NCBI GenBank assembly: GCA_016218155.1
Contig: JACREQ010000105.1
Span: 129,294 to 193,293, forward strand
From: Bacteroidia bacterium
Lineage (GTDB): Bacteria > Bacteroidota > Bacteroidia > Bacteroidales > GWA2-32-17
Length of the DNA stretch: 64,000 nt
Reading direction: 5' to 3'
The position numbers and the translations under genes are program-made. Shown here in pieces: positions 1 through 64,000 of the stretch (positions are counted from its first letter, which is position 1; every line of letters begins with the position of its first letter). The notes under the pieces are model-generated. The model did not search any database, was not told the origin of the DNA, and saw only the letters and a list, made by a program, of their open reading frames with translations.

Positions 1-1259
1 ACTCCTGAAGTACTAAATGTTACTCCTGTTGGATTTTGAGCTGTAGAAGTTGCCGGAGTACCACCTGCAAATGTCCATGAATAGGTTGCTCCTGAAGATG
101 TACCAGTATTTGTAAAATTAAACGAGTTTCCACTTAAACATTGATTACTGTTATATGTAAATCCAGCTAAAGGATTAGAGAATGTTATCGTCATATTATC
201 AGTACATGTAACACTACTACTATTTGTACCTACCCATGTTAATGTATAAGTACCAGCTGCAGCAGCAGTAATTGTTGATGTAGCAGAATTTATATTACCA
301 AAAGTAATACCTGCAACAGGATTCCAATGATAAGCAGAATAACCTGCCTGACCTGCAGTTGCTGCAAGAGTTGCTGTTAATCCACAGACAGATTGATCAA
401 CTCCTGCATTTACAGAGCACGCATTACATGCTGCCGGTGCAGTGAAGTTAGAGGTCCAAGTACATGTAGGTGCAGCAGAAAATACCCCGGTTACAGAATA
501 TCCAGCACCATTAGCTGGAATACCCGCAATAGAAAAACAACTGGTTCCTACAAAAGGTGGTGTAAAAGTCTGAGTATACCCACCCGGATTAACAGTAACA
601 GTTAAATTACCTGTAGTGGGTGGATGATCTAAAGGTAAATTATTATAATCCACACATCCAGTTAAAGTAAATGTATTACCTGGAACACAAGCCCCAGGAA
701 ATGTAGTAATTCCAGTTATATTACAATAAACAACATTACAATTTGTTGAACCAGCTCCGGCACCACTGTTTGTTTGACTAAATACAACATTAGTTGTTGT
801 ATTGGCAAAGTTTGTGATAAGCATCATATAATACTGACCCGATATCGCATTAGATATATTACAATCTTCCTGTGCAGCAGTTGAATAACTACAATCAACT
901 GTATTTCCTGATGTTAAATTATTGCAAACATTTGTAAGTGAAGAAAAAGGTCCCCAACATGTAAAATCAATATCTGTACCTGCAGAAGAACTCATATGTA
1001 TATCAATATTACCAGATTGGTCAATTAATAAAAAATACCATACTGGACTTGGAGTAGTTAATAAACAAGTATAATTTGGACCGGCTTGAGCTTGTGGACC
1101 GCCTCCTGCACCAGAACCATCATAAGCTAATGGGAAATTATAAGTTGTTCCAGTACAAAATGGGTCTGCTGTAGCACAATTATTTGTATACTGTGAATGC
1201 GCAAAAAAAGTAGTTATTGATAAAAATATCAATAATAATAGCCTTTTCATAAGTTTCAT
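1..1259 (-). CDS. Secreted Cys/Gly/Thr-rich multidomain surface protein, N-terminal part (3' end lies left of the window); probable T9SS cargo/adhesin
   Basis: Absent from the ORF track because its stop is off-window. Manual reverse translation from ATG 1259 (alternative ATG 1250) gives MKLMKRLLLLIFLSITTFFAHSQYTNNCATADPFCTGTTYNFPLAYDGSGAGGGPQAQAGPNYTC..., a Sec signal peptide. I verified the frame codon by codon only for about 1081-1259; downstream to position 1 it was read by eye and looked stop-free. It lies directly downstream of the sigma/TM-protein pair. Confidence 0.6.
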   Translation of the reverse strand, partial: MKLMKRLLLLIFLSITTFFAHSQYTNNCATADPFCTGTTYNFPLAYDGSGAGGGPQAQAGPNYTCLLTTPSPVWYFLLIDQSGNIDIHMSSSAGTDIDFTCWGPFSSLTNVCNNLTSGNTVDCSYSTAAQEDCNISNAISGQYYMMLITNFANTTTNVVFSQTNSGAGAGSTNCNVVYCNITGITTFPGACVPGNTFTLTGCVDYNNLPLDHPPTTGNLTVTVNPGGYTQTFTPPFVGTSCFSIAGIPANGAGYSVTGVFSAAPTCTWTSNFTAPAACNACSVNAGVDQSVCGLTATLAATAGQAGYSAYHWNPVAGITFGNINSATSTITAAAAGTYTLTWVGTNSSSVTCTDNMTITFSNPLAGFTYNSNQCLSGNSFNFTNTGTSSGATYSWTFAGGTPATSTAQNPTGVTFSTSG

Positions 1260-1315
1260 ATTTTTTAGTAAAAATATTATAAAATCTTAATAATAAAAAT
1301 CTTTGTTAAAAACTT

Positions 1316-2548
1316 TTATTTTAACAGATTAATAATGCCATTTCTTTCGTCAACATTTCCATATTTATCTATAGATTTTAGTTTATATAGATAAACACCT
1401 ACCTCAGCCTGTTGACCATTATTTTTATTAATACCATCCCAATTTACATTATTTCCTTTAGCACTAAACACTAATTGACCTGTTTTACTAAATATCTCAA
1501 ATACAAAATAATATTCTTCAGAATTTTCTACAATTGGTCCAAATGTACTATTCTGCCCAGCTATATTTGGAGTAAAGGCATTTGGAATGTATAATGGATG
1601 GTTAATTTTAATATCAATATTTTTATTTATCGTATCCGAGCAACCTGATTTATTAGTTGCAATTAATTTAACAGAATACTTACCATTTTTAGTAAATGTT
1701 TTTTCTGTATTTTCTTCAAAAGATTCTGAATCATTAAAAACCCATTTAAAACTATTAGCGTTAACTGAAGCATTTGTAAAACTCACAACGGAATTATCTG
1801 TTTCTGTGGCAAATAATGCTGTAGGAGTATCGTTTACTTTGACCAAATACTGTCTCATGTTTGAAATAACTGCTTCGGATTTAAAATATTTAACAATTAA
1901 CAAAACAGAATAATTACCGGCTCTTTTATAGGTATGATTAGGCATTTTTTCAGTAGAAATATTACCATCTCCAAAATCCCAAGAATAAATAGTAGAATCT
2001 GAAATTTCAACAGGAACAAATTTTGTTGTAAACGGAACACAACCTTCTGTTTCTCTACAAATAAAGGTAGCATTTGGTTTTGCAGCTTTAGTCACATTAA
2101 CGGGATTAATAAAATCAGGATCTTTTGTACTATTTACATTTTCCTTTTGGTCCTCAACAACGTTTACTAAAATATCGTTATTTTTAACATTGTTATCAAT
2201 TACACTTACCACATTAGAAATTGGCGTATTTGTCTTATTTTCAACATTATTCACATTTGTTTTAATTTCATTTTCCAGTGTAAAAGAGTTTGGAATTACT
2301 GAATTTGTAATAGTATTAATTATACTACAATTACCTGATTTATCGTTTGAATTAAAATACCAAAATAAACCAACAACTGTAACAATAGCAACTGTTAACG
2401 CTGCAGCAATACCATAAAATGAGCTCTTACCAGGAATTTGTTTCTTAAACTTTTTCCAGGAAGCAGCATCATAACTATACTCGAACGACTCAAGCTTCTG
2501 CCCAACTATTCGTTCAAATTCACCCTTGTTATTCATATTCAAATTCAT
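1316..2548 (-). CDS. Membrane-anchored protein with two PKD-like domains and a T9SS type B (gliding-motility-associated) C-terminal sorting domain; candidate anti-sigma factor
   Basis: 410-aa ORF. About 45 aa precede a single TM segment (FYGIAAALTVAIVTVVGLFWYF), followed by an N-rich linker. PKD-like motifs are present (YSWDFGDGN...HTYKRAGNYSV; FKWVFNDSE...KNGKYSVKLIATNKSGC). The C-terminus YIPNAFTPN...FEIFSKTGQLVF...WDG...GVYLYKL...GIINLLK matches the type B sorting domain pattern. The 5' end overlaps the sigma gene stop by 8-20 nt. Confidence 0.85.
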   Translation of the reverse strand: MNLNMNNKGEFERIVGQKLESFEYSYDAASWKKFKKQIPGKSSFYGIAAALTVAIVTVVGLFWYFNSNDKSGNCSIINTITNSVIPNSFTLENEIKTNVNNVENKTNTPISNVVSVIDNNVKNNDILVNVVEDQKENVNSTKDPDFINPVNVTKAAKPNATFICRETEGCVPFTTKFVPVEISDSTIYSWDFGDGNISTEKMPNHTYKRAGNYSVLLIVKYFKSEAVISNMRQYLVKVNDTPTALFATETDNSVVSFTNASVNANSFKWVFNDSESFEENTEKTFTKNGKYSVKLIATNKSGCSDTINKNIDIKINHPLYIPNAFTPNIAGQNSTFGPIVENSEEYYFVFEIFSKTGQLVFSAKGNNVNWDGINKNNGQQAEVGVYLYKLKSIDKYGNVDERNGIINLLK

Positions 2549-3113
2549 TCCTATGTTGTTCTACCAATTCTTTTAATTTAATCTTAGCCTTTGCTAAGTT
2601 TGATTTTGAAGTTCCTATACTAATATTCAATGTTTCTGCAATTTCTTTATGCTGCATATTTTCAACAGCAAATAAGTTAAAAACCATTCTATATGCCGGA
2701 GAAAGTTTTTGCATTAATCCTATTAATGTTTCTGCTTTCATTCTTTGAATTTTTTCCATTTCTTCAGTCTTTTCAGAATCATCAACAATATCATCTATCA
2801 AGAACTCTTGCTCCTCTTTAATGTAAAAATCTTTTCGTGTTCTAACAGAATCAATTGCACTATTTACAATAATTCTCCTTACCCAACCTTCAAAAGAACC
2901 TTTATTTTCAAAACTCTTAAGTTTTATAAAAACTTTTATTAAACCATCATGCAAAACATCTTGTGCCTCTTCTTTATTTCTTGAATATCGCATACAAACT
3001 GCAAGCATTTTTCCATAGAACGTTTTATATAACAACTCCTGACTCTTGCGATTACCTTTAATACAGGAATCAACTAAATCTTTAACAACTTCTTTATTTG
3101 TTAAATCAATCAT
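2529..3113 (-). CDS. ECF-type RNA polymerase sigma-70 family factor
   Basis: 194 aa with region 2 (AQDVLHDGLIKVFIKL...FEGWVRRIIVNSAID) and region 4 HTH (MQHKEIAETLNISIGTSKSNLAKAKIKLKE) motifs. Confidence 0.9.
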   Translation of the reverse strand: MIDLTNKEVVKDLVDSCIKGNRKSQELLYKTFYGKMLAVCMRYSRNKEEAQDVLHDGLIKVFIKLKSFENKGSFEGWVRRIIVNSAIDSVRTRKDFYIKEEQEFLIDDIVDDSEKTEEMEKIQRMKAETLIGLMQKLSPAYRMVFNLFAVENMQHKEIAETLNISIGTSKSNLAKAKIKLKELVEQHRNEFEYE

Positions 3114-3209
3114 TTGCTGTTAAACATTAATAAGACGTTAGCTTTTTTTGTGGGTTGCCTATAATTTATCACACAATAAATCTTTTTGACGAAAAACTGT
3201 TTCTTCAAA

Positions 3210-3374
3210 TTAATCATCTGTTTCTTCAAATTCTTCAATACCTACGCTACAAACAGGACATTGCCAGTTTTTAGATAAATCTTTAAAAAGTGTTCCTTCA
3301 ATTATTCCAGAAATAGGATCACCCTCATTTTCGTCATAAATATACCCACAAACTTTGCATTTATATTTTTTCAT
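3210..3374 (-). CDS. Rubredoxin (54 aa)
   Basis: Below the ORF-track size cutoff. Codon-by-codon reverse translation gives MKKYKCKVCGYIYDENEGDPISGIIEGTLFKDLSKNWQCPVCSVGIEEFEETDD, with the two CxxC/CPxC iron-binding knuckles and the GDP and W-CP hallmarks. Confidence 0.85.
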   Translation of the reverse strand: MKKYKCKVCGYIYDENEGDPISGIIEGTLFKDLSKNWQCPVCSVGIEEFEETDD

Positions 3375-3470
3375 AATTAATTAAAAATCTTACCCACTAA
3401 TACTTAAAATTACAATCAGAAAAGTAATTATTTTTTTTGATTTAAATTAATCCCAGCAAATTTAAAAATA

Positions 3471-3506
3471 AAAAAAGGGACCTGATTTTTGGTCCCTTTT
3501 GTTTTT
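3471..3506. terminator. Bidirectional rho-independent terminator
   Basis: GGGACC (3477-3482), 8-nt loop, GGTCCC (3491-3496), flanked by an A-run on the left and a T-run on the right. Confidence 0.6.
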
Positions 3507-3684
3507 ACATTGATTGCACCATCTTAATGATGCGATTTACGAGATAATCCGGAGGTTCTACAGAAACTCTGTCAAGGATTTCATTTATACTTTCAGAATT
3601 ATCATTTATGTTAGTTACATCGTTGATTAATTTTGCTGAAGAAGTATTCTCGTAAGTAATTAATAGAGTAGAAACTTTTCCCAT
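3505..3684 (-). CDS. Hypothetical small protein (59 aa)
   Basis: ATG-to-TAA ORF MGKVSTLLITYENTSSAKLINDVTNINDNSESINEILDRVSVEPPDYLVNRIIKMVQSM. It lies downstream of the sigma gene and ends at the terminator. No recognisable motif and no TM segment. Confidence 0.3.
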   Translation of the reverse strand: MGKVSTLLITYENTSSAKLINDVTNINDNSESINEILDRVSVEPPDYLVNRIIKMVQSM

Positions 3685-3790
3685 AGGCTATTTTAAAATT
3701 TATTGTTTGATTCATAATGACCATAAAACGCAATAGTTTTTATAATATTATGTAATATTAAAAATATTTTACAATTTTATTTAAGAACAT

Positions 3791-3832
3791 ATTGAGAATT
3801 ATCTGGTTTACACAAACCAAATAAATCTCAAT
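3791..3832 (-). terminator. Nested imperfect hairpin just downstream of the sigma gene stop
   Basis: ATTGAGA...TGGTTT-ACAC-AAACCA...TCTCAAT. The trailing U-tract is weak, so it may be an attenuator or stabiliser rather than a full terminator. Confidence 0.35.
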
Positions 3833-3841
3833 AGATTTATA

Positions 3842-4438
3842 TTATTCTATAACCAAATTCATTTGTTTTTCATCAATAATTCTGCGCATATTAATTAAAG
3901 CATAACGCATTCTACCTAAAGCTGTATTTATACTTACCCCTGTCTCTTCTGCAATTTCTTTAAAACTCATATCCATAAAATGTCGCATAATAACAACTTG
4001 CTTCTGAACATCAGGAAGTTCTTCAACTAATCTGCGTACGTCATGTTCTACCTCATTTTTCACAACTACTTGCTCAGAAAATGATTCGGAATACTTTCTC
4101 TGATTAAAAATATCGTATTCATAATCATCTCGTGAAACAGTTTTAAGTCTTTTATCTTTTCTCACATTATCTATAATAAGATTATGAGCAATTCTCATAA
4201 CCCAACCAAGAAAACGTCCATCATCGGTATACTTGCCTTCTCTTAAAGATTTAAAAACTTTCAAAAAAGTTTCCTGAAACAGATCTTCTGCCTGCTCCTT
4301 GTTTCTTACTATTATTAAAATGTAGGTAAAAACTTTGCGTTTATGACGCTTAATTAGCTGTTCTACAGCCTGCTGATTTCCTGCAATAAACTGATTAACA
4401 AGTTCGTTGTCAGAGATTTCTGGTAGCTTCATTTCCAC
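3842..4438 (-). CDS. RNA polymerase sigma-70 family (ECF-like) factor
   Basis: 198 aa; region 2 (AEDLFQETFLKVFKSL...FLGWVMRIAHNLIID) and region 4 (MSFKEIAEETGVSINTALGRMRYALINMR). Confidence 0.9.
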   Translation of the reverse strand: MEMKLPEISDNELVNQFIAGNQQAVEQLIKRHKRKVFTYILIIVRNKEQAEDLFQETFLKVFKSLREGKYTDDGRFLGWVMRIAHNLIIDNVRKDKRLKTVSRDDYEYDIFNQRKYSESFSEQVVVKNEVEHDVRRLVEELPDVQKQVVIMRHFMDMSFKEIAEETGVSINTALGRMRYALINMRRIIDEKQMNLVIE

Positions 4439-4605
4439 TCGAATTAATTGGTTAAGTGGTAGAAGTAAAATCTATATGCAGCCCTCCTTTAGTTTAGTTT
4501 ATAAATTACAGTCACAAATATATTAATTTTCTACGGAAATAATTTAAGAAAGATTGGTTTTTCTTAAAATTATTTAAAATTAACTTTTCATTTTTAACAA
4601 CAATT

Positions 4606-7401
4606 ATGCCTAAGAATAAAATATCTGACGAAAAGTTTATTGAAATAATAAAAGCACGTGAGCACAACTTAAAGAATATAAGCACTAACATTCCTAGAGA
4701 TAAATTTGTAGTTATTACAGGATTATCTGGTTCCGGAAAATCTTCTTTAGCTTTTGACACCTTATACGCAGAAGGGCAACGACGATATGTTGAAAGCCTT
4801 TCATCATATGCGCGACAATTTCTTGGAAAAATTTCAAAACCTGACGTAGATAATATTAATGGAATTCCTCCGGCTATTGCAATAGAGCAAAAAGTAAATA
4901 CACATAATCCACGATCTACAGTAGGAACTTCTACAGAAATATACGAATACATTAAACTTTTTTTTGCAAGAATAGGAAAAACTTACTCACCCATATCAGG
5001 AAAAATTGTAAAGAAACATGCCACTGCTGATGTTATCGATTTTCTGACTTCTCAAAAAACCGGAACTAAAGCAATGCTGTTAATTCCTTCTTTTAACAAA
5101 GCAACTTTTAAACCCAAAGAATACCTGGGCACTCTTCTTCAACAAGGATACTCGAGAGTTGAAATAAAAAACAAGATTGAAAAAATTGAAAATATAATTG
5201 ACTTAAAAGATCTTAGTTTCGAAAAATTTAAACTTGTAATTGACCGTTTTGAAATTAACAACGAAGAAGAATTAATTAATAGAATAGCTGATTCTGTTGA
5301 GACTGCCTTTTTTGAAGGCAACGGAACCTGTATAATTAAATTAGACGAAAATTCAAAAGAATATCAATTTTCAAATAAATTTGAATCGGATGGAATGCTT
5401 TTCGAAGAACCTTCTGTTCACATGTTCAGCTTTAATAGTCCCGCCGGTGCATGTCCAACTTGCGATGGGTTTGGTCAGACAATTGGGATTGATGAAGATT
5501 TGGTTATTCCTAACAAATCACTCTCAATTTATGAAGATGCTGTTTTCTGCTGGAAAGGTGAAGTAATGAGCGAATGGAAAAATAAATTAATTTATAGTGC
5601 AGATAAATTCGGATTCCCAATTCACAAACCATTTTACGAATTAACCACCGACCAACAGAAACTACTATGGGAAGGAAATAAATACTTTAATGGCATTAAT
5701 GATTTCTTTAAATTCTTAGAAGAAAATCTATATAAAATTCAATATAGGGTAATGCTTGCCAGATACAGGGGAAAAACTCTTTGTCCTGACTGCAAAGGCT
5801 CGCGCTTGAAAAAAGAAGCTTCATATGTTAAAATTAATGGAAAAGCAATTTCTGAGATATCTGTAATGACAGTTACCCAACTAAGCCAGTTTTTTCAAAA
5901 CATAAAACTTTCAGAAGAAGAAAATAAAATTGCGAGCAGATTGTTATTAGAAGTTCAATCAAGACTTAATTATTTAGAAAATGTTGGTCTTGGATATTTA
6001 ACATTAAACAGAAACTCAGCTTCCCTTTCTGGTGGAGAATCGCAAAGAATAAATCTATCAACTTCTCTTGGCAGCAGTTTAATTGGTTCTTTATATATTC
6101 TTGATGAGCCAAGTATAGGACTGCATCCCTTAGATAATTTAAAGTTGATTTCAGTTTTAAAAAATCTTAGAGATATTGGCAACACTGTTGTGGTTGTTGA
6201 ACATGATGAAGAAGTAATGAAATCTGCAGACTATATTATTGACATGGGACCAGGCGCAGGATCTCTTGGGGGTGAAATAGTTTTTGAAGGCAATTATGAA
6301 GAGTTGCTTAAAAGCAAAGAAAGCCTAACTGCAGATTATATAACAAATAGAAAAAGTATTTCTGTTCCAAGAATAAGAAAAAAATGGAATAACTTTATTG
6401 AGATAAATGGAGCACGTGAAAACAACTTGAAAAATATTAATGTAAAATTCCCATTAAATAACTTTACAGTCATTACAGGCGTAAGCGGATCAGGAAAATC
6501 AACATTAGTAAAGAAAATTCTTTTCCCAGCTCTTAAAAAATACTATGGAAACGGACTTACAGAAAAAACAGGTTCTTTTGATAGTTTAAAAGGTGATCTG
6601 AATTTAATAAAAGATATTGAACTTATTGATCAGAATCCTATCGGAAAATCATCTAGATCAAATCCTGTAACATATATCAAAGCATACGACGAAATAAGAA
6701 GTCTTTTTTCTAATCAGCAATTATCAAAATTAAACGGCTTTAAACCTTCGCATTTCTCATTTAATGTTGATGGTGGCAGATGCGACGAATGTCAAGGTGA
6801 AGGCTCAATAAAAGTAGAGATGCAGTTTATGGCAGACGTTAATCTAGTTTGCGAAAGTTGCGGAGGAAAAAGATTTAAACCAGAAATTCTGGAGGTTGAA
6901 TATAACGGGAAAAACATTCATGATATTTTAGACTTAACAGTTGATGACGCGATTGAATTCTTTAATAAAAAGAAAGGTCTTACTGAATCAAAAATATCTG
7001 AAAAACTTGAAGTTTTAAAAAATGTTGGGCTTGGATACGTTAAACTTGGACAATCATCGAGTACATTAAGTGGTGGTGAATCGCAAAGATTAAAGCTTGC
7101 AACTTTTTTAGGAAAATCAACATCTGCTCAAACCCTTTTTGTTTTTGATGAGCCAACAACAGGATTACATTTTCATGATATTAAAAAGCTGCTGGCTTCA
7201 TTTGAAACACTCATTCAACAAGGAAACAGTGTTATAGTAATTGAACATAATTTAGATGTAATTAAGTGTGCCGACTGGATTATTGACTTAGGACCGGGAG
7301 GTGGTAACAGCGGTGGTGAAATTGTATTTTGCGGAACACCTGAAGATTTGGTTAGAAACAAAAAATCGTATACCGGACAATATTTAAAAGAAAAACTTTA
7401 G
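4606..7401 (+). CDS. uvrA: Excinuclease ABC subunit A
   Basis: 931 aa with two ABC ATPase modules (GLSGSGKSSLAFDTLYAEGQRRYVESLSSYARQFLG; GVSGSGKSTL), zinc-finger Cys clusters and two LSGGE signatures. Confidence 0.97.
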   Translation: MPKNKISDEKFIEIIKAREHNLKNISTNIPRDKFVVITGLSGSGKSSLAFDTLYAEGQRRYVESLSSYARQFLGKISKPDVDNINGIPPAIAIEQKVNTHNPRSTVGTSTEIYEYIKLFFARIGKTYSPISGKIVKKHATADVIDFLTSQKTGTKAMLLIPSFNKATFKPKEYLGTLLQQGYSRVEIKNKIEKIENIIDLKDLSFEKFKLVIDRFEINNEEELINRIADSVETAFFEGNGTCIIKLDENSKEYQFSNKFESDGMLFEEPSVHMFSFNSPAGACPTCDGFGQTIGIDEDLVIPNKSLSIYEDAVFCWKGEVMSEWKNKLIYSADKFGFPIHKPFYELTTDQQKLLWEGNKYFNGINDFFKFLEENLYKIQYRVMLARYRGKTLCPDCKGSRLKKEASYVKINGKAISEISVMTVTQLSQFFQNIKLSEEENKIASRLLLEVQSRLNYLENVGLGYLTLNRNSASLSGGESQRINLSTSLGSSLIGSLYILDEPSIGLHPLDNLKLISVLKNLRDIGNTVVVVEHDEEVMKSADYIIDMGPGAGSLGGEIVFEGNYEELLKSKESLTADYITNRKSISVPRIRKKWNNFIEINGARENNLKNINVKFPLNNFTVITGVSGSGKSTLVKKILFPALKKYYGNGLTEKTGSFDSLKGDLNLIKDIELIDQNPIGKSSRSNPVTYIKAYDEIRSLFSNQQLSKLNGFKPSHFSFNVDGGRCDECQGEGSIKVEMQFMADVNLVCESCGGKRFKPEILEVEYNGKNIHDILDLTVDDAIEFFNKKKGLTESKISEKLEVLKNVGLGYVKLGQSSSTLSGGESQRLKLATFLGKSTSAQTLFVFDEPTTGLHFHDIKKLLASFETLIQQGNSVIVIEHNLDVIKCADWIIDLGPGGGNSGGEIVFCGTPEDLVRNKKSYTGQYLKEKL

Positions 7402-7420
7402 TAATTATTCGTCAATATTC

Positions 7421-7494
7421 GATCGGAGTTATAAACTCCGATCAGTAGTTCAAGAAAATAAAAAAAGCCGTTGCATTGCAACGGCTTTTCTTTA
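7421..7494. terminator. Tandem hairpins between convergent genes (bidirectional terminator)
   Basis: GATCGGAGT-TATAA-ACTCCGATC (7421-7443), then A-run + GCCGTTGC-ATT-GCAACGGC (7467-7485) + T-run. Confidence 0.7.
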
Positions 7495-7507
7495 ATACTT
7501 TATATTA

Positions 7508-7978
7508 TTAGTCTTGTTTAAAAGAGTTTTCGATATTCATAAAACCAACTAGAACAGATACACAACCACTTAAAATCTGGTCGGAAAGTTCGTCAGAGGT
7601 TTGAACCTGAATAGAAATAATCAACTGTTTACTTGATTCTAATTTAAAATCGAAGCTTTTTGAAAATTGATGTTTTTTATTATCGTACAAAACATTTCTT
7701 TCAGCATCTAATACCTGAAATTGAATTGGAGGTAAGTTTTCATCACCACAAATTGTGATTCTGTATTCTTGTCCGGAATAGAATGTTTTATATAATTCAG
7801 CGGTTTCGCCTTCTGATAATACAGTTGCATTATAAATTCCATCATGTACATAAGGCAAAAGTTCAAGTTTGCAAATTTTCTTTGCAAAATTTTTGCATTG
7901 TGCGTCAGCTACATTTGGAAGCGCCGCAATCATTAGTGCAACAATAGATAAAATTAAAATTTTTCTCATGGCTTCCAA
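7508..7978 (-). CDS. Hypothetical secreted protein
   Basis: 156 aa with a signal peptide (ILILSIVALMIAALPNVADAQ). It abuts the upstream gene with zero intergenic spacing. Confidence 0.7.
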   Translation of the reverse strand: MEAMRKILILSIVALMIAALPNVADAQCKNFAKKICKLELLPYVHDGIYNATVLSEGETAELYKTFYSGQEYRITICGDENLPPIQFQVLDAERNVLYDNKKHQFSKSFDFKLESSKQLIISIQVQTSDELSDQILSGCVSVLVGFMNIENSFKQD

Positions 7979-8884
7979 TTATTTTATAATGTTTGACCTA
8001 ATCTCTGTCACTGTTTTACAAATTTCAGCAAAAACTTCAGGAGAAACTTTTACTTCTGATTTTGAAGATATAATTGATTTTCCATCTTTTTCTACAACTT
8101 CCATTTTAGAAGAAGAAGTTTGAATTTTGTCAAAAATAGTTTTTAGCTTTTCCATTTCAGGAAGTACAGCCTGTATATTAGGATCAGTGTTATATTCACT
8201 CATTAAACTGATTAATGTATTTAATGATAAGCGCTGGTCAGCAATACGCTCAATAAGTTCTTTATTTGAAGCAGTGTTCTGAGCAACTTTACAACCAACA
8301 TAAAGTCCTTCTAACCATCCACCTGCTAAAATAATAGCAGCAATTTCTGCACGGTCATTTTCTTTTAAGAAAGAATTCGAATTCATAAATGTTTCCGAAA
8401 TAATTTCCATTAAAGAGTCGCGATTATTTATATTGGTTTCCATACGGGTAATAATGCTTTTATCAATCGCATTTAAAATACCTAAATCATCAGCTAATTT
8501 TTTTGTTGCTGATAAGTATTTAATTGAAGCCTGTGATTGATCAAACATACTAGCAAAACTTAAATCGGTGCTATATACACCCAAATTTAATGCCATGCTC
8601 TTGGTAGTAGTATAATTGCCTAAATTGGTTATCGGATTTAAATAATCCTGATTATACTTTGCACCTGCTCTTTTCATTAACATTGCAGTTTCTATTGGCG
8701 ACGGTATGCCATAGATAACTTGTTTTGCTTTGTTAAATTCATCTGCATTGTTACCAGTTGCAACTGAATCTTCAATTTGGTCTTCAACATTCGCGTTATC
8801 GCCATTACATCCAACCATCATGATTGCTGCTGCGAATACGGAAAAAATTGTTAATTTGCTAATGTTTAATAATTTAACGTTCAT
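7979..8884 (-). CDS. Hypothetical lipoprotein
   Basis: The track ORF begins at a TTG (8911). An in-frame ATG at 8884 gives MNVKLLNISKLTIFSVFAAAIMMVGC, a lipobox-type signal. The remainder is predicted to be largely helical. Confidence 0.7.
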   Translation of the reverse strand: MNVKLLNISKLTIFSVFAAAIMMVGCNGDNANVEDQIEDSVATGNNADEFNKAKQVIYGIPSPIETAMLMKRAGAKYNQDYLNPITNLGNYTTTKSMALNLGVYSTDLSFASMFDQSQASIKYLSATKKLADDLGILNAIDKSIITRMETNINNRDSLMEIISETFMNSNSFLKENDRAEIAAIILAGGWLEGLYVGCKVAQNTASNKELIERIADQRLSLNTLISLMSEYNTDPNIQAVLPEMEKLKTIFDKIQTSSSKMEVVEKDGKSIISSKSEVKVSPEVFAEICKTVTEIRSNIIK

Positions 8885-9044
8885 ACAGGTTCCTGTTTGT
8901 TTTATGTACAATATTAAGGATTATCGCAAAAATAACAAATTTTTTAGAAAAAATAATTTTAGAAATAAAATATCATCTATAAATTCACATAATTAATATT
9001 TTAAATTACTTTTGATTTCTAAATTAATTATTACACTAAGTGTT

Positions 9045-9542
9045 ATGAATCACAAGATTAACTTACAAAGAAAATTATTTTCTACAAATGAAAAAGAAGT
9101 TATTGAAGTATTAAAAAATATTTCTGAAAAAGGTTATCCCGAAATTGTTACAGATTTAATTGGCTTGTATTCTTCTACAACATTTGAAAGTGTAAAAAGT
9201 AAGATCTATTATATTCTTTCTAATTTAAAAGACAAAAACTCTGTTAGTTATTTTATGGATGGTCTTAAATTACAAACTGATTCAGAAATCAGAAATCAAT
9301 TAATATCAGCATGCTGGCAAAACGGTCTGGATTTTTCTGAACACCTCGAATATTTTATTGAAGTAATTTCAAAAGAAAATATGTTTAATTCAATTGAAGC
9401 CTTCTCTGTTATTGAAAGTAATTATACAAGTCTTGAAGAAAACAAACTTGCTGAATTAAGAAATCACTTGAAAGAAATAATAAAAACAACTTCTGAAGAA
9501 AATATGAAATTGCTCATTGAAGTTGAAAGTCTTATTTCTTAA
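9045..9542 (+). CDS. Hypothetical protein (helical repeat-like)
   Basis: The track ORF starts at TTG 9012; the first ATG is 9045 (MNHKINLQRK...). Its 3' end overlaps convergent yggS by 11 nt. Confidence 0.6.
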   Translation: MNHKINLQRKLFSTNEKEVIEVLKNISEKGYPEIVTDLIGLYSSTTFESVKSKIYYILSNLKDKNSVSYFMDGLKLQTDSEIRNQLISACWQNGLDFSEHLEYFIEVISKENMFNSIEAFSVIESNYTSLEENKLAELRNHLKEIIKTTSEENMKLLIEVESLIS

Positions 9543-10212
9543 GGTATTGCCTTTCTCCAAAAATAGAGCTACCTATTCTTACCATTGTACTCCCTTCTTC
9601 TATTGCAATTTTATAATCACCCGACATTCCCATAGAAATTTCACAAAAATCGGGATCAGTTATATAAAACGATGATTTTATATTATCAAAAATCGTTTTT
9701 AAAGATTTGAATTCTTTTCTGGTTAGTGACTCATCGTTTGAAAATGTTGCCATTCCCATTAATCCACGAATTTTAACAAAACTAAGATCCTGAAATTCAG
9801 AAGAATTCAACATCTCAATTAGTTCATCTTCATTAAAGCCAAACTTAGATTCCTCCTTTGCAATATACACTTGAAGTAAACATGAAATGATACGATTATT
9901 TTTTTCTGCTTCTTTATTAATTTCCTTCAATAATTTAAATGAATCTACAGATTGAATTAAAGTTACAAATGGGACTATATATTTAATCTTATTTGTTTGC
10001 AAGTGACCAATCATATGCCATTCTAATGGAAAATTAATTTCTGCGTGCTTTTTAGCCATTTCCTGCGCTCTGTTTTCACCAAAAATAAATTGACCGGTTT
10101 TATGTGCTTCAATAATATCTTCAGAAGGTCTGGTCTTAGAAACAACAACTAACTTTACATCAGCAGGAAGTGATTCTAGAATTCTATTAATATTTTCTTT
10201 GATAGCCGACAT
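9532..10212 (-). CDS. yggS: YggS-family pyridoxal-phosphate homeostasis protein
   Basis: 226 aa with VVSKTRP (PLP lysine), FGENRAQE and HMIGHLQTNK motifs. Confidence 0.9.
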   Translation of the reverse strand: MSAIKENINRILESLPADVKLVVVSKTRPSEDIIEAHKTGQFIFGENRAQEMAKKHAEINFPLEWHMIGHLQTNKIKYIVPFVTLIQSVDSFKLLKEINKEAEKNNRIISCLLQVYIAKEESKFGFNEDELIEMLNSSEFQDLSFVKIRGLMGMATFSNDESLTRKEFKSLKTIFDNIKSSFYITDPDFCEISMGMSGDYKIAIEEGSTMVRIGSSIFGERQYLKK

Positions 10213-10301
10213 TATAAAATCCTGTTAATATTGAGCAAAGTTAGAATAAAATTAAAAGAATATTTATAGTAAAAGCGTGGACACTTTCTATATAATGAAA
10301 T

Positions 10302-10341
10302 AACAATGTAGAGCAAACGATGACACTTGCTTTACATTGTT
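10302..10341 (-). terminator. Hairpin terminator downstream of the DUF1015 gene
   Basis: AACAATGTAGAGCAA / TTGCTTTACATTGTT: a 15-bp stem with one non-Watson-Crick position and a 10-nt loop. Confidence 0.5.
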
Positions 10342-10370
10342 AAACAGTATTAGTTTTTAAAAAGTAAAAT

Positions 10371-11618
10371 TTATTCTAATGAATGAACAACTAATCCGCT
10401 TCTTAGCTTAGGTTCAAACCATGTTGTTTTTGGAGGCATAATATTTCCTGAGTCGGCAATATCTAGCAATTGTTTCATACTAACCGGATAAAGTGAGAAA
10501 GCTACTTTCATATCACCACTATCAACACGTTTAACTAATTCTCCCAATCCACGAATTCCTCCAACAAAATCGATTCTTTTATCAGTACGTAAATCTTTTA
10601 TTCCAAGAATTTCATCAAGAATTAATTTACTTAACACAGTAACATCAAGTACTTCAATCGGATCATTATCATTATAAGTTCCTGGTTTTGCAGTTAAGGA
10701 ATACCATTTTTTATCTATATACATTCCAAAATTATGTAAATGAGTCGGTTTGCACAACTTACATTCCCATTCCTGAATTTCGAAATTCTTTTTAAGTTTT
10801 TCTATAAATTCAGATGTACTTAGTCCGTTAAGATCTTTTACTACTCTGTTGTAATCAATAATTGAAAGTTGATTATCAGGAAAATGAACTGCTAAGAAAT
10901 AATTATATTCTTCGCTCCCATTATAATTAGGATTTTGCAAACGTTTTTCTTTTCCAACCAAAGCAGCTGCGGCAGTTCTATGGTGACCATCGGCTACGTA
11001 TGTGGCAGGAATTTTTGCAAAAAGATCAATTAATGTTTTTATTGTTTTTTCGTCACGAATTACCCAAAAATGATGACCTACATTATCAGAAGTTGTAAAA
11101 TCATATTCTGCTTTTTGATTTTTAACAATATTCTCAACTATCTCATCAATTTCTTTAACTGCACGATAAGAGAAGAATACAGGTTCCATGTTAGCATTTG
11201 TTACACGTACATGCTTCATTCTATCTTCTTCTTTATCTTTTCTGGTAAGCTCGTGCTTTTTAATAACGTTATTTAAATAATCATCAACACCTGCACAACC
11301 AACCAAACCATATTGAGTTCGGCCATTCATTGTTTGTGCATATATATATAGGTGTTCTTTTTCATCAACTTTTAACCAACCTTTTTCAATAAATAATTGA
11401 AAATTTGATTTAGCCTTGTTGTACACTTCTTCAGCATGCTCATCAATTCCTTCTGGCAAGTCAATTTCAGGTTTTGTAATTCTAAGTAACGAATACTGAT
11501 TTCCACTTGCTTCAACTCTTGCCTCCTTTGAGTTTAACACATCATATGGACGGGCAGCCAAATCCTTAGCTATTTCTACAGTTGGACGAAGTCCTTTAAA
11601 AGCTTTTAATATTGCCAT
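10371..11618 (-). CDS. DUF1015 domain protein
   Basis: 415 aa. The N-terminus MAILKAFKGLRP...ARPYDV and the ADGHHR motif are typical of DUF1015. In Bacteroidota this family is commonly linked to serA/serC. Confidence 0.85.
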   Translation of the reverse strand: MAILKAFKGLRPTVEIAKDLAARPYDVLNSKEARVEASGNQYSLLRITKPEIDLPEGIDEHAEEVYNKAKSNFQLFIEKGWLKVDEKEHLYIYAQTMNGRTQYGLVGCAGVDDYLNNVIKKHELTRKDKEEDRMKHVRVTNANMEPVFFSYRAVKEIDEIVENIVKNQKAEYDFTTSDNVGHHFWVIRDEKTIKTLIDLFAKIPATYVADGHHRTAAAALVGKEKRLQNPNYNGSEEYNYFLAVHFPDNQLSIIDYNRVVKDLNGLSTSEFIEKLKKNFEIQEWECKLCKPTHLHNFGMYIDKKWYSLTAKPGTYNDNDPIEVLDVTVLSKLILDEILGIKDLRTDKRIDFVGGIRGLGELVKRVDSGDMKVAFSLYPVSMKQLLDIADSGNIMPPKTTWFEPKLRSGLVVHSLE

Positions 11619-11663
11619 AACACTACATTTTTAAAATTACTGACACTAATTTCACCAAATTAT

Positions 11664-12038
11664 TTATAAAACAACTCTTTTATATTCTAAAGATTCCTGA
11701 CCAAAATTTATAATTAATCCAACCTTTAATTTTGACGCAGCAAGATAATTTAAGGTTTGACCAATATGTTCAGAAACAATTCCTTCACAACTTTTTACTT
11801 CAATTATTATTTTTTCGAATACAACAAAATCAGCATAATATTTATGCGGTAAAATTATGCTTTTGTAATTAACTAAAAACTCTTTTTCTCTTTCAAAGAA
11901 AATATTTTTTTGTTTAAATTCATATTCAAGGGCATCCTTGTATACAATTTCAGAAAAACCTTTTCCTAATTGCCTATGCACTTCCATGCATTCTCCAATA
12001 ATTTCATAAACTTCTTGTTTGAAAATTAATTCTGGCAT
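11664..12038 (-). CDS. GxxExxY family protein (PD-(D/E)XK-like)
   Basis: 124 aa; GKGFSEIVYKDAL (the GxxExxY motif) followed by ...YADFVVFEKIIIEVKS. Confidence 0.85.
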   Translation of the reverse strand: MPELIFKQEVYEIIGECMEVHRQLGKGFSEIVYKDALEYEFKQKNIFFEREKEFLVNYKSIILPHKYYADFVVFEKIIIEVKSCEGIVSEHIGQTLNYLAASKLKVGLIINFGQESLEYKRVVL

Positions 12039-12085
12039 TTGTTATGAATAATTAGTGCAATTCGTGTCTAAATAAATTTAGAGTC

Positions 12086-13006
12086 TTACTTATTAACCTG
12101 AAAAGTTTTATCTCCCGACTTTAAATAACCTACTATTTGTTTTGCAGCTGCTATACCTGCATTAATATTGGCTTCTGAAGTTTCTGCACCTTGTTTTTTT
12201 GGTGTTGAATAATAACGATGCTCAAATGCTAACAAATCTGCATGACAAGCTGGAGCAATATCAGAAATATATTTAAAATCTTCGCGAGCAGCAAAAATAC
12301 GTTTTAATGAATCTTCGCAAACTACTTCTTTTCTTGCAGTATTTACAAGAGTTCCACCTTTTGGCATTTTTGATAACAAATCGAAATTTATTGAGTTCTT
12401 TGTCTTATCATTTGCAGGAATATGCAATGAAATATAATGACAGGTTGAATAAAGTTCTTCAACAGAACCAACAACTTTCACTCCGTCTTTTTCAATTTGT
12501 TCTTTTGCTACAAAAGGATCGAAAGCAAAAACATTCATTCCAAAACCTTTTGCAATTGTAGCTACACCCTTACCAACATAGCCGTATGCATGAATTCCGA
12601 TATTTTTACCTTTAAGCTCAGTACCTGAAATTCCTTTATAATTTCCACGAGCCATAAAAACCATCATACCAATTGCTAATTCAGCAACTGCATTAGAATT
12701 CTGCCCCGGAGTATTCATAACAACAACCCCTTTTGCAGTAGCAGCAGCTAAATCTACATTATCATAACCTGCACCTGCACGAACAACAATTTTCAAATTC
12801 TTTCCTGCTTCAATTACTTCTTTTGTTGCCTTATCGCTTCTAACAATTAAAGCATCAACATCTGCAACAGCTTTTAAAAGATCGTTGTTATCAGTATATT
12901 TTTCAAGTAAAACCAATTCAAACCCTGCATCTTCAACTACTTTTCTTATTCCATCCACTGCAGCTTTTGCAAATGGTTTTTCGGTTGCAACTAATATTTT
13001 TGACAT
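12086..13006 (-). CDS. serA: D-3-phosphoglycerate dehydrogenase (D-2-hydroxyacid dehydrogenase family)
   Basis: 306 aa; NAD-binding GYVGKGVA; adjacent to serC. Confidence 0.85.
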   Translation of the reverse strand: MSKILVATEKPFAKAAVDGIRKVVEDAGFELVLLEKYTDNNDLLKAVADVDALIVRSDKATKEVIEAGKNLKIVVRAGAGYDNVDLAAATAKGVVVMNTPGQNSNAVAELAIGMMVFMARGNYKGISGTELKGKNIGIHAYGYVGKGVATIAKGFGMNVFAFDPFVAKEQIEKDGVKVVGSVEELYSTCHYISLHIPANDKTKNSINFDLLSKMPKGGTLVNTARKEVVCEDSLKRIFAAREDFKYISDIAPACHADLLAFEHRYYSTPKKQGAETSEANINAGIAAAKQIVGYLKSGDKTFQVNK

Positions 13007-13043
13007 ATCTAAAATTTAGGATTTAGGAATTTCGATTTAGGAT

Positions 13044-14111
13044 TTAGTTCATTTTTTCAAATTCCTGCATACAATTTACTAATGCCTGAACAGATTCAAT
13101 TGGTAAAGCATTATATGTTGAAGCTCTGAAGCCACCTACCAAACGGTGTCCTTTTAAGCCAACCATTCCTTTACCTTTTGCAAATTCCATAAATGCATCA
13201 CTCTTATCTGCATATTGTTCGGCCATTACAAAACAAATATTCATTAATGAACGTGAATCTTTTTCAGCTGTTCCAACAAACATTTTGTTTCTGTCTATTT
13301 CATTATAAAGTAATGTTGCTTTTGCAATATTCATTTCCTGAATTTTCTTAACTCCACCGATACTCTTTAACCATTTTAAAGTTTCTTTAACTGTAAATAT
13401 AGGTAATACAGGAGGTGTATTAAACATTGATCCTTCTTTAATATGAGTGCGGTAATCCAACATAGTTGGTAATATTCTTGATACTTTTCCAAGTATATCT
13501 TCACGAACAATAACAACAGTTACACCAGCTGGTCCGATATTTTTTTGAGCACCACCATAAATTAATGCATATTTACTTACATCAACAGGGCGACTTAAAA
13601 AATCAGATGACATATCGGCAACTAAATTTACCGGACAATCATAGTCTGTATGAATTTCAGTTCCGTATATTGTGTTATTTGTTGTGATATGGAAATAATC
13701 TACATCTTTAGGAATTTCATAACCTTTTGGAATATATGTAAAATTTTTGTCGACAGAAGAACCTAAAATCTGAACCTCGCCAAAAAGTTTTGCTTCTTTA
13801 ATAGCTTTTTTAGCCCAAACTCCTGTTTCTAAATAAGCAGCTTTTTTCTCTAATAAATTGAATGGCACCATTGCAAATTGTGTACTTGCGCCACCACCAA
13901 GGAAAAGAACTTTGTAACCGGCAGGAATATTATATAATTCTGTAAATAATGCTACAGCTTCATCAAGAACTGCTTCAAAATCTTTAGTTCTGTGAGAAAT
14001 TTCAAGAATTGACATTCCAATTCCGTTGAAATCTAAAATTGCTTTTGCGGTATTTTCAATTGCTATTCTTGGAAGAATTGCTGGTCCGGCATTAAAATTA
14101 TGTTTTTCCAT
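13044..14111 (-). CDS. serC: 3-phosphoserine aminotransferase
   Basis: 355 aa; [14 protein letters not shown]..., GGGASTQF, and the [14 protein letters not shown]-lysine region. Confidence 0.95.
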
Positions 14112-14250
14112 TTTTATTAAGAATTTACTAATTAGTATTTTTAATTAAAATTCAGTTTAAAATTTAAGGGTGCAATTTTGCAATTTCTTTTCAATTTACG
14201 AAGAAAATTGTCATGCTCTTTAATAGATTTACAATTGTTTAATGACATAT

Positions 14251-14970
14251 CTATTTTGCAAGGTAGTCTGTAATAACCTCGTTCTTACACATAGGTAATA
14301 CTTTTACAACATCAAGGGTATGACAATATTCAACTATTTCATCTGAAACAATTCCGCGTAAACGATGACGATGTGCTGCCTTTTCTATATAAGTCATTAT
14401 ATCATCTTTAGCAATATTCCACAAATCAATTGAGGCATAAGAAGAATCGCATATAGTTGAAAACTTACCAGACTCTATTAATTTTGTAGCAATAGCTCCT
14501 GCACAAAGAGTATCTTCAATATTAAATTTCTTTTTCCAGCCCGAACAGAAAATTACCACATCGGAATTATCAGAAATTAAAAACCTTACAACTTCTGACA
14601 AATTAATAAACGCTCCGATTATTACATGCTTTGAATCTTTTGCCATGTTTATTGCCTGAGTTCCGTTGGTTGTGCTGTAAGCGATAGTTTTTCCCTTTAC
14701 TCTTTCGGGAGTAAAAAGATTTGGCGAATTACCAAAATCTGCAAAATCCAGAACTATTCCATCTCTTTCGGCAGCTAAAATATAACCGGCCTCTTTCATT
14801 TTTTTTGCATCCTCGACTGTACCTACCGGAATAATTTTATCGGCACCTGCCGCAAAAGCTGCACAAATTGAAGTTGTAGCACGCATTATATCAATAACTA
14901 CAACATTTGCCTGGGTATTATGATATAAATTATATAAAGCCGGAGTAAAACAGATTTCTATCTTTTTCAT
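14251..14970 (-). CDS. 2-phosphosulfolactate phosphatase (ComB) family protein
   Basis: 239 aa; VVVIDIMRATTSI and TTNGT motifs. Confidence 0.8.
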   Translation of the reverse strand: MKKIEICFTPALYNLYHNTQANVVVIDIMRATTSICAAFAAGADKIIPVGTVEDAKKMKEAGYILAAERDGIVLDFADFGNSPNLFTPERVKGKTIAYSTTNGTQAINMAKDSKHVIIGAFINLSEVVRFLISDNSDVVIFCSGWKKKFNIEDTLCAGAIATKLIESGKFSTICDSSYASIDLWNIAKDDIMTYIEKAAHRHRLRGIVSDEIVEYCHTLDVVKVLPMCKNEVITDYLAK

Positions 14971-15004
14971 TTCATTAAAAAATAATTAATGCAAAGATAT
15001 AAAA

Positions 15005-15035
15005 ACAAAAAAGAGGCTTATGCCTCTTTTTTTTA
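15005..15035. terminator. Rho-independent terminator after gcvT
   Basis: AGAGGC-TTAT-GCCTCT (15012-15027) flanked by A- and T-runs. Confidence 0.7.
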
Positions 15036-16121
15036 ATTTTTATAAATCGGTAGTTTCACCACTTTTGCTTTAAGCAGTTTATCGCGAACTTTTACAAATA
15101 TCTCTGAGTCAACTTTTGAGAATTCAGATTTCACATAGCCCATACCGATTCCGATTTTCATCATTGGTGATTGTGTGCCTGATGTTACATGTCCGATTTT
15201 ATTTCCTGCAACATCACAAATTTCGTACTCGTGACGAGGAATACCACGGTCAATCATTTCAAAACCTACTAATTTTGTAGGAGTACCATTTTTCTTTTGT
15301 TCCAAGAAAATATCTTTATTTACAAAATTCTTAGTATCAGTGAACTTTGTTATCCATCCCAAACCAGCCTGAATTGGTGAAGTTGTATCATCAATATCAT
15401 TTCCATATAAGCAGAAACCCATTTCTAAACGTAAGGTATCGCGTGCTGCTAAACCAATGGGTTTAATACCAAATTCTTTTCCTGCTTCAAAAACAGCATC
15501 CCATACTTTTTCGGCATCTGCGTTTGCAAAATAAATTTCGCATCCTCCTGCTCCGGTATATCCTGTTGTAGAGAAAATAACATCTTTAACACCTGCAAAA
15601 TCTAATTTCTTAAAAGTATAATACTCCATATCTGTAACGGTAGTATTTGTTAATTTTTGCATTGCTTTTAATGCGAGCGGTCCCTGAACTGCAAGTTGTG
15701 AAACCTCATCGGATGCATTATATAACACAGCACCCATATCGTTCTGAGAATTTATCCAGTTCCAGTCTTTCTCGATATTTGATGCATTAACAACTAACAA
15801 ATAAGTTTCTGCATTAACACGGTATACTAATAAGTCATCAACTATTCCACCTTTTCCATTAGGAAAACATGAATACTGAACTTTACCATCTACCAAAACT
15901 GATGCATCATTTGATGTTACTTTTTGAATTAAATCTAATGCTTTTGGACCTTTAACCCAAAACTCGCCCATATGCGAAACATCAAAAACCCCAACACCTG
16001 TTCTAACTGTAAAATGTTCTTCTATATCGCCGGTATATTTTAACGGCATATAAAAACCAACAAAAGGAACCATTTTAGCTCCAAGTTTTTCATGAATGTG
16101 CGAAAAAGCTGTACGTTTCAT
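15033..16121 (-). CDS. gcvT: Glycine cleavage system aminomethyltransferase (T protein)
   Basis: 362 aa; [18 protein letters not shown] and [10 protein letters not shown] motifs. Confidence 0.95.
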
Positions 16122-16188
16122 TATATAATTTTTTTAGGTTAACAAAAATAATTTTTTCTATACTATTAATTAGTGATAAAAAGCACAT

Positions 16189-18162
16189 TTATTTACTTAG
16201 TATTTTAAATTCAACGCGTCTGTTTTGCTTTTTACCTTCTTCGGTATCATTTGAGGCTATTGGTTGTGAAAAAGCATATCCTTTATACTCCAAACGATTT
16301 TCGGCAATTCCTTTATTAATTAAAAACTCGACTACAGATTTTGCTCTTGCAGTTGATAATCTTGTATTTGTTTCAAGCGAACTCTGATTATCTGTATGTC
16401 CTGATATTTCGATACGTATATTCGGGTTTTCAACTAGCAGGTTATATAAATTCCCAAGTTCTGTAATAGACTCATCTTTTATTCTATCACTGGCATAATC
16501 AAAAAACATATTTCTTAATATAATTTTAGAGCCAACAGAAAAATTCTCAAGTTTAATATTTAATGTAACCTCAGAAAAAGCTGCTGATTCGGAAATATCA
16601 AAATTTTCAGAATGAAACAAATATCCTTTTGCCTTAACAGAGATACCATAATTTTTTCCTGAAGGTAAAGATATAAGATATTCACCGGTTGCTGAATTTG
16701 AAGTAAATATTGCTACAAGTTCATTTTTACTGTTATCTGTTATTTCAATCTCTGCTTCTATTGCAGAACCAGTATAAGCATCTTTTATAACTCCCATAAC
16801 AATAGTCACAGTAGCAATGCCCATTGGAGATTCTACTTCAGTATAATCTATAAGATAAATATCTTTATCGCCCATACCTTCGGATCTTACTGATGAGAAG
16901 TATCCATGCATACCGCTTGCAGACATTGTAAAATATATATCGTCATCCGGAGTATTTATCGGATAACCTATATTTACAGGTTCACTCCAGATTCCATCAG
17001 GTTGTAAAACTGAATAAAAGATATCATACCCACCCATTGTTTTATGACCCTTTGAAGAGAAATAAAGTGTTTTGTTATCAGGGTGAATAAAAACTCCTTC
17101 TTCGTCAAATTGTGTATTAATAACATTGCTTAACTTTTCCACATTGTCCCACTTACCTTTACTATCCTTTGTTGATCGATAAATGTCGCGACCTGTATTT
17201 TTATCCCTATCACTAACAAAGTATATAGTATTACCATCTGATGAAATACTGGCTGACGATTCTTTAAATTCTGAATTAATTGGCTTTGGTAAGGCATGAA
17301 GATCGCTCCATTTCTCTCCTTTAAGTTTACATGTATATAAATCGCCTCCATTATCACCCTTATAAATATATAGCTCTTGTCCGTCAGGAGATAAACCTAC
17401 TGTAGCTTCATGATTCTGAGTATTAATAGGTGTTCCTATATTTTCAGGAGTTGACCAGCCTGCATCAGTATTTTTGCTAAAGTAAACATCTTCAAAGAAG
17501 TTTAAGTCATTTTCATCTCGTTGCCCACCAGTAGTATTTGCACGTCGTGAAGTAAAAATCATAAGCTTTTCATCAGCAGAAATAAGTGGGCAATAATCTG
17601 GGAACTGCGAATTAACAAGATTAAGATTAATAATCTTACCTTTTACAACTGTATTAGCGAGAATAAAACCGTTTTTACATTCTTCTATTCTTTTGTTAAC
17701 ATTACTCTCAATTTCAGCTTTTTTTGCCTCATTTTTATTTACATTTTTATGAATAATAAATTCTTCAATTGCTTCGTCAAAACGCAATGAATTTTGTAAT
17801 GCAAGACCTAATTGAAAATGAATATCGTCTGCAACTGTTTTATCAAGACTAAAAGCTTTTTGAAGAAAAGCAAAAGCTTTATCTTTTTGAATTGAATTTA
17901 AATAACAAACTCCAATTTTATAATTAAGCAATGCATTTTCCGGGTTAAATGCATTTGCTTTTAAGTAATGTTCAAGTGCAATACTATAACAACATTTACG
18001 ATCTACAAATAATTCATTTCCTTCTAAAATACTTCTAAGTGCTGTTTTAAGTCCTTTAGTATCTTTTGAAAAATTATTTTTGGTAAACTCAACATTGGTC
18101 TGAGCAAACAAATTTATTGCAAAAAAACAAATTATTAATATTATGCAAAAGTGTTTTAACAT
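16189..18162 (-). CDS. Periplasmic TPR / PD40 beta-propeller / CarboxypepD_reg-like / OmpA_C fusion protein (paralog 1)
   Basis: 657 aa. Signal peptide, then a TPR block (ALEHYLKANAFNPENALLNYKIGVCYLNS). PD40-type repeats follow (DYCPLISADEKLMIFTSRR; EATVGLSPDGQELY; ESSASISSDGNTIYFVSDR; EEGVFIHPDNKTLYFSSKGHKTMGGYDIF). Next is a beta-sandwich (GVIKDAYTGSAIEAEIEITD...GEYLISLPSGKNYGISVKAKGY). The C-terminus is OmpA_C (IRIEISGHTDNQSS...ARAKSVVEFL...NRRVEFKIL). Confidence 0.9.
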   Translation of the reverse strand: MLKHFCIILIICFFAINLFAQTNVEFTKNNFSKDTKGLKTALRSILEGNELFVDRKCCYSIALEHYLKANAFNPENALLNYKIGVCYLNSIQKDKAFAFLQKAFSLDKTVADDIHFQLGLALQNSLRFDEAIEEFIIHKNVNKNEAKKAEIESNVNKRIEECKNGFILANTVVKGKIINLNLVNSQFPDYCPLISADEKLMIFTSRRANTTGGQRDENDLNFFEDVYFSKNTDAGWSTPENIGTPINTQNHEATVGLSPDGQELYIYKGDNGGDLYTCKLKGEKWSDLHALPKPINSEFKESSASISSDGNTIYFVSDRDKNTGRDIYRSTKDSKGKWDNVEKLSNVINTQFDEEGVFIHPDNKTLYFSSKGHKTMGGYDIFYSVLQPDGIWSEPVNIGYPINTPDDDIYFTMSASGMHGYFSSVRSEGMGDKDIYLIDYTEVESPMGIATVTIVMGVIKDAYTGSAIEAEIEITDNSKNELVAIFTSNSATGEYLISLPSGKNYGISVKAKGYLFHSENFDISESAAFSEVTLNIKLENFSVGSKIILRNMFFDYASDRIKDESITELGNLYNLLVENPNIRIEISGHTDNQSSLETNTRLSTARAKSVVEFLINKGIAENRLEYKGYAFSQPIASNDTEEGKKQNRRVEFKILSK

Positions 18163-18167
18163 TATAC

Positions 18168-20231
18168 TTAATTTTGAAGAACTTTAAACTCAACCCTTCG
18201 GTTTTGCTGACGTCCCTCTTCTTTATCATTAGAAGCAATTGGCTGTAAATAAGCGTATCCTTTAAATTCTAATCTGGAAGTTACTATACCTTTAGAAATT
18301 AAATACTCGACTACGGCTTTTGCTCTGTTTTCTGATAATTTCTGATTGGTTTGTAATGAACCCTGATTATCGGTATGACCTGAAATTTCTATACGGATAT
18401 TCGGGAAATCGGTAAGCATTTTAACAAGTCGGTCAAGCTCAGGGAAAGATTCAGGACGTAATGTTGCCTTTGCGTAATCGAAGAAAATGTTTTTAAGAAT
18501 AACTTTTTGTCCAACAGCCATTTTATTAAGTAGTATATCCTTTGTTATTTCCTGATAATTTGTTGCTGCAGGAATATCAAAATTTTCTGAATGGAAAAGA
18601 TATCCTGTTGCCTTAACAGCAATTCCGTAATTTCTTCCAGATGGCAACGAAATTAAATAACGACCGGTTGAGCTGTTTGATGATGATGTTGAAATAACTT
18701 CATTTTTAACATTATCTACAATTTCAATCTGAGCTTCAACAGGATTTAATGTTAATGCATCCTTTATAGTTCCTTTAAGTATTGTTAAACGGGTTGTTTT
18801 AATTTCTACCTGCTCGGCAATAATACTTTCTGCAACAGGTTCTACATTTGCTAACAAATTATCTTCATTATGTAAAACAGGAGTTTTTTCAGGACCACGA
18901 AAAGTTATCATATAAATATCATAGTCGCCTTGTCCATCATCACGTGAAGAACTGTAATAACCATGTTTACCACTTGCATTCATTATAAAAAACAAATCAT
19001 CGTCAGGAGTATTAACAGGGTATCCAAGATTTTCAGGCTTTGTCCATGTACCATCATCACTAAGTGTAGTTTTAAAAATATCAAAACCACCCATAGTATT
19101 ATGACCCCTTGAACTAAAATAAAGTGAACGACCATCAGGATGCATAAAAACACCTTCTTCATCATATTCGGTATTTATTGCACTTCCCATATTCTTTGGT
19201 TCTGCCCATCTCTCTTTTTCGGAATCCCAACGGGTTTCCCAAAGATCGTGTGCTCCAAAACCATCGGGTCTGTCACTTATAAAATACATTGTTCTGCCAT
19301 CAAACGAAAATGATGCTGAAGTTTCATGATAATCTGTATCTATGAATTTTTTTAAAGGTGAATCATCAGGGGATGTCCATTCAGAACCTTTAAGACTGGA
19401 AACAAAAATATCACCATTATTAGTTTTTCCATTAAAAGTAAAAAGCTGTTGCCCATCAGGCGAAAGACCAACGGTTGCATCATTATTATTAGTATTTAAC
19501 GGCTTACCAACATTTTTAGCAACTCCCCATGAATTTCCATCATTATATGATAAATAAATATCCTCAAAAAATAAATTGTCTTCAGGATCACGGCCCCCAC
19601 CATATGTATCTTCGCGACGTGAAGTAAACATCATCATTGACTCATCAGCTGAAATAAGAGGACTATATTCGGGATACATTGTATTTATTGTTGGTCCAAC
19701 ATTATCAATAAAAACGCGAATAGGATTTTTTATAAGGTCTTTACCAACGTTACACTCTACAATTCTTTTATCAATATCTTTTCTTTTTGCCTGAAGATCA
19801 GAAGGAGAAAGAGAATTTTTATATTTTGTATAAAGTTCAATTGCCTTGTCGAATTCAATATTAAGATGGTAGCCAGAAGCTAATACCCACATAATATCAG
19901 GTGCAATACCCGGATTAACACTATAAGCTTTTTTATAATACTCGATACATTTCACACGCTGTATTGAATGTAAATAACAATTTCCTATTTTATAATTCAA
20001 CATTGCATTATTCGGCAATTTCTGAACAACAGGCAAATAAAAATCAAGAGCTCTTCGTAAACCTCCTCTTCCAAGTGCATAATAATCTTCGGCCTGTTTC
20101 AGATTATCTTTTGCAACTTTATAATCATCTTTGCTAACAAAGTCCTCTTTTTTAATTTCAACTTCCTGAGCTTTTACAATACCTGTAAACACTATAAAAA
20201 CAACAGTCAATAATATTCCTATTTTTTTCAT
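18168..20231 (-). CDS. Periplasmic TPR / PD40 / CarboxypepD_reg-like / OmpA_C fusion protein (paralog 2)
   Basis: 687 aa with the same motif series as paralog 1 (EYSPLISADESMMMFTSRR; DATVGLSPDGQQLF; IRIEISGHTDNQGSLQTNQKLSENRAKAVVEYL...NRRVEFKVL). It is 5 nt from paralog 1. Confidence 0.9.
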   Translation of the reverse strand: MKKIGILLTVVFIVFTGIVKAQEVEIKKEDFVSKDDYKVAKDNLKQAEDYYALGRGGLRRALDFYLPVVQKLPNNAMLNYKIGNCYLHSIQRVKCIEYYKKAYSVNPGIAPDIMWVLASGYHLNIEFDKAIELYTKYKNSLSPSDLQAKRKDIDKRIVECNVGKDLIKNPIRVFIDNVGPTINTMYPEYSPLISADESMMMFTSRREDTYGGGRDPEDNLFFEDIYLSYNDGNSWGVAKNVGKPLNTNNNDATVGLSPDGQQLFTFNGKTNNGDIFVSSLKGSEWTSPDDSPLKKFIDTDYHETSASFSFDGRTMYFISDRPDGFGAHDLWETRWDSEKERWAEPKNMGSAINTEYDEEGVFMHPDGRSLYFSSRGHNTMGGFDIFKTTLSDDGTWTKPENLGYPVNTPDDDLFFIMNASGKHGYYSSSRDDGQGDYDIYMITFRGPEKTPVLHNEDNLLANVEPVAESIIAEQVEIKTTRLTILKGTIKDALTLNPVEAQIEIVDNVKNEVISTSSSNSSTGRYLISLPSGRNYGIAVKATGYLFHSENFDIPAATNYQEITKDILLNKMAVGQKVILKNIFFDYAKATLRPESFPELDRLVKMLTDFPNIRIEISGHTDNQGSLQTNQKLSENRAKAVVEYLISKGIVTSRLEFKGYAYLQPIASNDKEEGRQQNRRVEFKVLQN

Positions 20232-20245
20232 AATTCTAAATGTTA

Positions 20246-21298
20246 TTAATTACATTCTGAAACAAAAACAGAAGCAGCTTTAATACCTAATTCGTCTGCT
20301 TTCTTCCAATCATCACAGGCTTCCTTTACCATTCGAAGTTCTTCTTTTGCAATACCACGATTTAAATAAGCATAACCATAACTTGCATCTTTCTGAATTA
20401 ATTTATTAAAATCATCTATTGCGCCTTTATAATCTTTCATTTTAATTTTTGCAGAACCAAGATTATTATATGCAGCCAGATAATCATCTTTTAACATTAT
20501 TGCCTTGTTAAAATCTTCTATGGCACCTTTAAAATCTTTCTTTTCGAATTTTGCACTACCTCTGTTGTTATATGCAATAACATAGTCAGACTTAATTTTA
20601 ATAGCCTGGGAATATGCATCTATTGCTTCATCATATTTATCTTTTTTACGCAACACACTACCCAGATTATTATATGTAAAATCTAAGTTAGGGTCAATTG
20701 TTAGTGCTCTTCTATAATCGCTTATCGACTCATCAAATTTTTCGAGTTTTCTATATGCACTTCCACGATCATTATATGCTAATGCATATCTTGAGTCAAT
20801 TTGAATTGCACCTGTATAGTCCTCAACTGCTCCCTGATAATCATCTGCCATAAATTTAAGCATGCCTCTGTAATAAAAAGCTTTAGCATCTTTTAAACCT
20901 TTATTTATTGCTAATGTATAATCAATTACTGCTCCCTGATTATCTTTTAGCTGTTGTTTTGCTCTTGCACGTGAGTAATAAGCAGTAAGCATAGTAGAAT
21001 CATATTTTAAAGTAGCATCAAAATCTGAAATTGCATCCTGCAACATTTTCATTTCTACTTTTACACTTCCACGATTAAAATAAGCTTTTGCAAAATCAAC
21101 TTTATAACTAATTGCTTCGGTAAAATTATTTACAGCATCCTGATAAAGTTTATTTTTATAATTCTCAATACCTTTATTATATGCCATTTCAGCTTCCTGA
21201 TTCTCGGCAACAACTAAAGTAGTATCACCCTGAATCTGTGCTATAACAGTAATTCCGGTACAGAAAAACATAATAATAAATGGAAATAGATTTTTCAT
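20246..21298 (-). CDS. Secreted TPR-repeat protein
   Basis: 350 aa; signal peptide, then about 9 consecutive 34-aa TPR units (A.YNNLGSA......Y..AI.D..KAI.....Y..AY.NRG). Confidence 0.9.
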   Translation of the reverse strand: MKNLFPFIIMFFCTGITVIAQIQGDTTLVVAENQEAEMAYNKGIENYKNKLYQDAVNNFTEAISYKVDFAKAYFNRGSVKVEMKMLQDAISDFDATLKYDSTMLTAYYSRARAKQQLKDNQGAVIDYTLAINKGLKDAKAFYYRGMLKFMADDYQGAVEDYTGAIQIDSRYALAYNDRGSAYRKLEKFDESISDYRRALTIDPNLDFTYNNLGSVLRKKDKYDEAIDAYSQAIKIKSDYVIAYNNRGSAKFEKKDFKGAIEDFNKAIMLKDDYLAAYNNLGSAKIKMKDYKGAIDDFNKLIQKDASYGYAYLNRGIAKEELRMVKEACDDWKKADELGIKAASVFVSECN

Positions 21299-21405
21299 AC
21301 ACGCATTTTTTAATTCAGTTTACGAATAATGCGTGCAATTTAAGTAATTATAAAATAAATTAAAAATTGAATAAATTAAAAATTACTAAGACTTCTTTAA
21401 GTGCT

Positions 21406-23364
21406 TTAAGACAACATATTAATTAAAACTTTATTAAGCGGATACCATGACAATGTGTTAATAACTTCGCTGATATGTACTCTTTTACCATCTTTATATA
21501 CAACTATCCATGCATCAGGGGTTCCACAACTTATTCTTTCTTGTTTAGCACTAGAATATTTGTCGTAACTACCAATTAAATATTTATACCAACCTTCATG
21601 ATTTTCCATTGAAATCTCTCTTTTCCCCGGATATCGCTGATGTAGTTCTGCATATGGAATTTCGCGATGACAAGCTCCAACCTGAACCTTAAAAGCAACA
21701 TTTGATGAACTTATTATCTGATCTGATTTTGTTTGGTTTGTATCATCGTTTTTTGCTACAACATCAGTCTTAACTTCATTACTAACAACTGCCTCTGATT
21801 TATTTTCAACAATAGGGTCATTATTTAAAACAGGTTGTATTTCAGTTTTATTTTCTGATTTTATTGTATCTTTTTTTTCTTCACCTCCATTATTAACATT
21901 CACAAATAAATTTGATGGTTCACCATTATCAACCGGAATACGATAATTATCAGGATTATCAACAGTATCGGTTTTGTTTACCATTGCAAGGTCCTGAATC
22001 TTTTGAAAAGAATAAATGTCAATAAAACCTAAGCCATCTTTTCTTATTGCAGAAAAATATCCATGTTCGTTTTCATTTTCTCCAAATACCTGACAATACA
22101 TTTCATTATCAGGAGTATTTAATGGAAATCCTAAGTTTTCGGGTTTTGACCATTTTCCATCAACTAAATTTGTACGAAACATATCAAATCCTCCCATTGA
22201 ATTATGTCCTGTTGATGAAAAATATAAAGTTTTACCATCTTTAGATAAGGAAACACCTTCTTCATCATAAATAGTATTTACATCACTACCCAGATTTTCT
22301 GGATCAGACCAATCTCCATTATCACTTAAATGAGACACAAAAATATCTCTTAAACCAAAAGTTTTATCATCTCTATTACTAACAATATACAATGTTTTTC
22401 CATCATCAGAAATACACGCAGATGACTCATGTGAAGAAGTATTTATTTTGCTTAGTGCTTTTGGCGATGACCATTCTCCATTATTAAATTCATACTCATA
22501 TAAATCGCCACCATTTATTAAACCACGGTAAATAAATAACAATTTACCATTAAAAGATAAACCAACACTTGCATCGTGCGAAGAAGTATTTACATTTCCA
22601 TTAATTTTTTGTGGCATCAGCCAACCATTTTCTCCTTTTGTTGACTGATAAATATCTTCATAATATTCCAATTCATTTGGATCAATCTCTCCACCTGTGC
22701 TACCCTCACGTCGTGATGTAAATATCATTAATTTCTCATCAGAGGTTATTAACGGTGCATAATCACTATGAACTGAATTTACGATGCTATTGTTTTCGAT
22801 TTTAACATTTACCGGATTAGAGACCAACAATTTTCCATTCTCACATTCTGAGATTTTTTTATTAATCTGTTTTGAAATTTCGGTTTTATCAGAACCAATA
22901 TATGCACTTTCAAATTTCTTATAATGTTCAATTGCATTATCAAACTGTAGATTATAATGATACCCTTGACCAATTGCATATTCAATTTTTGAGTCAACAT
23001 CTGATTTTAGGCTTTGAGATTTTAAAAAATAATCTAGTGAAGCAGCTTTATCTGATGAATTTAAATAACAAACTCCTATTTTAAAGTTTAAAATTGAATA
23101 ATTTGGATTAAATGAATTTGCTTTTAAATAATATTCGAGTGCCTGAGGGTACAACCATTTCTTTTGTTTAGAAAATAAATCATCGCCTTTTTTAATATTT
23201 TGTACCGCTTGATTAAATCCGGTTTCGTCTGTAAAATTCTTTTTCTTAAATTCAATATCCTGTGCATTTACATTTACAAATATCATTAAATTAACAAATA
23301 GAAAAAACACAACAAATTTTACAGATGAACCAAAAGATAATTTGGAGATAAATTTCACTTGCAT
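21406..23364 (-). CDS. Periplasmic TPR / PD40 beta-propeller protein with a C-terminal SPOR-like domain (paralog 3)
   Basis: 652 aa. The N-terminal two thirds are colinear with paralogs 1 and 2 (ALEYYLKANSFNPNYSILNFKIGVCYLNS; DYAPLITSDEKLMIFTSRR; DASVGLSFNGKLLF; YDEEGVSLSKDGKTLYFSSTGHNSMGGFDMF). A disordered N/K/E-rich linker follows. The C-terminus is FKVQVGACHREIPYAELHQRY...GWYKYLIGSYDKYSSAKQERISCGTPDAWIVVYKDGKRV, which fits the SPOR beta-alpha-beta pattern. No OmpA_C motifs. Confidence 0.85.
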   Translation of the reverse strand: MQVKFISKLSFGSSVKFVVFFLFVNLMIFVNVNAQDIEFKKKNFTDETGFNQAVQNIKKGDDLFSKQKKWLYPQALEYYLKANSFNPNYSILNFKIGVCYLNSSDKAASLDYFLKSQSLKSDVDSKIEYAIGQGYHYNLQFDNAIEHYKKFESAYIGSDKTEISKQINKKISECENGKLLVSNPVNVKIENNSIVNSVHSDYAPLITSDEKLMIFTSRREGSTGGEIDPNELEYYEDIYQSTKGENGWLMPQKINGNVNTSSHDASVGLSFNGKLLFIYRGLINGGDLYEYEFNNGEWSSPKALSKINTSSHESSACISDDGKTLYIVSNRDDKTFGLRDIFVSHLSDNGDWSDPENLGSDVNTIYDEEGVSLSKDGKTLYFSSTGHNSMGGFDMFRTNLVDGKWSKPENLGFPLNTPDNEMYCQVFGENENEHGYFSAIRKDGLGFIDIYSFQKIQDLAMVNKTDTVDNPDNYRIPVDNGEPSNLFVNVNNGGEEKKDTIKSENKTEIQPVLNNDPIVENKSEAVVSNEVKTDVVAKNDDTNQTKSDQIISSSNVAFKVQVGACHREIPYAELHQRYPGKREISMENHEGWYKYLIGSYDKYSSAKQERISCGTPDAWIVVYKDGKRVHISEVINTLSWYPLNKVLINMLS

Positions 23365-23666
23365 ATTATTAAAATTATAATGAATTACTATATTATTAAA
23401 TCATCAATATAGTATTTACCCATTTTACTTATACTAAAGTAACAATGTGTTAAATTTATTAAGTACACATTATTAGAAAGTTATAAACTGCTAAATGTTA
23501 AGAAATATCTTACATTAGTTTTTGACAGTCATGTTATTATACTAAAACAAGATTATCATTTTAAATTTCAAATTCTTTTTATAAACTTAAAATAAATGCG
23601 TTAATTCAATTAACTTTTATAAAACACAAACGTATAAACAGCAAAATTGAAAGAATATAAATAAAT

Positions 23667-26147
23667 ATGACTAATCATCTGTTAATCAAAATAATATTTT
23701 TCTTTATTTTATTCCTTAATTTTAATATCTTTTCAGAAAGAATTAATGCTCAGGATATACCCCAAAATAGAAAAAAACTTCAGAAGCTTGCAAATGAACA
23801 TTTTAACAATGAAGAATTCAGTAAAGCCTTGCCATTATTATTAATACTTGACAGTTTAACTCCGGATAATTTTGAGATTAAATATGAGATTGGTGCTTGT
23901 TATTTAAATACTCCTTATGAAAAAACCAAAGGAATTCCATATCTTGAGTATGCATTAGAAAAAGGGGGTAATCTGTTACCAAATGTTGTTTTTTACGATT
24001 TAGGTACTCTCTATCATATTAATTACCAATTTAACGAAGCAGAAAATCAATTTAAAAGATTTTTAGAAATTACCGAAAAAAACAATCACTTAAGATTGTC
24101 TGCCTCAAGAATGATTACTATTTGCAATAATGCAAAAGAAATATATTCTAATCCAATTCTTACCGAAATTTATAATATTGGTGCTCCTATTAATTCCGAT
24201 AATAGCGAAACAACTCCGTTAATTTCTGCAGATGAAGAAATAGTATTTTTCACAAGATCTTTTTCTAAAACTTATGGTCAGTTAGATATAGAATTTTTAA
24301 AAAAAATATATTGTTCGGTACTAAAAAATAAAAAATGGCAGGAGCCATTTGAAATTAATATCGAAAACCCAATTGATGGCATGCAAATATCATTGGCAGG
24401 TACATCCCCGGATGGTGAATTATTGTTTTTTTCAATTGGCAATGAGACGTCTTCAGACATTTATTTCTGCAGAATAATAGACGGAAAATGTAATAATTTT
24501 AATAAAATGCCTGATGTTATAAATTCATCTTTCTGGGAAGGGAAAGTGAGTATAACACCTGATGGCAATACTCTGTATTTCTCGAGTAACAGACCTGGCG
24601 GATTTGGTGGAAAAGATATTTATGTTGTTACAAAAGATGAAAATGGAAATTGGGTTGATTTAAAAAATTTGGGTTCCTCTGTTAATACTGAGTTTGACGA
24701 AGATGCCCCATTTATTCATCCTGATAACAAAACTCTATATTTTTCATCAAATGGTCACAATACTATGGGTGGCTATGATGTTTTTACAAGTGTTAAACAA
24801 GATACAACCAACAACTGGACAGAACCGACAAATTTAGGTTATCCAATAAATACAACCAGTGATGATATTGGTTTTGTGATTTCTGCCAACGGAAATAATG
24901 CATATTTGTCTTCGGCACATGATAACCAGTATGGAAAACATGATATTTACAAAGTTGTTTTACATAAAACCATTCCGCTTACTTTAATTAAAGGCGTAAT
25001 AATGGGTGGCGATCCTCCCAAGCCTGTAAAAGCAAAAATAAAGGTCATTGATCACGAAACAAAAGAAAGACTAAGATATGTGTATAATCCGAGCCCTAAA
25101 AACGGAAAGTACCTTCTTATTTTTCCACCAAATAAAAATTACGATATGATTATTGAAGCTGAAGGTTATTACCCTCAACTTATTAATATTTTCGTTCCAA
25201 ATCAAACCTATTTCTATGAACTTTTTCAGGAAATATATCTTAAACAAGTTAAAATCAACGAAAAAGATAGCGTTATTGGACAAGAAATAACTATAACAAA
25301 TACTTTCTATGATATATATAAAACAAAGGCAGCAGATAGCCTGACAAGCGAAGAGGAATCTAACAAAGTACACAAATTTGACGATTTACTAAAAACAGTT
25401 GAAAATATTATAAACTCTACGGACAGCATAGGATTAGATGCCCTTGATAGCCTTGCTGAGAATAATAACATTCTGGAAAATAAAAACAACAAAAAGTCAT
25501 CTAACAAAGAATATAATGACTTATTAAATTTAATCGAAAACGCTATTGAAAAAACAGACTCAATTTCATTACTTCTTTTAGATGCCAATACCATTTATAA
25601 TGATATAACAAGCAGTGTTTACTTTTTTGGAGTTGATAATATATCAAATAATTTAGAAAAGGTTATTGTAGACAATGACACAATATATACACTTCCTAAA
25701 TTAAATACTATTAAAAATAAAGAACAAAACAAAGTTGAAATAAAAAATGAACGAATTTTTGAATTTAAAACATCATCAGAAAATAGCAGAAAATATGTTT
25801 ACATCAATAATATATACTTTGACTCAGGGAAATCAATTATAGATAAAAAATATTCACAAATATTGAATAGCATAGTTGAACTATTGTTAATTAATAAAAA
25901 TTTAGGTATTGAACTTCATGGATATACAGACCCAGTCGGAGATGATGATGTTAATTTAGAATTATCAAAAACCCGCGCATTTAATGTTATGGAGTTTATT
26001 GTTTCGAAGCAGGTAGAGTCAAACAGAATTATAATGAACGGACATGGCGAATCTGGGAATGACTCAAAAGGTAAAATAAATGAAATGCAAATGTTAAGGA
26101 GAGTAGAACTTAAGATTTTTGAAGTTAAAAACCCTTCTCAGGAGTAA
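23667..26147 (+). CDS. Periplasmic TPR / PD40 / CarboxypepD_reg-like / OmpA_C fusion protein (paralog 4); YfiB-position gene
   Basis: 826 aa; ETTPLISADEEIVFFTRS, FDEDAPFIHPDNKTLYFSSNGHNTMGGYDVF, an N/K-rich insert, and OmpA_C (IELHGYTDPVGDDDVNLELSKTRAFNVMEFI...LRRVELKIF). It is transcribed divergently from paralog 3 and lies 5 nt upstream of the YfiR-like gene. Confidence 0.9.
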   Translation: MTNHLLIKIIFFFILFLNFNIFSERINAQDIPQNRKKLQKLANEHFNNEEFSKALPLLLILDSLTPDNFEIKYEIGACYLNTPYEKTKGIPYLEYALEKGGNLLPNVVFYDLGTLYHINYQFNEAENQFKRFLEITEKNNHLRLSASRMITICNNAKEIYSNPILTEIYNIGAPINSDNSETTPLISADEEIVFFTRSFSKTYGQLDIEFLKKIYCSVLKNKKWQEPFEINIENPIDGMQISLAGTSPDGELLFFSIGNETSSDIYFCRIIDGKCNNFNKMPDVINSSFWEGKVSITPDGNTLYFSSNRPGGFGGKDIYVVTKDENGNWVDLKNLGSSVNTEFDEDAPFIHPDNKTLYFSSNGHNTMGGYDVFTSVKQDTTNNWTEPTNLGYPINTTSDDIGFVISANGNNAYLSSAHDNQYGKHDIYKVVLHKTIPLTLIKGVIMGGDPPKPVKAKIKVIDHETKERLRYVYNPSPKNGKYLLIFPPNKNYDMIIEAEGYYPQLINIFVPNQTYFYELFQEIYLKQVKINEKDSVIGQEITITNTFYDIYKTKAADSLTSEEESNKVHKFDDLLKTVENIINSTDSIGLDALDSLAENNNILENKNNKKSSNKEYNDLLNLIENAIEKTDSISLLLLDANTIYNDITSSVYFFGVDNISNNLEKVIVDNDTIYTLPKLNTIKNKEQNKVEIKNERIFEFKTSSENSRKYVYINNIYFDSGKSIIDKKYSQILNSIVELLLINKNLGIELHGYTDPVGDDDVNLELSKTRAFNVMEFIVSKQVESNRIIMNGHGESGNDSKGKINEMQMLRRVELKIFEVKNPSQE

Positions 26148-26152
26148 TATTT

Positions 26153-26725
26153 ATGAGGCATTTCATTTCACATATAAGTCAAGTTATATTTTTATTATGG
26201 ATAGTTGCATTCATTAATTTACCAATTAAAAGCTACTCTCAACAATATACAGAATACGAATTAAAAGCCGCATATATTTTTAATTTTGGAAAATTTGTAC
26301 AATGGCCAGAAGAAGCGTTTAAAAAATCAACTGATCCTTTCATTATTGGCATTTTTGGCAACGATCCATTTGGTGATATACTACAACAAACCATTCAAAA
26401 CAAATCACTTCAAAACAGGCCAATAATTATTATTAATATTATAAATATTGAAGATGCATCAACATGCCATATTCTTTTTATAAGCAAAACAAATAAATTT
26501 AATTTAACTCAGGTAATTCAATCTTTAAACAATAAACCAGTTCTTACAATTGGCGATAACATAGAAGAATTTTGTCAAACCGGTGGAATAATAAATTTTA
26601 CCGGGCAACACTCACAAAAAAGATTCGAAATAAATAATAAAGCTTCGGCAAGGGTAAATTTAATAATTAGTTCTAAACTTTTAGTATTATCAAGAATTGT
26701 TACAGAAGATGAAATTAAATTTTAG
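26153..26725 (+). CDS. YfiR-family (DUF4154) periplasmic protein
   Basis: 190 aa; signal peptide, then [20 protein letters not shown]...ILFIS...VLTIGD...GGIINF, which I recognise as the DUF4154/YfiR pattern. Confidence 0.8.
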
Positions 26726-28610
26726 TAACATATCTTTTAAATATAAAATTATTTTGGTTATTTTATCAGTAACCTTAATTACTCAAATAATTGCAGCCTA
26801 CTTTTATGCAAGATATGACAAAAATGAATTTGTTCAGAAAAACATACAAAGTCTTGAAATAATTTCACAAATAATTTCTAGTAATTCTACAGCAGCAATT
26901 TTATTTAACGACTCCAAACAATCTGCAGATATTTTAAAATCACTTAAAGCTGAATTACACATAAAATCAGTTTGTATATATAATGACAAAAAGAAACCAT
27001 TTGCTTATTACAGAAGAGACAGTAATATAACAATTCCCACACAAGCAATATTTACAACTAAAAATGGCACAACATTAAGTGAAAATTATATTACACTTTT
27101 ACGACCAATTTTTGACGAATCAGACAATAAAACAATCATAGGTTACATCTTCCTGGATCGCGACTTAGCAGACTATGATACAAGATTTTCCAAATCATTA
27201 TTAGTTTTAATAATCATTACATTTTCATCATTGGTTTTTGCATTAATTATTTCCACCCAAATGCAAAAAATAATTTCAGTACCAATAAAAAAACTTTCTC
27301 AAACTGTTAAGAATATTACAGAAAATGGTGATTTTTCTGTAAGAATTGAAAAAAAGGGAAATGACGAAGTCGGTGAACTAACAGGAGGTTTTAACGGAAT
27401 GTTATCCAAGATAGAAGAGCAGAACGAAGCACTTATATTAGCAAAAGAACAAGCTATCGGTTCTGCAAAAATAAAGGAAGTATTTTTAGCTAACATGAGC
27501 CATGAAATAAGAACTCCAATGAATGCGATTGTTGGAATGTCAAATCTTATACTTGGAACACCAATAAACGACGAACAACGCGATTATTTGCAACACATTA
27601 AAACATCTGCCGATAATCTTCTTATTATAATAAATGACATTCTGGATTTCTCGAAAATTGAAGCAGGAAAAATTGAATTTGAGAATATCAGGTTTAATAT
27701 AAACGATACATTAGAAAATATACGTAAAACTTTTGACTTTAAGCTTAAAGGACATACGCTCGACTTTATAATTGAAAAAAATAACAACGTTCCAGATTAT
27801 TTAATTGGCGATCATGTCAGATTAAACCAAATACTTCTGAACCTAGTTGGGAATGCAATAAAATTCACCGAAAATGGAAGTATTAAAATTAAAATTGACA
27901 AAACAAATGAAAATGATGATCTTGTAGAATTACAGTTTAGTGTAATAGATACAGGGATTGGAATACCAAAAGATAAATTAGATTTTATATTTCAGAGTTT
28001 TAGTCAGGCAGCTAGCGATACAACTAGAAAATACGGTGGCACAGGGCTTGGATTAACAATTTGCAAGCAATTAATTGAATTACAAAAAGGAAAAATATGG
28101 GTTGAGAGTGAGCAAGGAAAAGGAAGCTCTTTCTGTTTTACAATACAATACAAAAAAACATCTGCACCTAGCTTATCAGAATTACAACAATTATCAATTC
28201 AAAATATTATTACTGTAACAAAAGATATTTTAGAAAATTCAAGAATATTAATTGTTGAAGATAATCCACTTAATTTATTGTTAGCTAAAACAATTCTTAA
28301 GAAACAAAATTTCAAAAACATCGACTCTGCTGAAAATGGACAAGAGGCAATAGATCTAATTAAAAATAATGACTATAACGTTATTTTAATGGATCTTCAT
28401 ATGCCAATTATGGATGGTTATCAAGCAACACTTTTTATAAGAGAACATATGAGTGAAAAGAAAAGACAGGTACCAATAATCGCTTTAACAGCTGCAGCTA
28501 TTAAAGGAGAACAAGAAAAATGTTTCGAAACAGGAATGAACGACTATATCTCAAAACCATTTAAACCGGAAGAATTATTTTCAAAAATCATACATTTCTT
28601 ACAACCTTAA
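26709..28610 (+). CDS. Hybrid sensor histidine kinase/response regulator with a CHASE8-like periplasmic domain and HAMP
   Basis: The track start is TTG 26697; the first ATG is 26709, overlapping the YfiR-like gene by 17 nt. Two TM segments flank a sensor domain ([43 protein letters not shown]). HAMP follows, then the H-box [12 protein letters not shown]-box [11 protein letters not shown]-boxes DTGIGIP and [13 protein letters not shown], and a receiver domain ([10 protein letters not shown]...[11 protein letters not shown]...ISKPF). Confidence 0.95.
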
Positions 28611-28719
28611 TTATAACCACATTAATAATTTTAATGTGTTATAAAATTAAATTTTATTAATTTTAAAGAAATATTAAAAAGCATATTACCTGATAATTAA
28701 TTTACTGTAAATTACCAAA

Positions 28720-29067
28720 ATGGAAATAAACTTAGATTTAAGCTATTTAGAAAATATGGCAGCAGGCGACAATAATCTTATAAAAGAGATGATTGAAATT
28801 TTTAAAGAACAGGTTCCAGAGTTTGTTTGCGAAATGAATAAAGCAATAAGCAATAATGATTCAAAAGCACTTGCTTCTATTGCACACAAAGCAAAATCAT
28901 CTGTTGCAATTATGGGAATTATAAGTCTTATTGAAGATTTGAAAGTACTCGAAAATATTGCTGCAAATAATGAGAGAACAGACGAATACCCCGAATTTGT
29001 TAACAGATTTATTTTAAATTCTAAGGAAGCAATAATAAAGTTAAATGAAGTCTCATCAAAATTATAA
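28720..29067 (+). CDS. Hpt (histidine phosphotransfer) domain protein
   Basis: 115 aa four-helix type with SIAHKAKSSVAIMG (phospho-His motif HKxKSS). Confidence 0.85.
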   Translation: MEINLDLSYLENMAAGDNNLIKEMIEIFKEQVPEFVCEMNKAISNNDSKALASIAHKAKSSVAIMGIISLIEDLKVLENIAANNERTDEYPEFVNRFILNSKEAIIKLNEVSSKL

Positions 29068-29084
29068 ATAATTAATTCTGCAAT

Positions 29085-29846
29085 ATGTTAAAATCAGTTT
29101 TAAAATATTTCACCCTATCTTTTATTGTTTTCACAATGTTTGCATGCTCGGTTTTCACAGCAAAACAAGATGATATTGAAGAAAAAGAGGGGTTAACATA
29201 TTTAAAAGGAACCAAAAAACTTTTTACCGGTGAAGTGTTAGATAATTACGAAAACGGGAAAAATAGTATTTCTTATAATTATAAAGATGGAAAGAAAGAT
29301 GGCGTTTCAAAAGCCTGGTATGAAAGCGGTCAATTAGAATACGAAGGAAGATATCTTTCAGGATTAAAAGACGGAGAATTTAAAGGTTACTTTAACGATG
29401 GAACATTAGGTGCAGTTAGAAACTATTCAAACGGAGTAGAAAATGGTGATTGGAAAATATGGCATGAAAACGGAAAATTAAAAGAATCTGGTCACTTTAC
29501 AAAAGGACAGAAAGATAGTTTATGGAATTGGTATTATGAAAATGGTCAAAAATGGATTGAAATTAAATTTAACAATGGTAAAGAACAAGGTTTGTGGAAA
29601 GCATGGCACGAAACAGGCCAACTACGTGAAGAAATAAATTACCAGAACGGAAAAAAAGAAGGACTTTGGCAGGAATGGAATAAAGAAGGTCAAATAATTT
29701 CGAAAGGCTTGTACTCTCAGAACCACGAAAACGGAAACTGGTATGGCTGGTACGACAATGGTAAACCACGTTTCGAAAAACTTTTTAAGAATGGCGATAT
29801 TATTTATGACAAAGAATGGGATGAAAATGGTAATCCTATAAAATAA
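29085..29846 (+). CDS. MORN-repeat-variant (YwqK-like) lipoprotein
   Basis: 253 aa; lipobox FTMFAC; repeated G.K.G....W...G.L..E..Y..G..(D/E)G units. Confidence 0.8.
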   Translation: MLKSVLKYFTLSFIVFTMFACSVFTAKQDDIEEKEGLTYLKGTKKLFTGEVLDNYENGKNSISYNYKDGKKDGVSKAWYESGQLEYEGRYLSGLKDGEFKGYFNDGTLGAVRNYSNGVENGDWKIWHENGKLKESGHFTKGQKDSLWNWYYENGQKWIEIKFNNGKEQGLWKAWHETGQLREEINYQNGKKEGLWQEWNKEGQIISKGLYSQNHENGNWYGWYDNGKPRFEKLFKNGDIIYDKEWDENGNPIK

Positions 29847-29862
29847 TATATGTCAAATATAA

Positions 29863-29899
29863 CGAAGCGAAGTATCTACATTATAAATACTTCGCTTCG
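29863..29899. terminator. Strong bidirectional terminator
   Basis: CGAAGCGAAGTAT / ATACTTCGCTTCG: a perfect 13-bp stem with an 11-nt loop, followed by a T-run. It lies between convergent genes. Confidence 0.75.
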
Positions 29900-29918
29900 C
29901 AATTTTTAAAAGAAAATT

Positions 29919-31115
29919 CTACTTCACTCCCATTAATTCAACATCAAAAACAAGGTTTGATTTTGGAGGAATTGCACCAGGATAACCATTTTCTCCATAT
30001 GCTAATTGATAAGGGATTAATAATCTTAGCTTATCTCCCACTTTCATTAATCCAATACCTTCATCCCAACCTTTAATTACCATACCTTTTCCTAAGTCAA
30101 AATCAAGAGGCTGTCCGCGTTGAACTGAAGAATCGAAAATATCTCCATTTTCAAAATAACCGGTATAGTGAACAGAAACCTTTTTTCCTGCTTCTGCTTT
30201 AACAGCATCTTTTTTACCTTCGCTAACAACAATATATTTTAATCCTGTTGGTGTTGACAAAGTATCTTTACCTTTTGTATCAAATAAAGCTGGTTTAACT
30301 TCAGGTGTAAAATCAACTAATTCAACATCAAAAATTAAATTTGCTTTTGCAGGAATAACAGGTGAACGACCTGCTTCGCCATATGCTAATTGATATGGAA
30401 TTAATAATCGTGCCTTATCTCCTACTTTTAAAATTGAAATACCTTCATCCCAGCCTTTAATAACCATACCTTTTCCAACCTGAAAGCTTATAGGTTCACC
30501 ACGTTTTACTGATGAATCGAATATTTTTCCATCTTCAAAATAACCTGTATAATGAACTTTTACTGTTGATCCTTTTGGTGGTCTCTGATTATTCTTATTT
30601 GTCTGAGAAACCAAAATTAATTTTAAACCTGATGGAGTTTTTAATGTATCTTTTCCTGCTGTATTATATGGTTCTACCTTTACTTCAGGTGTAACTTTCA
30701 TAAGTTTTACAGTAAATTTTAGAGTAGAATTTGCGGGAATAGAACCCATACTTTGCGATCCATAACCTAATTCTGCAGGAATAATAAATACTGCTGAATC
30801 ACCTTCATTTAATAAAGCTATTCCTTCGTCCCAACCTTTAATTACTTGACCTTGTCCAAGTACAAAAGCAAATGGTTGTCCGCGTTTATACGAAGTATCA
30901 AAAATTGTATCATTCATTAATTTGCCCTCATAATGTACTGAAACTCTATCGCCTGGTTTTGGTTGCACACCTTTTCCTTTTTGAAGAATAACGTATTTAA
31001 GCCCTGAAGCTGTAGTTTTATAATCCTTTTCCTTTATCTGACTCATGGTTTGAAATGTTATAAGATTAATTGCTAAGGCTGTTAGCCATAAAAATTTTAT
31101 TTTCATATTATTCAA
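29919..31115 (-). CDS. FKBP-type peptidyl-prolyl isomerase with three tandem FKBP domains
   Basis: 398 aa; signal peptide, then three repeats of T(A/P)SGLKY...G..V.VHY.G......FDSS..RG.P..F.(L/V)G.G.VIKGWDEGI......G.K..L.IP..LAYG. Alternative start at 31106. Confidence 0.9.
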   Translation of the reverse strand: MNNMKIKFLWLTALAINLITFQTMSQIKEKDYKTTASGLKYVILQKGKGVQPKPGDRVSVHYEGKLMNDTIFDTSYKRGQPFAFVLGQGQVIKGWDEGIALLNEGDSAVFIIPAELGYGSQSMGSIPANSTLKFTVKLMKVTPEVKVEPYNTAGKDTLKTPSGLKLILVSQTNKNNQRPPKGSTVKVHYTGYFEDGKIFDSSVKRGEPISFQVGKGMVIKGWDEGISILKVGDKARLLIPYQLAYGEAGRSPVIPAKANLIFDVELVDFTPEVKPALFDTKGKDTLSTPTGLKYIVVSEGKKDAVKAEAGKKVSVHYTGYFENGDIFDSSVQRGQPLDFDLGKGMVIKGWDEGIGLMKVGDKLRLLIPYQLAYGENGYPGAIPPKSNLVFDVELMGVK

Positions 31116-31965
31116 TGTTTATTAGTTCTATTTCAAAAATTAATGTCGAAAAAGGTTGTATCATTTTAAACTGCTGATCGCCGTAAGCAAGACCTGAAGG
31201 GATTATTAGTGTTGCCTTTCCACCTTTTTTCATCATACCAATACCTTCTTCGAGCCCGGGGATTACTTCTTTTTCGCCAAACTTGAATTCAAAAACTTCG
31301 CCACGTTTTAAAGAGGAATCAAAAACTTCGCCACTAACAAAAGAACCAGTATAATGAACTTTTACTTTTTGTCCAACCTTTGGATAACTTCCCTTTCCTG
31401 CCTTATCTTCGATATAATAAAGTCCGGTACTTGTTGGTTTTACAGTAATATTTGCATTTTCAATAAATGATTCCAGAATTTTTTGTTCCTGTTCGGCTGT
31501 CATTAAATCTGCAGCCTTTTTCTCTTCTAAAAATTTATCATAACTAAAAATTTCAACAAGCTTAATATTAAAAACTAGCTTATCTCCTTTCTTAATAAAT
31601 TCAGGAATTGCACTGTTTTTTGTTTCTAAAAAGAATCTTTCGGCATCTACAACAAACTCTGCACTGTCGCCTTCATGCATTAATGCAAAAGCATCATCAA
31701 TAGTTCCTCCGTTTTTTGAAGCAGCATTCATTTTCATTCTAAAAGGCTGCCCGTTAAATTCTTTAGTATCAAAAAGTACTGAATCTTTCTCAGTTGTGTA
31801 TTTCATTTTAATAACAAGAATATCGCCAACAACAGGTTTCTTATTATTATCGTTTCTTACAAAGAACTTGTATTTCATTCCTGAAGTATCAGTAACATAA
31901 CCATCAGAATTACAAGAGTAAGCTACTATAATAAGAGCCAATAAATAAAAAATATTCTTCATCAA
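31108..31965 (-). CDS. FKBP-type peptidyl-prolyl isomerase lipoprotein
   Basis: 285 aa; lipobox IVAYSC; an N-terminal FKBP-like/degenerate domain, a linker helix, and a C-terminal canonical FKBP (VKVHYTGSFVSGEVFDSSLKRGEVFEFKFGEKEVIPGLEEGI). Confidence 0.9.
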   Translation of the reverse strand: MMKNIFYLLALIIVAYSCNSDGYVTDTSGMKYKFFVRNDNNKKPVVGDILVIKMKYTTEKDSVLFDTKEFNGQPFRMKMNAASKNGGTIDDAFALMHEGDSAEFVVDAERFFLETKNSAIPEFIKKGDKLVFNIKLVEIFSYDKFLEEKKAADLMTAEQEQKILESFIENANITVKPTSTGLYYIEDKAGKGSYPKVGQKVKVHYTGSFVSGEVFDSSLKRGEVFEFKFGEKEVIPGLEEGIGMMKKGGKATLIIPSGLAYGDQQFKMIQPFSTLIFEIELINIE

Positions 31966-32092
31966 TTTATTGAATAAGCGGACAAAGTTAATTTTAAAAT
32001 TGAAATTGAGATTATTGCCTTTTTAAAGTTTAACTATTTTTAAATGAAAAATTGACTTAAAGTAAATTGCGGTGGATTAATTTGACACATTA

Positions 32093-32175
32093 GATTCATC
32101 GTTTCGTTGCACTACACTCATAATTACAAAGGAGGACATAGTCATTCAGAACGAAACAAAGTGAAGTGAAGAATC
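32093..32175. repeat. Degenerate palindromic intergenic element
   Basis: Left arm GATTCATC-GTTTCGTT...AATTAC; right arm GTCATTC...AACGAAAC...GAAGAATC. The ends (GATTC/GAATC) and the core (GTTTCGTT/AACGAAAC) are complementary. Confidence 0.4.
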
Positions 32176-32185
32176 TATAAGCCTA

Positions 32186-33145
32186 CTACTTTGTTATCTT
32201 TTTCAACGCAACAGTTTTACCATTCTCCACCTTTACCAAATACAACCCCTTTGCCAACTTCTCTGTATTGATCACAAACTCATTTTCCTTAGTTATTGTT
32301 TGCAAAATTACTTTGCCCGTAATATCTAAAACACTTAAAGTTGTATTTTCACTAGGTATATTGTTAAACTTTACATTAAGGTGGTTAACCCATGGGTTTG
32401 GGTAAATTGTTATATCTTCTGTGTTTTTTACTGTTTGCTCACTTACCCCCAACCAATTCTCGCAAAAAAGAGAATCCGGGCTAACACATACATCATCTAT
32501 ATAATAATATGCATAATTATTATTTGTAGGCGATAAGTTTAAAGTATCAGTATGTGCATCATCAAAAAAATTGCCTAACAGTATATACGAATAAGCCGAA
32601 TCGGCAATAAAAGAACCGCTTATTCTTGTCCATTTAGCAGTATCGGTAATTATTGTATTAGTATAAAAGTGCGCTGTGTTATTTATTGGAGCAGGGTTAG
32701 AATATGAATAAGGAATTGTTGAAAATTTAATGCCTATTTTATTTGAGGCAATTGTTGTACCTAAATTAATTCCCCCAGAAAGGTTTACATAAAATGAAAA
32801 AAAATATTTTTGATTAATCACAAAGGAACTTACTAATTGTGAACCTATAAACTCTCTGTTATTTTGGGGTATTGGAGTAAAAGTTATTAATCCTAGAAAA
32901 GCGTTCCCTGAATGAGAATATTGATAACCTGCAGAACAATTTGGTGGTACAATATCTAAAAAAGAAGAACAAGAGTTATAATAATCTGGAGTTTCTCTAC
33001 AAACAAACCAATTTTGACAATACAATAGTTGATCCATATAATTTGGACAAAAACTATATTGCTCATAACTTGGATTGGAAACTAAATTTTGAGTAAAACT
33101 ATTAAAAGGGAAAAAAAATAACAATAAACATAATATTTTATTCAT
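32186..33145 (-). CDS. T9SS type A C-terminal-domain secreted protein
   Basis: The track start, GTG 33178, lies inside a terminator hairpin. ATG 33145 gives MNKILCLLLFFFPFNSFTQ, a signal peptide. The mature N-terminus is NLVSNPSYEQYSFCP. The C-terminus ITIYPNPWVNHLNVKF...LSVLDITGKVILQ...LAKGLYLVKVENGKTVALKKITK matches the Por secretion tail pattern. Confidence 0.85.
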   Translation of the reverse strand: MNKILCLLLFFFPFNSFTQNLVSNPSYEQYSFCPNYMDQLLYCQNWFVCRETPDYYNSCSSFLDIVPPNCSAGYQYSHSGNAFLGLITFTPIPQNNREFIGSQLVSSFVINQKYFFSFYVNLSGGINLGTTIASNKIGIKFSTIPYSYSNPAPINNTAHFYTNTIITDTAKWTRISGSFIADSAYSYILLGNFFDDAHTDTLNLSPTNNNYAYYYIDDVCVSPDSLFCENWLGVSEQTVKNTEDITIYPNPWVNHLNVKFNNIPSENTTLSVLDITGKVILQTITKENEFVINTEKLAKGLYLVKVENGKTVALKKITK

Positions 33146-33157
33146 ATGAAAACAAGA

Positions 33158-33190
33158 ATTTGAAAGCCTGATTTTCACAGGCTTTCAAAT
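33158..33190 (-). terminator. Rho-independent terminator retained behind the orphan CTD remnant
   Basis: ATTTGAAAGCCTG / CAGGCTTTCAAAT: a perfect 13-bp stem with a 7-nt loop, 10 nt downstream of the remnant's TAA. Confidence 0.7.
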
Positions 33191-33199
33191 TTACAAGAT

Positions 33200-33466
33200 T
33201 TATTTAACAATAATGCATTTTTTAATATAAACGTTATTTGTTGTAGAAATAGAAATAAAATAAGTACTTGCGGGTAAGAATGAGAAATCATTATTTACTT
33301 CAAAAAGCTCACTATCAAAACTCTTATTAAATACAATTCTACCTGTTATGTCACTAACGATAATATTTGTGATAACTTCGTTAGTAATTGATGAAATAGT
33401 AATATTACCATTTGATGGATTTGGATAAACAATTACATTAGAATTTTCTAATTTTTGCGCAAGTTT
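33200..33466 (-). pseudogene. Orphan T9SS type A C-terminal sorting domain (gene remnant lacking a start codon and passenger domain)
   Basis: 88-codon open frame bounded upstream by an in-frame TGA (33467-33469) and containing no Met: KLAQKLENSNVIVYPNPSNGNITISSITNEVITNIIVSDITGRIVFNKSFDSELFEVNNDFSFLPASTYFISISTTNNVYIKKCIIVK*. It has the VYPNP.NG...I and ...D..GR.V CTD hallmarks. Confidence 0.7.
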
Positions 33467-33537
33467 TCAACTTGTGCCAAAACTACTATCTTTTTAAATT
33501 TTAATGTTGTATAGTAGCACAAGTCACAGACTTGCGC
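33457..33537. repeat. GC-rich compound palindrome (two inverted copies of an 8-bp-stem hairpin around an inner stem)
   Basis: GCGCAAGT-TTTCA-ACTTGTGC (33457-33477) and GCACAAGT-CACAG-ACTTGCGC (33517-33537) are reverse complements of each other except in the loops. An inner pair TACTAT (33484-33489)/ATAGTA (33511-33516) lies between them. Confidence 0.5.
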
Positions 33538-33551
33538 TACTATTTGAAAAA

Positions 33552-33579
33552 TAAAAAAAGCTGTCCTTTTGAGGCAGCT
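33552..33579 (-). terminator. rny terminator
   Basis: On the minus strand: AGCTGCC-TCAAAA-GGACAGCT followed by TTTTTTTATTTTT, about 25 nt after the rny stop. Confidence 0.7.
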
Positions 33580-33602
33580 CTTAATTTTTTTTAATTTGTT
33601 AT

Positions 33603-35138
33603 TTACTTAGCGTATGCAACAGCTCTTGTTTCGCGAATAACAGTTATTCTTATTTGTCCTGGATAAGTAAGTTCATCCTGAATTCTGCGAGCTAAATCAT
33701 ATGATAATGTTTCAGCATCTTTATCGTTAATCTTTTCGCTGCCAACAATTACTCTAAGCTCACGACCAGCCTGAATAGCATATGTTTTAAGCACACCAGG
33801 ATATGAAAGCGCAAGATTTTCTAAATCTTTTAATCGTTTTACATATGATTCGGCAACTTCACGACGTGCACCCGGGCGAGCTCCACTAATGGCATCACAA
33901 ACCTGTACAATTGGTGAAAGTAAACTTGTCATTTCGATTTCATCATGATGCGAACCAATTGCATTGCATATTTCTGCTTTTTCTTTACAACGCTCAGCAA
34001 TGCTTGCACCAAGTAAAGCATGAGGTAATTCAGGATTTTCGTCAGAAACTTTACCAATATCATGAAGTAAACCAGCACGTTTTGCAGTAACCGGATTTAA
34101 TCCAAGTTCTGATGCCATAATAGCACATAGGTTAGCACATTCGCGTGAGTGATGTAATAAATTTTGACCGTATGAAGAACGATATTTCATTTTTCCAACC
34201 AAACGAATAAGTTCTGGATGTAATCCATGAATACCCAAATCTATTGTTGTGCGTTTACCGGTTTCAACCATTTCTTCTTCAACCTGTTTGCGAACTTTCT
34301 CGACAACTTCCTCGATGCGTGCAGGGTGAATTCTTCCATCGGTAATCAACTGATGAAGAGCTAAGCGTGCAATTTCTCTACGAACCGGATCAAAAGCAGA
34401 AAGCACAATTGCTTCAGGGGTATCGTCAACAATAATTTCAACACCTGTTGCAGCTTCCAAAGCTCTAATATTGCGACCTTCGCGACCAATAATACGCCCT
34501 TTAATTTCATCATTTTCGATATGAAAAACTGTAACAGAATTTTCAACAGCAGCTTCTGAAGCAACACGCTGAATAGTTTGAATTACAATTCTTTTAGCTT
34601 CTTTAGAAGCAGTCATTTTTGCTTCTTCCATAGCTACATTTACAAAAGCCATTGCAGAAGTTTTTGCTTCATCTTTTAAAGATTCAATCAATTGAGATTT
34701 TGCCTCTTCAGCTGAAAGTCCGCTGATTGTCTCAAGTTTTTCTAAATGTGCATTTTTCTGTTTTTCAAGCTCTTCTTTTTTCTTTTCAACCTTTTCGGTT
34801 TGCAACTTAAGATTATTCTGAAGTGTTTCAACTTCTTTACGGTTTCTCTGAACTTCTTCAATTTTCTGAGATAATGAAGCTTCTTTTTGAATTACACGTT
34901 GCTCAGCCTGAAGTACTTTCGCACCCTTTTCGTTAACAAATTTTTCGTGATCAGATTTTAACTGGAGAAATTTTTCTTTTGCTAAAAGTTCTTTTTGTTT
35001 TCTTATAACTTCGCCTTCTGCCTCTGCTTCTTTTATAGCTTTTTGTGCCTTTGTTGCCAATGCTTTATCCCATAAAAAATAAGAGACAACACCACCAGCA
35101 GCCAACGCTATAATTCCAACTACAATTGTTAGTACCAT
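33603..35138 (-). CDS. rny: Ribonuclease Y
   Basis: 511 aa; N-terminal TM, a long coiled coil, a KH domain ([23 protein letters not shown]) and an HD domain ([13 protein letters not shown]...LLHDIGK). Confidence 0.95.
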
Positions 35139-35162
35139 ATTATATATTTAAAAAAAATTAAT

Positions 35163-35362
35163 AAAAAAACCCGTACTGCCTTCTTTATCATTTTAGAAAA
35201 CCCAATATCACATGGGCGGGGCTAACCGTTTGCTTCTGGTTTCCACTGTTCCAAAAGGAATCTTGCAAGCAAGATGAGGCCTACCATAGACATCTCGAGA
35301 ATCACCCCTAGTTTGATTCTGTTGATTTTTAAAACGAATAAAGAATTACGTACGGGCTGTAT
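35163..35362 (-). ncRNA. ssrS: 6S-like regulatory RNA (rod-shaped, about 190-200 nt)
   Basis: No ORF. The 5' and 3' ends pair over an extended interrupted stem: CCCGUAC/GUACGGG, UUCUUUAU/AUAAAGAA, CGUUUUA/UAAAAUG, AAAAUC/GGUUUU, GGGG/CCCC. There are internal bulges, a central AUCUUGC-UU-GCAAGAU hairpin and a terminal U-run. It lies immediately downstream of zapA, the same position ssrS occupies in E. coli. Confidence 0.55.
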
Positions 35363-35371
35363 CGTTTTATG

Positions 35372-35677
35372 TTAAAGAACGTTCTGCTCTTTTTGCAGGT
35401 AATCTTCCAACTCTTTGTCAATCTCTTTAATTTGTTCTACGAACGGAGCGATATTTTGTTTTTCTTCAAACTCAGTTAATTTAGTTACATACTGCAAAAC
35501 TGCCATAGCTAAAAAATCCTGTCCATCCTTATCTGTATACAACTTCTTATATTGTAACACAGTATCATTTATTCGCTTCGCTGCTTTTCTTACCTGCTCT
35601 TCTTCCATTTTTTTTATTGTAAGCGGATAATACCTGTCGGCTATATTTACTCGTATTGTGAGTTTTTCGTCGTCCAT
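35372..35677 (-). CDS. zapA: Cell division protein ZapA
   Basis: 101 aa; IRVNIADRYYPLTIKKMEEEQVRKAAKRIND...DFLAMAVLQY, the typical ZapA pattern. Confidence 0.85.
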   Translation of the reverse strand: MDDEKLTIRVNIADRYYPLTIKKMEEEQVRKAAKRINDTVLQYKKLYTDKDGQDFLAMAVLQYVTKLTEFEEKQNIAPFVEQIKEIDKELEDYLQKEQNVL

Positions 35678-35686
35678 ATTATCTTT

Positions 35687-35980
35687 TTACTTGTTTAAAA
35701 GAGCTATACAATTATCAACCTCCCGCACAATTCTATTTATTTTTATTTGGGCATCATGTATTTCTGATCCCGAAATATCAATTATTTTACCAAGTTTAAG
35801 GTTTTCGTATTTTTGTTCAACTTGCTGAATTAAAAGCTTTTTTTCATTAAGTTGTAACTCCAATTCTTCCTTATTTTTTAAAAGAACGTTATTTTTTGTT
35901 TTTTCTTCGTTTACCATTACAATGAGTTTGAATATCTTGTCTTTTAGAGAAATAATCAAATCATCGTAGTCAGTATTCAT
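35687..35980 (-). CDS. Hypothetical coiled-coil protein upstream of zapA
   Basis: 97 aa with a heptad-rich sequence; 9 nt from zapA. Confidence 0.6.
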   Translation of the reverse strand: MNTDYDDLIISLKDKIFKLIVMVNEEKTKNNVLLKNKEELELQLNEKKLLIQQVEQKYENLKLGKIIDISGSEIHDAQIKINRIVREVDNCIALLNK

Positions 35981-36153
35981 TTATTCCATTTTAACACAAA
36001 GATAATGTTCAATAAGCAAAAAAAAAAGGAATTATTCTTATAAATCTTATTTGTCTTATATATTGCAACTTATACCTAAATTAAAATTTAGTATTTTTTT
36101 AAAAGAAAGCATATTATAAAACCCATTTTATTTCTATTTTTATGGTTGTATAA

Positions 36154-37254
36154 ATGAAGATTCAAAACTCATATTATTCTATTGGGATAATGTCGGGCAC
36201 ATCGCTTGACGGAGTAGATATTGCATTATGCCTTTTTGATTATAAATTAAACGTATGGCATTATAAACTTTTAAAATCAGCAACTTTTGCATATACAAAA
36301 GAATGGAAAGACAAATTAACCAATGCTCCAAATCTAAGTTCTTATGAATTTATAAAACTTCATAAAGAATATGGAATTTATCTGGGGTCATTAGTAAACA
36401 GATTTTTAAAAGGGTTACCAATAAAAATCAGTTTAATTGCCTCACACGGACATACAATTTTTCATAATCCAGCCGAGAATATTACTTTTCAAATTGGTGA
36501 CGGGCATTTTATTGCATCTGAAACTGGTATAACAACAATCAGTGATTTCAGAACTATGGATGTTGCAATGGGTGGACAAGGCGCACCATTAGTTCCAATT
36601 GGCGACGAAATGCTTTTTGCAAATTATGATTTTTGCCTTAATCTTGGCGGGATTGCAAATGTTTCATTTAAAAAAGATGAAAAAAGAATTGCTTTTGATA
36701 TTTGTCCAGTGAATATGGCTATAAATTATCTTGCAAACAAAGCTGGAAAAGAATTTGATAAGGATGGTTTTATTGCAATGAAAGGAAAAATAAATATTGA
36801 ATTATTAGTCACACTAAACACACTAAATTTTTATAATTTACCTACCCCAAAGTCGTTAGGAAGAGAGTGGTTTGAAACTGAGTTCTTACCATTAATTAAA
36901 AACGAGAAGATTAGTATAGAAGACAGGATTAGGACGGTTTGCGAGCATGTTTCAATTCAGATAGGCAAAGTGTTGCCTGGAGATAAACAACGTTCAATAT
37001 TAACAACAGGTGGTGGTGCATTAAATAAATATTTGGTGCAAATTCTTGAACAAAACTCCATTCACCAATTTGTTGTTCCTGTAAGAGAAGTTATTGAATT
37101 TAAAGAAGCTATTATATTTGCTTTTCTGGGTGTTTTAAGAAATCGTAATGAAATTAACATACTTGCATCGGCAACAGGTGCTAAAACAGATTCAATCGGA
37201 GGTGTAATTCACAAAATTAGCGCTGAACACACACCTATTAAGAAATTATTCTAA
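36154..37254 (+). CDS. anmK: Anhydro-N-acetylmuramic acid kinase
   Basis: 366 aa; GIMSGTSLDGVDIAL and NLGGIAN motifs. Confidence 0.9.
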   Translation: MKIQNSYYSIGIMSGTSLDGVDIALCLFDYKLNVWHYKLLKSATFAYTKEWKDKLTNAPNLSSYEFIKLHKEYGIYLGSLVNRFLKGLPIKISLIASHGHTIFHNPAENITFQIGDGHFIASETGITTISDFRTMDVAMGGQGAPLVPIGDEMLFANYDFCLNLGGIANVSFKKDEKRIAFDICPVNMAINYLANKAGKEFDKDGFIAMKGKINIELLVTLNTLNFYNLPTPKSLGREWFETEFLPLIKNEKISIEDRIRTVCEHVSIQIGKVLPGDKQRSILTTGGGALNKYLVQILEQNSIHQFVVPVREVIEFKEAIIFAFLGVLRNRNEINILASATGAKTDSIGGVIHKISAEHTPIKKLF

Positions 37255-37266
37255 TTATTTAACATT

Positions 37267-38403
37267 ATGGAAAACTTTACTGTAAATAATCCAACTCGAT
37301 TGGTATTTGGGAAAGGAGTTTGCGAACAAATACCCGGGCATATTATAAATTATGGCGAAAAAGTATTATTAGTTTATGGAAAAGGGTCAATAAAAAATAA
37401 TGGCATTTATAACGAAGTAAAACAACAGTTAGAGAAAGCAGGTAAAATAATTTTCGAATTTGAAGGAATAAAATCAAACCCTTTAGTAAGTGATGTAGAG
37501 AATGCAATTAAAATGGGAATTAAAAATAATGTAGATTTTATTTTTGCTGTAGGTGGTGGAAGTGTAATTGATTCTGCAAAAATAATTGCTATTTGTATTC
37601 CCGAAAATCATGATCCATGGCAGGTAATGAAATTCAAAGTTAAACCAACAAAAGCATTGCCTTTAGTAACTGTATTGACACTTGCTGCTACAGGAACTGA
37701 GATGAATCAGTTCTCTGTTCTGCAAAATCCTATAACAAAAGAAAAAGTGGGCTTTGGCTCACCATTAGTTTACCCAGCAATTTCATATTGCGATCCGTCT
37801 TTTACATTAAGCGTTTCGAGAGATTATACCAGCTATGGTATTGCCGACATTATTGCACATTCATTAGAAGCATATTTTGGTGAAGGAGACGCTGTGCTTT
37901 CTGATAGATTTGTTGTCAGTATTATTAAAGAAATGGCTGAGGCAGGTCCAAAATTACTGAACAACCTAAACAATTATTTGCTCAGAGCAAGGGTTTTGTG
38001 GGCTTCAACATGTGCATTAAATGGTTTAACTTTTTATGGAAGAAAATCAGGTGATTGGGGAGTTCATGATATTGGGCATGTAATTTCATTACTTTACGAC
38101 ACACCACACGGAGCTTCATTGTCCATTGTTTTTCCTGCCTGGATGAAATATAATTCAGAAAAATTAGATGCTAAACTTTTATGGTTAGGACAAGAAATAT
38201 TTAATGTTACAACTGTAGATGAAATAATAAGTTCTTTTGAAGATCTGTTTACAAAATTAAACTCTCCCATAAGACTTTCACAAATTGGTATTTCAGATTC
38301 GATGAAAAAGGAAATCACGGATTTACTTATTAAAAACAATGCAACAGGCATGACAGTTAAACTTGACAGCAAAGCACTTGAAGAAATAGTAAAATTAATG
38401 TAA
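37267..38403 (+). CDS. Iron-containing (group III) alcohol dehydrogenase
   Basis: 378 aa; AVGGGSVIDSAK, TLAATGTEMN, and histidine ligands (HSLEAY, HDIGH...HG). Confidence 0.9.
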   Translation: MENFTVNNPTRLVFGKGVCEQIPGHIINYGEKVLLVYGKGSIKNNGIYNEVKQQLEKAGKIIFEFEGIKSNPLVSDVENAIKMGIKNNVDFIFAVGGGSVIDSAKIIAICIPENHDPWQVMKFKVKPTKALPLVTVLTLAATGTEMNQFSVLQNPITKEKVGFGSPLVYPAISYCDPSFTLSVSRDYTSYGIADIIAHSLEAYFGEGDAVLSDRFVVSIIKEMAEAGPKLLNNLNNYLLRARVLWASTCALNGLTFYGRKSGDWGVHDIGHVISLLYDTPHGASLSIVFPAWMKYNSEKLDAKLLWLGQEIFNVTTVDEIISSFEDLFTKLNSPIRLSQIGISDSMKKEITDLLIKNNATGMTVKLDSKALEEIVKLM

Positions 38404-38417
38404 TTTGTTATAGACTG

Positions 38418-38660
38418 ATGGAATCACCAAGAAAAGCAGGAAGTAAACCAATAGAAGTTGAACTAATTAATGGACGTATTTATTCCTGGTGTTCATGTGG
38501 TTTATCATTTAAGCAACCATTTTGTGACGGAGAACATATGGGTACAGGAATTAAACCAAAAGTTTTTAAAGCAGAAAAAAGTGGATCGCATCATTTATGC
38601 ATGTGTAAACAGACTGGCAATATTCCATTTTGCGATGGTACGCATAATACAAAAATTTAA
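38418..38660 (+). CDS. CDGSH iron-sulfur domain protein (two CDGSH motifs)
   Basis: 80 aa; CSCGLSFKQPFCDGEH and CMCKQTGNIPFCDGTH. Confidence 0.9.
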   Translation: MESPRKAGSKPIEVELINGRIYSWCSCGLSFKQPFCDGEHMGTGIKPKVFKAEKSGSHHLCMCKQTGNIPFCDGTHNTKI

Positions 38661-38691
38661 TTTATCACATAACAATTAGCCCAAATTTTAA

Positions 38692-39258
38692 TCACTTCTT
38701 AAAATAAAACTCCATATTTTTATCGGGCATAAAATCTTTTTTATTCCAGAAATAAATTCTTATTTCATTAAATATTTGAGTGCTATCAGGGCTATATGAC
38801 ATTTTTGTAATTTCTAGTTTTACTGGAACAATTAATTTATAAGATACATTCTCGAAAGGTTTTCCCCATTTCTGAGTAGTTTTTAATATATATTCTGCTT
38901 TATTTTTATCTATTTTTTGCCTGTAATAAATACGATATTTTGCTATACCGTAAGCGTCAATATTTATTTTAAAAGAAGCTCCTTTTTGAGATTTATTTGT
39001 AATTATGTTTACATTGTCAGTTTTGACGTTTGCAGCAAAAACCGTATCAACATTCCCATATAAACTATCAACAGGGAAAGGATAAAACAATATCTGATTT
39101 ATTTCTTTATTACCATTGTTACAAAAATGATAAATTCCATCAACATAAAGATAGTTGTCTTTAATTTCAAATGTTAAATCTTCTTTATAAAACTGAAGAC
39201 CTTGAGAATATAAGAATTTTGGAAAAACAAATAACAAAATAACAACTACTATTTTCAC
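38692..39258 (-). CDS. Hypothetical secreted protein
   Basis: 188 aa; its GTG start overlaps the upstream TGA (GTGA, 4-nt overlap); signal peptide VVVILLFVFPKFLYSQ. Confidence 0.6.
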   Translation of the reverse strand: MKIVVVILLFVFPKFLYSQGLQFYKEDLTFEIKDNYLYVDGIYHFCNNGNKEINQILFYPFPVDSLYGNVDTVFAANVKTDNVNIITNKSQKGASFKINIDAYGIAKYRIYYRQKIDKNKAEYILKTTQKWGKPFENVSYKLIVPVKLEITKMSYSPDSTQIFNEIRIYFWNKKDFMPDKNMEFYFKK

Positions 39259-40373
39259 TTTGTGATTATAAGTTTATTTGTTGCAACTTTTTTTCCGTCA
39301 AGCTCAAGATTATAATAATAGACACCTGAAGCAACTGTTTTATTATAACATTTTCCATCCCATTCAACCGAATACTTATTTTGTTTACCAGAAATATCTA
39401 CTGGCAATATCCGTATCATTTCACCTGTTGAATTGTAGATTTTAATCAATGTATTTGAATTGTGAGTATTATCAGGCAATTCAAATGAGATTGCAGTTTT
39501 TCCATTGGAAGGATTTGGGAAACAGCTTAATGAAAAATTTTGATTTATTGACATTAATACTACACGGTTTAAAAGAGTATCTAAAGTAAATTCATAATAA
39601 TTTAGAGAATCAGGTTCAATAAAAACTATAGTATCTAAAAGCAAAGAGGATGTGGTAAAAAGTTGAATAAGTTGCTTTCCACTTTTTAAATAAACATTAA
39701 ACTTACCAGAAGTATCTGTAACACCATGGTCAAATTCAATTTCACAAGCTCCCATACCTGCATAATAGAAATCATGATTATTGCTTATGAGAATACCACT
39801 AATTGGATTATGCATTAAATCGAAAACTTTACCTTTACAAGTTCCCATAAAATCGGTAGCCTGATGAGCATTAATACCAATACTCGGAATATTTTCCTTT
39901 ACTAAACGATAATTTGTTTCAAATTGTCCCAACATAAAGCTCCAACAACTATAAGTTTGATTTACAATAGACTGTCCGGCAATAGGAGAACTTATAGAAT
40001 AAGTAAGATTACTGCCAAAGCTAATTCCATCAATTAAATATGTATCAGAAAATATTGTTTTTTCAATATTAATAAAATCTCCTGTTCTAAATATTTTAAG
40101 CAGTGTTTGCAAACTATCTTGAGTAATCACAATAATACTTCCCTGTGTTATATGAATCCCATTTTTAAAAAGAGCAGTTCCAAATGAAGTTGTAATCTGA
40201 TATCCATCAAGAATTGTATCATAATTAAAAGTCGGGTTGAAACACAATTCGAGGTACCAAATGGAATCGTTAACTAAATAGAATTCACTTATTATAGGAG
40301 GTGGAGTTATTGGATTTGCCTTAATAATGCCTATAGAAAATAAGAACATTAATGAGATAATTATTTTTTTCAT
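39255..40373 (-). CDS. T9SS type A C-terminal-domain secreted protein
   Basis: 372 aa; signal peptide; C-terminus CFPNPSNGKTAISFELP...IKIYNSTGEMIRIL...ASGVYYYNLELDGKKVATNKLIITK. Confidence 0.85.
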   Translation of the reverse strand: MKKIIISLMFLFSIGIIKANPITPPPIISEFYLVNDSIWYLELCFNPTFNYDTILDGYQITTSFGTALFKNGIHITQGSIIVITQDSLQTLLKIFRTGDFINIEKTIFSDTYLIDGISFGSNLTYSISSPIAGQSIVNQTYSCWSFMLGQFETNYRLVKENIPSIGINAHQATDFMGTCKGKVFDLMHNPISGILISNNHDFYYAGMGACEIEFDHGVTDTSGKFNVYLKSGKQLIQLFTTSSLLLDTIVFIEPDSLNYYEFTLDTLLNRVVLMSINQNFSLSCFPNPSNGKTAISFELPDNTHNSNTLIKIYNSTGEMIRILPVDISGKQNKYSVEWDGKCYNKTVASGVYYYNLELDGKKVATNKLIITK

Positions 40374-40472
40374 ATATAACCTTTATAATTCAGACAATAA
40401 AGATATTCAAAAAGATGCAACTTAAATATATGTTATTTAACAATCTAAATAAATTCTCCGTTCTTATTAAAC

Positions 40473-41933
40473 TTATTTTGAATTAGTCAATTTATATCTG
40501 CACAATGTTGCATTTGCTAAAACAAAAGGTTCTTCTTGTTTTATTAATGTTCTTCCAAATTGAACAATTGTGTCCGGATATGATTCAAACCACAAATCTT
40601 TAATAAGATAAATTTTTTCTTGTTTAAAAACTTCATCAACCAATTTATAATTCCTTACACACGCCTGATCGTGAGGGGTAGCTTTAATTACATCAGGTTT
40701 ATTAATTGAACAAATATATGAATTCCAATAATCTCCGATAATACCTATTTCGCCTAACTTATCAAGCTCTGAGATAATTTCAGAATATGGTTTAAATGGG
40801 TGAAACCAAATATATTTTACAGTAAAAAGAGTACCGAAACTACCTATAATTACAGTTACTAAAAGAACATATTTTACTAAATAATATTTAATTTTGCTTA
40901 ATTCAAGATTCTCAAAAAGAACAAGAATAGCAACTGAAAGCGAAATATAAGTGCAATTAAAATATCTTCTTGGAACACCATTCATAAATGTCCATTTAGT
41001 TATCATAATTACAATAAATATTACAATAACATCAATTAACAAGAATATAAAAAGTCTTTTTGATAACAACTCCTTAAATCTAATATTTTTCGAAAACCAA
41101 ATAAATAAAGCCACCGTAAATAGTGCCAGATATGAATATATACTGGTAAATGTTTCATTAATTTTAAAAAGGAAAATGTCATTTAAAGATTTTGCGAAAA
41201 TTTTAAAAGTCTCAATAATTTCTTCTGGTTTACTTAATAAAGTATAATCGGTTCTGTTGGCTGAATTACTTTTAGCATAGAAGATAAAACATGAACCTAA
41301 CAACGTACAGAACAACAGATAATAAATAAATTTATTATTTAAGATTGTTTTTAATGAAAAGTCTTTAAGGAAATAATACAAATACAGAAACACAAATAAA
41401 GCAACTGAAACCAATGCCAGATCTGAATCCCAGACAGCAATAATAAATGATAACATTGCAAATAGAAAAAAAAGGTGACTCTTAATATTGCTACTATTTT
41501 GTTTTAAAATAAAGTAAATACCTAAAAACAAAAACATATACTGAATACTCAAAGTTAATTGAGTAACTTCAACTTCCCTTGCCGGTGGCAAAAACAAAAT
41601 TAACGCAAGCATTAACTTCGTGAAATAGTTCTTAAAAAAAGATGAGATTGAGAAAAATCCGATTATTAAAATTAAATAATGAACAATGGCTTCAGAATAA
41701 ATTGCAGATAAGTGAAATAACTTGTTTGGTATTTGAGCAAACAATGGAATAACTGAGCCCATTCTATCCTGCCCCCAGAAATAAATATCATCTGGCAAAT
41801 TAAAATAATGAACCATTAAAATGGTAACGGCATTATCAGAATTTAACCCTGGATAAAAGACAGAAGAATATATTCTAAACGAAATAATAACAATAATCAA
41901 AAAAGTTAAATAATATGCAATCTTCTTAATCAA
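40473..41933 (-). CDS. Polytopic membrane protein with a C-terminal soluble domain; possible GT-C-type glycosyltransferase
   Basis: 486 aa with at least 10 hydrophobic segments and a roughly 110-aa non-hydrophobic tail. Only a TTG start is available, 22 nt after the PGM/PMM stop. The family assignment is a guess from topology alone. Confidence 0.7.
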   Translation of the reverse strand: MIKKIAYYLTFLIIVIISFRIYSSVFYPGLNSDNAVTILMVHYFNLPDDIYFWGQDRMGSVIPLFAQIPNKLFHLSAIYSEAIVHYLILIIGFFSISSFFKNYFTKLMLALILFLPPAREVEVTQLTLSIQYMFLFLGIYFILKQNSSNIKSHLFFLFAMLSFIIAVWDSDLALVSVALFVFLYLYYFLKDFSLKTILNNKFIYYLLFCTLLGSCFIFYAKSNSANRTDYTLLSKPEEIIETFKIFAKSLNDIFLFKINETFTSIYSYLALFTVALFIWFSKNIRFKELLSKRLFIFLLIDVIVIFIVIMITKWTFMNGVPRRYFNCTYISLSVAILVLFENLELSKIKYYLVKYVLLVTVIIGSFGTLFTVKYIWFHPFKPYSEIISELDKLGEIGIIGDYWNSYICSINKPDVIKATPHDQACVRNYKLVDEVFKQEKIYLIKDLWFESYPDTIVQFGRTLIKQEEPFVLANATLCRYKLTNSK

Positions 41934-41955
41934 GTTATTATTATTTGCTAATTCT

Positions 41956-43371
41956 TTAAGTATTTAAACTATTGACTGCCTTTAAAGCCTCTTCATGAAA
42001 TTTAATTAACCTTTCCGGAGTTGAAGTCTCGGCATATAATCTCAATAAAGGCTCGGTTCCTGAGGGGCGAATCATTATCCACTCATTTTCATTTATAAAA
42101 TATTTATATCCATCAAGTGTTTCAAGATGCTCAACTTTAAACTCTCCAAACTCTTTAAACATATCGTTTTTACAAGCCTGAATAACTTTATTCTTTACCT
42201 TATCTTCAATTTTTAAATCGTTTCGACTATAAAAGAAAGTGCCTGTTATTTTGTAAATCTCATCTATTATTTGCGTAATGTTTTTTCCGGTTTCATTCAT
42301 AAATTGCCAGATTGTTAAACCCATCCAGACTCCATCACGTTCAGGGATATGACCTTTGCAAGTAATACCACCAGACTCTTCGCCACCAACAAGAACATCT
42401 TCATGCAACATTACCTTACAAATATCTTTAAACCCAATTTTAACACGCTGCACAGGAATATTGTATTTTTCGCAAAGCTTCTCAACTTTTACAGTACTTG
42501 AAAAACCTGTAACAACTTTCCCTTTTAATTTCTTATATTCTGCAAGATAGTATGTTAAAATTAATATAATAAGATGTGAATTAATGTAGTTTCCTTTGCC
42601 ATCATAAAGTGCAATACGGTCAGCATCACCATCTACAGCTAAACCACAATCAATTTTTCCACTGTTTGCTATAAAATTACTGAATTCTAATAAATTTTTA
42701 TGTAATGGTTCAGGTGCAATACCGCAGAATGAGGGGTTATTTTCGCAATGCAAAAGAGCTATATCAGGAAAAAGTTTTCTCATAACATTTTGCCCTGCAC
42801 CATACATTGCATCAAAAGCGAATTTAAATTTTGATTTGCGAAGTGCTTCAATATCAAAGTTTGCATAAACATGATTTAAATACATTTCTTCTAAATCAAC
42901 TACTTTAATAAATCCAGTTTTGATTAATTCATCTATTTTTAAAGACTCAAGAACCAATCCATGTTCTTCAGGAATTATTGCCTCAATTTCTTTTGTTCCT
43001 TCTTCTAACAAAGGACCTCCGTGATCACCCTTTAGTTTGTAACCATTATAATCAGGAGGATTATGACTTGCAGTAATCATTATGCCAATCTGAGCTTTTT
43101 CCTTCACAACAGCTAACGAAACAGCAGGAGTAGAAACAGCAGAATTGCATAATTTTACTTTTATTTCATATTTTGCTAATACTGTTGCTACAGTTTCGGC
43201 AAACATTTTTCCACCAAAACGAAAATCATAACCAACAACTGCAGTAGGGTTTTTATATTTTTTATTTAACCAGATAGCAACCGCAACACTTACTTTAGCT
43301 ACATTATCTACAGTAAAGTCTTTTGCAATAATAGCCCTCCAACCATCTGTTCCAAATTTAATTTTTGTCAT
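41956..43371 (-). CDS. Phosphoglucomutase/phosphomannomutase family protein
   Basis: 471 aa; active-site TASHNPPDYNGYK, metal loop AVDGDADR, GGEESGG. Confidence 0.9.
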   Translation of the reverse strand: MTKIKFGTDGWRAIIAKDFTVDNVAKVSVAVAIWLNKKYKNPTAVVGYDFRFGGKMFAETVATVLAKYEIKVKLCNSAVSTPAVSLAVVKEKAQIGIMITASHNPPDYNGYKLKGDHGGPLLEEGTKEIEAIIPEEHGLVLESLKIDELIKTGFIKVVDLEEMYLNHVYANFDIEALRKSKFKFAFDAMYGAGQNVMRKLFPDIALLHCENNPSFCGIAPEPLHKNLLEFSNFIANSGKIDCGLAVDGDADRIALYDGKGNYINSHLIILILTYYLAEYKKLKGKVVTGFSSTVKVEKLCEKYNIPVQRVKIGFKDICKVMLHEDVLVGGEESGGITCKGHIPERDGVWMGLTIWQFMNETGKNITQIIDEIYKITGTFFYSRNDLKIEDKVKNKVIQACKNDMFKEFGEFKVEHLETLDGYKYFINENEWIMIRPSGTEPLLRLYAETSTPERLIKFHEEALKAVNSLNT

Positions 43372-43397
43372 AATTTATTATGTTTTTAACCATAAAG

Positions 43398-43578
43398 CGC
43401 TAAGTTCGCAAAGGTATTTAAAATTTTGTTTAAGTTATTTGTGATTCTTTGTTGATTGTCCAATATTTTTCTTTCTAAAATATTATTTATTTGCGTCTTT
43501 GCTTGTTTTTTTTTATTTTCTCGCAAAGATCGCTAAGGTCGATAAGATATTTTGCGTTGCGCTCTTTGCGTCTTTGTG
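43398..43578. repeat. Cluster of CGCAAAG/CTTTGCG-type short repeats in an intergenic region
   Basis: Direct repeat CGCTAAGTTCGCAAAG (43398-43413) versus CGCTAAGGTCGATAAG (43531-43546). Inverted pair CGCAAAGATCGC (43522-43533) / GCGCTCTTTGCG (43559-43570). Extra GCGTCTTTGC (43493-43502) and TCTTTGTG (43571-43578). Confidence 0.4.
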
Positions 43579-43585
43579 TAATATT

Positions 43586-44647
43586 TTATTTTATCTTTCT
43601 TTTATTTAATGCATTTCTATACCTAGTAGCATTTTTCTCGTGCTCATTTAATGTTTTAGCAAAATTATGATACCCCGAGAAATCTTCTTTTGCACAGAAA
43701 TAAATATACTGATGTTTAGTATAATTTAGAACTGCATCTAAAGTTTTTGGCCAGGGAATACATATTGGTCCCGGAGGTAAACCCTGATAACGATAAGTAT
43801 TGTAAGGTGAATCTGTCTCAAGATGTTTTTTTAATACACGCTTCAATGTAAAATCTCCAACTGCATAAATAACAGTAGGATCTGCCTGCAAAAGCATTCC
43901 CTTTTTTAAACGATTAACATAAACACCAGCGACATCTGACATTTCATCATTTTTATATGTTTCCTGCTGAACTATAGAAGCTAAAATTGAAACTTCAGTC
44001 TGAGTCATTCCAGCATTACTTGCATTTTGTTGCCTTTCGTCATTCCAGAATGCTTTATACTCTTTTGCCATTCTTGCAAAAAACTCATCAGCAGAGGTAT
44101 TCCAATTAAATTCATATGTATTTGGAATAATCATAACCATAATAGTGTTTTTTGTAAAACCAAATTTCTCGGCAAAACTTTCACTTTCAAACAAATCAAC
44201 AATTGTTGCTGAATCAACTTCAAGATTTGCTCCTATTTTACCGGCTAATTCTTCCTTTGTTCTAAAACCTCTTATTACTAGATTTACAGGCTCTTGCTCA
44301 CCAGATCTTAATAAATTAATGAGTTCATTATTACTCATATCATTACTTATTTTATACTTACCGGGCTTAATGTGGTCAACATAATTTTTTTGCTCGGAAA
44401 GCCATTCAAAGGATGAGACATCTAACAATAAACTATCCTTGTTTAAAATCTGAAGTAAATCATTAAAGTTAGAACCTGTTGGAATATACAAATATGTTTT
44501 TTGTTTTGTAGTTTTTACATTGGGGAAATAAATTTTTTTATAGTATGAATATCCAGTAATCCCACCAATTATAATTGACAAGAACAGAATACTTAAAATA
44601 ATTTTAAGTATAAATTTTAGTTTTGATTTTTTCTTTGCTTTTGCCAC
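43586..44647 (-). CDS. mltG: Endolytic murein transglycosylase MltG (YceG-like)
   Basis: 353 aa; N-terminal TM; ASIVQQE, ADPTVIYA, SPYNTYRYQGLPPGPI motifs. Confidence 0.9.
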   Translation of the reverse strand: MAKAKKKSKLKFILKIILSILFLSIIIGGITGYSYYKKIYFPNVKTTKQKTYLYIPTGSNFNDLLQILNKDSLLLDVSSFEWLSEQKNYVDHIKPGKYKISNDMSNNELINLLRSGEQEPVNLVIRGFRTKEELAGKIGANLEVDSATIVDLFESESFAEKFGFTKNTIMVMIIPNTYEFNWNTSADEFFARMAKEYKAFWNDERQQNASNAGMTQTEVSILASIVQQETYKNDEMSDVAGVYVNRLKKGMLLQADPTVIYAVGDFTLKRVLKKHLETDSPYNTYRYQGLPPGPICIPWPKTLDAVLNYTKHQYIYFCAKEDFSGYHNFAKTLNEHEKNATRYRNALNKRKIK

Positions 44648-44762
44648 TTTAAAAAATAATTACAAAGATAAACCGATTTAATTTTAAGTTTCTAAAATTT
44701 GACATAATTATTAACTATTCATATTTCATGTATTTTTAGTAATTTTAACTTTCGCAAAAATT

Positions 44763-45494
44763 ATGTATAAACTTTATTACTTGCTAATTCTGGTCATAGT
44801 TTTTGGTTCGTGTTCAAAAGGACATCGTTGTGATTGTTTTGTGTCTAATGGCAAAGAATTAGAAGAAGTTAGAGAGTTGTCAGACTTTACTGAACTTGAA
44901 ATTGAAAATGTTTTTGATATTAAATTAAAAGTTGATACAATAAATCAGATTAGAATAATTACAGGCAAAAACTTGATTAAAGGTATAGAAACTGTAGTTG
45001 AAAACAATCGACTTTATATAAAGAACACAAATAAATGCAATTGGTCGAGAAAATTTATTGGAAAAATAAAACTTGAAATTTCGCTAAATAATATTTCTTA
45101 CATAAATTTAATGGGAAGCTCAGACATTAGTTGCACAGACACGCTTTATGGCAACGAACTTAAAGTTGATGATTGGGCAGATATTTCAAATGTGAATCTT
45201 ACTCTAGATTACAATTCGTTAATTTATGCTCTTCATGCAGGTACTGGTAACATTATACTTAAAGGAAAAGTTATTTCAGCAAACTATTGGAATAACGGCT
45301 ATAGTAATTTTGATTTTAACTATTTAATTACAAATAATTGCAATGTAATGTCAAACTCAACCGGATTTACAAAAATTAATGTAAAGGACGAACTAAGCGC
45401 AAAGCTTTTTAATTCAGGTAATATATACTTGGAAGGTAACCCATCAAAAATTACATCCACACAAAATGGGTCGGGTGAGTTAATAAGGAATTAA
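44763..45494 (+). CDS. DUF2807 / head-GIN-domain lipoprotein
   Basis: 243 aa; lipobox VFGSC; beta-helix-like repeats ending in GSGNIYLEGNP...NGSGELI. Confidence 0.75.
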   Translation: MYKLYYLLILVIVFGSCSKGHRCDCFVSNGKELEEVRELSDFTELEIENVFDIKLKVDTINQIRIITGKNLIKGIETVVENNRLYIKNTNKCNWSRKFIGKIKLEISLNNISYINLMGSSDISCTDTLYGNELKVDDWADISNVNLTLDYNSLIYALHAGTGNIILKGKVISANYWNNGYSNFDFNYLITNNCNVMSNSTGFTKINVKDELSAKLFNSGNIYLEGNPSKITSTQNGSGELIRN

Positions 45495-46678
45495 CTAGAC
45501 CGTTTGGCACGTTCCCAATTTACTGATTGGTTACCTTTTATATATCTAAACAAACCAAGCCAGGAAGCATAATTCATCATAAAAATATAATATGGAACAA
45601 AAAGTATTTTTAATTTAATATTCATACTTTGCATTATCCATCCGAGTAATGTTATAATATAGTACAAAAGTTGCAATAAAAATAAAACTGAGTAAACAGT
45701 TAATTGATTATAACCATCAAAATATACTAATAATAAATTAATAATAAATAATAGTGGTAATGCAAATGGAACAATAAGCCAACGAGAAATCTTATGCGAA
45801 ACAAACTGAAAAGTCAATCTAAAATCATGAAAAGGATTTAATGCTTTTGTTAAACGAAAAGTTGACTGAACAGCTCCGGCAGCAATTCTTACCTTTCTTT
45901 TCAATTCTTCTTTTACATTTGCTGATGAAGATTCATAGGCATATGCTTGAGGTACATATTTTATCAAATTGCCATTAATTGCAATCCTCATCGACATTAT
46001 AAAATCATCAAGAAGTGTATCAGGTTCTACTTCATTAAAAAGCTCTGTACGAATTGCAAAAAGCTCACCTGCAGCACCAACAGTAGTATAAAACTCAGAA
46101 TCCATTTTCTTTAAAAAAGATTCATATTTCCAATATATCCCTTCACCCGATCCTGCTGCGGAATCAACTGATTTATCAAAAATTCTTTTTTCACCGGCAA
46201 CACAACCAACTATTGGGTCATCAAAAGCTCTTACAATCTCTTTAATGCTATTTTGCGATAGCATAGTGTTAGCATCACAGAAAACCACAATTGGAGTTTT
46301 AATTGTTTTCATACCACGATTAATGGCATTTATTTTTCCTGCTCTTTCAGAATTATGTAAAACAGTTATATTATTATATGTTGAGAGTAATTCAGGAGTT
46401 CCATCATTTGATCCATCAGTGACCCATAAAAAGTGAAGTTTCTCTTTTGGATAATTTAATAGAACACTGTTTTTTACTTTCTCCTCAACATAATCTATTT
46501 CATTAAATGCTGCAATAAAAAGTGTGACTTCTGTTTCTTCGGAATTTATTTCTGGTTTATTTTTACTAAACAATCTTTTTAAGGCAACTAAAATATATAG
46601 CAAAAGCCCATATCCTACATAAGAATAAAATACCATTATCAGCAAAAACCAGAATAATATCTGAAGGGTTAGCATCAA
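45491..46678 (-). CDS. Family 2 glycosyltransferase, membrane-integrated (processive synthase-like)
   Basis: 395 aa; N-terminal TM, GT-A core (VTLFIAAFNE..., TDGSNDGT, FCDANT, GAAGELFAIR) and C-terminal TM bundle. Confidence 0.85.
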   Translation of the reverse strand: MMLTLQILFWFLLIMVFYSYVGYGLLLYILVALKRLFSKNKPEINSEETEVTLFIAAFNEIDYVEEKVKNSVLLNYPKEKLHFLWVTDGSNDGTPELLSTYNNITVLHNSERAGKINAINRGMKTIKTPIVVFCDANTMLSQNSIKEIVRAFDDPIVGCVAGEKRIFDKSVDSAAGSGEGIYWKYESFLKKMDSEFYTTVGAAGELFAIRTELFNEVEPDTLLDDFIMSMRIAINGNLIKYVPQAYAYESSSANVKEELKRKVRIAAGAVQSTFRLTKALNPFHDFRLTFQFVSHKISRWLIVPFALPLLFIINLLLVYFDGYNQLTVYSVLFLLQLLYYIITLLGWIMQSMNIKLKILFVPYYIFMMNYASWLGLFRYIKGNQSVNWERAKRSS

Positions 46679-46768
46679 AAATCTTTTTGGTAAAGTTATA
46701 TAGTTAAAACATAAAAAAAAACCTCACCTGAATTAAGGCAAGGCGTATTTTATTTTACTATAAAAATA

Positions 46769-47596
46769 TCAAAAATCTATATCAACTGAAATGCCATTAA
46801 TGGTCACCATGGCTTTTCTATCACATTCACCATTTCCAAAATCAATTATTCTTTTAGCGATATCCTGAGGAATCAATTCAAGCTTACCTTGAGTGATTGT
46901 GCTATTCAGACATGAATTATCAAATTTTAAAGAACTTGTTATATTCGATTCATATCCTTTACCATTACAATTAATTCCAGTCTTATTCCCAGATAATAAA
47001 AAAACATCATCACTAAAATTATCTATTGTATTTAAACCTGTTACCCATTTTGTTGTATTACTAGAACTCCATTGTGTATGCTTTCCGTTTTCAAAAATTA
47101 ATTCTGCATTACTAGTAGCTAGAGTAAATGACGGAACACTATCCAAGAACCCATTGAACAAAACCGAAAATGTTCCAATTATTTGAACATTGTTCTCGTA
47201 ATAATTGTTAGTAGTAATTTCTGCTGAAATTGGACTTGAGGATGGCTCAATCTCCCATTTACTATTTATTACAGCGATTAATTTTCCTTTACGTAATTTA
47301 CCATCAGAACAATTTATACCATTACAATAATCAAGAATTAAAGTTTTTGGAAAAGAATCTAAAGGGTAAAGTGGAGTAATTGAAACAATAATATTAGAAT
47401 CAACATTTGTTTGCTTTGCACCTAAAAATACTAAAGCATAGCTATTTACCGTTGAAAAAACACTCTGAACTGCATTGTCAGCACTTATATCATCAATCAC
47501 TGACTGATAATCATTATCAACAACCAACTCTTCTTTTTTACAAGAAAATTGTAAAACTAATGAGAAAATAAAAATTATGATTGCCAGTTTCTTCAT
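46769..47596 (-). CDS. Hypothetical lipoprotein
   Basis: 275 aa; lipobox LQFSC. Confidence 0.65.
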   Translation of the reverse strand: MKKLAIIIFIFSLVLQFSCKKEELVVDNDYQSVIDDISADNAVQSVFSTVNSYALVFLGAKQTNVDSNIIVSITPLYPLDSFPKTLILDYCNGINCSDGKLRKGKLIAVINSKWEIEPSSSPISAEITTNNYYENNVQIIGTFSVLFNGFLDSVPSFTLATSNAELIFENGKHTQWSSSNTTKWVTGLNTIDNFSDDVFLLSGNKTGINCNGKGYESNITSSLKFDNSCLNSTITQGKLELIPQDIAKRIIDFGNGECDRKAMVTINGISVDIDF

Positions 47597-47665
47597 TTTT
47601 TTCTATATGAAACACAGCAAATAGACTTATAATATAATACTAAGGTTGCACTAATAAATAACGAT

Positions 47666-47986
47666 TTATGCTTCACCTGCAGGACCTCCAAAGGTCATTG
47701 GCATAATTGGTCCCTGTTCGGTAACTTTTACGTTACCAAACTGAGACTCAAATTTTGCTACATTTTCCTTAAGAGCTAAAAGTAAACGCTTTGCATGTTC
47801 AGGAGTTAAAATAACTCTTGATTTTACTTTAGCCTTAGGTACACCAGGCATTATTCTAACAAAATCAATAACAAATTCTGAACTAGAATGTGTAATAACC
47901 GCTAAATTAGAATATACACCCTGAGCGGTTTCCTCATCCAATTCAATATTTATTTGCCCTGTGTTAATATTTTTATTGTCTTCCAT
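47666..47986 (-). CDS. DUF3467 domain protein
   Basis: 106 aa; INIELDEETAQGVYSNLAVITHSSSEFVIDFVRIMPG...LTPEHAKRLLLAL; 9 nt downstream of rpoC. Confidence 0.8.
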   Translation of the reverse strand: MEDNKNINTGQINIELDEETAQGVYSNLAVITHSSSEFVIDFVRIMPGVPKAKVKSRVILTPEHAKRLLLALKENVAKFESQFGNVKVTEQGPIMPMTFGGPAGEA

Positions 47987-47995
47987 ATTTATTTA

Positions 47996-50900
47996 CTATT
48001 CTGAAACTTCAACTCCGCGTTTACGAGTAGTCATATTTTCTAGTTCTTGCTTAGAACCTACAATCATTTTTGAGTATTCGCGTAATCCAGTACCAGCTGG
48101 TATTAAATGTCCAACAATAACGTTTTCTTTTAATCCTTGTAAGTAATCTATTTTACCTCTGATTGCTGCTTCGTTTAGAACTTTTGTTGTCTCCTGGAAT
48201 GATGCAGCAGACATAAAACTCTTTGTTTGAAGAGCAGCTCTGGTAATACCTTGTAAAACCTGACTTGAAGTTGCTGGAACTGCGTCTAAAGCGGTAGCAA
48301 GTTTCTTATCTTTACGTTTTAACATTGAATTTTCATCACGTAATTTACGAGCAGTAATAATCATACCTGGTTTCAAAACTTCTGAATCGCCAGCATCTGT
48401 AATGATTTTTTTGTCGTAAATCCAATCGTTTTCTTCCATAAAATCAAGTTTATCAACTAATGATTTCTCTAAGAAACGAGTGTCGCCCTGATCTTCAATA
48501 TGTACTTTACGCATCATTTGACGTACAATAATTTCAAAGTGTTTATCATTAATCTTAACACCCTGAAGTCTGTACACTTCCTGAATTTCATTTACAATAT
48601 ATTCCTGAACAACAGTTGGTCCTTTGATTGATAAAATATCATTTGGTGTTATTGCTCCATCTGATAATGGTGTACCAGCACGAACATAATCACTTTCCTG
48701 AACAAGTATCTGTTTTGATAAAGGAACAAGATACTTTTTAACCTCACCGGTTTTTGAAGTAATTACAATTTCGCGATTACCTCTCTTTATTTTACCATAA
48801 GATACTTCACCGTCAATTTCGGCAACAACAGCAGGATTTGACGGGTTACGAGCTTCAAATAATTCGGTTACTCTTGGTAAACCTCCAGTGATATCACCAG
48901 ATTTTCCAACAGCTCTTGGTATTTTAACAAGTACAGTACCTGTCTTTATTTTATCGCCCTGATTTACAGAAACGTGAGAACCAACAGGGATACTGTAGTT
49001 TTTAAGTACATCGCCTGTTGTTGTAACAATTTTAATTGTTGGGTTCTTAGTTTTATCACGGGTTTCAATAATAACTTTTTCCTTAAATCCAGTTTGTTCA
49101 TCAGACTCTTCGCGGAAAGTAACACCTTCAATCACATTCTCGAAATCAATTTTTCCGGTAGCTTCTGAAATAATTACAGCATTATATGGATCCCATTCAC
49201 AAATGAGCTCACCTTTTTTAACTGGGGTATTATTTTTAACATATAACTTAGAACCATAAGGTAAGTTATGTGTCATTAATACGATACCTGTTTTCTTGTC
49301 AACAATTCTCATTTCAGCTAAACGACTAACAACAACGTCATATGAAGCATTCTTGTCTTCACTGTATTCAACTGTTCTAAGTTCGTCAACTTCAACTATA
49401 CCTTCATAACGAGCTACAATATTTGATTCAGATGTAATATTAGCTGCAACCCCTCCAACGTGGAATGTACGAAGAGTAAGCTGTGTTCCTGGTTCACCAA
49501 TTGATTGTGCTGCAATTACACCAACAGCTTCACCCATTTGAACCATTCTACCGTTTGACAAGTTTCTGCCGTAACATTTAGCACAAACTCCCTTTTTAGA
49601 TTCACAGGTTAATACCGAACGAATTTCTACATGTTCTATTGGTGACTCCTGAATTACTTTAGCTATATCTTCAATAATTTCTTCACCTGCTTCAATAATT
49701 AACTCACCTGTATTTGGGTGATATATGTTATGAACAGAAACTCTACCCAATATTCTATCATATAATGTTTCTACAACTTCTTCACCTTTTTTAAGTGTTG
49801 ATGCTATTAATCCACGTAATGTTCCACAATCATTCATAGAAATAATAACATCCTGTGAAACGTCAACTAATCTACGTGTTAAATATCCAGCATCAGCTGT
49901 TTTCAAAGCTGTATCTGCAAGACCTTTTCTGGCACCGTGAGTAGAAATAAAATACTCAAGTACTGAAAGCCCTTCTTTAAAGTTAGCTAAAATTGGATTC
50001 TCAATAATTTCAGAACCAGTTGATCCTGATTTTTGAGGTTTAGCCATAAGACCTCTCATTCCGCATAACTGACGAATCTGTTCTTTAGATCCACGAGCTC
50101 CGGAGTCAAGCATCATATAAATCGGGTTAAATCCCTGATTATCTTCTGAAATTTGTTTTAAAACTAAGTTTGTAAGCTTAGCATTTGTATGTGTCCAGAT
50201 ATCAATAATCTGATTATATCGCTCATTGTTTGTGATGAATCCCATATTATAGTTTGACATCACTTCTTCAACTTGCTGATAACCATCATTTACTAACGTT
50301 TGTTTTTCAGCAGGAATGATTACGTCATTTAAGTTGAATGATAATCCACCTTTAAACGCCATTTGGTATCCCATACTCTTGATATCATCAAGAAACTTTG
50401 CAGCACTTGCAATACCAGTAACTTTTAAAACATTAGCAATAATATCTCTTAACGATTTCTTAGTTAAAAGTTCATTAATATATCCTACTTCTTTAGGTAC
50501 AACTTCATTAAACAATACTCTACCTACTGTTGTTTCGATTAGTTTTAATTCTATTTTTCCATCAACTAAATCGTAGGTTTTAACTTTAATGTTAGCATGA
50601 AGTTCAGCAGCTCTTTCGTTATAAGCAATAATAACTTCTTCAGGAGAATAGAAAATTAATCCTTCACCTTTAATTGGTTTTTCAGGAGTACTTTTTCTAG
50701 CCTTTGTAATATAATATAAACCTAAAACCATATCCTGAGAAGGAACTGCAACCGGAGCACCGTTAGCAGGGTTTAGAATATTATGTGAAGCAAGCATTAA
50801 TAATTGAGCTTCTAAAATTGCGGCATTACCTAAAGGCAAATGAACTGCCATCTGGTCACCGTCAAAGTCAGCGTTGAAAGCTGTACAAACCAAAGGATGC

Positions 50901-52282
50901 AACTGAATTGCCTTTCCTTCGATAAGTTTTGGCTGGAATGCCTGAATACCCAAACGGTGCAATGTTGGAGCACGGTTTAGTAAAACAGGATGTCCTTTTA
51001 GTACATTTTCTAAAATATCCCAAACTACAGGATCACGGCGGTCAACAATTTTCTTTGCAGATTTAACTGTTTTAACAATACCACGCTCAATAAGTTTACG
51101 AATAACAAATGGTTTATATAATTCGGCTGCCATATCTTTTGGCAAACCGCATTCGTGTAATAACAAATCTGGTCCAACGACGATTACCGAACGAGCTGAA
51201 TAATCAACACGTTTACCAAGTAAATTCTGACGGAAACGACCTTGTTTTCCTTTTAAGCTATCACTTAATGATTTTAACGGACGGTTAGCATCGGTTTTTA
51301 CAGCATTTGATTTACGTGAGTTATCAAGTAAGCTGTCAACAGCTTCCTGCAACATACGTTTTTCATTTCTTAAAATAACTTCAGGAGCTTTAATATCAAT
51401 TAATCGTTTTAGACGATTATTACGAATAATTACTCTTCTGTATAAGTCATTTAAGTCACTAGTTGCAAACCTACCACCATCAAGTGGAACAAGAGGCCTT
51501 AATTCTGGTGGGATAACCGGAATAACTTTTAAAATCATCCACTCAGGACGATTTAGATTTTTAGATTCACGGAAAGCCTCAACAGTTTGTAAGCGTTTTA
51601 AAGCCTCGTTTTTACGTTGTTGTGAAGTTTCGGTTTTTGCCTGATTACGTAAATTGTAAGAAAGCTCATCCAAATCAATTATTGAAAGCAACTCATGCAA
51701 TGCATCAGCTCCCATTTTTGCAATAAATTTATTTGGATCTGAATCTTCAAGAAATTGATTGTCTTTTGGTAAAGCATCAATTATTGCAACATATTCTTCT
51801 TCTGTAAGAAAATCCATTTTCTGTAAGCCGTCAGCAGCTTTAAAACCTGGATTAATTACAACATAACGCTCATAATAAATAATTGCATCAAGCTTTTTGG
51901 AAGGTAAGCCCAATAACGCTCCAATTTTATTTGGCAATGATCTGAAATACCAGATATGTGAAACAGGAACTATTAATTCAATATGACCTATGCGTTCACG
52001 TCTAACTTTCTTCTCAGTTACTTCAACTCCGCAACGGTCGCAAACAATACCTTTATATCTGATTCTTTTGTATTTACCGCAGTGACATTCAAAATCCTTA
52101 ACTGGACCGAAAATTCTTTCGCAGAATAATCCATCACGTTCAGGCTTATATGTTCTGTAGTTAATTGTCTCGGGTTTAATAACTTCGCCACTGGAACGTT
52201 CTAAAATTTCCTCAGGAGAAGCTAAACCGATAACGATTTTCGAAAAAGTACTTTTAACTTTATTATCTCTTCTAAAAGCCAT
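47996..52282 (-). CDS. rpoC: DNA-directed RNA polymerase subunit beta'
   Basis: 1428 aa; zinc-binding CHCGKYK...CDRCGVEV, catalytic [12 protein letters not shown], trigger-loop and bridge-helix motifs. Confidence 0.99.
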
Positions 52283-52305
52283 GGCTTAATTTTTTTAAAG
52301 TGAAA

Positions 52306-52328
52306 TTCCGGAGTATTTTACTCCGGAA
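52306..52328 (-). promoter_or_regulatory. Perfect 10-bp hairpin in the rpoB-rpoC spacer
   Basis: TTCCGGAGTA-TTT-TACTCCGGAA, centred in the 51-nt rpoB-rpoC gap. Confidence 0.5.
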
Positions 52329-52333
52329 AAAAA

Positions 52334-55300
52334 CTATTCTAAATTAATACTTAATCCTAATCCACGTAACTCATGAATGAGCACGTTAAGCGATTCTGGA
52401 ATACCAGGTATTGGCATTGGTTCACCTTTAACAATAGCTTCATAAGCTTTTGCACGACCAATAACATCATCTGATTTAATAGTAAGTATTTCCTGTAATA
52501 TATTTGCAGCTCCGAATGCTTCAAGAGCCCAAACCTCCATTTCACCAAAACGCTGACCTCCAAATTGCGCTTTACCGCCAAGTGGTTGTTGAGTAATAAG
52601 TGAATATGGTCCGATTGAACGAGCATGCATTTTGTCGTCAACCATATGACCAAGTTTTAGCATATAAATAATACCTACTGTTGCAGGCTGGTCAAATTTT
52701 TCACCAGTACCACCATCGTATAAATAAACACGACCGTATCTAGGTAAGCCAGCTTTATCAGTATATTCATTTATTTCATCAAGGTTTGCACCATCAAAAA
52801 TAGGAGTAGCGAAAGTCATTCCTAACTCACGACCTGCCCAAGCAAGAACTGTTTCATAAATCTGTCCCAAGTTCATACGAGAAGGTACACCAAGTGGGTT
52901 TAGAACGATGTCAACAGGTGTTCCGTTTTCAAGGAAAGGCATATCTTCTTCGCGAACGATTCTTGATACGATACCTTTATTTCCGTGACGACCTGCCATT
53001 TTATCACCAACTTTTACAACACGTTTCTGAGCTACATAAACTTTTGCAAGTTTTACAATACCTGCTGGTAACTCATCACCAATTGTAAGATTGAATTTTT
53101 TACGTTTAACTTCAGCCTCAATTTCTTTATATTTAATAATATAGTTATTGAGTAAGTCTCTGATTATGTCATTCTTTGCTTTATCGGTAGTCCATTTATT
53201 TGGATTAATATTGATAAAGTCAACTATCTGAAGCATTTTTAATGTAAACTTCTCACCTTTAGCAATTACATCAACATTATAGTAATCTTTAACACCCTGA
53301 GAAGTTTTACCATTAACTACAACAAATAATTTCTCTATTAAACGTTGTTTAAAGTCAAGGTATTTTTTACTTGCTTCTTCATCAATTTTGTCAAGAAGAG
53401 TTTTCTCAGCAACTTTTACTTTTCTGTCTTTTATCTGACGGGCAAAAAGTTTTTTGTCGATTACTACTCCATACATTGATGGTGGAACTTTTAATGATGC
53501 ATCTTTTACATCACCAGCTTTGTCACCAAAAATCGCTCTAAGTAGTTTCTCTTCTGGAGAAGGATCTGTTTCACCTTTTGGTGTAATTTTTCCAATCAAG
53601 ATATCTCCTGGTTGTACATAAGCACCAATACGAATTAATCCATTTTCATCAAGATTTCTTGTAGCTTCTTCGCTAACGTTTGGAATATCAGAAGTTAATT
53701 CTTCAACGCCACGTTTTGTATCACGAACTTCAAGAATAAATTCATCAATATGCAAGGAAGTAAAAGCGTCTTCTTTTACAAGCTTTTCGTTGATAACGAT
53801 AGCATCCTCAAAGTTAAAACCTTTCCATGGCATGAAAGCAACCATCAGGTTTCTACCTAATGCTAATTCACCACCTTTAGTTGCATAACCTTCTGTAAGT
53901 ACCTGACCTTTTACAACTTTCTGTCCCTTTTTTACTACTGGTCTTAAAGTTATTGTTGTATTCTGGTTAGTCTTACGGAATTTTAAAATATTATAAACGA
54001 CAACGTCATCATTAAAGCTAACGAATCTTTCTTCGTCTGTACGTTTGTAACGAACAACGATTTCTTTTCCGTCAACATATTCTACAACGCCATCAGCTTC
54101 TGCCATCAATAATGCACGTGAATCAAGTGCTACTTTTTCTTCTAATCCGGTTCCAACTATAGGAGCCTGTGGTTGAAGCAAAGGAACAGCCTGACGCATC
54201 ATGTTTGAACCCATAAGAGCACGGTTCGCATCATCATGTTCTAAGAATGGTATTAAACTCGCTGCAATAGATGCAATCTGATTTGGAGCAACGTCCATTA
54301 ACTGAATCTGATCTTTATCTAGAACTGGAAAATCTCCACGGAAACGAGCTTTAACCTTAGCACTTAAAAACTCACCTTTTTCATTTACTTCAGCATTAGC
54401 CTGTGCAATGATTTTTTCTTCTTCTTCTTCAGCACTTAAATAAACTACGTTCTCATCAACTAAGTCAACGCTTCCGTTACCAGCCTGACGATATGGAGTT
54501 TCAATAAATCCTAGAACATTGATTTTTGCATAAACGCAAAGTGAAGAAATAAGACCGATATTTGGTCCTTCAGGAGTTTCAATAGGACAAAGTCTGCCAT
54601 AGTGAGTGTAATGAACGTCACGCACTTCGAATCCTGCACGTTCGCGGGTTAAACCGCCTGGTCCAAGTGCAGATAAACGACGTTTATGAGTCATTTCAGC
54701 TAATGGATTGGTTTGATCCATGAATTGTGATAGCTGATTAGTTCCAAAGAATGTATTAATTACTGAAGATAAACTCTTAGCATTAATAAGATCAATTGGA
54801 GTGAAAACCTCATTATCACGAACGTTCATTTTCTCGCGAATTGTACGTGCCATACGAGCTAAACCAACACCAAATTGCGCTGATAATTGCTCACCAACTG
54901 TACGAACTCTACGATTACTTAAGTGGTCAATATCATCTACATCAGCTTTTGAATTGATAAGCTCAATTAAATATCTGATGATGTAAATAATATCATTTTT
55001 GGTAAGAATTTTTGTATCAATTGGAATATCAAGTCCCAATTTTTTATTGATACGATATCTTCCTACTTCACCTAAATCATACCTTTTTATTGAGAAGAAC
55101 AATTTGTCAATAACGTCACGAGCTGTTTCTTCATCAGGTGGCTCAGCATTACGTAACTGACGATAAATATACATTACAGCTTCCTTTTCAGAGTTACAAG
55201 GATCCTTTTGTAATGTATTGTAAATAATTGCAAAATCAGCTAAATTCTGATCTTCTTTATGCAATAATATAGTTTTTGAACCTGAATCAACTATTAGATC

Positions 55301-56143
55301 AATATGATCTTTATCAATAATTGTTTCACGATCAATAATAATTTCATTTCTTTCAATTGATACAACTTCGCCGGTATCTTCATCAACGAAATCTTCAATC
55401 CATGTTTTTAAAACACGAGCAGCAAGTTTTCTGCCGATAAGTTTTTTGATAGCAGCTTTTGATACTTTTACCTCTTCAGCTAATCCGAAAATTTCTAAAA
55501 TATCTTTATCGCTTTCAAAACCTATAGCACGAAGCAAAGTTGTTACTGGTAATTTCTTTTTTCTGTCGATGTAAGCATACATAACATTGTTAATGTCAGT
55601 AGCAAACTCAATCCAAGATCCTTTAAAAGGGATAATTCTTGCAGAATAAAGTTTTGTACCATTTGCATGTACACTTTGTCCGAAAAATACTCCTGGTGAT
55701 CTGTGTAACTGAGAAACAATAACTCTTTCGGCTCCATTAATTACAAAGGTTCCGCGAGGTGTCATATAAGGAACTGTTCCTAAATAAACATCCTGAATTA
55801 CTGTATCAAAATCCTCGTGATCAGGGTCGGTGCAATACAACTTAAGCTTAGCTTTAAGAGCTACGCTATATGATAATCCTCTTTCAATACATTCATTAAG
55901 TACATATCGTGGAGGATCTACAAAATAATCAATAAACTCTAACACGAAATTATTTCGTGTATCTGAAATCGGAAAATTTTCCTGGAAAACTCTATGTAAG
56001 CCTTCCATTTTTCGTTTTTCAGGTGTGGAATTTAATTGAAAAAATTCCTCAAAAGACTTTACTTGAATCTCAAGAAAATCAGGATATTCATACTGATTCT
56101 TGGTTGAAGAAAAGCTTATCCTATTATTATTTTTAACAGACAT
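52334..56143 (-). CDS. rpoB: DNA-directed RNA polymerase subunit beta
   Basis: 1269 aa; the rifampicin-cluster region [34 protein letters not shown] and the catalytic NMQRQ-equivalent [10 protein letters not shown]. Confidence 0.99.
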
Positions 56144-56180
56144 GTAAAACTAAATTAGTTGAAATTCAATAAATATAACG

Positions 56181-56211
56181 ACAAAAAGGCTTAAAGCCTA
56201 AACGGCTTTAA
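56181..56211 (-). terminator. Attenuator-like hairpin between rplL and rpoB
   Basis: On the minus strand: TTAAAGCC-GTTTA-GGCTTTAA followed by GCCTTTTTGT. An alternative AGGCTT-A-AAGCCT pairing overlaps it. E. coli has a partial terminator at the same position. Confidence 0.5.
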
Positions 56212-56239
56212 ACCTGTAGTTTTTGATTGAACTTCCTTT

Positions 56240-56611
56240 TTATTTAAGTTCAACTTCTGCGCCTGCTTCTACTAATTGAGCTTTTAATGATTCAGCTTCT
56301 TCTTTAGAGCAGCCTTCTTTTACAGCTTTTGGTGCAGCGTCAACTAAGTCTTTTGCTTCTTTAAGTCCAAGACCTGTTAATTCTTTTACCAATTTTACTA
56401 TTTGTAATTTAGCACCACCTGGTGATTTTAAAATCACATCAAATGAACTTTTTTCGGCTGGAGCAGCAGCTTCAGCTGGAGCAGCAGCAACTGCAACTGC
56501 AGCAGCAGCTGGTTCGATGCCATACTCGTCTTTTAAAATTTGTGCTAACTCGTTTACTTCTTTTACTGTAAGGTTAACTAATTGTTCTGCGAAAACTTTT
56601 AAATCTGCCAT
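56240..56611 (-). CDS. rplL: 50S ribosomal protein L7/L12
   Basis: 123 aa; Ala-rich hinge and C-terminal domain [19 protein letters not shown]. Confidence 0.98.
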
Positions 56612-56647
56612 TTTTCTGTTTTTATAAATTAAAAACTTGATTAATTA

Positions 56648-57163
56648 TTATTTTTCTGAAAGAGTTTTTACGACTCCTGCTAATATGTTCTTGCCTGATT
56701 GAAGTGAAGACATAACATTGTTTAATGGTGATTGTAACATTAAAATAATATCACCAATAAGTTGTTCTTTACTCTTAATCGCAACAAGTTTATCAACCTG
56801 GTTGTCGCCAATATATACTGATTCTTCTACAAAAGCACCTTTCAATAAAGGTTTTTTATTTGTTTTGCGGAATTCTTTTATCAGTTTTGCGGGAGCGCTT
56901 GCTGTGTTTGAAAACATTACTGATGTTCCACCTTGTAAAACATCAAATAATTCGTTATATTTCCCATCAAATGACTCCATTGCTTTACGAAGCAATGTGT
57001 TTTTTACTACAACTAGTTCGATGTCTTTATCAAAACATTTACGACGTAAGCTGCTTGTATCAGAGGCATTTAAATCAGAAATATCAGCAAGATAGAAATG
57101 ACTGAAGTTTTGTAAACGACCGGTCAAATCTTTAATGATTTTATCTTTATCTTCTTTTATCAT
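56648..57163 (-). CDS. rplJ: 50S ribosomal protein L10
   Basis: 171 aa; position and sequence typical of L10. Confidence 0.95.
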   Translation of the reverse strand: MIKEDKDKIIKDLTGRLQNFSHFYLADISDLNASDTSSLRRKCFDKDIELVVVKNTLLRKAMESFDGKYNELFDVLQGGTSVMFSNTASAPAKLIKEFRKTNKKPLLKGAFVEESVYIGDNQVDKLVAIKSKEQLIGDIILMLQSPLNNVMSSLQSGKNILAGVVKTLSEK

Positions 57164-57182
57164 GTGTTCCTTTAGATTTAGA

Positions 57183-57875
57183 TTAATCTACTGATTTTGA
57201 ATCAATCTGAATACCCGGACTCATGGTACTAGAAAGATAAATACTTTTCATGTATGTACCTTTTGCAGCAGTTGGTTTTAATTTAATAATGGTACGAATA
57301 AATTCTTTTGCATTATCAATCAACTGTTCTTCATTAAAAGATACTTTTCCAATAGAAGAATGAATTATACCATATTTATCAACTTTGAAGTCGATTTTAC
57401 CCATTTTCACTTCTTTTACTGCTTTTCCAATTTCCATTGTAACAGTACCGCTTTTTGGGTTTGGCATAAGTCCACGAGGTCCAAGGACTTTTCCAAGGGC
57501 GCCTATTTTTGCCATTACTGATGGCATTGTAATAATAACATCAATATCTGTCCAACCGCCCTTAATTTTTTCGATATAATCTTCAAGACCTACATAGTCA
57601 GCACCTGCTTCAGTAGCTTCATTCACTTTATCTGGTGTACAAAGAACTAAAACACGTGTCTGTTTTCCTGTACCATGAGGAAGTGTAACGATACCACGAA
57701 CCATTTGATTGGCTTTGCGTGGATCAACACCAAGTCTGATATCAAGATCAACTGAAGCATCGAATTTTGTAAAAGTCAGGGTTTTCACAAGCTTAGCTGC
57801 ATCATTTAAGGTATATGACATATTTGCGTCAACCTTAGAAAGAGCAACTTTCTGGTTTTTTGTAATTTTTCCCAT
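57183..57875 (-). CDS. rplA: 50S ribosomal protein L1
   Basis: 230 aa; [24 protein letters not shown] and LPHGTGK motifs. Confidence 0.98.
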
Positions 57876-57888
57876 TGTTACTTTTTGT

Positions 57889-58332
57889 TTATTTCTTTAA
57901 AGGAGATTCTCCCTGAACTGTAACACCTAAACTTCTTGCTGTACCAGCTACCATTGACATAGCAGACTCGATAGTAAAGCAATTTAAATCGGGCATTTTA
58001 TCCAAGGCAATAGTTTTAACCTGATCCCAAGTTATTGAACCTACTTTATTTCGGTTTGGTTCTTTTGAACCTGACTGAAGTTTTGCAGCTTCAAGTACTT
58101 GAACCGATGCAGGAGGCGTTTTAACAACAAAGTCGAATGATTTATCAGCATATACTGTAATAAGTACTGGTAAAACTTTTCCAGCTTTGTCTTGGGTTCT
58201 GGCATTAAACTGTTTGCAAAACTCCATGATATTAACTCCTTTAGATCCTAAAGCTGGACCTACTGGAGGAGATGGGTTTGCAGCACCACCTTTAATCTGT
58301 AACTTAATATAAGTTTCTACTTGTTTTGCCAT
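57889..58332 (-). CDS. rplK: 50S ribosomal protein L11
   Basis: 147 aa; [20 protein letters not shown] motif. Confidence 0.98.
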
Positions 58333-58350
58333 AACACTTAATCAAAATTT

Positions 58351-58896
58351 CTATTCTTTTTCAACTTGCATGAAACTAAGTTCTAGTGGAGTTTTTCTTC
58401 CGAAAATCTTTACCATAACTTTAAGTTTCTTTTTTTCTTCGTTAACCTCTTCGATAATTCCTGTAAATCCATTAAAAGGTCCATCAATAACCTTAACGGC
58501 TTCACTAACAAGGAAGGGGCTGTTAATTTCCTCATCGCTTTCAGCTAATTCATCTACTTTTCCAAGTATCCTATTCACTTCGGAAAGCTTTAGTGGGATA
58601 GGATTGCCTTCTTTGGATGCTAGAAATCCCAACACACCAGTAACATTTTTGATAATGTGTGTAATTTCACCAGCCAAAGTAGCTTCTAATAAAATGTAAC
58701 CTGGAAAGAAGCTACGTTCTTTACTAATTTTTTTACCATTTCTTATCTGGTAAACTTTTTCAGTAGGCACAAGAATTTGGGAAACAAATTCCTGAAGGTT
58801 AAAGCGATTTATTTCGGCTTCAATATACTCCTTAATCTTTTTCTCTTTGCCGCTTATAGCTCTAACTACATACCAATGTTTCACAATTTCTGCCAT
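58351..58896 (-). CDS. nusG: Transcription termination/antitermination factor NusG
   Basis: 181 aa; WYVVRAISGKEKK NGN domain and a C-terminal KOW (VIDGPFNGFTGIIEEV). Confidence 0.97.
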   Translation of the reverse strand: MAEIVKHWYVVRAISGKEKKIKEYIEAEINRFNLQEFVSQILVPTEKVYQIRNGKKISKERSFFPGYILLEATLAGEITHIIKNVTGVLGFLASKEGNPIPLKLSEVNRILGKVDELAESDEEINSPFLVSEAVKVIDGPFNGFTGIIEEVNEEKKKLKVMVKIFGRKTPLELSFMQVEKE

Positions 58897-58912
58897 GCTC
58901 TTCTAAAATGTA

Positions 58913-59107
58913 TTAATAGAACATACTATAAATTAGCCTCATGATGTTACTGAAACCGAAGTCCATTAACGAAACGATGAGCGCTATAATAAAGGAAGCA
59001 ACCATTACTACTATTGCACTTGATTGAAGCTCTTTCCAAGTTGGCCATGTAACCTTCTGGGTTAGTTCCAAATAAGCTTCTTGTAAATACAACTTTATTT
59101 TGTTCAT
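58913..59107 (-). CDS. secE: Preprotein translocase subunit SecE
   Basis: 64 aa; LELTQKVTWPTWKEL followed by a single TM; located between tRNA-Trp and nusG. Confidence 0.9.
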   Translation of the reverse strand: MNKIKLYLQEAYLELTQKVTWPTWKELQSSAIVVMVASFIIALIVSLMDFGFSNIMRLIYSMFY

Positions 59108-59120
59108 TTTAAAACTCTTT

Positions 59121-59193
59121 GCACGGGCGGAGAGACTCGAACTCCCAGCCTATAGTTTTGGAGACTACCACTCTACCAATTGAGCTACGCCCG
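59121..59193 (-). tRNA. tRNA-Trp (anticodon CCA)
   Basis: Hand-folded 73-nt cloverleaf: acceptor ACGGGCG/CGCCCGT, anticodon loop CUCCAAA, T-loop TTCGAGT. Confidence 0.9.
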
Positions 59194-59203
59194 TGTTTTG
59201 CCT

Positions 59204-59223
59204 AAAGAGCCCGTTAGGGCTCT
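59204..59223 (-). terminator. Hairpin between tuf and tRNA-Trp (processing site or partial terminator)
   Basis: AAGAGCCC-loop-GGGCTCTT, an 8-bp stem. There is no strong U-tract, so readthrough into tRNA-Trp/secE is likely. Confidence 0.45.
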
Positions 59224-59237
59224 TCATGCAATATTAA

Positions 59238-60425
59238 TTATTCAACAATTTCTGTAACCTGACCAGCACCAACTGTTCTACCACCTTCACGAATTGCAAA
59301 ACGCAATCCTTTATTAATAGCAACTGGGTAAATTAGGTCAACCTGAATAGTGATGTTATCACCTGGCATAATCATTTCTACACCTTCTGGAAGAATTACT
59401 TCACCAGTAATATCTAAAGTACGAATGTAGAACTGAGGACGATAGTGATTATGGAATGGAGTATGACGTCCACCTTCTTCTTTCTTAAGAATATAAACTT
59501 CAGCTTTAAATTTAGTATGAGGTGTAATTGATCCTGGTTTTGCCATTACCATACCTCTTTTAATTTCATTTTTGTCTACACCACGAAGTAATAAACCTAC
59601 GTTATCACCAGCTTCACCTCTATCAAGAATTTTACGGAACATTTCTACTCCGGTAACAACTGTTTTTCTTTTCTCTAATGTAATACCTACGATTTCCATT
59701 TCGTCGCCTGTATTTACAACACCTAATTCAACTCTACCTGTAGCAACTGTTCCGCGACCGGTAATTGAAAATACGTCTTCAACTGGCATTAAGAATGGTT
59801 TTTCATTCTCACGAGGAGGAATTGGAATATATGAATCAACTGCATCCATTAATTCCATAATTTTTTCAACCCATTTTGGGTCTCCGTTTAATCCACCAAG
59901 AGCTGATCCACGAATAACAGGAGCGTTATCACCATCAAATTTATAGAAACTTAATAGTTCACGTACTTCCATTTCAACAAGATCAAGCATTTCAACGTCT
60001 TCAACACTGTCTACTTTATTAATAAAAACTACCATTTTTGGTACATTTACCTGACGTGCTAAAAGAACGTGTTCTCTTGTTTGAGGCATAGGACCATCTG
60101 TTGCAGCAACAACAAGGATAGCTCCATCCATCTGAGCAGCACCGGTAACCATATTCTTGATATAATCGGCGTGACCAGGACAATCTATATGTGCATAGTG
60201 ACGAGTAGCTGTTTGATACTCGATATGAGCTGTATTAATAGTAATTCCTCTTTCTTTTTCTTCCGGAGCGTTATCGATAGAATCGAATGAACGGAATTCT
60301 GAAAGTCCTTTTTCGTGTAAAACTTTTGTAATAGCAGCTGTCAAAGTAGTCTTACCATGATCGATATGACCAATTGTACCTACATTCACATGCGCTTTAC
60401 TCCTATCAAATTTTTCTTTTGCCAT
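59238..60425 (-). CDS. tuf: Elongation factor Tu
   Basis: 395 aa; [21 protein letters not shown] motifs. Confidence 0.99.
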
Positions 60426-60481
60426 AATAATTGAAGGTTTTTGTTGAATATTTAATTGAACAATTTATTAAAAAATTTATG

Positions 60482-60553
<72 letters not shown>

Positions 60554-60560
60554 AAACCAG

Positions 60561-60633
60561 AGCGGGAAACGAGACTCGGACTCGCGACCCTCAGCGTGGA
60601 AGGCTGATGCTCTACCAACTGAGCTATTCCCGC
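60561..60633 (-). tRNA. tRNA-Gly (anticodon TCC)
   Basis: Hand-folded 73-nt cloverleaf; acceptor GCGGGAA/TTCCCGC; anticodon loop CTTCCAC. The T-loop reads TCCGAGT, with C at the position that is normally U55. Confidence 0.85.
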
Positions 60634-60640
60634 TGGTTTG

Positions 60641-60723
60641 TGGAGAGAGGAGGATTCGAACCTCCGAAGTCGTACGACAGCAGATTTACAGTCTGCCCCA
60701 GTTGGCCACTTTGGTATCTCTCC
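60641..60723 (-). tRNA. tRNA-Tyr (anticodon GTA), long variable arm
   Basis: 83 nt; acceptor GGAGAGA/TCTCTCC; anticodon loop CTGTAAA; T-loop TTCGAAT. Confidence 0.9.
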
Positions 60724-60748
60724 AGGTAAAAAATGTTCTCAATAGATG

Positions 60749-60822
60749 AGCCGGTGGAGGGATTCGAACCCCCGACCCGCTGATTACAAATCAGCTGCTC
60801 TGGCCAACTGAGCTACACTGGC
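60749..60822 (-). tRNA. tRNA-Thr (anticodon TGT)
   Basis: 74 nt; acceptor GCCAGTG/CACCGGC (one A:C mismatch at 4:69); anticodon loop TTTGTAA; T-loop TTCGAAT. Confidence 0.85.
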
Positions 60823-60874
60823 ATCTCAAAGAACGTAATTTTTGTTTCTGATTTTGTTTCTAAAAATCAGACCG

Positions 60875-60906
60875 CAAATGTACAATAACTTTTTATTACA
60901 GCCAAA
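60875..60906 (-). promoter_or_regulatory. Candidate Bacteroidota sigma-A promoter for the tRNA-tuf operon
   Basis: On the minus strand: TTTG (60906-60903), a 20-nt spacer, then TACATTTG (60882-60875). This matches the -33 TTTG / -7 TAnnTTTG consensus and lies about 50 nt upstream of the first tRNA. Confidence 0.4.
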
Positions 60907-60964
60907 CATTATTTTAATTTTTTTGTATAGTTTTTGATAGGGTAAAAAACAATGTTTTTATAAT

Positions 60965-61006
60965 AAAAAAGCTGACATTGAAAATCAATGCCAGCTTTTT
61001 GTTTTT
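60965..61006 (-). terminator. hpf terminator
   Basis: A-run, GCTGACATTG-AAAAT-CAATGCCAGC (one mismatch), T-run; 15 nt after the hpf stop. Confidence 0.75.
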
Positions 61007-61020
61007 TAAACACTTAGCTA

Positions 61021-61320
61021 TTATTTGCCAATTCTTTTTTCTTTGTATTTTTTTAACTGACGTTGCAAAGCTTCTACTGCAGAATCTGCTGCTTCTTCAA
61101 AAGATTTTGATTGTTTTTTTGCAAAAAGGTTATTTCCTGGCACCTCAAGTTTAATTTCTGCAATTTTATTATCCATTGTTTGAGCTTTATCTAATTTTAA
61201 TGTAACATCAGCCAAAACAATATTAGAATTTTTTGAAATTAACTTATCCATTCTCTCATGAATAAATGCTTCAAGATTTTTGTCAGCATCAAAATGTAGT
61301 GTTTGAATGTTTACTTTCAT
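61021..61320 (-). CDS. hpf: Ribosome hibernation promoting factor (short HPF/RaiA type)
   Basis: The track ORF (to 61434) overlaps the recombinase gene. The internal ATG 61320 gives a 99-aa product, MKVNIQTLHFDADKNLEAFIHERMDKL...EAADSAVEALQRQLKKYKEK, which has typical HPF length and sequence. Confidence 0.9.
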   Translation of the reverse strand: MKVNIQTLHFDADKNLEAFIHERMDKLISKNSNIVLADVTLKLDKAQTMDNKIAEIKLEVPGNNLFAKKQSKSFEEAADSAVEALQRQLKKYKEKRIGK

Positions 61321-61345
61321 AATCTGTCCTCCTATTTTTATTGAT

Positions 61346-62227
61346 TTATGCTCGTGGATGAGCTTTTTTATAAATATTTCTGAGCTTTTCAAATGAATTA
61401 TGCGTATAAACCTGAGTAGCTGCAAGATTTGCATGTCCTAACAGTTCTTTTATAGCATTTAAATCTGCACCATTATTTAATAGGTGTGTTGCAAATGTAT
61501 GACGAAGAATGTGTGGACTTTTCTTATCAAGAATTGCAACAATTCCTATATAATGATTAACAATACGATATATTAGTTTCGAGTACAATTTTTTCCCCTT
61601 CTCCGAAATAAATAAATTTTGATCTGATGCACCTATCTGGGTTCTATATATAATGTATTTTTCAATATCAGTTTTTAATTGCAACCCAAAAGGAATTATT
61701 CTTTCTTTATTTCTTTTACCAAGTACCTTAATAGTGTTATTATGTAAATCCACATCACTAATTTTTAATGATATTAATTCAGATAATCTTATTCCGGTAC
61801 TATAAAATAATGCTATTATTAATTTATCTCTTTCACCTTTAAATCCTTCTCCAAAATCTACTTCCTTTAATAAATCGAACATTTGTTTTTCTTCAACAAA
61901 AACAGGCAGTCTTTTTTTATTTTTTGGCGGAACTATTTTTTCGGTTGGGTTAAAGTTAACAATTTTCTCGCGAAGTAAATATTTATAAAAGCTATTTAAT
62001 GCCGAAAGTTTTCGATTAACTGATCGGGCTTCGTTAGAATCTTCGATTAAACTTACAACCCATGATCTAACATGCCTGAAATTAGCATTAATTGGAGTCA
62101 CATCAGAAAATGACGCACTTAAAAATGTAATAAATTGAGAAATATCGCGAAAATATGCGTTAACTGTGTGATCAGAATAGCGTTTTTCGTATTTAATATA
62201 CCCTACAAATGAACCAACAACATCCAT
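61346..62227 (-). CDS. Tyrosine-type site-specific recombinase (XerC/XerD-like, chromosomal)
   Basis: 293 aa; an N-terminal SAM-like core-binding domain and the catalytic residues in ...TGIRLSEL..., HILRHTFATHLL, LGHANLAATQVYTH. Confidence 0.85.
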   Translation of the reverse strand: MDVVGSFVGYIKYEKRYSDHTVNAYFRDISQFITFLSASFSDVTPINANFRHVRSWVVSLIEDSNEARSVNRKLSALNSFYKYLLREKIVNFNPTEKIVPPKNKKRLPVFVEEKQMFDLLKEVDFGEGFKGERDKLIIALFYSTGIRLSELISLKISDVDLHNNTIKVLGKRNKERIIPFGLQLKTDIEKYIIYRTQIGASDQNLFISEKGKKLYSKLIYRIVNHYIGIVAILDKKSPHILRHTFATHLLNNGADLNAIKELLGHANLAATQVYTHNSFEKLRNIYKKAHPRA

Positions 62228-62311
62228 CTACCCGGAGATAAAATTTATATACTATTAAACGAAAAATATTAAAAAATAGTTTCGAATAATATAGTTACTC
62301 CGACAAGAAAA

Positions 62312-62506
62312 TTATTTTTCTTCTGAACGGTGAAGTTTTTGAATATAAACAGCATTTAGAATCTCTTCTCTACGACGAATAGAAGGTTTTTGGAAAGCTT
62401 TTCTTGCGCGAAGTTCTTTCATAATGCCAGTTTTTTCAAATTTGCGTTTGAATTTTTTTAAAGCTCTGTCAATGTGTTCGCCTTCTTTAATTGGAATAAT
62501 AATCAT
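62312..62506 (-). CDS. rpsU: 30S ribosomal protein S21
   Basis: 64 aa; EHIDRALKKFKRKFEKTGIMKELRARKAFQKPS. Confidence 0.95.
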   Translation of the reverse strand: MIIIPIKEGEHIDRALKKFKRKFEKTGIMKELRARKAFQKPSIRRREEILNAVYIQKLHRSEEK

Positions 62507-62568
62507 AAAAGGTTTTTTAATTTGAGTTGCAAAAGTACAAATAATTTCAATACAACCAAACAGAATTT

Positions 62569-63501
62569 TTAAAAGTCTGAATAAGATTTTATTTTATCGG
62601 CCTGATCTTGTGTAATCATTTTATTATAAACCATTTCCTGAACATTCTGTATTTTGCCTTGTATTTTTCTATATTCAATAATTTTATTTGTTACATCTTT
62701 TGGAAAATATGGATGCTTAATTAATTGTTTCCATTCTGCTTTATTCAGGTTTATTTTTTTTACTACTGACTGATCTATTAATACAAGATTCTCAATTTTA
62801 GAATACATCTCCGTTGTAAATCCGAATACTTCAAGCAATTGTTCTTTTTTAACAAAACCACCCAACAAATCCCTATACTTTACAATTCGTTTTGCATATC
62901 CCGGGCCTATTCCAGGAAGTGTACATAAAACAGTTGTATCTGCATTATTTATATCAATTGCAGTTTTTGTTTTTTGTTGAAATTTATTTTCGGGATAACT
63001 AGTTTTTTGATTGTTATAATTTGATTTATCTTTCCTAGTATTTTCAGAAAATTTATTTGTCTTCTTTTCAGGGATTTCTATAAATGGCTGTATTTTAACA
63101 AAAAGAGAATCTGTCATCCCATATATTTTTTTCACATCATCTTTATCATAAAACTTACCACCCTTACTTCTAAAGTTTACAAATGTTTTTATAAGTTTTA
63201 AAGAAAAACCTAATTTTTGCAAATCGTTTTCGGAGACAGTATTAGGATTAAAATAAAAATAATCTGCTTTAATAGTATCTGAATAACTACCAGAGATCAT
63301 ACTATCTGATTGCCTAATATTTGAAACAGAAATAAATTCATTTATTTCTGTTTCAAAAGAAGTATAATCAACCTTTTCTCTTTTAAAAAATAAATCGGCA
63401 ATCTGTGATATAACAATTAGTACAACAATTATAAATAATAAAACTAAAATGCCGTTTCTTTCTGAACGGGTAAAAGTAAAATATTCGCGAAACTTACTCA
63501 T
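62569..63501 (-). CDS. Helix-hairpin-helix (ComEA-like) membrane-anchored DNA-binding protein
   Basis: 310 aa; N-terminal TM; two HhH units (LQKLGFS..., LCTLPGIGPGYAKRIVKYRDLLGGF). Confidence 0.75.
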   Translation of the reverse strand: MSKFREYFTFTRSERNGILVLLFIIVVLIVISQIADLFFKREKVDYTSFETEINEFISVSNIRQSDSMISGSYSDTIKADYFYFNPNTVSENDLQKLGFSLKLIKTFVNFRSKGGKFYDKDDVKKIYGMTDSLFVKIQPFIEIPEKKTNKFSENTRKDKSNYNNQKTSYPENKFQQKTKTAIDINNADTTVLCTLPGIGPGYAKRIVKYRDLLGGFVKKEQLLEVFGFTTEMYSKIENLVLIDQSVVKKINLNKAEWKQLIKHPYFPKDVTNKIIEYRKIQGKIQNVQEMVYNKMITQDQADKIKSYSDF

Positions 63502-63556
63502 TATAAAATAAAAAAGGTTACTTGCTTCTTCACAAATAACCTTTTAAAGAATTTAT

Positions 63557-64000
63557 TTAATTTCTGTTATCAGCATTTAAATCTGTAAATGCCACTTTTA
63601 GTCTTTCGATAACAGCCTTTTCGCCTTCGCGTAACCATGCACGTGGGTCGTAATACTTCTTGTTTGGTTTTTCATCACCTTCCGGATTACCAATTTGTCC
63701 TTGTAAATACGCCGATTTTTTCTTGTAATATTCATTTACACCACTCCAGAAAGCCCATTGAGTATCAGTATCAATATTCATTTTTACTACTCCATAAGAA
63801 ATTGCTTCACGAATTTCTTCGCGTGCAGAGCCCGAACCACCATGAAAAACAAAGTTCACTGGTTTGTCTACAGTATTAAATTTCTTTTGAATATATTCCT
63901 GAGAATTCTTTAAAATAACCGGTGATAGTTTTACATTACCTGGTTTATAAACACCATGAACATTACCAAATGATGCAGCAATAGTAAAATTATTACTAAT
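63557..64000 (-). CDS. fba: Class II fructose-bisphosphate aldolase, C-terminal part (5' end off-window)
   Basis: The frame is open from the window edge: ...FGNVHGVYKPGNVKLSPVIL...VNFVFHGGSGS...VKMNIDTDTQWA.... The track lists only the internal-Met fragment. Confidence 0.9.
   Translation of the reverse strand: MSNNFTIAASFGNVHGVYKPGNVKLSPVILKNSQEYIQKKFNTVDKPVNFVFHGGSGSAREEIREAISYGVVKMNIDTDTQWAFWSGVNEYYKKKSAYLQGQIGNPEGDEKPNKKYYDPRAWLREGEKAVIERLKVAFTDLNADNRN

Follow-up and report, generated by a model that had tools for sequence, protein, structure and literature searches.

An ECF sigma factor gene overlapping the gene of a candidate Dma-type anti-sigma factor that ends in a modified type B T9SS sorting domain

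In the FecA/FecR/FecI system and in the SusC-like/anti-sigma/ECF systems of Bacteroides, an anti-sigma factor in the inner membrane contacts an outer-membrane beta-barrel with its periplasmic end, and the sigma factor is freed by regulated proteolysis. Anti-sigma domains of class I (ZAS/RsrA-like) consist of four helices, are about 80-90 residues long and often carry a zinc motif. How Bacteroidota match the output of type IX secretion system (T9SS) cargo, which comprises hundreds of proteins including adhesins of several thousand residues, to the capacity of the secretion machine is known mainly from the PorXY-SigP-PorA pathway of one species. In this pathway of Porphyromonas gingivalis a periplasmic T9SS C-terminal domain (CTD) serves as a regulatory signal, which is passed on to an ECF sigma factor in control of T9SS-related genes, and PorA still signals when tethered to the inner membrane (PMC7712824, PMC12152298). 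A role as regulatory ligand in the periplasm is thus on record for a T9SS CTD (PMC12152298). Dma-type anti-sigma factors are restricted to Bacteroidota and are encoded after an ECF sigma gene; Dma1 spans both membranes, and its residues 1-40 suffice to bind its sigma factor (PMC10927553). The CTDs of type B cargo stay attached to the secreted protein, bind PorP-like outer-membrane barrels and anchor the cargo there (PMC9143113). Secretion by means of the SprB CTD required each of its five conserved motifs (PMC12618676), among which the conserved Trp may or may not fall. No paper describing an anti-sigma factor fused to a T9SS tag was found.

We identified a sigma/partner module which combines features of these systems in a stretch of 64,000 nucleotides (the window) from the genome of an uncultured member of the Bacteroidota. 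An ECF sigma gene (2529..3113, minus strand; ORF of 194 aa) is directly followed by a partner gene (1316..2548, minus strand, stop included; ORF of 410 aa) encoding the candidate anti-sigma factor, an arrangement shared with the Dma family. Read on the minus strand, the stop codon TAA of the sigma gene lies at 2529-2531 and overlaps the partner gene by 20 nt if the first ATG (2548) of the partner is used, or by 8 nt if the second ATG (2536, Met5) is used, which is where gene callers place the start in public data. The overlap of 8 to 20 nt, depending on the ATG, that the initial annotation had given is therefore correct. The 194-aa protein matches the Pfam domains Sigma70_r2 (54.6 bits) and Sigma70_r4_2 (51.7 bits) as well as NCBIfam model TIGR02937 (95.5 bits, cut-off 42.9). 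It is an ECF (group 4) sigma-70 factor of about 190 aa with sigma-2 and sigma-4 domains only. The best of the specific NCBIfam models all scored below their own cut-offs with the sigma factor of the window; the sigma group of Das1/EcfO is ECF21.

The partner begins with a putative sigma-binding cytoplasmic head (residues 1-43; 2420..2548, minus strand) with the motif fE..i..K...FEYxY....W, of which E12, FEY and W31 are kept across relatives that are 25-80% identical. The head is followed by a single transmembrane helix (residues 44-67; 2348..2419, minus strand), identified in a hydropathy scan as the first hydrophobic segment, about 24 residues long, and as the sole one near the N-terminus. 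It coincides with a helix at 47-66 in the AlphaFold2 (AF2) model, its position is kept in the family, and the preceding KKFKKQIPGK sequence places the N-terminus inside by the positive-inside rule. These data support the single-pass anti-sigma topology proposed in the initial annotation, with a short cytoplasmic head. In residues 1-70 of the partner no class I (ZAS/RsrA-like) domain was matched by Pfam or NCBIfam, the head in the AF2 model consists of two short helices (10-20 and 28-37), and the partner does not belong to this class. When the sigma factor was joined to partner residues 2-91 and folded as a crude fusion, with an alignment of sigma homologues only, the head reached pLDDT 60-67 with a pTM of 0.39; the junction formed one long helix and no confident docking was seen.

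It was considered whether the partner is an ordinary T9SS cargo protein, in which the hydrophobic segment is a long cleaved signal peptide and the position behind the sigma gene reflects co-expression only. Many cargo proteins of this genome indeed combine PKD domains with a CHU_C domain, as the partner does. However, the N-terminus differs from that of cargo, which carries a cleavable Sec signal peptide at its very start: the hydrophobic segment of the partner begins at residue 44, after a head of some 40 residues that is conserved as protein across distant relatives, and it contains no small-x-small cleavage site. A signal peptide cleaved from an internal start, considered earlier as an objection, does not fit either, since the head is conserved and translated and no in-frame ATG, GTG or TTG is present between Met5 and the hydrophobic segment. 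Among about 43 CHU_C-bearing ORFs in the genome, the window partner and one paralogue are the only ones with a hydrophobic segment that far in. The others with a recognised N-terminus show a short signal-peptide-like segment within the first ~25 residues or, in a few, at 23-45, where the chosen ATG may sit too far upstream. Together with the homology of the head to partners that are not cargo (see below), this makes it very improbable that the protein is ordinary cargo.

Behind the membrane helix, residues 68-155 form an N/T/S-rich tether of about 85 residues (2084..2347, minus strand), for which AF2 predicted no secondary structure and a pLDDT below 30 (residues 67-152 of the model). The sequence of the tether is not conserved, and all relatives have a tether of similar length. 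Two PKD domains follow (residues ~156-318; 1595..2083, minus strand), which were recognised by the Pfam models PKD_4 (two stretches, 84 bits) and PKD and modelled with a pLDDT above 90. In Foldseek the partner matched PKD1 domains with a TM-score of 0.87; against the PDB it returned generic Ig/PKD folds only and nothing specific for the C-terminal tag. The window partner shares with the Dma type a head of about 40 residues, a single transmembrane helix, a long and disordered tether behind it, and a C-terminus that appears aimed at the outer membrane. Whereas Dma proteins end in an OMP_b-brl_2 barrel, the window partner has two PKD domains and a modified type B tag and gives no barrel match. 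It also differs from FecA/FecR/FecI-type systems, having neither a FecR domain nor a TonB-dependent transducer, with a secretion tag as the predicted contact module.

Orthologous pairs, again with an overlap of the two genes, are present in each of the three genera that make up the uncultured family of this genome, in at least two further Bacteroidota families (f26, in 3/3 genomes, and f27), in 4/4 distant metagenomic loci and in many metagenomic clusters, which answers the question, raised in the initial annotation, whether sigma factors paired with TM-PKD-CTD proteins recur in other Bacteroidota. The sigma gene lies directly upstream of the partner in every locus for which that DNA was at hand. 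A related-locus search with a narrower alignment gave full-length matches in metagenome-assembled genomes only, and the number of full-length members is a lower bound because four candidates were scored per genome. A profile built from the head region picked out proteins paired with homologous sigma factors in 93 of 401 Bacteroidota genomes. In the top 30 of these loci a homologous sigma gene is located directly upstream in every case (30/30), which again argues against ordinary cargo. About 17 of these top 30 partners have a beta-barrel-like C-terminus. Of five partners from other genomes that were scanned, four match OMP_b-brl or OMP_b-brl_2, only one of them above the cut-off, and the two barrel-type partners of the window's own genome gave no significant match to barrel models; because most of these matches are below cut-off, the label barrel in the sigma tree rests partly on the C-terminal sequence pattern. 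As judged from the profile matches, the head of the tag-bearing partners is homologous to that of barrel-ending, Dma-like partners. In one large family the profile gave no match (0/87 genomes), and it therefore does not tie the head directly to Bacteroides Dma1 itself. In the sigma phylogeny, the sigma factors with PKD and type B CTD partners form a supported clade beside a clade with barrel partners, and at least three changes of partner type are needed to explain the distribution of the CTD. Based on these comparisons, the window system appears to be a variant of the Dma-type anti-sigma factors in which a tag has taken the place of the barrel.

A candidate ECF-type autoregulatory promoter is present upstream of the sigma gene (3133..3158, minus strand). 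It consists of GCAACC (3158-3153), a 15-nt spacer and CGTCT (3137-3133), which ends 19 nt before the sigma ATG. The motif is kept in position and sequence in 8/8 orthologous loci and is also found upstream of the sigma gene in the distant loci L046, L048, L051 and L052. The genome contains seven exact copies of GCAACC-N15-CGTCT, all of them intergenic and co-oriented upstream of genes, namely the sigma gene and six other genes, and the motif is enriched over a reversed control in five relatives. All six other genes (6/6) encode products with signal-peptide-like N-termini. Four of the six products carry Por_Secre_tail, indicative of T9SS cargo, and three of the six have SprB repeats, which occur in about 30 ORFs genome-wide; the products include an M43 peptidase cargo protein and two small secreted proteins. 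The enrichment for T9SS cargo is weakened by the abundance of type A cargo in this genome (at least 150 matches), and since paralogous sigma factors have similar -35 elements, part of the genes with the motif may be controlled by one of those instead. The conserved ECF-type motif ties T9SS cargo genes to the sigma factor; the initial annotation had speculated on a link of this kind for the large secreted protein encoded downstream. The candidate regulon of T9SS cargo and adhesins differs from the targets of the Dma system, NigD1 and vesiculation (BT_4721 was compared by description).

The C-terminal part of the partner (residues 319-410; 1319..1594, minus strand) matches CHU_C (PF13585) at residues 321-406 with 42.8 bits (cut-off 27), but scores 27.5 bits, below the cut-off of 35, with the NCBIfam model for type B sorting domains (TIGR04131). 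The earlier description as two PKD-like domains followed by a clear type B domain thus holds for both PKD domains and for CHU_C, and was slightly overstated in the word clear. Like SprB/SprF, Fjoh_3952/3951 and PG1035/PorP (PMC9143113, PMC12618676), the CTD family of the candidate anti-sigma factors keeps the motifs PNGDGxND, WDG and GxYxY of the CHU_C/TIGR04131 family. In the window copy PNGDGxND is weakened to PNIAGQNS, and R-W-G of cargo is replaced by K-T-G. The Trp of the cargo motif N-R-W-G is present in 0/25 anti-sigma CTDs versus 29/31 cargo CTDs of this genome. By these sequence features the tag is classed as a modified type B domain without the hallmark Trp. Type B cargo also has a cleavable signal peptide instead of an inner-membrane anchor, and the gene of its cognate shuttle adjoins. 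The genome does hold SprA and 19 PorP/SprF genes, with adhesins nearby, but all 19 are located elsewhere and none adjoins the window partner; in one distant locus an interrupted PorP/SprF gene lies downstream of the partner. A second CTD-bearing sigma/partner pair is present in the same genome, and its partner (C9_70401) passes the cut-offs of both PF13585 and TIGR04131. The impression of a type A tag on the partner of another paralogue, C107, was not supported by Pfam or NCBIfam.

The deviations of the tag suggest an alternative in which sigma factor and anti-sigma factor form a true pair, while the CHU_C-like domain now serves as an ordinary Ig-like sensor in the periplasm, binds a ligand or envelope component that has nothing to do with the T9SS, and resembles a tag by ancestry only. 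The score below the TIGR04131 cut-off, the Trp missing from all 25 anti-sigma CTDs, the weakened PNGDGxND motif, the lack of an adjoining PorP/SprF gene, the anchoring in the inner membrane and the generic Ig/PKD folds returned by Foldseek are all consistent with such a sensor. On the other hand, most motifs specific for type B are kept under selection across relatives that are only 25% identical, T9SS cargo makes up both the candidate regulon and the neighbours in the operon, one distant locus does have a PorP/SprF gene downstream, and the CTD has repeatedly been swapped with an outer-membrane barrel, which points to the outer membrane as its destination. We regard a co-opted sensor as unlikely, though deserving attention.

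On balance, we lean towards an autoregulated ECF sigma/anti-sigma operon, related to the Dma type, in which a modified T9SS tag has replaced the barrel and reports the state of the T9SS or the outer membrane. The sigma factor would be kept at the inner membrane by about 40 cytoplasmic residues; a single helix would cross this membrane, and the tether and the two PKD domains would span the periplasm, where the modified type B domain would take the position of the usual C-terminal barrel. Most likely the tag would dock, with no covalent bond, on a shuttle of the PorP/SprF type in the outer membrane or on the translocon of the T9SS, and through this docking the partner could convey in what state the T9SS or the outer membrane is, or how much capacity is free. 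The initial annotation had speculated that the T9SS frees the sigma factor by engaging or cleaving the partner; in the reading favoured here the tether would probably be cut first, and intramembrane proteolysis would then release the sigma factor. The freed sigma factor is predicted to turn on GCAACC-N15-CGTCT promoters, including that of its own operon with a 2603-aa SprB-like adhesin and those of the SprB-repeat T9SS cargo genes, the M43 peptidase cargo gene and the two small secreted protein genes. Gene order, domain composition, conservation, head homology, the modified tag and the placement of the promoter motif are observed, whereas we infer sigma binding, docking on T9SS components, the route of release, the direction of the signal and its sensing. 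Since a tag-bearing putative inhibitor is encoded beside the sigma gene, and the motif of the sigma gene also precedes genes for secreted adhesins, the bacterium probably links the production of surface proteins to the secretion machine. In PorA, by comparison, the CTD is of type A and belongs to a free cargo protein, whose signal passes via a sensor kinase (PorY) and a response regulator (PorX) in a pathway that lacks an anti-sigma factor, whereas the type B-like CTD of the window is covalently part of the candidate anti-sigma factor. Counting against this explanation are the inner-membrane anchor, which is at odds with ordinary T9SS export, and the features of the tag and its surroundings already listed (score below the type B cut-off, altered PNGDGxND, lost Trp, no neighbouring shuttle gene).

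A more specific form of this explanation, which we put forward tentatively and consider possible at best, is that the candidate anti-sigma factor acts as a checkpoint of secretion competence. Its tag would be gripped by the T9SS or by a PorP/SprF-like shuttle, which would pull on a chain that the inner membrane does not let go, and strain on or exposure of the tether would trigger proteolysis and free the sigma factor. If so, the cell would produce its giant adhesins and other cargo only at times when the machine has room for them, and the repeated exchanges of tag and barrel would mean that the same switch can be connected to the outer membrane in either of two ways. It is also conceivable that the T9SS exports the C-terminal part itself, which a PorP-like shuttle then retains at the cell surface, and that the head remains in the inner membrane, so that the protein spans the envelope and senses pulling force or surface contact of adhesins or the gliding apparatus. 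The tether and PKD domains are long enough to cross the periplasm (about 30 nm when extended, by our estimate), and such an arrangement would be in keeping with Dma1 spanning both membranes (PMC10927553), with type B CTDs remaining attached to PorP-like barrels (PMC9143113) and with the SprB-like adhesins encoded in operon and candidate regulon alike. However, the translocon would be blocked by a chain that is threaded through SprA, and the hallmark Trp is lost, which renders an exported C-terminus improbable.

If the candidate anti-sigma factor is indeed fused to a functional sorting tag, it would form a direct and compact link from the secretion machine to transcription, and this link comes with a predicted promoter and a list of targets. 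Anti-sigma factors that span the envelope, a class described only recently, would gain a further type, and the fact that barrel and tag have been exchanged repeatedly suggests a role for the outer-membrane end in such proteins. The conserved loss of a single Trp may offer a simple handle to separate being recognised from being exported in type B signals.

The gene downstream of the module (1..1259, minus strand; ORF at 3-1259) is the 5' part of an SprB-repeat adhesin gene which runs off the window. The full ORF in the genome encodes 2603 aa with a signal peptide, SprB repeats and a weak CHU_C end (25-29 bits). The initial annotation had proposed a test for a sigma-dependent promoter upstream of position 1259, but the 300 nt that precede the adhesin gene contain no ECF motif. 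The spacer between the anti-sigma stop codon and the adhesin start (1260..1315, minus strand) is 56 nt long and contains no terminator-like hairpin; because of this short gap and the absence of a terminator-like site, the adhesin is probably co-transcribed with the sigma and anti-sigma genes. In seven further genomes of this family, the gene following the anti-sigma gene encodes a small secreted protein and not an adhesin. A giant CHU_C adhesin is encoded downstream of the pair in the distant loci L046, L047 and L048, and a large SprB-like ORF that ends at the edge of the locus follows it in L051, indicating that the triad of sigma factor, anti-sigma factor and giant adhesin recurs in distant lineages.

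The window encodes, on the minus strand, an ECF sigma factor of 194 amino acids (2529-3113; Sigma70_r2 and Sigma70_r4_2; TIGR02937 at 95.5 bits against a cut-off of 42.9) and a putative anti-sigma factor of 410 amino acids (1316-2548), here called the partner, with two PKD stretches and a CHU_C domain. The sigma stop codon TAA (2529-2531) overlaps the ATGs of the partner. The overlap of 8 to 20 nt noted in the initial annotation was confirmed, as it amounts to 20 nt from the first ATG and 8 nt from Met5, the partner start in public gene calls. The 8-nt form ATGAATAA is kept across most orthologues, and a similar form, ATGCATAA, occurs in one distant locus.

The question whether such sigma/partner pairs recur elsewhere can be answered positively. 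Each of the family's three genera contains full-length orthologues (30-60% identity), and the sigma gene lies immediately 5' of the partner gene in eight of the nine family loci fetched, the ninth locus stopping short of that position. Among these orthologues the motif fE..i..K...FEYxY....W in the N-terminal head and the TM helix are kept, while the sequence of the tether is variable. A word-based search of 5.8 billion proteins identified many more clusters of 390-445 amino acids with the same layout and 25-33% identity, and an ECF sigma gene is found immediately 5' in all four distant loci taken from them. Among 400 Bacteroidota genomes sampled, full-length matches came from the family itself and from family f26 (3/3), a membership count that is a lower bound because four candidates were scored per genome. 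All full-length relatives are MAGs labelled Bacteroidetes or Bacteroidales bacterium. The 4.78-Mb genome holding the window (contig C80) contains a second pair on contig C9 (G000:C9:69824-71702), with a partner of 433 amino acids carrying PKD and a type B C-terminal domain that scores above both the Pfam and the NCBIfam (TIGR04131) cut-offs.

The only hydrophobic segment near the N-terminus of the partner spans residues 44-67 and is directly preceded by KKFKKQIPGK. An AF2 model built from 24 family members predicts two short helices (residues 10-20 and 28-37; pLDDT about 60), a helix at residues 47-66, an unstructured stretch at residues 67-152 (pLDDT <30) and three confident beta domains (pLDDT >90). 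Alternatively, the N-terminus could be a signal peptide translated from an internal start. No in-frame ATG, GTG or TTG is present between Met5 and the hydrophobic segment, and among about 43 CHU_C-bearing ORFs of the genome only the partner and one paralogue have this segment so far in. In the remaining ORFs with a recognised N-terminus it lies within the first 25 or so residues, apart from a few at 23-45 for which the chosen ATG may be too far upstream. An internal-start signal peptide was therefore ruled out.

The C-terminal T9SS sorting domain (the tag) had been annotated as a clear type B domain. This holds for Pfam, as residues 321-406 match CHU_C above its cut-off, but not for TIGR04131, which scores 27.5 bits on the same residues, below its cut-off of 35. 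In an alignment of 25 anti-sigma tags with 31 cargo type B tags of the same genome, the anti-sigma tags retain most cargo-conserved positions (P, F-x-P-N-G-D-G, N-D-x-F, W-D-G, G-x-Y-x-Y and the final G). The Trp of N-R-W-G is present in 29 of the 31 cargo tags and in none of the 25 anti-sigma tags, which read K-T/N-G or R-N/R-G. The Trp is not absolutely required, since R-N-G also stands in one real cargo protein whose gene adjoins a PorP gene. The PNGDGxND of the window's partner is weakened to PNIAGQNS. According to PMC9143113 and PMC12618676, type B tags are uncleaved and bind PorP/SprF-like barrels, these shuttles are scarce and specific, and secretion by the SprB tag required all five conserved motifs. 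The genome encodes SprA and 19 PorP/SprF proteins, and none of these genes adjoins the partner gene. A PorP/SprF-family gene of a Bacteroidales MAG (L049:6634-7749), interrupted by a single in-frame stop, lies about 300 nt 3' of a tag-bearing anti-sigma gene.

A 69-position profile of head plus helix matched 93 of 401 genomes, and a sigma gene homologous to that of the window lies immediately 5' in all 30 best loci. Five of the 30 partners end in a type B tag (own genome, three f26 genomes and one genome of family f27), about 17 have a beta-barrel-like C-terminus and eight are short. Four of five barrel-like partners scanned matched OMP_b-brl or OMP_b-brl_2, only one of them above the cut-off. 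The barrel-ending partners have the published layout of Dma1/Das1, in which the first 40 residues of Dma1 bind the sigma factor Das1 while a barrel in the outer membrane is attached through a disordered tether (PMC10927553). The profile matched none of 87 genomes in one large family; the likeness of the window's partner to Bacteroides Dma1 itself is therefore claimed at the level of layout, and homology only for the heads of the barrel-ending partners.

In a maximum-likelihood tree of 40 sigma factors (one row partial; midpoint root for drawing only), eight with PKD-tag partners form one clade (support 96/89) that adjoins a clade of fifteen with barrel partners, a label based partly on sequence pattern, both within a clade supported at 100/96. 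Two further tag-partnered sigma factors are placed elsewhere, one as sister (98/95) to a barrel-partnered paralogue, and the tag label requires at least three changes on the tree. Such repeated swapping suggests one shared job for tag and barrel, namely to link the switch to the outer membrane. In the own genome, a paralogous sigma factor has a barrel-type partner (G000:C21:39944-41443) with two tandem head motifs before its TM helix.

The sequence GGCAACCC-N14-CGTCTTA is present about 20 nt 5' of the sigma ATG in all orthologous loci, and distant members carry GCAACC-N14/15-CGTC(T/A) at the same place. GCAACC-N15-CGTCT occurs seven times in the genome, against about 0.25 copies expected from base composition; all copies are intergenic and 20-131 nt 5' of a co-oriented gene, one before the sigma gene and six before other genes. 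The six other products have signal-peptide-like N-termini; four carry Por_Secre_tail (three with SprB repeats, one with an M43 peptidase domain) and two are small proteins without assigned function. With about 30 SprB-repeat ORFs among some 4000 genes, SprB repeats in three of six targets are unlikely by chance (order of 1e-5); type A enrichment is weaker, given the genome's total of at least 150 type A genes. Five relatives contain 32 motif copies against four for a reversed control, and orthologous targets recur among relatives. Paralogous sigma factors have similar -35 but different -10 elements. The motif of the C9 pair, GCAACGAAA...TTTGTCT, also precedes five other genes (C42_4306, C49_42147, C104_17577, C112_49321 and C112_45949) whose products have signal-peptide-like N-termini; four resemble T9SS cargo, and C104_17577 is confirmed type B. 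The looser GCAAC[CG]-N15/16-TGTCT has 17 matches in the genome, 16 of them intergenic and 5' of genes whose products nearly all have signal-peptide-like N-termini, so ECF-type promoters may drive a large share of its secreted-protein genes. For a genome of 4.8 Mb the T9SS load is very large, with about 46 type B tags and, out of 341 first-look candidates, at least 150 scored type A tags.

The window also holds the start of a gene for a SprB-repeat protein of 2603 amino acids (3-1259, minus strand) that has a signal peptide and ends in a weak CHU_C match. The sigma-dependent promoter proposed upstream of 1259 was not supported, as no ECF motif lies within 300 nt 5' of this adhesin gene. Instead, co-transcription with the pair is likely, because the adhesin starts 56 nt past the partner stop and this gap has no terminator-like site. 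In seven other family genomes (six shown whole; loci L008-L015) the gene after the anti-sigma gene encodes a conserved secreted protein of 105-220 amino acids with the motif ...GYF.VDNFYKVHEIEK..., not a giant adhesin; a weak homologue (C101_3905; E 7e-5) is encoded elsewhere in the own genome, behind the same ECF promoter motif. Three distant loci have, after the pair, a giant SprB/PKD adhesin bearing a type B tag, and a fourth has a large SprB-like ORF cut by the locus end.

We propose that the pair is a Dma-type sigma/anti-sigma switch under autoregulation, in which the head would hold the sigma factor and the modified type B tag at the outer end would dock on a PorP/SprF-like shuttle or the translocon. 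The sigma factor would be freed once the tethered partner is proteolysed, and the state of the T9SS or outer membrane would thereby be reported to a T9SS-cargo regulon. Functionally, PorA of P. gingivalis comes closest as a precedent, with periplasmic binding of its tag to the sensor PorY (PMC12152298). Full-text literature searches on anti-sigma factors in connection with the T9SS yielded no description of such a design, and the Dma papers (including PMC10927553) make no mention of T9SS.

Elsewhere in the window, the 146-aa ORF at 4512-4952 (minus strand) is unlikely to be a gene; it overlaps the 5' end of uvrA (4606-7401, plus strand). The minus strand also carries a second ECF sigma gene (3842-4438). 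An ORF of 59 amino acids (3505-3684) lies 157 nt beyond it, has no TM helix and might encode a soluble anti-sigma factor; past this ORF comes a perfect, bidirectional terminator-like hairpin (3473-3500). This order, together with a rubredoxin gene (3210-3374), is kept in close relatives.

Follow-up and report, generated by a model that had tools for sequence, protein, structure and literature searches.

Are four homologous genes with motifs in common, packed into 10 kb, the redundant products of a recent amplification, or do they belong to a higher-order organisation? The locus lies in a stretch of 64,000 nucleotides, here called the window, and five secreted-protein ORFs occupy its positions 16189–26147, as an earlier note on this DNA had placed them. 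Four of the products, P1, P2, P4 and P5, resemble each other and the fifth is a TPR-only protein.

Two divergent gene modules

Module A, on the minus strand, consists of P4, the TPR-only gene, P2 and P1, separated by gaps of 107, 14 and 5 bp. Module B, on the plus strand, consists of P5, a YfiR-like gene, a CHASE8 hybrid kinase gene and an Hpt gene. P5 ends 5 bp before the YfiR-like gene, which shares 29 bp with the kinase gene. The features are as follows.

16189–18162, minus: P1, 657 aa; signal peptide, TPR, PD40 β-propeller, CRD, OmpA_C; last gene of module A
18168–20231, minus: P2, 687 aa; signal peptide, TPR, propeller, CRD, OmpA_C
20246–21298, minus: TPR-only protein, 350 aa; secreted, all-TPR
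21406–23364, minus: P4, 652 aa; signal peptide, TPR, propeller, disordered linker (459–552), C-terminal SPOR-like domain
21478–21699, minus: candidate SPOR-like domain of P4, aa 556–629; from AF2 topology, Pfam and a profile-versus-PDB match
23365–23666: intergenic region between the divergent P4 and P5 genes, 302 bp, AT-rich; separates modules A and B
23667–26147, plus: P5, 826 aa; signal peptide, TPR, propeller, CRD (439–549), P5-specific module, OmpA_C (708–820); first gene of module B
25254–25781, plus: P5-specific module, aa 530–705; alignment-conserved; helices 555–637, small β unit 642–675
26153–26725, plus: YfiR-like periplasmic protein (DUF4154), 190 aa; Pfam PF13689, NCBIfam NF053591
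26697–28610, plus: hybrid sensor kinase; TM, CHASE8, TM, HAMP, HisKA, HATPase, REC
28720–29067, plus: Hpt phosphotransfer protein, 115 aa; matches the TorS Hpt region
29085–29846, plus: MORN-repeat protein, 253 aa; Pfam MORN_2; optional trailing gene of module B

The same divergent layout is found in further loci (L004, L089–L092, L102, L113, L115, L116, L125, L126, L130 and L133–L135). A promoter and terminator scan gave the same counts as shuffled sequence, and operon structure is therefore drawn from spacing and synteny only.

Domain architecture and folds

All four paralogues have a signal peptide, a TPR block and a TolB-like β-propeller, in the domain order that the earlier note had read from the sequence. 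Pfam detected PD40 in P1, P2, P4 and P5 (E 1e-15 to 3e-25) and OmpA in P1, P2 and P5 (E 5e-16 to 2e-20); P4 has neither CRD nor OmpA_C. The propeller, also predicted there, is present in AF2 models of P4 (pLDDT 71.8) and P5 (pLDDT 81.8), in which a helical TPR block is followed by a β-propeller. In fold searches against the PDB, both models matched TolB best (4r40_C, E 3e-8; 2ivz_A, E 4e-9). The TolB N-terminal domain is absent from the four paralogues. The three proteins expected to carry a CarboxypepD_reg-like sandwich and OmpA_C are P1, P2 and P5, but in P1 and P2 the sandwich scores only about 20 bits, below the Pfam cut-off of 32.3. In P5, the CarboxypepD_reg/CRD assignment is supported by a β-sandwich at residues 439–549 of the AF2 model.

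The Pal/OmpA-like C-termini of P1, P2 and P5, likewise anticipated, keep the D-x7-N-x6-R peptidoglycan triad with the spacing of PorE D576/N584/R591; in P1 it reads GHTD..N..R. [quoted passage not shown] None of the five secreted proteins has a lipobox.

Ancient paralogues and a conserved TPR-only partner

P1, P2, P4 and P5 are true paralogues with 32–47% identity by BLASTP, as had been claimed. P1 is 47% identical to P2 over 688 aa and 46% identical to P4 over 427 aa, P2 and P4 share 37% over 565 aa, and P5 shares 32–34% with the other three over 430–530 aa. The TPR-only protein matched none of them. Each paralogue has a separate orthologue group in other genomes, with neighbour-joining bootstraps of 94 (P2), 100 (P4), 100 (P5) and 50 (P1). 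The order P4, TPR, P2, P1 is kept in L002/L003 and L004, in genomes whose P2 orthologues are 64–73% identical, and the P1 orthologues of L004 (N-terminal identity 71%) and of L002 (49%) occupy the same operon position. The four paralogues are anciently diverged, and the duplications are not recent; because of this age, the earlier description of a family "amplified four-fold", taken as a local expansion, is misleading. P2 is the most widely conserved: a search with it gave 4371 proteins at E ≤ 1e-20, the best 120 of them 43–91% identical and nearly all full length.

The TPR-only protein (Pfam TPR_1, E 1e-46) had been described as embedded between the paralogues. In 51 of 73 loci, drawn from diverse Bacteroidota, a homologue immediately precedes the P2-like gene; these loci include some from Hymenobacter species, from a Rikenellaceae MAG, and from MAGs of Prevotellaceae, Bacteroidaceae and Chlorobiota. 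These homologues have 300–480 aa and a median identity of 36%, and among the matches listed they align along most of their length. The gene is thus the conserved upstream partner of P2 and no incidental insert.

The C-terminus of P4

The P4 C-terminus scored 16.2 bits against Pfam SPOR (E 0.013), under the cut-off of 21, so the SPOR end proposed earlier is sub-threshold in the window protein itself. However, SPOR is the top Pfam match in all 16 orthologous P4 C-termini (best E 3.8e-5). A profile built from them has the SPOR domain of CwlC (1x60, E 0.026) as its top PDB match, and residues 556–629 of P4 have a β-α-β-β-α-β topology in the AF2 model. These results support, if weakly, a divergent SPOR-like domain.

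The P5 gene is linked to YfiR-like and hybrid-kinase genes

In 46 of 50 loci the P5-type gene has a YfiR-like gene directly downstream; of the 44 loci with enough sequence, 40 have both the YfiR-like gene and the CHASE8 hybrid kinase after it. The linkage spans 38–72% identity and varied flanks. The connection with YfiR and kinase genes noted before is therefore real and conserved, but limited to P5. The YfiR-like protein matches PF13689 (E 1e-42) and NF053591 (TOL_0243; 139 bits, above the cut-off of 125), and the kinase has CHASE8 (E 1e-13) and HAMP domains in Pfam. Hpt orthologues are detected by Pfam in L004 and L005, whereas L006 and many other loci have kinase and Hpt as one fused protein. 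A MORN-repeat homologue follows Hpt in L004, L094, L096 and L098 only. No response regulator for the module B phosphorelay was identified. In the literature, we found no description of tight coupling between a PorE-like paralogue and a YfiR-like/histidine-kinase sensor.

P5 also contains a module of ~175 aa that is conserved across the P5-type alignment and has no Pfam match and no PDB sequence match. Only 48 representative clusters carry it among 1.84 billion proteins, and full-length matches (about 790–945 aa) have it at about aa 500–700. The module is family-restricted, occurring only in P5-type proteins.

Discussion

All four paralogues match the NCBIfam models CHU_0125_OmpA (182–320 bits) and T9SS_PorE (150–286 bits), over nearly the full length in P1 and P2 and N-terminally in P4 and P5. 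The scores are well under the equivalog cut-offs (600 for PorE), so PorE or CHU_0125 function is not simply transferable. We place the four among the Bacteroidota PorE/CHU_0125 superfamily, as non-lipidated members. PorE, of the T9SS in P. gingivalis, has the same architecture of TPR, TolB-like propeller and peptidoglycan-binding end, as has CHU_0125, an outer-membrane integrity protein of C. hutchinsonii. Both have been studied experimentally, contrary to the earlier note, which knew of no functional study. Domain-deletion, PorP-binding and crystal-structure studies are published for PorE/PG1058; its OmpA_C domain and peptidoglycan-binding residues are essential. Deletion of CHU_0125 makes the outer membrane leaky, with an integrity defect and an about six-fold increase in vesicles. 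It is also on record that gliding Bacteroidota have several PorE homologues, most of which are not lipoproteins. The idea of a CpoB, TolB and Pal fusion agrees with the TolB-like propeller and Pal-like ends but is not new: a 2025 paper describes PorE as such a fusion and a possible compact Tol-Pal replacement, and reports that tol-pal loci are not identifiable in Bacteroidetes. Since earlier publications cover both the PorE-like family and its resemblance to Tol-Pal, the interpretation is only partly new.

We favour, with moderate confidence, a reading in which module A provides peptidoglycan-anchored envelope scaffolds and module B a YfiBNR-like envelope sensor with P5 in the place of YfiB. 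The TPR block and propeller would be protein-binding ends, joined in the periplasm to a peptidoglycan-binding end. The OmpA_C of P1 and P2, in which the PorE D/N/R triad is kept, is predicted to bind the peptidoglycan stem peptide, and the SPOR-like domain would send P4 to denuded glycan at the division septum. The TPR/propeller halves and the secreted TPR-only partner may hold outer-membrane partners. By analogy with CHU_0125 and the Tol-Pal substitution proposed for PorE, module A would tether and stabilise the outer membrane.

Module B would sense envelope state as YfiBNR does, but its output would be a phosphorelay and not a diguanylate cyclase. YfiB sequesters YfiR only with peptidoglycan binding, and its activity requires outer-membrane anchoring. 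P5 would take the position of YfiB, anchored on peptidoglycan and reaching toward the outer membrane, and would either capture the periplasmic YfiR-like protein or set it free. That protein would then gate the CHASE8 sensor domain of the kinase. In contrast to YfiB, P5 has no lipid anchor, and the sequence of its OmpA_C, at 31 bits where the cut-off is 128, does not resemble YfiB.

Two other readings are each unlikely. In one, P5 is an output or client of the two-component system, merely a co-expressed envelope-repair or tethering factor, with the YfiR-like protein as a periplasmic ligand-binding co-sensor and the adjoining operon in the same regulon. It draws on the same P5/YfiR-like/kinase gene order, which is equally compatible with P5 as a regulated target or as a scaffold, and the recurring divergence from the TPR-only/P2 operon fits a shared regulatory region. 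However, a first gene 5 bp from the YfiR-like gene and coupled to it across 38–72% identity is more typical of subunits in one complex than of a regulon member, and the unique conserved module of P5 points to a dedicated partner over a generic tether.

The other, which we find similarly doubtful, makes the proteins PorE-like accessories of the T9SS, whose propellers pair with PorP/SprF-like barrels and anchor non-mobile type-B CTD proteins or the secretion machine to the wall. Such anchoring has been proposed in F. johnsoniae, where six porP-like genes adjoin porE-like genes, and work in P. gingivalis implicates the WD40 domain of PorE in the binding of PorP. The PorE-model matches fit, and the window encodes T9SS cargo, a CHU_C type-B CTD protein (1316–2548) and Por_Secre_tail proteins (32186–33178 and 39255–40373). 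Yet none of the five genes adjoins a porP-like or type-B CTD gene in the window, and the flanks of the L001–L006 orthologues contain no PorP/SprF-like Pfam family. The low PorE scores and missing lipobox also argue against this role, and the actual conserved partners are the TPR-only protein and the YfiR-like/kinase pair.

An energised Tol-Pal equivalent, in which the CRD or propeller engages a TolA/TonB-like transducer and a TolQR/ExbBD motor for active septal movement, seems highly improbable. In its favour, the propellers are TolB-like, and force transduction by PorE is considered in the 2025 paper; the CRD is also similar to the extension that Bacteroidetes TonB-dependent transporters have at the N-terminus and that is implicated in their interaction with TonB. 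Nevertheless, no tolQ, tolR, tolA, exbB, exbD or tonB was found among the annotated window genes (roughly 1–45 kb) or beside orthologous loci, and the paralogues lack the TolB N-terminal domain. P4, with its plausible septal address, has no CRD, and septal targeting by a SPOR domain would be passive, not energised. Recent lineage-specific tandem amplification into redundant copies, suggested by four similar genes in 10 kb, is refuted by the conserved gene order and the grouping of P2, P4 and P5 with orthologues of other genomes (bootstrap 94–100); the mere 32–47% identity and the unlike C-terminal domains (OmpA_C, SPOR-like, extra module) also speak against it.

Anchored scaffolds beside a YfiBNR-like sensor remain our preferred reading. 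OmpA_C and SPOR-like domains interchange at the C-terminus in P4 and also in the P5-type proteins of L129 and L130. This interchange suggests that wall binding is a conserved requirement of these proteins.

Five secreted proteins encoded in two divergent gene sets

The four paralogous secreted proteins P1, P2, P4 and P5, together with a TPR-only protein, are encoded at exactly the coordinates that an earlier note on this DNA had claimed for five open reading frames.

Genes of the paralogue cluster (window coordinates, strand, product)
16189-18162, minus strand, P1, 657 aa
18168-20231, minus strand, P2, 687 aa
20246-21298, minus strand, TPR-only protein, 350 aa
21406-23364, minus strand, P4, 652 aa
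23667-26147, plus strand, P5, 826 aa

The four minus-strand genes, read as P4, TPR-only, P2 and P1 (module A), are separated by gaps of 107, 14 and 5 bp. P5 is divergent from them across a 302-bp AT-rich gap, and 5 bp past P5 is a 190-aa gene that overlaps a 637-aa gene by 29 bp, followed by 115-aa and 253-aa genes. Scanning for sigma-70 promoters and terminators gave counts equal to those of shuffled sequence, and therefore no operon boundaries are claimed from that scan.

BLASTP bears out the paralogy of the four large proteins. P1 is 47% identical to P2 over 688 aa and 46% identical to P4 over 427 aa, P2 and P4 share 37% over 565 aa, and P5 is 32–34% identical to each of the other three. 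The TPR-only protein gave no BLASTP match to any of them. All five proteins, as well as the 190-aa protein, carry signal peptides ending ...A/Q or ...S/Q (slash, cleavage site) without a lipobox cysteine. Read by eye, the four paralogue leaders end ...FA/QT, ...KA/QE, ...NA/QD and ...NA/QD, with no L-x-x-C lipobox. Signal peptidase I substrates of Bacteroidota are typically cleaved before Gln.

Domain architecture and predicted folds

Pfam searches detected PD40 repeats in P1, P2, P4 and P5, OmpA in P1, P2 and P5, and strong TPR matches in the 350-aa TPR-only protein. The motif series described in the earlier note, TPR and propeller with a CarboxypepD_reg-like β-sandwich (CRD) and OmpA_C in three of the proteins, holds for P1, P2 and P5, with the qualification that CarboxypepD_reg scores in P1 and P2 are sub-threshold. 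P4 has neither CRD nor OmpA_C.

AlphaFold2 models of P4 and P5 were built with family alignments. The P4 model (pLDDT 71.8) consists of a helical TPR region (residues 47–182), a propeller (187–455), a disordered linker (459–552) and a C-terminal β-α-β-β-α-β unit (556–629). In the P5 model (pLDDT 81.8), the TPR region (51–161) and propeller (167–431) are followed by a β-sandwich (439–549), a helical and small-β module (approximately 555–675) and an OmpA-like domain (708–820). [quoted passage not shown] The TolB-like propeller that had been proposed is present, and the refutation envisaged for it, a structure prediction with no β-propeller, therefore fails.

Relation to PorE and CHU_0125

Two proteins of this kind have been studied experimentally. 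PorE (PG1058/PGN_1296) of Porphyromonas gingivalis is an outer-membrane lipoprotein found in a complex with PorP, with its WD40 domain implicated in the contact. The crystal structure of its C-terminal domain contains a bound peptidoglycan fragment; the peptidoglycan-binding residues are D576/N584/R591, and gingipain secretion needs the OmpA_C domain and residues D576 and N584. According to the PorE paper, gliding Bacteroidota have multiple PorE homologues, mostly non-lipoprotein, and in F. johnsoniae six porP-like genes adjoin porE-like genes. CHU_0125 of Cytophaga hutchinsonii (~656 aa) combines TPR, PD40 and OmpA_C with a signal peptide, and its deletion mutant is leaky, loses outer-membrane integrity and forms ~six-fold more vesicles.

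All four window paralogues match the NCBIfam models of both proteins, over near-full length for P1 and P2 and N-terminally for P4 and P5. Scores for P1, P2, P4 and P5 are 273, 286, 150 and 192 bits against T9SS_PorE (NF052230; cut-off 600) and 298, 320, 182 and 222 bits against CHU_0125_OmpA (NF053607; cut-off 620). The latter model, 'OmpA-like outer membrane integrity protein', is the best-scoring NCBIfam model for all four. These scores are far under 600 and 620 bits, which rules out that the paralogues are equivalogs of PorE or CHU_0125. In other genomes, ten P2-like proteins likewise fall below both cut-offs, with 236–385 bits for the CHU_0125 model, so that the P2 group constitutes a separate, unnamed subfamily. 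Three further P2 relatives of ~1077 aa (P0094, P0103 and P0107; 43–44% identity over 80–84% of the query) carry additional CarbopepD_reg_2 (PF13715) and PF22902 domains, an extended architecture of the same superfamily.

Among solved OmpA-like domains, the PorE C-terminal domain is closest in sequence to P2 OmpA_C (E 1.5e-25). The D/N/R positions of P2 align with those of 6TOP, and D-x7-N-x6-R spacing is found in P1, P2 and P5. Judged by sequence, these three proteins keep the wall-binding chemistry of PorE. They share with PorE the order TPR, β-propeller, CRD and OmpA_C and the D/N/R peptidoglycan triad, and the likeness extends to a Bacteroidota-specific distribution with multiple homologues per genome. 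In contrast to the lipoprotein PorE, the window paralogues have signal peptidase I-type leaders without a lipobox. P5 differs further by an extra ~175-aa stretch (the P5-specific module, aa 530–705) and a YfiR-like/kinase partner set. TPR, PD40 and OmpA_C with a signal peptide are likewise common to CHU_0125 and P1, P2 and P5, whereas a TPR-only partner gene is not described for CHU_0125 in its published study.

[quoted passage not shown] Three T9SS cargo-type proteins are encoded in the window, from which it follows that the organism possesses this system.

T9SS cargo-type genes (window coordinates, strand, product)
1316-2548, minus strand, PKD protein with a CHU_C type-B C-terminal domain
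32186-33178, minus strand, Por_Secre_tail type-A domain protein
39255-40373, minus strand, Por_Secre_tail type-A domain protein

However, PorE has PorP as its partner, and no porP-like gene lies next to the paralogues in the window or is listed for the homologous loci L001–L006. The type-B cargo gene also has no porP-like neighbour; the gene downstream of it, which runs off the window start, encodes another Cys/Thr/Asn-rich secreted protein.

Resemblance to the Tol-Pal system

The earlier note had read the paralogues as CpoB, TolB and Pal fused into one polypeptide. The folds support this: the three folds of the proteobacterial system (CpoB/YbgF, TolB and Pal) occur here in the same order in one chain, with TolB structures as top fold matches and Pal among the C-terminal matches. 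The differences are that the paralogues lack the TolB N-terminal domain, the TPR block standing in its place, that they lack a lipidated Pal, and that no tolQRA genes are nearby. Family models reflect this distance. P5 scores 19 bits with the TolB model TIGR02800 (cut-off 343), scores with the Pal model TIGR02802 are 66, 70 and 33 bits (cut-off 125) with no lipobox, and the TPR-only protein reaches 25 bits with the YbgF/CpoB model TIGR02795 (cut-off 90), which is generic TPR similarity. None of tolQ, tolR and tolA was found among the annotated window genes (~1–45 kb) or in L001–L006, and nothing pointed to energised mobilisation of the paralogues.

What did not stand is the novelty of the fusion. 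Under the heading 'A Putative OM-PG Tethering System in Bacteroidetes', a 2025 Mol Biol Evol paper reports that tol-pal loci could not be identified in Bacteroidetes. Its authors view PorE as a fusion of the type cpoB-tolB-(carboxypeptidase)-pal, call it 'an extremely compact Tol-Pal system' and raise septal trafficking as a possibility. Given that paper and the PorE and CHU_0125 studies, the central Tol-Pal idea is sound yet was already in print, and the statement that no functional study was known is wrong. The observation itself is confirmed; part of its interpretation is supported, and most of it had been anticipated in published work. PorE-like proteins are the published candidates for outer-membrane tethering and constriction in Bacteroidota, where Tol-Pal loci were not identifiable.

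The new part is the conserved PARTNERSHIPS, under which the TPR-only/P2 pair and the linkage of P5 to sensor genes fall. New are the subfamily structure and the wiring, namely the TPR-only/P2 pair, a paralogue with a SPOR-like end and a P5/YfiR-like/kinase cassette, none of which was found in a search of open-access papers and bioRxiv.

A putative SPOR-like end in P4

The C-terminus of the window P4 scores 16.2 bits with Pfam SPOR (PF05036), below the cut-off of 21. No other Pfam family matches it consistently, and in 16/16 orthologous P4 C-termini SPOR is the top Pfam match (best E 3.8e-5). A profile of P4-type C-termini has the SPOR domain of CwlC (1x60) as best PDB match, at E 0.026. The β-α-β-β-α-β fold of SPOR division proteins (FtsN, DamX, DedD, RlpA; CwlC) is the one predicted at the P4 C-terminus. 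Together, these weaker but consistent indications from sequence and model suggest that the P4 C-terminus is SPOR-like. Compared to PorE, a linker and this SPOR-like domain would then replace CRD and OmpA_C. A SPOR domain fused to TPR and a TolB-like propeller was not found in open-access papers or bioRxiv.

A similar exchange is seen in two P5-type proteins from homologous loci, which keep the P5-specific module and have a SPOR-like end in place of OmpA_C.

P5-type proteins with a SPOR-like end (locus coordinates, strand, product)
2722-5463, plus strand, P5-type protein of L129, 913 aa
5932-8724, plus strand, P5-type protein of L130, 930 aa

A ~540-bp gap follows each of these genes, and then the kinase gene. 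With the kinase still next to the swapped proteins, the two wall-binding ends therefore appear interchangeable.

Orthologue groups and the TPR-only/P2 pair

The cluster had been described as amplified four-fold. A neighbour-joining tree on the N-terminal 470 residues of the paralogues and their homologues contradicts this, as each paralogue groups with orthologues of other genomes (bootstrap 94 for P2, 100 for P4, 100 for P5 and 50 for P1), which rules out a recent tandem amplification. P5 forms the most divergent group. P2 has thousands of homologues, the best 120 of which are 43–91% identical, nearly all full length, and mostly from uncultured Bacteroidales and Bacteroidota MAGs. Proteins 100% identical to P4 and P5 are recorded for a 'Bacteroidia bacterium' MAG, and orthologues of the two extend down to ~40% identity. 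L004 and Bacteroidetes GWF2_38_335 (L002/L003), with P2 orthologues 73% and 64% identical, respectively, have the genes in the same order, P4, TPR-only, P2, P1.

Adjacency of TPR-only and P2 was sampled in 80 loci of species-representative genomes, 73 of which had enough upstream sequence. These loci came from a contig search with the P4 alignment. They encode P1/P2-like paralogues whose identity does not exceed 46% across the N-terminal 450 aa; no P4 orthologue was among the matches listed in that search. A TPR-only homologue of 300–480 aa lies directly upstream of the P2-like gene in 51/73 loci, with a median identity of 36% and, in the examples printed, alignment over most of the length. 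Among the loci with the pair are those of several cultured Hymenobacter species, of one Rikenellaceae MAG and one MAG of Rikenella microfusus, and of Prevotellaceae, Bacteroidaceae, Flavobacteriales and Chlorobiota MAGs. The P1 position, a second PorE-like gene downstream of the P2-like one, is filled occasionally, and P4 is found upstream in close relatives only, among the matches listed.

Two features of GWF2_38_335 may be recorded here. In L002/L003 a gene for an ECF sigma factor comes directly after the P4-TPR-only-P2-P1 operon and overlaps a 554-aa gene that has no Pfam match and is possibly an anti-sigma factor (14360-16562, plus strand). The window has no such pair at that position and carries two ECF-type sigma genes elsewhere (2529-3113 and 3842-4438). 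A second cluster in the same organism (L005, 883-5946, minus strand) encodes a 763-aa protein with a PQQ-like β-propeller and Pfam SPOR, a 214-aa protein and a 667-aa TPR/PD40/CRD/OmpA protein, the last only 29% identical to P2 over the N-terminal region; it is another case of a propeller-SPOR protein paired with a PorE-like protein.

A conserved cassette of P5 and sensor genes

The genes that follow P5 complete module B. The 190-aa gene encodes a DUF4154/YfiR-like periplasmic protein (PF13689, E 1e-42) with a signal peptide, scoring 139 bits with NCBIfam NF053591 (TOL_0243 family; cut-off 125). The 637-aa gene encodes a hybrid kinase in which two transmembrane segments flank CHASE8 and are followed by HAMP, HisKA, HATPase and REC. 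It scores 169 bits with NF053592, the model for kinases associated with YfiR-like proteins, under the cut-off of 194. The 115-aa gene encodes an Hpt protein. CHASE8 is the YfiN-type periplasmic domain. No component of module B has a lipid anchor, and no response regulator for the phosphorelay was found in this analysis.

The cassette of P5, YfiR-like protein, kinase and Hpt occurs in L004, L005 and L006 in three different flanking contexts. A metagenome scan gave 56 loci with the P5-specific module. The YfiR-like gene comes immediately after P5 in 46/50 of those with at least 400 bp downstream, and both it and the kinase gene are present in 40/44 of those with at least 1200 bp downstream. The linkage to a YfiR/kinase module, noticed earlier from the window, is thereby borne out for P5-type genes. 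In many loci, the P5 cassette and the TPR-only/P2 operon are again divergent neighbours.

The P5-specific module has no Pfam match and no PDB sequence match, and Foldseek matches to the whole P5 model were dominated by the propeller and OmpA_C. It is present in only 48 clusters of 1.84 billion representative proteins, at ~aa 500–700 of full-length matches (about 790–945 aa). In the tree, the sister group of P5 (bootstrap 99) is a ~770-aa subfamily, apparently mostly from soil metagenomes (L136, L140, L142, L144-L149, L151-L160 and L162-L166). Its members gave no blastp match to the P5-specific module, and neither a YfiR-like gene nor a kinase gene lies near them.

Module B resembles the tripartite envelope-signalling systems YfiBNR/HmsCDE of Pseudomonas, E. 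coli and Yersinia in encoding together a YfiR-type protein, a sensor of CHASE8 type with HAMP, and a peptidoglycan-binding OmpA_C protein. In YfiBNR this last partner is YfiB, a small outer-membrane lipoprotein (168 aa) with OmpA_C that sequesters YfiR, whereas in module B it is the 826-aa non-lipidated PorE-like P5. The output also differs (GGDEF in YfiBNR, HisKA-HATPase-REC and Hpt here), as does the gene order. P5 scores 31 bits with the YfiB model (cut-off 128); its OmpA_C is not YfiB-like in sequence and it has no lipobox. The YfiB-YfiR structure paper was the only match for DUF4154 in open-access papers and bioRxiv.

Other genes near the cluster

Just past module B are two neighbouring genes for FKBP-type peptidyl-prolyl isomerases (29919-31115 and 31108-31965, both minus strand). 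The first encodes three FKBP stretches and scores 231 bits with the NCBIfam model BamJ (β-barrel assembly machinery; cut-off 100). The pair is syntenic in L004 and places another envelope-biogenesis function beside the cluster. Cell-wall and division genes are also near (33603-35980, minus strand; 36154-37254, plus strand; 43586-44647, minus strand), comprising RNase Y, with a 101-aa ORF following it, AnmK (anhydro-MurNAc kinase) and a YceG/MltG-like protein. The position of the 101-aa ORF is occupied in L004 by a Pfam ZapA gene, and the window ORF is assigned to ZapA by synteny only. Five ORFs of 156–486 aa have no Pfam match at E≤1e-6 (7508-7978, 7979-8911, 38692-39258 and 40473-41933, minus strand; 9012-9542, plus strand).

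A proposed mechanism and its meaning

With the architectures, folds, conservation of wall-binding residues, orthologue groups and gene linkage established, a mechanism may be proposed for each module. The products of module A would act as periplasmic scaffolds. At one end they would grip the wall, with OmpA_C binding the stem peptide or the SPOR-like domain binding denuded septal glycan. At the other end, the TPR and propeller regions, aided by the TPR-only protein, would engage putative outer-membrane partners. Module A would in this way keep the outer membrane stable, in the manner of CHU_0125 and, by a published proposal, of PorE; by analogy, the CHU_0125 deletion phenotype corresponds to the function suggested here. 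Module B may follow YfiBNR logic, with P5 replacing YfiB as the wall-bound OmpA_C protein. P5 would sequester the periplasmic YfiR-type repressor and so release the inner-membrane CHASE8 sensor, and the output would be a phosphorelay.

The second main rival concerns module B and holds that P5 is a regulated client, not a sensor. For the sensing role, we put forward a tentative, and on balance improbable, fuller version. P5, the YfiR-like protein, the CHASE8 hybrid kinase and Hpt would form an envelope-integrity sensing system of several uncultured Bacteroidia lineages, in which a peptidoglycan-anchored Tol-Pal-like fusion reaching toward the outer membrane acts as a YfiB-like mechanical or structural probe. 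The phosphorelay would tune the divergent tether operon (TPR-only and P2, with or without P1 and P4), and the SPOR-like domain of P4 would be the septal arm of a Tol-Pal substitute where tol-pal loci are not identifiable.

If none of these readings holds, the locus is another set of 'OmpA family' PorE homologues. The TPR-only/P2 pair is widely conserved, distinct from PorE and CHU_0125, and present in cultured Hymenobacter species. So far, 'septal trafficking' has been a matter of speculation, and the SPOR-like wall-binding end of P4 would give it a simple mechanism. The sensing model, if true, would be the first suggestion of this family in envelope signalling, and of YfiBNR logic with a kinase output.

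Follow-up and report, generated by a model that had tools for sequence, protein, structure and literature searches.

Organization of the locus

Four genes lie in close succession on the forward strand of the window, the 64 kb stretch of DNA analysed here, and constitute a real, conserved operon for envelope sensing, carried by an uncultured Bacteroidia bacterium. The open reading frames, all on the + strand, span 23667–26147 (826 aa), 26153–26725 (190 aa), 26697/26709–28610 and 28720–29067 (115 aa). Genes 1 and 2 are separated by 5 nt, and the ATG of gene 3 at 26709 lies upstream of the gene 2 stop codon (26723–26725), giving an overlap of 17 nt. The packed, co-directional arrangement, the gap and the overlap given in the initial annotation are thus confirmed by the ORF coordinates, and both peptides quoted there occur in the translations. 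A TTG codon 12 nt 5′ of this ATG was chosen in the ORF list and would lengthen the kinase from 633 to 637 aa; the ATG is favoured because the annotated overlaps at the same junction in relatives are 10–17 nt. Matches of all four gene products to Pfam were scored against the gathering cut-offs; all exceed them, so none is due to chance. The features are as follows.

23667..26147, + strand: gene 1, secreted TPR / TolB-like beta-propeller / beta-sandwich / insert / OmpA_C protein, 826 aa (Pfam, AF2 model, Foldseek)
25314..25787, + strand: lineage-specific insert of gene 1 (paralogue alignment, structure model, orthologue consensus)
25788..26126, + strand: peptidoglycan-binding OmpA_C of gene 1, residues ~708–820 (Pfam, Foldseek, orthologue alignment)
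26153..26725, + strand: gene 2, secreted YfiR-like protein, 190 aa, DUF4154, NCBIfam TOL_0243 family (Pfam, NF053591, AF2 fold)
26709..28610, + strand: gene 3, hybrid histidine kinase, 633 aa, with TM1, CHASE8, TM2, HAMP, HisKA, HATPase_c and REC (Pfam, hydropathy)
26811..27182, + strand: periplasmic CHASE8 sensor of gene 3, residues ~35–158 (Pfam)
28720..29067, + strand: gene 4, stand-alone Hpt protein, 115 aa (Pfam Hpt)
29085..29846, + strand: MORN-repeat protein with a lipoprotein-type signal peptide (Pfam MORN_2), starting 17 nt past the Hpt gene

The MORN-repeat gene is possibly an operon passenger outside the conserved core. It is absent from most related loci; a MORN_2 protein also lies 3′ of the module at locus L012, and loci L001 and L009 carry an uncharacterised 264 aa ORF that matches it in size and position.

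The YfiR-like protein and the CHASE8 kinase

Gene 2 encodes a protein with a signal peptide (hydropathy) and a strong DUF4154 match (1.2e-42, 145.9 bits; cut-off 24.9). It passes the NCBIfam model NF053591 (139.4 bits against a cut-off of 125, model positions 1–149 of 150) and fails the YfiR equivalog NF053586 (41.3 bits, cut-off 85). Compared with YfiR in the PDB the pairwise E value is 0.07 and the profile E value 2.6e-4; at the level of fold, the 15 best PDB matches of the AF2 model (pLDDT 87) are all YfiR, with TM scores of 0.72–0.77. The wider YfiR-like family comprises 26,928 representatives at 50 % identity. F158 (26624–26626) is the counterpart of YfiR F162 and, together with I160, N161, L176 and L177, is invariant. 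C110 and C145 of YfiR have their equivalents in C105 and C141, both near-invariant. Unlike YfiR itself, the window protein keeps only these two of the four disulfide cysteines, and its redox behaviour may therefore differ.

The kinase encoded by gene 3 has two transmembrane helices (10–34 and 159–186, by hydropathy) flanking a periplasmic domain of ~125 aa, the topology that had been proposed for it. This domain matches CHASE8 (1e-13, 51.8 bits; Pfam cut-off 27), so that both profile checks suggested earlier, DUF4154 for gene 2 and CHASE8 for the kinase, returned significant scores. HAMP (46.1 bits), HisKA, HATPase_c and Response_reg are also matched by Pfam, in agreement with the domain order first assigned. 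The N-terminal region aligns over the full length of NF053592 (positions 1–223 of 223) at 168.6 bits, below the cut-off of 194. The H-box histidine H265 (27501–27503, in SHEIRTP), the ATP-binding boxes DTGIGI and GTGLGL and the receiver aspartate D562 (28392–28394, in LMDLHMP) are invariant across the kinase alignment.

The contact between YfiN and YfiR in Pseudomonas aeruginosa has been defined genetically and involves the AAVVF motif of YfiN and F162 of YfiR (Malone et al. 2012, PMC3375315). The counterpart of AAVVF in the window is A62-A63-I64-L65-F66 (26892–26906). It falls within the best-conserved periplasmic stretch of 86 aligned CHASE8 sensors, N-S-x-A-A-[LIV]-x-[FY]-N-D, and the aromatic residue of this motif is kept in 28/28 Bacteroidia sensors and 57 of 58 others.

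Conservation of the module and exchange of the envelope partner

The trio of OmpA protein, YfiR-like protein and CHASE8 kinase recurs, with abutting or overlapping genes, at ~24 independent Bacteroidia loci. Conservation as neighbours had been set beforehand as a test on which the proposed module could fail, and it holds. A PD40 and OmpA gene lies directly 5′ of the DUF4154 gene in 23–24 of 24 Bacteroidia loci, the DUF4154 gene overlaps the kinase gene in 28/28, and the genes flanking the trio vary between loci. The sequences demonstrate a single origin of this Bacteroidia lineage, with the PD40/OmpA-linked YfiR-like proteins forming one clade (NJ bootstrap 100/100). Two clade members, L017 and L018, are without a partner gene, indicating that the YfiR-like/kinase core can stand alone. 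Synteny of the trio and retention of the YfiN–YfiR contact motifs make YfiR-style control of the gene 3 kinase well supported by homology. A functionally unconnected, chance neighbourhood of four adjacent genes is effectively refuted by the same synteny across differing flanks, by the overlapping or abutting reading frames, by the single linked clade and by curated NCBIfam models, which build on this very association as it occurs in other phyla.

The YfiR-like sensor kinases are an already established family, to which this operon belongs. NCBIfam curates a triad of TonB receptor TOL_0244 (NF053590), YfiR-like TOL_0243 (NF053591) and kinase (NF053592), and relatives of YfiR/YfiN whose outputs are histidine kinases, hybrid kinases or HPT have been reported (Malone et al. 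2012, PMC3375315). Among sampled YfiR-like loci the output is a kinase in 53 of 58, with REC in 24 and Hpt in 15 of the 58. The initial annotation described the module as rewired to a phosphorelay; a kinase output is instead the rule in the family and not a local change. Its further statement that such a phosphorelay variant is uncharacterised goes too far, as the concept is known (PMC3375315; NCBIfam models). Experimental work on the kinase-output branch did not turn up in our literature search.

The window module shares with this triad, and with the divergent YfiNR pairs (PMC3375315), the order envelope protein, YfiR-like protein, CHASE8 kinase, and hybrid-kinase and Hpt outputs occur there too. 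In other phyla a TonB-dependent receptor lies upstream of the YfiR-like gene in 49/53 loci, several of them reaching the NF053590 cut-off, whereas in the window a PorE-like PD40/OmpA protein replaces the receptor and the kinase scores below the NF053592 cut-off. The partner role falls to a TonB receptor in other phyla and to YfiB in proteobacteria (PMC3375315), so that exchangeability of the envelope partner seems to be a general property. What looks new is the TolB/Pal-like, cell-wall-anchored protein in place of the usual outer-membrane partner.

The envelope protein encoded by gene 1

Gene 1 is 100 % identical to P0271, annotated as ‘PD40 domain-containing protein [Bacteroidia bacterium]’. 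Pfam matches PD40 (4e-21) and, as had been noted for the C-terminus, OmpA (5e-16, 59.4 bits); the TPR assignment derives from the structure model and from orthologues, with no Pfam TPR match in the window protein itself. The signal peptide is of SPI type without a lipobox cysteine (hydropathy). Foldseek matches of the AF2 model are to TolB, the PorE C-terminal domain and Pal, and those of OmpA_C to 6top, 3td3, 5u1h and 1oap. The OmpA_C motif TD..G....N..LS..RA is intact, and D755, N763, L766, S767 and R770 are invariant among orthologues.

A YfiB homologue at this position was considered and rejected. The match to the YfiB model NF053585 (31.3 bits, cut-off 128) is confined to a generic OmpA_C, and three paralogues of gene 1 elsewhere in the window reach 68–78 bits, i.e. 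their OmpA_C is more YfiB-like. YfiB is a ~160 aa lipoprotein encoded last in yfiR-yfiN-yfiB, whereas the window partner has 826 aa with TPR and propeller, lacks a lipobox and is encoded first. Thus, the three-part Yfi logic originally proposed stands for the YfiR fold, CHASE8 and the contact motifs, but not for gene 1 as YfiB, and a sequestering role for gene 1 can only be inferred. What points to a link between it and the YfiR-like protein is the translational coupling and conserved synteny of the two genes, together with an insert specific to the lineage. The broader likeness to the YfiBNR/HmsCDE systems (P. aeruginosa PA1119-1121, the E. coli DgcN system and Y. pestis HmsCDE) nevertheless comprises a DUF4154/YfiR-fold periplasmic protein with an inner-membrane CHASE8-HAMP sensor, AAVVF-type and F162-type contact residues, and a peptidoglycan-binding OmpA/Pal-type envelope protein in the same operon.

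The architecture of TPR, beta-propeller, beta-sandwich and OmpA_C is that of PorE, of the P. gingivalis type IX secretion system (T9SS), and of the CHU_0125 family, and the C-terminal domain of gene 1 matches PorE structure 6TOP at fold level. Gene 1 scores below the cut-offs of both curated NCBIfam models (PorE 192.2, cut-off 600; CHU_0125 222.1, cut-off 620). Unlike these proteins it has no lipoprotein signal, its type is always linked to a YfiR-like gene and not to secretion genes, and it bears an insert of ~160–175 aa before OmpA_C, delimited to residues ~550–707 by the structure model and ~535–710 by paralogue alignment. The insert consists of two helical hairpins with an internal repeat (DDLLKTVENIINSTDSI / NDLLNLIENAIEKTDSI) followed by a small beta unit, and is modelled with low confidence (pLDDT 40–65, AF2). 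It is retained in the orthologue consensus and missing from the three window paralogues and from 17/17 paralogues in related loci that are not DUF4154-linked. It is a candidate site at which the YfiR-like protein may dock.

The Hpt protein and the output pathway

Gene 4 matches Hpt (2.4e-8, 34.5 bits), as first assigned, and its single histidine, H56 (28885–28887), lies in AHKAKSS. The residues of a His-Asp-His relay are thus complete: H265, D562 and H56 of Hpt. In nearly all related loci Hpt is either fused to the kinase or located 3′ of it. In contrast to YfiBNR and HmsCDE, the output in the window is HisKA-HATPase-REC plus Hpt, without GGDEF. Profile searches of the 64 kb agree with the earlier reading that neither GGDEF nor a terminal response regulator is encoded there: a REC-GGDEF-EAL jackhmmer profile found no GGDEF or EAL, a 176-sequence REC profile found no further REC at E ≤ 1, and a STAS profile found no STAS.

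A STAS gene lies directly 3′ of the Hpt gene in 12 related loci, a frequent arrangement in the Bacteroidia lineage; in other phyla the kinase is instead followed by REC or REC-GGDEF regulators. This position suggests an output by partner switching of the HptB-HsbR-HsbA type, a branch of Pseudomonas hybrid-kinase signalling in which a hybrid kinase feeds a stand-alone Hpt protein. The Bacteroidia module would resemble that branch, judging from gene neighbourhood, in its hybrid kinase and stand-alone Hpt and in the STAS anti-sigma-antagonist-type protein of the 12 loci; it differs in that no REC-PP2C (HsbR-like) protein adjoins the module in any locus and that the window is without STAS.

Proposed mechanism and alternatives

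The reading we prefer, with a probability of roughly 0.55, is that the operon is the Bacteroidia form of a widespread YfiR-like/CHASE8 envelope sensor, in which the YfiR-like protein controls the kinase, gene 1 supplies envelope state as input and the signal is relayed via Hpt. We infer every physical interaction in this scheme, as well as the stimulus, the direction in which regulation acts and the final target. The secreted YfiR-like protein would bind the hybrid kinase at its periplasmic CHASE8 domain through a hydrophobic patch around F158/L179, contacting the exposed AAILF of the sensor, and binding would lock the kinase in one signalling state, presumably ‘off’ by analogy with YfiR–YfiN. 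The co-translated gene 1 protein would be anchored to peptidoglycan by OmpA_C, would display its TolB-like propeller and TPR array and, depending on the state of the envelope, could capture or release the YfiR-like protein, probably via the lineage-specific insert. Upon relief, phosphate would pass from H265 to D562 in REC, to H56 in Hpt and on to a receiver encoded outside the window. Since the usual partner in the family is a TonB-dependent receptor, YfiB-like sequestration is one of several possible input logics.

A periplasmic binding protein may instead act as co-receptor of a sensor kinase, as TorT does for TorS and LuxP for LuxQ. The YfiR-like protein could likewise be a small ligand- or redox-binding protein that sits on CHASE8 and switches the kinase by solute or disulfide state, with the envelope partner delivering or concentrating the signal, or being a co-regulated product, and sequestering nothing. 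The transporter-type TonB-dependent receptor usual in the family would fit with import of a ligand, L017 and L018 manage without a partner, the YfiR-like protein keeps two near-invariant cysteines, and HmsC, a YfiR relative paired with HmsD, is redox-controlled (PMC8846402). However, the cysteines with which those two are paired in the YfiR disulfides are missing, and replacement of the receptor by a non-transporting, peptidoglycan-anchored, insert-bearing protein that is translationally coupled in 23–24 of 24 loci is left unexplained. On balance this account appears rather unlikely.

It is more doubtful still that gene 1 is the output or substrate of the system and not its sensor input. Like PorE/CHU_0125-type proteins it would then have a structural role in the envelope, serving outer-membrane integrity or type IX secretion anchoring, and the YfiR-like/kinase pair would monitor or regulate it together with the adjacent paralogue cluster. 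Gene 1 and its three window paralogues are indeed sub-threshold relatives of the CHU_0125 ‘outer membrane integrity’ and PorE T9SS proteins, its C-terminal domain resembles that of PorE, and many related loci carry a divergent cluster of its paralogues upstream of the module. Yet only the linked copy bears the specific insert, a TonB receptor occupies the same position in other phyla, and the window offers no regulator with a DNA-binding output through which the pathway could work locally. Additionally, only 5 nt separate genes 1 and 2, and in relatives the two adjoin or overlap, which suggests stoichiometry matched to a periplasmic regulator and not a regulon target.

The envelope-sensor reading can be extended, tentatively and with less confidence than it carries itself. 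YfiR-like proteins could serve generally as periplasmic adaptors, linking structurally unrelated envelope proteins to CHASE8 sensors; a single partner swap in Bacteroidia, with the helical-repeat insert as a new docking site, would have produced a peptidoglycan-tethered sensor for the state of the envelope whose relay leads to STAS partner switching and not to c-di-GMP. The partners concerned would be the YfiB lipoprotein in beta/gamma-proteobacteria, the TolB/Pal-like fusion in Bacteroidia, and TOL_0244-type TonB-dependent receptors in Acidobacteriota, Verrucomicrobiota, Planctomycetota and Desulfobacterota.

Biological significance

YfiBNR is the textbook periplasmic partner switch over a cytoplasmic output, and has been studied only with a c-di-GMP output in proteobacteria. 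In the YfiR-like branch sampled here a histidine kinase is the normal output and an outer-membrane receptor the normal partner. The Bacteroidia variant is a natural experiment, in which the same core and contact motifs are joined to a wholly different envelope partner with a discrete, deletable insert. If gene 1 does not capture the YfiR-like protein, the module simply adds to the annotated members of a known kinase family. If it does, the Yfi logic would be a portable scheme for trans-envelope signalling, and the module would offer a handle on how Bacteroidia sense the state of the cell wall or outer membrane.

Organization of the module

An ORF list places four co-directional genes at the positions called in the initial annotation:

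23667-26147, plus strand: gene 1, PD40/OmpA_C protein, 826 aa
26153-26725, plus strand: gene 2, YfiR-like (DUF4154) protein, 190 aa
26697/26709-28610, plus strand: gene 3, CHASE8 hybrid kinase
28720-29067, plus strand: gene 4, stand-alone Hpt protein

The 5 nt spacing between genes 1 and 2 and the location of the kinase ATG (26709), 17 nt inside gene 2, are as had been claimed. The mechanical ORF list starts the kinase at a TTG 12 nt 5′ of ATG 26709; the ATG is favoured because overlaps of 10-17 nt are annotated at the same junction in relatives. All earlier domain calls were borne out, each Pfam match exceeding its gathering score: PD40 and OmpA in gene 1, DUF4154 ('YfiR/HmsC-like', E 1.2e-42) in gene 2, CHASE8 (E 1e-13), HAMP, HisKA, HATPase_c and Response_reg in gene 3, and Hpt in gene 4. 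By hydropathy, genes 1 and 2 encode cleavable signal peptides, that of gene 1 terminating ...INA/QD with no lipobox cysteine, and TM helices 10-34 and 159-186 of the kinase flank a periplasmic domain of ~125 aa. The residues needed for catalysis and phospho-acceptance are all preserved: H265, the G boxes and D562 in the kinase, and H56 in the Hpt protein.

Promoter and terminator signals gave no evidence on operon structure. A sigma-70 scan performed no better than on shuffles. The Bacteroidota TAnnTTTG motif was not enriched, and none was present on the + strand upstream of gene 1. The 109 nt spacer between the kinase and Hpt genes is not conserved, and its hairpin scored z = -0.94.

The YfiR-like protein and the CHASE8 sensor

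Kinship of gene 2 with Pseudomonas aeruginosa YfiR is only distant by sequence (pairwise E 0.07; E 2.6e-4 with a profile of 32 homologues). For the AlphaFold model (pLDDT 87), however, the 15 best PDB matches are all crystal structures of YfiR (target-normalised TM 0.72-0.77, ~20 % identity). In NCBIfam, gene 2 falls below the YfiR equivalog cut-off (41 bits vs 85) and above that of NF053591, 'TOL_0243 family YfiR-like periplasmic protein' (139.4 vs 125). The N-terminus of the kinase matches NF053592, 'sensor histidine kinase, YfiR-like protein-associated', over its full length at 168.6 bits (cut-off 194). A sequence search of the PDB found no solved relative of the sensor domain. Full-length similarity to the NCBIfam model for PieS, a Listeria kinase (PMC9545042), was discarded as generic kinase similarity (169 vs cut-off 850).

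Both genetically defined contact motifs of the YfiR-YfiN pair are conserved. YfiR-insensitive mutations of YfiN map to A66-A67-V68-V69-F70, and the YfiN-binding surface of YfiR has been placed around V160, F162 and L183 (Malone et al. 2012, PMC3375315); the periplasmic 'PAS' domain of YfiN has since been re-classified as CHASE8 (PMC8085984). The kinase counterpart of the YfiN segment is A62-A63-I64-L65-F66, within the most conserved periplasmic stretch, N-S-x-A-A-[LIV]-x-[FY]-N-D, of 28 Bacteroidia and 58 other sensors; the aromatic position of this stretch is kept in 28/28 and 57/58, respectively. On the other side, F158 and L179 of gene 2 align to YfiR F162 and L183, and F158, I160, N161, L176 and L177 are invariant among 32 homologues. 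The retention of both motifs makes direct contact between the YfiR-like protein and CHASE8 the best-supported step of the proposed mechanism, as judged from sequence conservation. YfiR has two disulfides, whereas gene 2 keeps only the equivalents of C110 and C145 (C105 and C141).

Conservation in Bacteroidia

The order PD40+OmpA (~790-845 aa), DUF4154, CHASE8 kinase recurs near YfiR-like homologues of 71 % to 44 % identity, within flanks that are unrelated among loci (methyltransferase/MnmE, integrase/TPR, Fur/ClC, trehalose-phosphatase/UvrB). A further 80 loci came from a scan of one genome per species. In the Bacteroidia set, the gene upstream of DUF4154 carries PD40 in 24/24 loci and OmpA in 23/24, and the downstream gene combines CHASE8, HAMP, HisKA and HATPase in 28/28; of these 28 genes, 24 also have REC and 12 have Hpt fused on. 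By Pfam, the gene after the kinase encodes a stand-alone Hpt in 10 loci and a STAS protein in 7. The proposal in the initial annotation depended on the trio being kept together as neighbours, and these gene neighbourhoods show that it is.

The output end is plastic within the lineage, since in one clade member (L005:8563-10835) the kinase is a plain one of 478 aa that lacks both REC and Hpt, and the next gene encodes a TPR protein of 272 aa. Downstream of the module in the window, 17 nt after the Hpt gene, lies a gene for a MORN_2-repeat protein with a lipoprotein-type signal peptide (29085-29846). A MORN_2 protein also follows the module in a more distant locus (L012:10675-11490), and in two other loci (L001, L009) an uncharacterised ORF of 264 aa corresponds to it in size and position. 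Just beyond, on the minus strand, are two adjacent multi-domain FKBP-type peptidyl-prolyl isomerase genes (29919-31965), probably encoding periplasmic folding factors; the pair is syntenic in L001 (FKBP_C, precomputed Pfam) and is not kept with the module elsewhere.

The partner protein

Gene 1 is a relative of PorE and CHU_0125 that scores below the NCBIfam cut-off of each (192 vs 600 and 222 vs 620, respectively). Its structure model resolves into the following parts:

Residues 35-161: TPR helices
Residues 167-431: propeller, closest in fold to TolB
Residues 439-549: beta-sandwich
Ahead of the OmpA_C domain: insert of two helical hairpins and a small beta unit, low confidence
Residues 708-820: OmpA_C domain

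By fold, the C-terminal domain is nearest to the PorE C-terminal domain, OmpA, OprF and Pal, and D755 and R770 of the peptidoglycan-binding motif do not vary among gene 1 orthologues. The initial annotation had gene 1 filling the position of YfiB, and specific homology to YfiB was not upheld: the OmpA_C domain of gene 1 scores 31 bits against a YfiB model, compared with 68-78 bits for its paralogues. Gene 1 thus has no specific claim to being a homologue of YfiB.

The three paralogues lie just upstream, on the opposite strand, together with a TPR protein gene:

16192-18183, minus strand: TPR/PD40 (PorE/CHU_0125-like) paralogue with OmpA_C
18168-20231, minus strand: TPR/PD40 paralogue with OmpA_C
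20246-21298, minus strand: TPR protein
21406-23364, minus strand: TPR/PD40 paralogue with a different C-terminus

Many related loci have a comparable divergent paralogue cluster ahead of the module, suggesting an origin of gene 1 by local duplication. The insert is absent from all three window paralogues. Across all loci, its positions are covered by 0/17 paralogues not adjoining DUF4154; the local profile was itself defined by 24 DUF4154-adjacent copies, so that only this 0/17 result is independent. A homologue search with the insert alone returned one match, the insert being compositionally simple and its relatives missed by the word index. The tight, lineage-wide and translationally coupled synteny, together with the specific insert, supports a functional link of gene 1 to the YfiR-like/kinase pair.

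Elsewhere in the window, the C-terminus of a 330-aa ORF (32186-33178, minus strand; …ITIYPNPWVNHLNVKF…LYLVKVENGKTVALKKITK) resembles, by eye, a sorting domain for type IX secretion. If so, the organism would have a T9SS, which would be relevant to the PorE-like paralogues.

Relatives in other phyla and origin of the Bacteroidia lineage

The YfiR-like family is very large: a set of 1.84 billion representatives (50 % identity) contains 26,928 matches at E<=1e-3 and 5,326 at E<=1e-30. A TonB-dependent receptor is encoded upstream of the YfiR-like gene in 49/53 loci of Acidobacteriota, Verrucomicrobiota, Planctomycetota, Armatimonadota, Desulfobacterota and Pseudomonadota. The downstream gene there carries CHASE8 and HAMP in 57/58, a kinase in 53/58 and GGDEF in only 2/58 (REC in 24, Hpt in 15), and is followed by a response regulator in 23/48 and by a GGDEF-carrying gene in 7/48. 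Several of these receptors reach or come near the cut-off of NF053590, 'TOL_0244 family TonB-dependent receptor'. NF053590, NF053591 and NF053592 are consecutive NCBIfam models, and the receptor/YfiR-like/kinase cassette is read as one already modelled by NCBIfam curators.

Malone et al. (2012, PMC3375315) described in silico YfiR/YfiN pairs without YfiB in which histidine kinases, hybrid kinases or HPT domains stand in place of GGDEF, with examples including Opitutus, Acidobacteria Ellin345, Geobacter, Rhodothermus and Desulfobacterium, and proposed an ancient modular YfiR-YfiN[PAS/HAMP] core; TonB receptors and OmpA fusions are not mentioned. From these pairs and the counts in other phyla it follows that the usual output in this branch is a kinase or phosphorelay, and the module is not the locally 'rewired' variant first supposed.

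Some loci (L028, L031, L036, L052) carry two tandem DUF4154 genes, and some database proteins (P0122, P0123 and others) two or three DUF4154 domains per chain, resembling the two YfiR homologues noted in Thauera (PMC3375315). In certain TonB-receptor-linked loci (L030:8560-13427 and the like), the CHASE8 hybrid kinase, which also bears PAS, Hpt and two REC domains, precedes a REC-GGDEF-EAL regulator; there c-di-GMP stays the final output, one phosphorelay removed. This layout is that of Legionella Lpg0278/Lpg0277, in which the small protein Lpg0279 is a negative regulator genetically upstream of the histidine kinase Lpg0278 and the REC-GGDEF-EAL protein Lpg0277 (bioRxiv 10.1101/604611). Lpg0279-Lpg0278-Lpg0277 was considered as a possible characterised relative and set aside; the paper describing it is silent on domains, topology and YfiR.

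In a midpoint-rooted neighbour-joining tree of 87 sequences, the YfiR-like proteins linked to PD40/OmpA group in one clade (bootstrap 100/100, computed with capped distances). L017 and L018, which lack the partner gene, branch within this clade, and its nearest outgroups are L004 and then TonB-receptor-linked members. In L004, the gene for a ~410-aa protein (L004:6763-8013) overlaps the start of the YfiR-like gene; it has no Pfam match at E<=0.01 and may encode yet another kind of partner. Linkage to TonB receptors is spread over many phyla, so parsimony favours one exchange of the receptor for the OmpA protein, an inference limited by the midpoint rooting of the tree.

Output and implications

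The initial annotation noted no GGDEF and no terminal response regulator in the window, and profile searches of the 64 kb agree: no other REC, and no STAS, GGDEF or EAL, was found with a receiver profile (grown to 176 diverse sequences), a STAS profile and a REC-GGDEF-EAL jackhmmer profile. The phosphorelay chemistry is intact and its acceptor lies outside the window. Gene 1 could sequester the YfiR-like protein as YfiB does, deliver a signal, or itself be monitored.

In 12 Bacteroidia loci (L007, L013, L014, L016, L019, L020, L022, L024, L025, L026, L027, L029), local profiles identify a ~111-aa STAS-domain protein encoded immediately behind the Hpt domain or gene, ~2.8-3.4 kb downstream of where DUF4154 begins; neither the window nor its closest relatives have one. 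This recurrence in relatives hints, by analogy with the HptB-HsbR-HsbA pathway, at a partner-switching output; no REC-PP2C partner was seen near the module in the 12 loci.

The in silico description of kinase control by a YfiR-like protein dates from 2012, and NCBIfam curates such systems; full-text search of the literature library found no experimental study of any kinase-output member. Two features are apparently undescribed: the exchange of partner in Bacteroidia for a TolB/Pal-like protein that carries its own insert, and the STAS protein that recurs.
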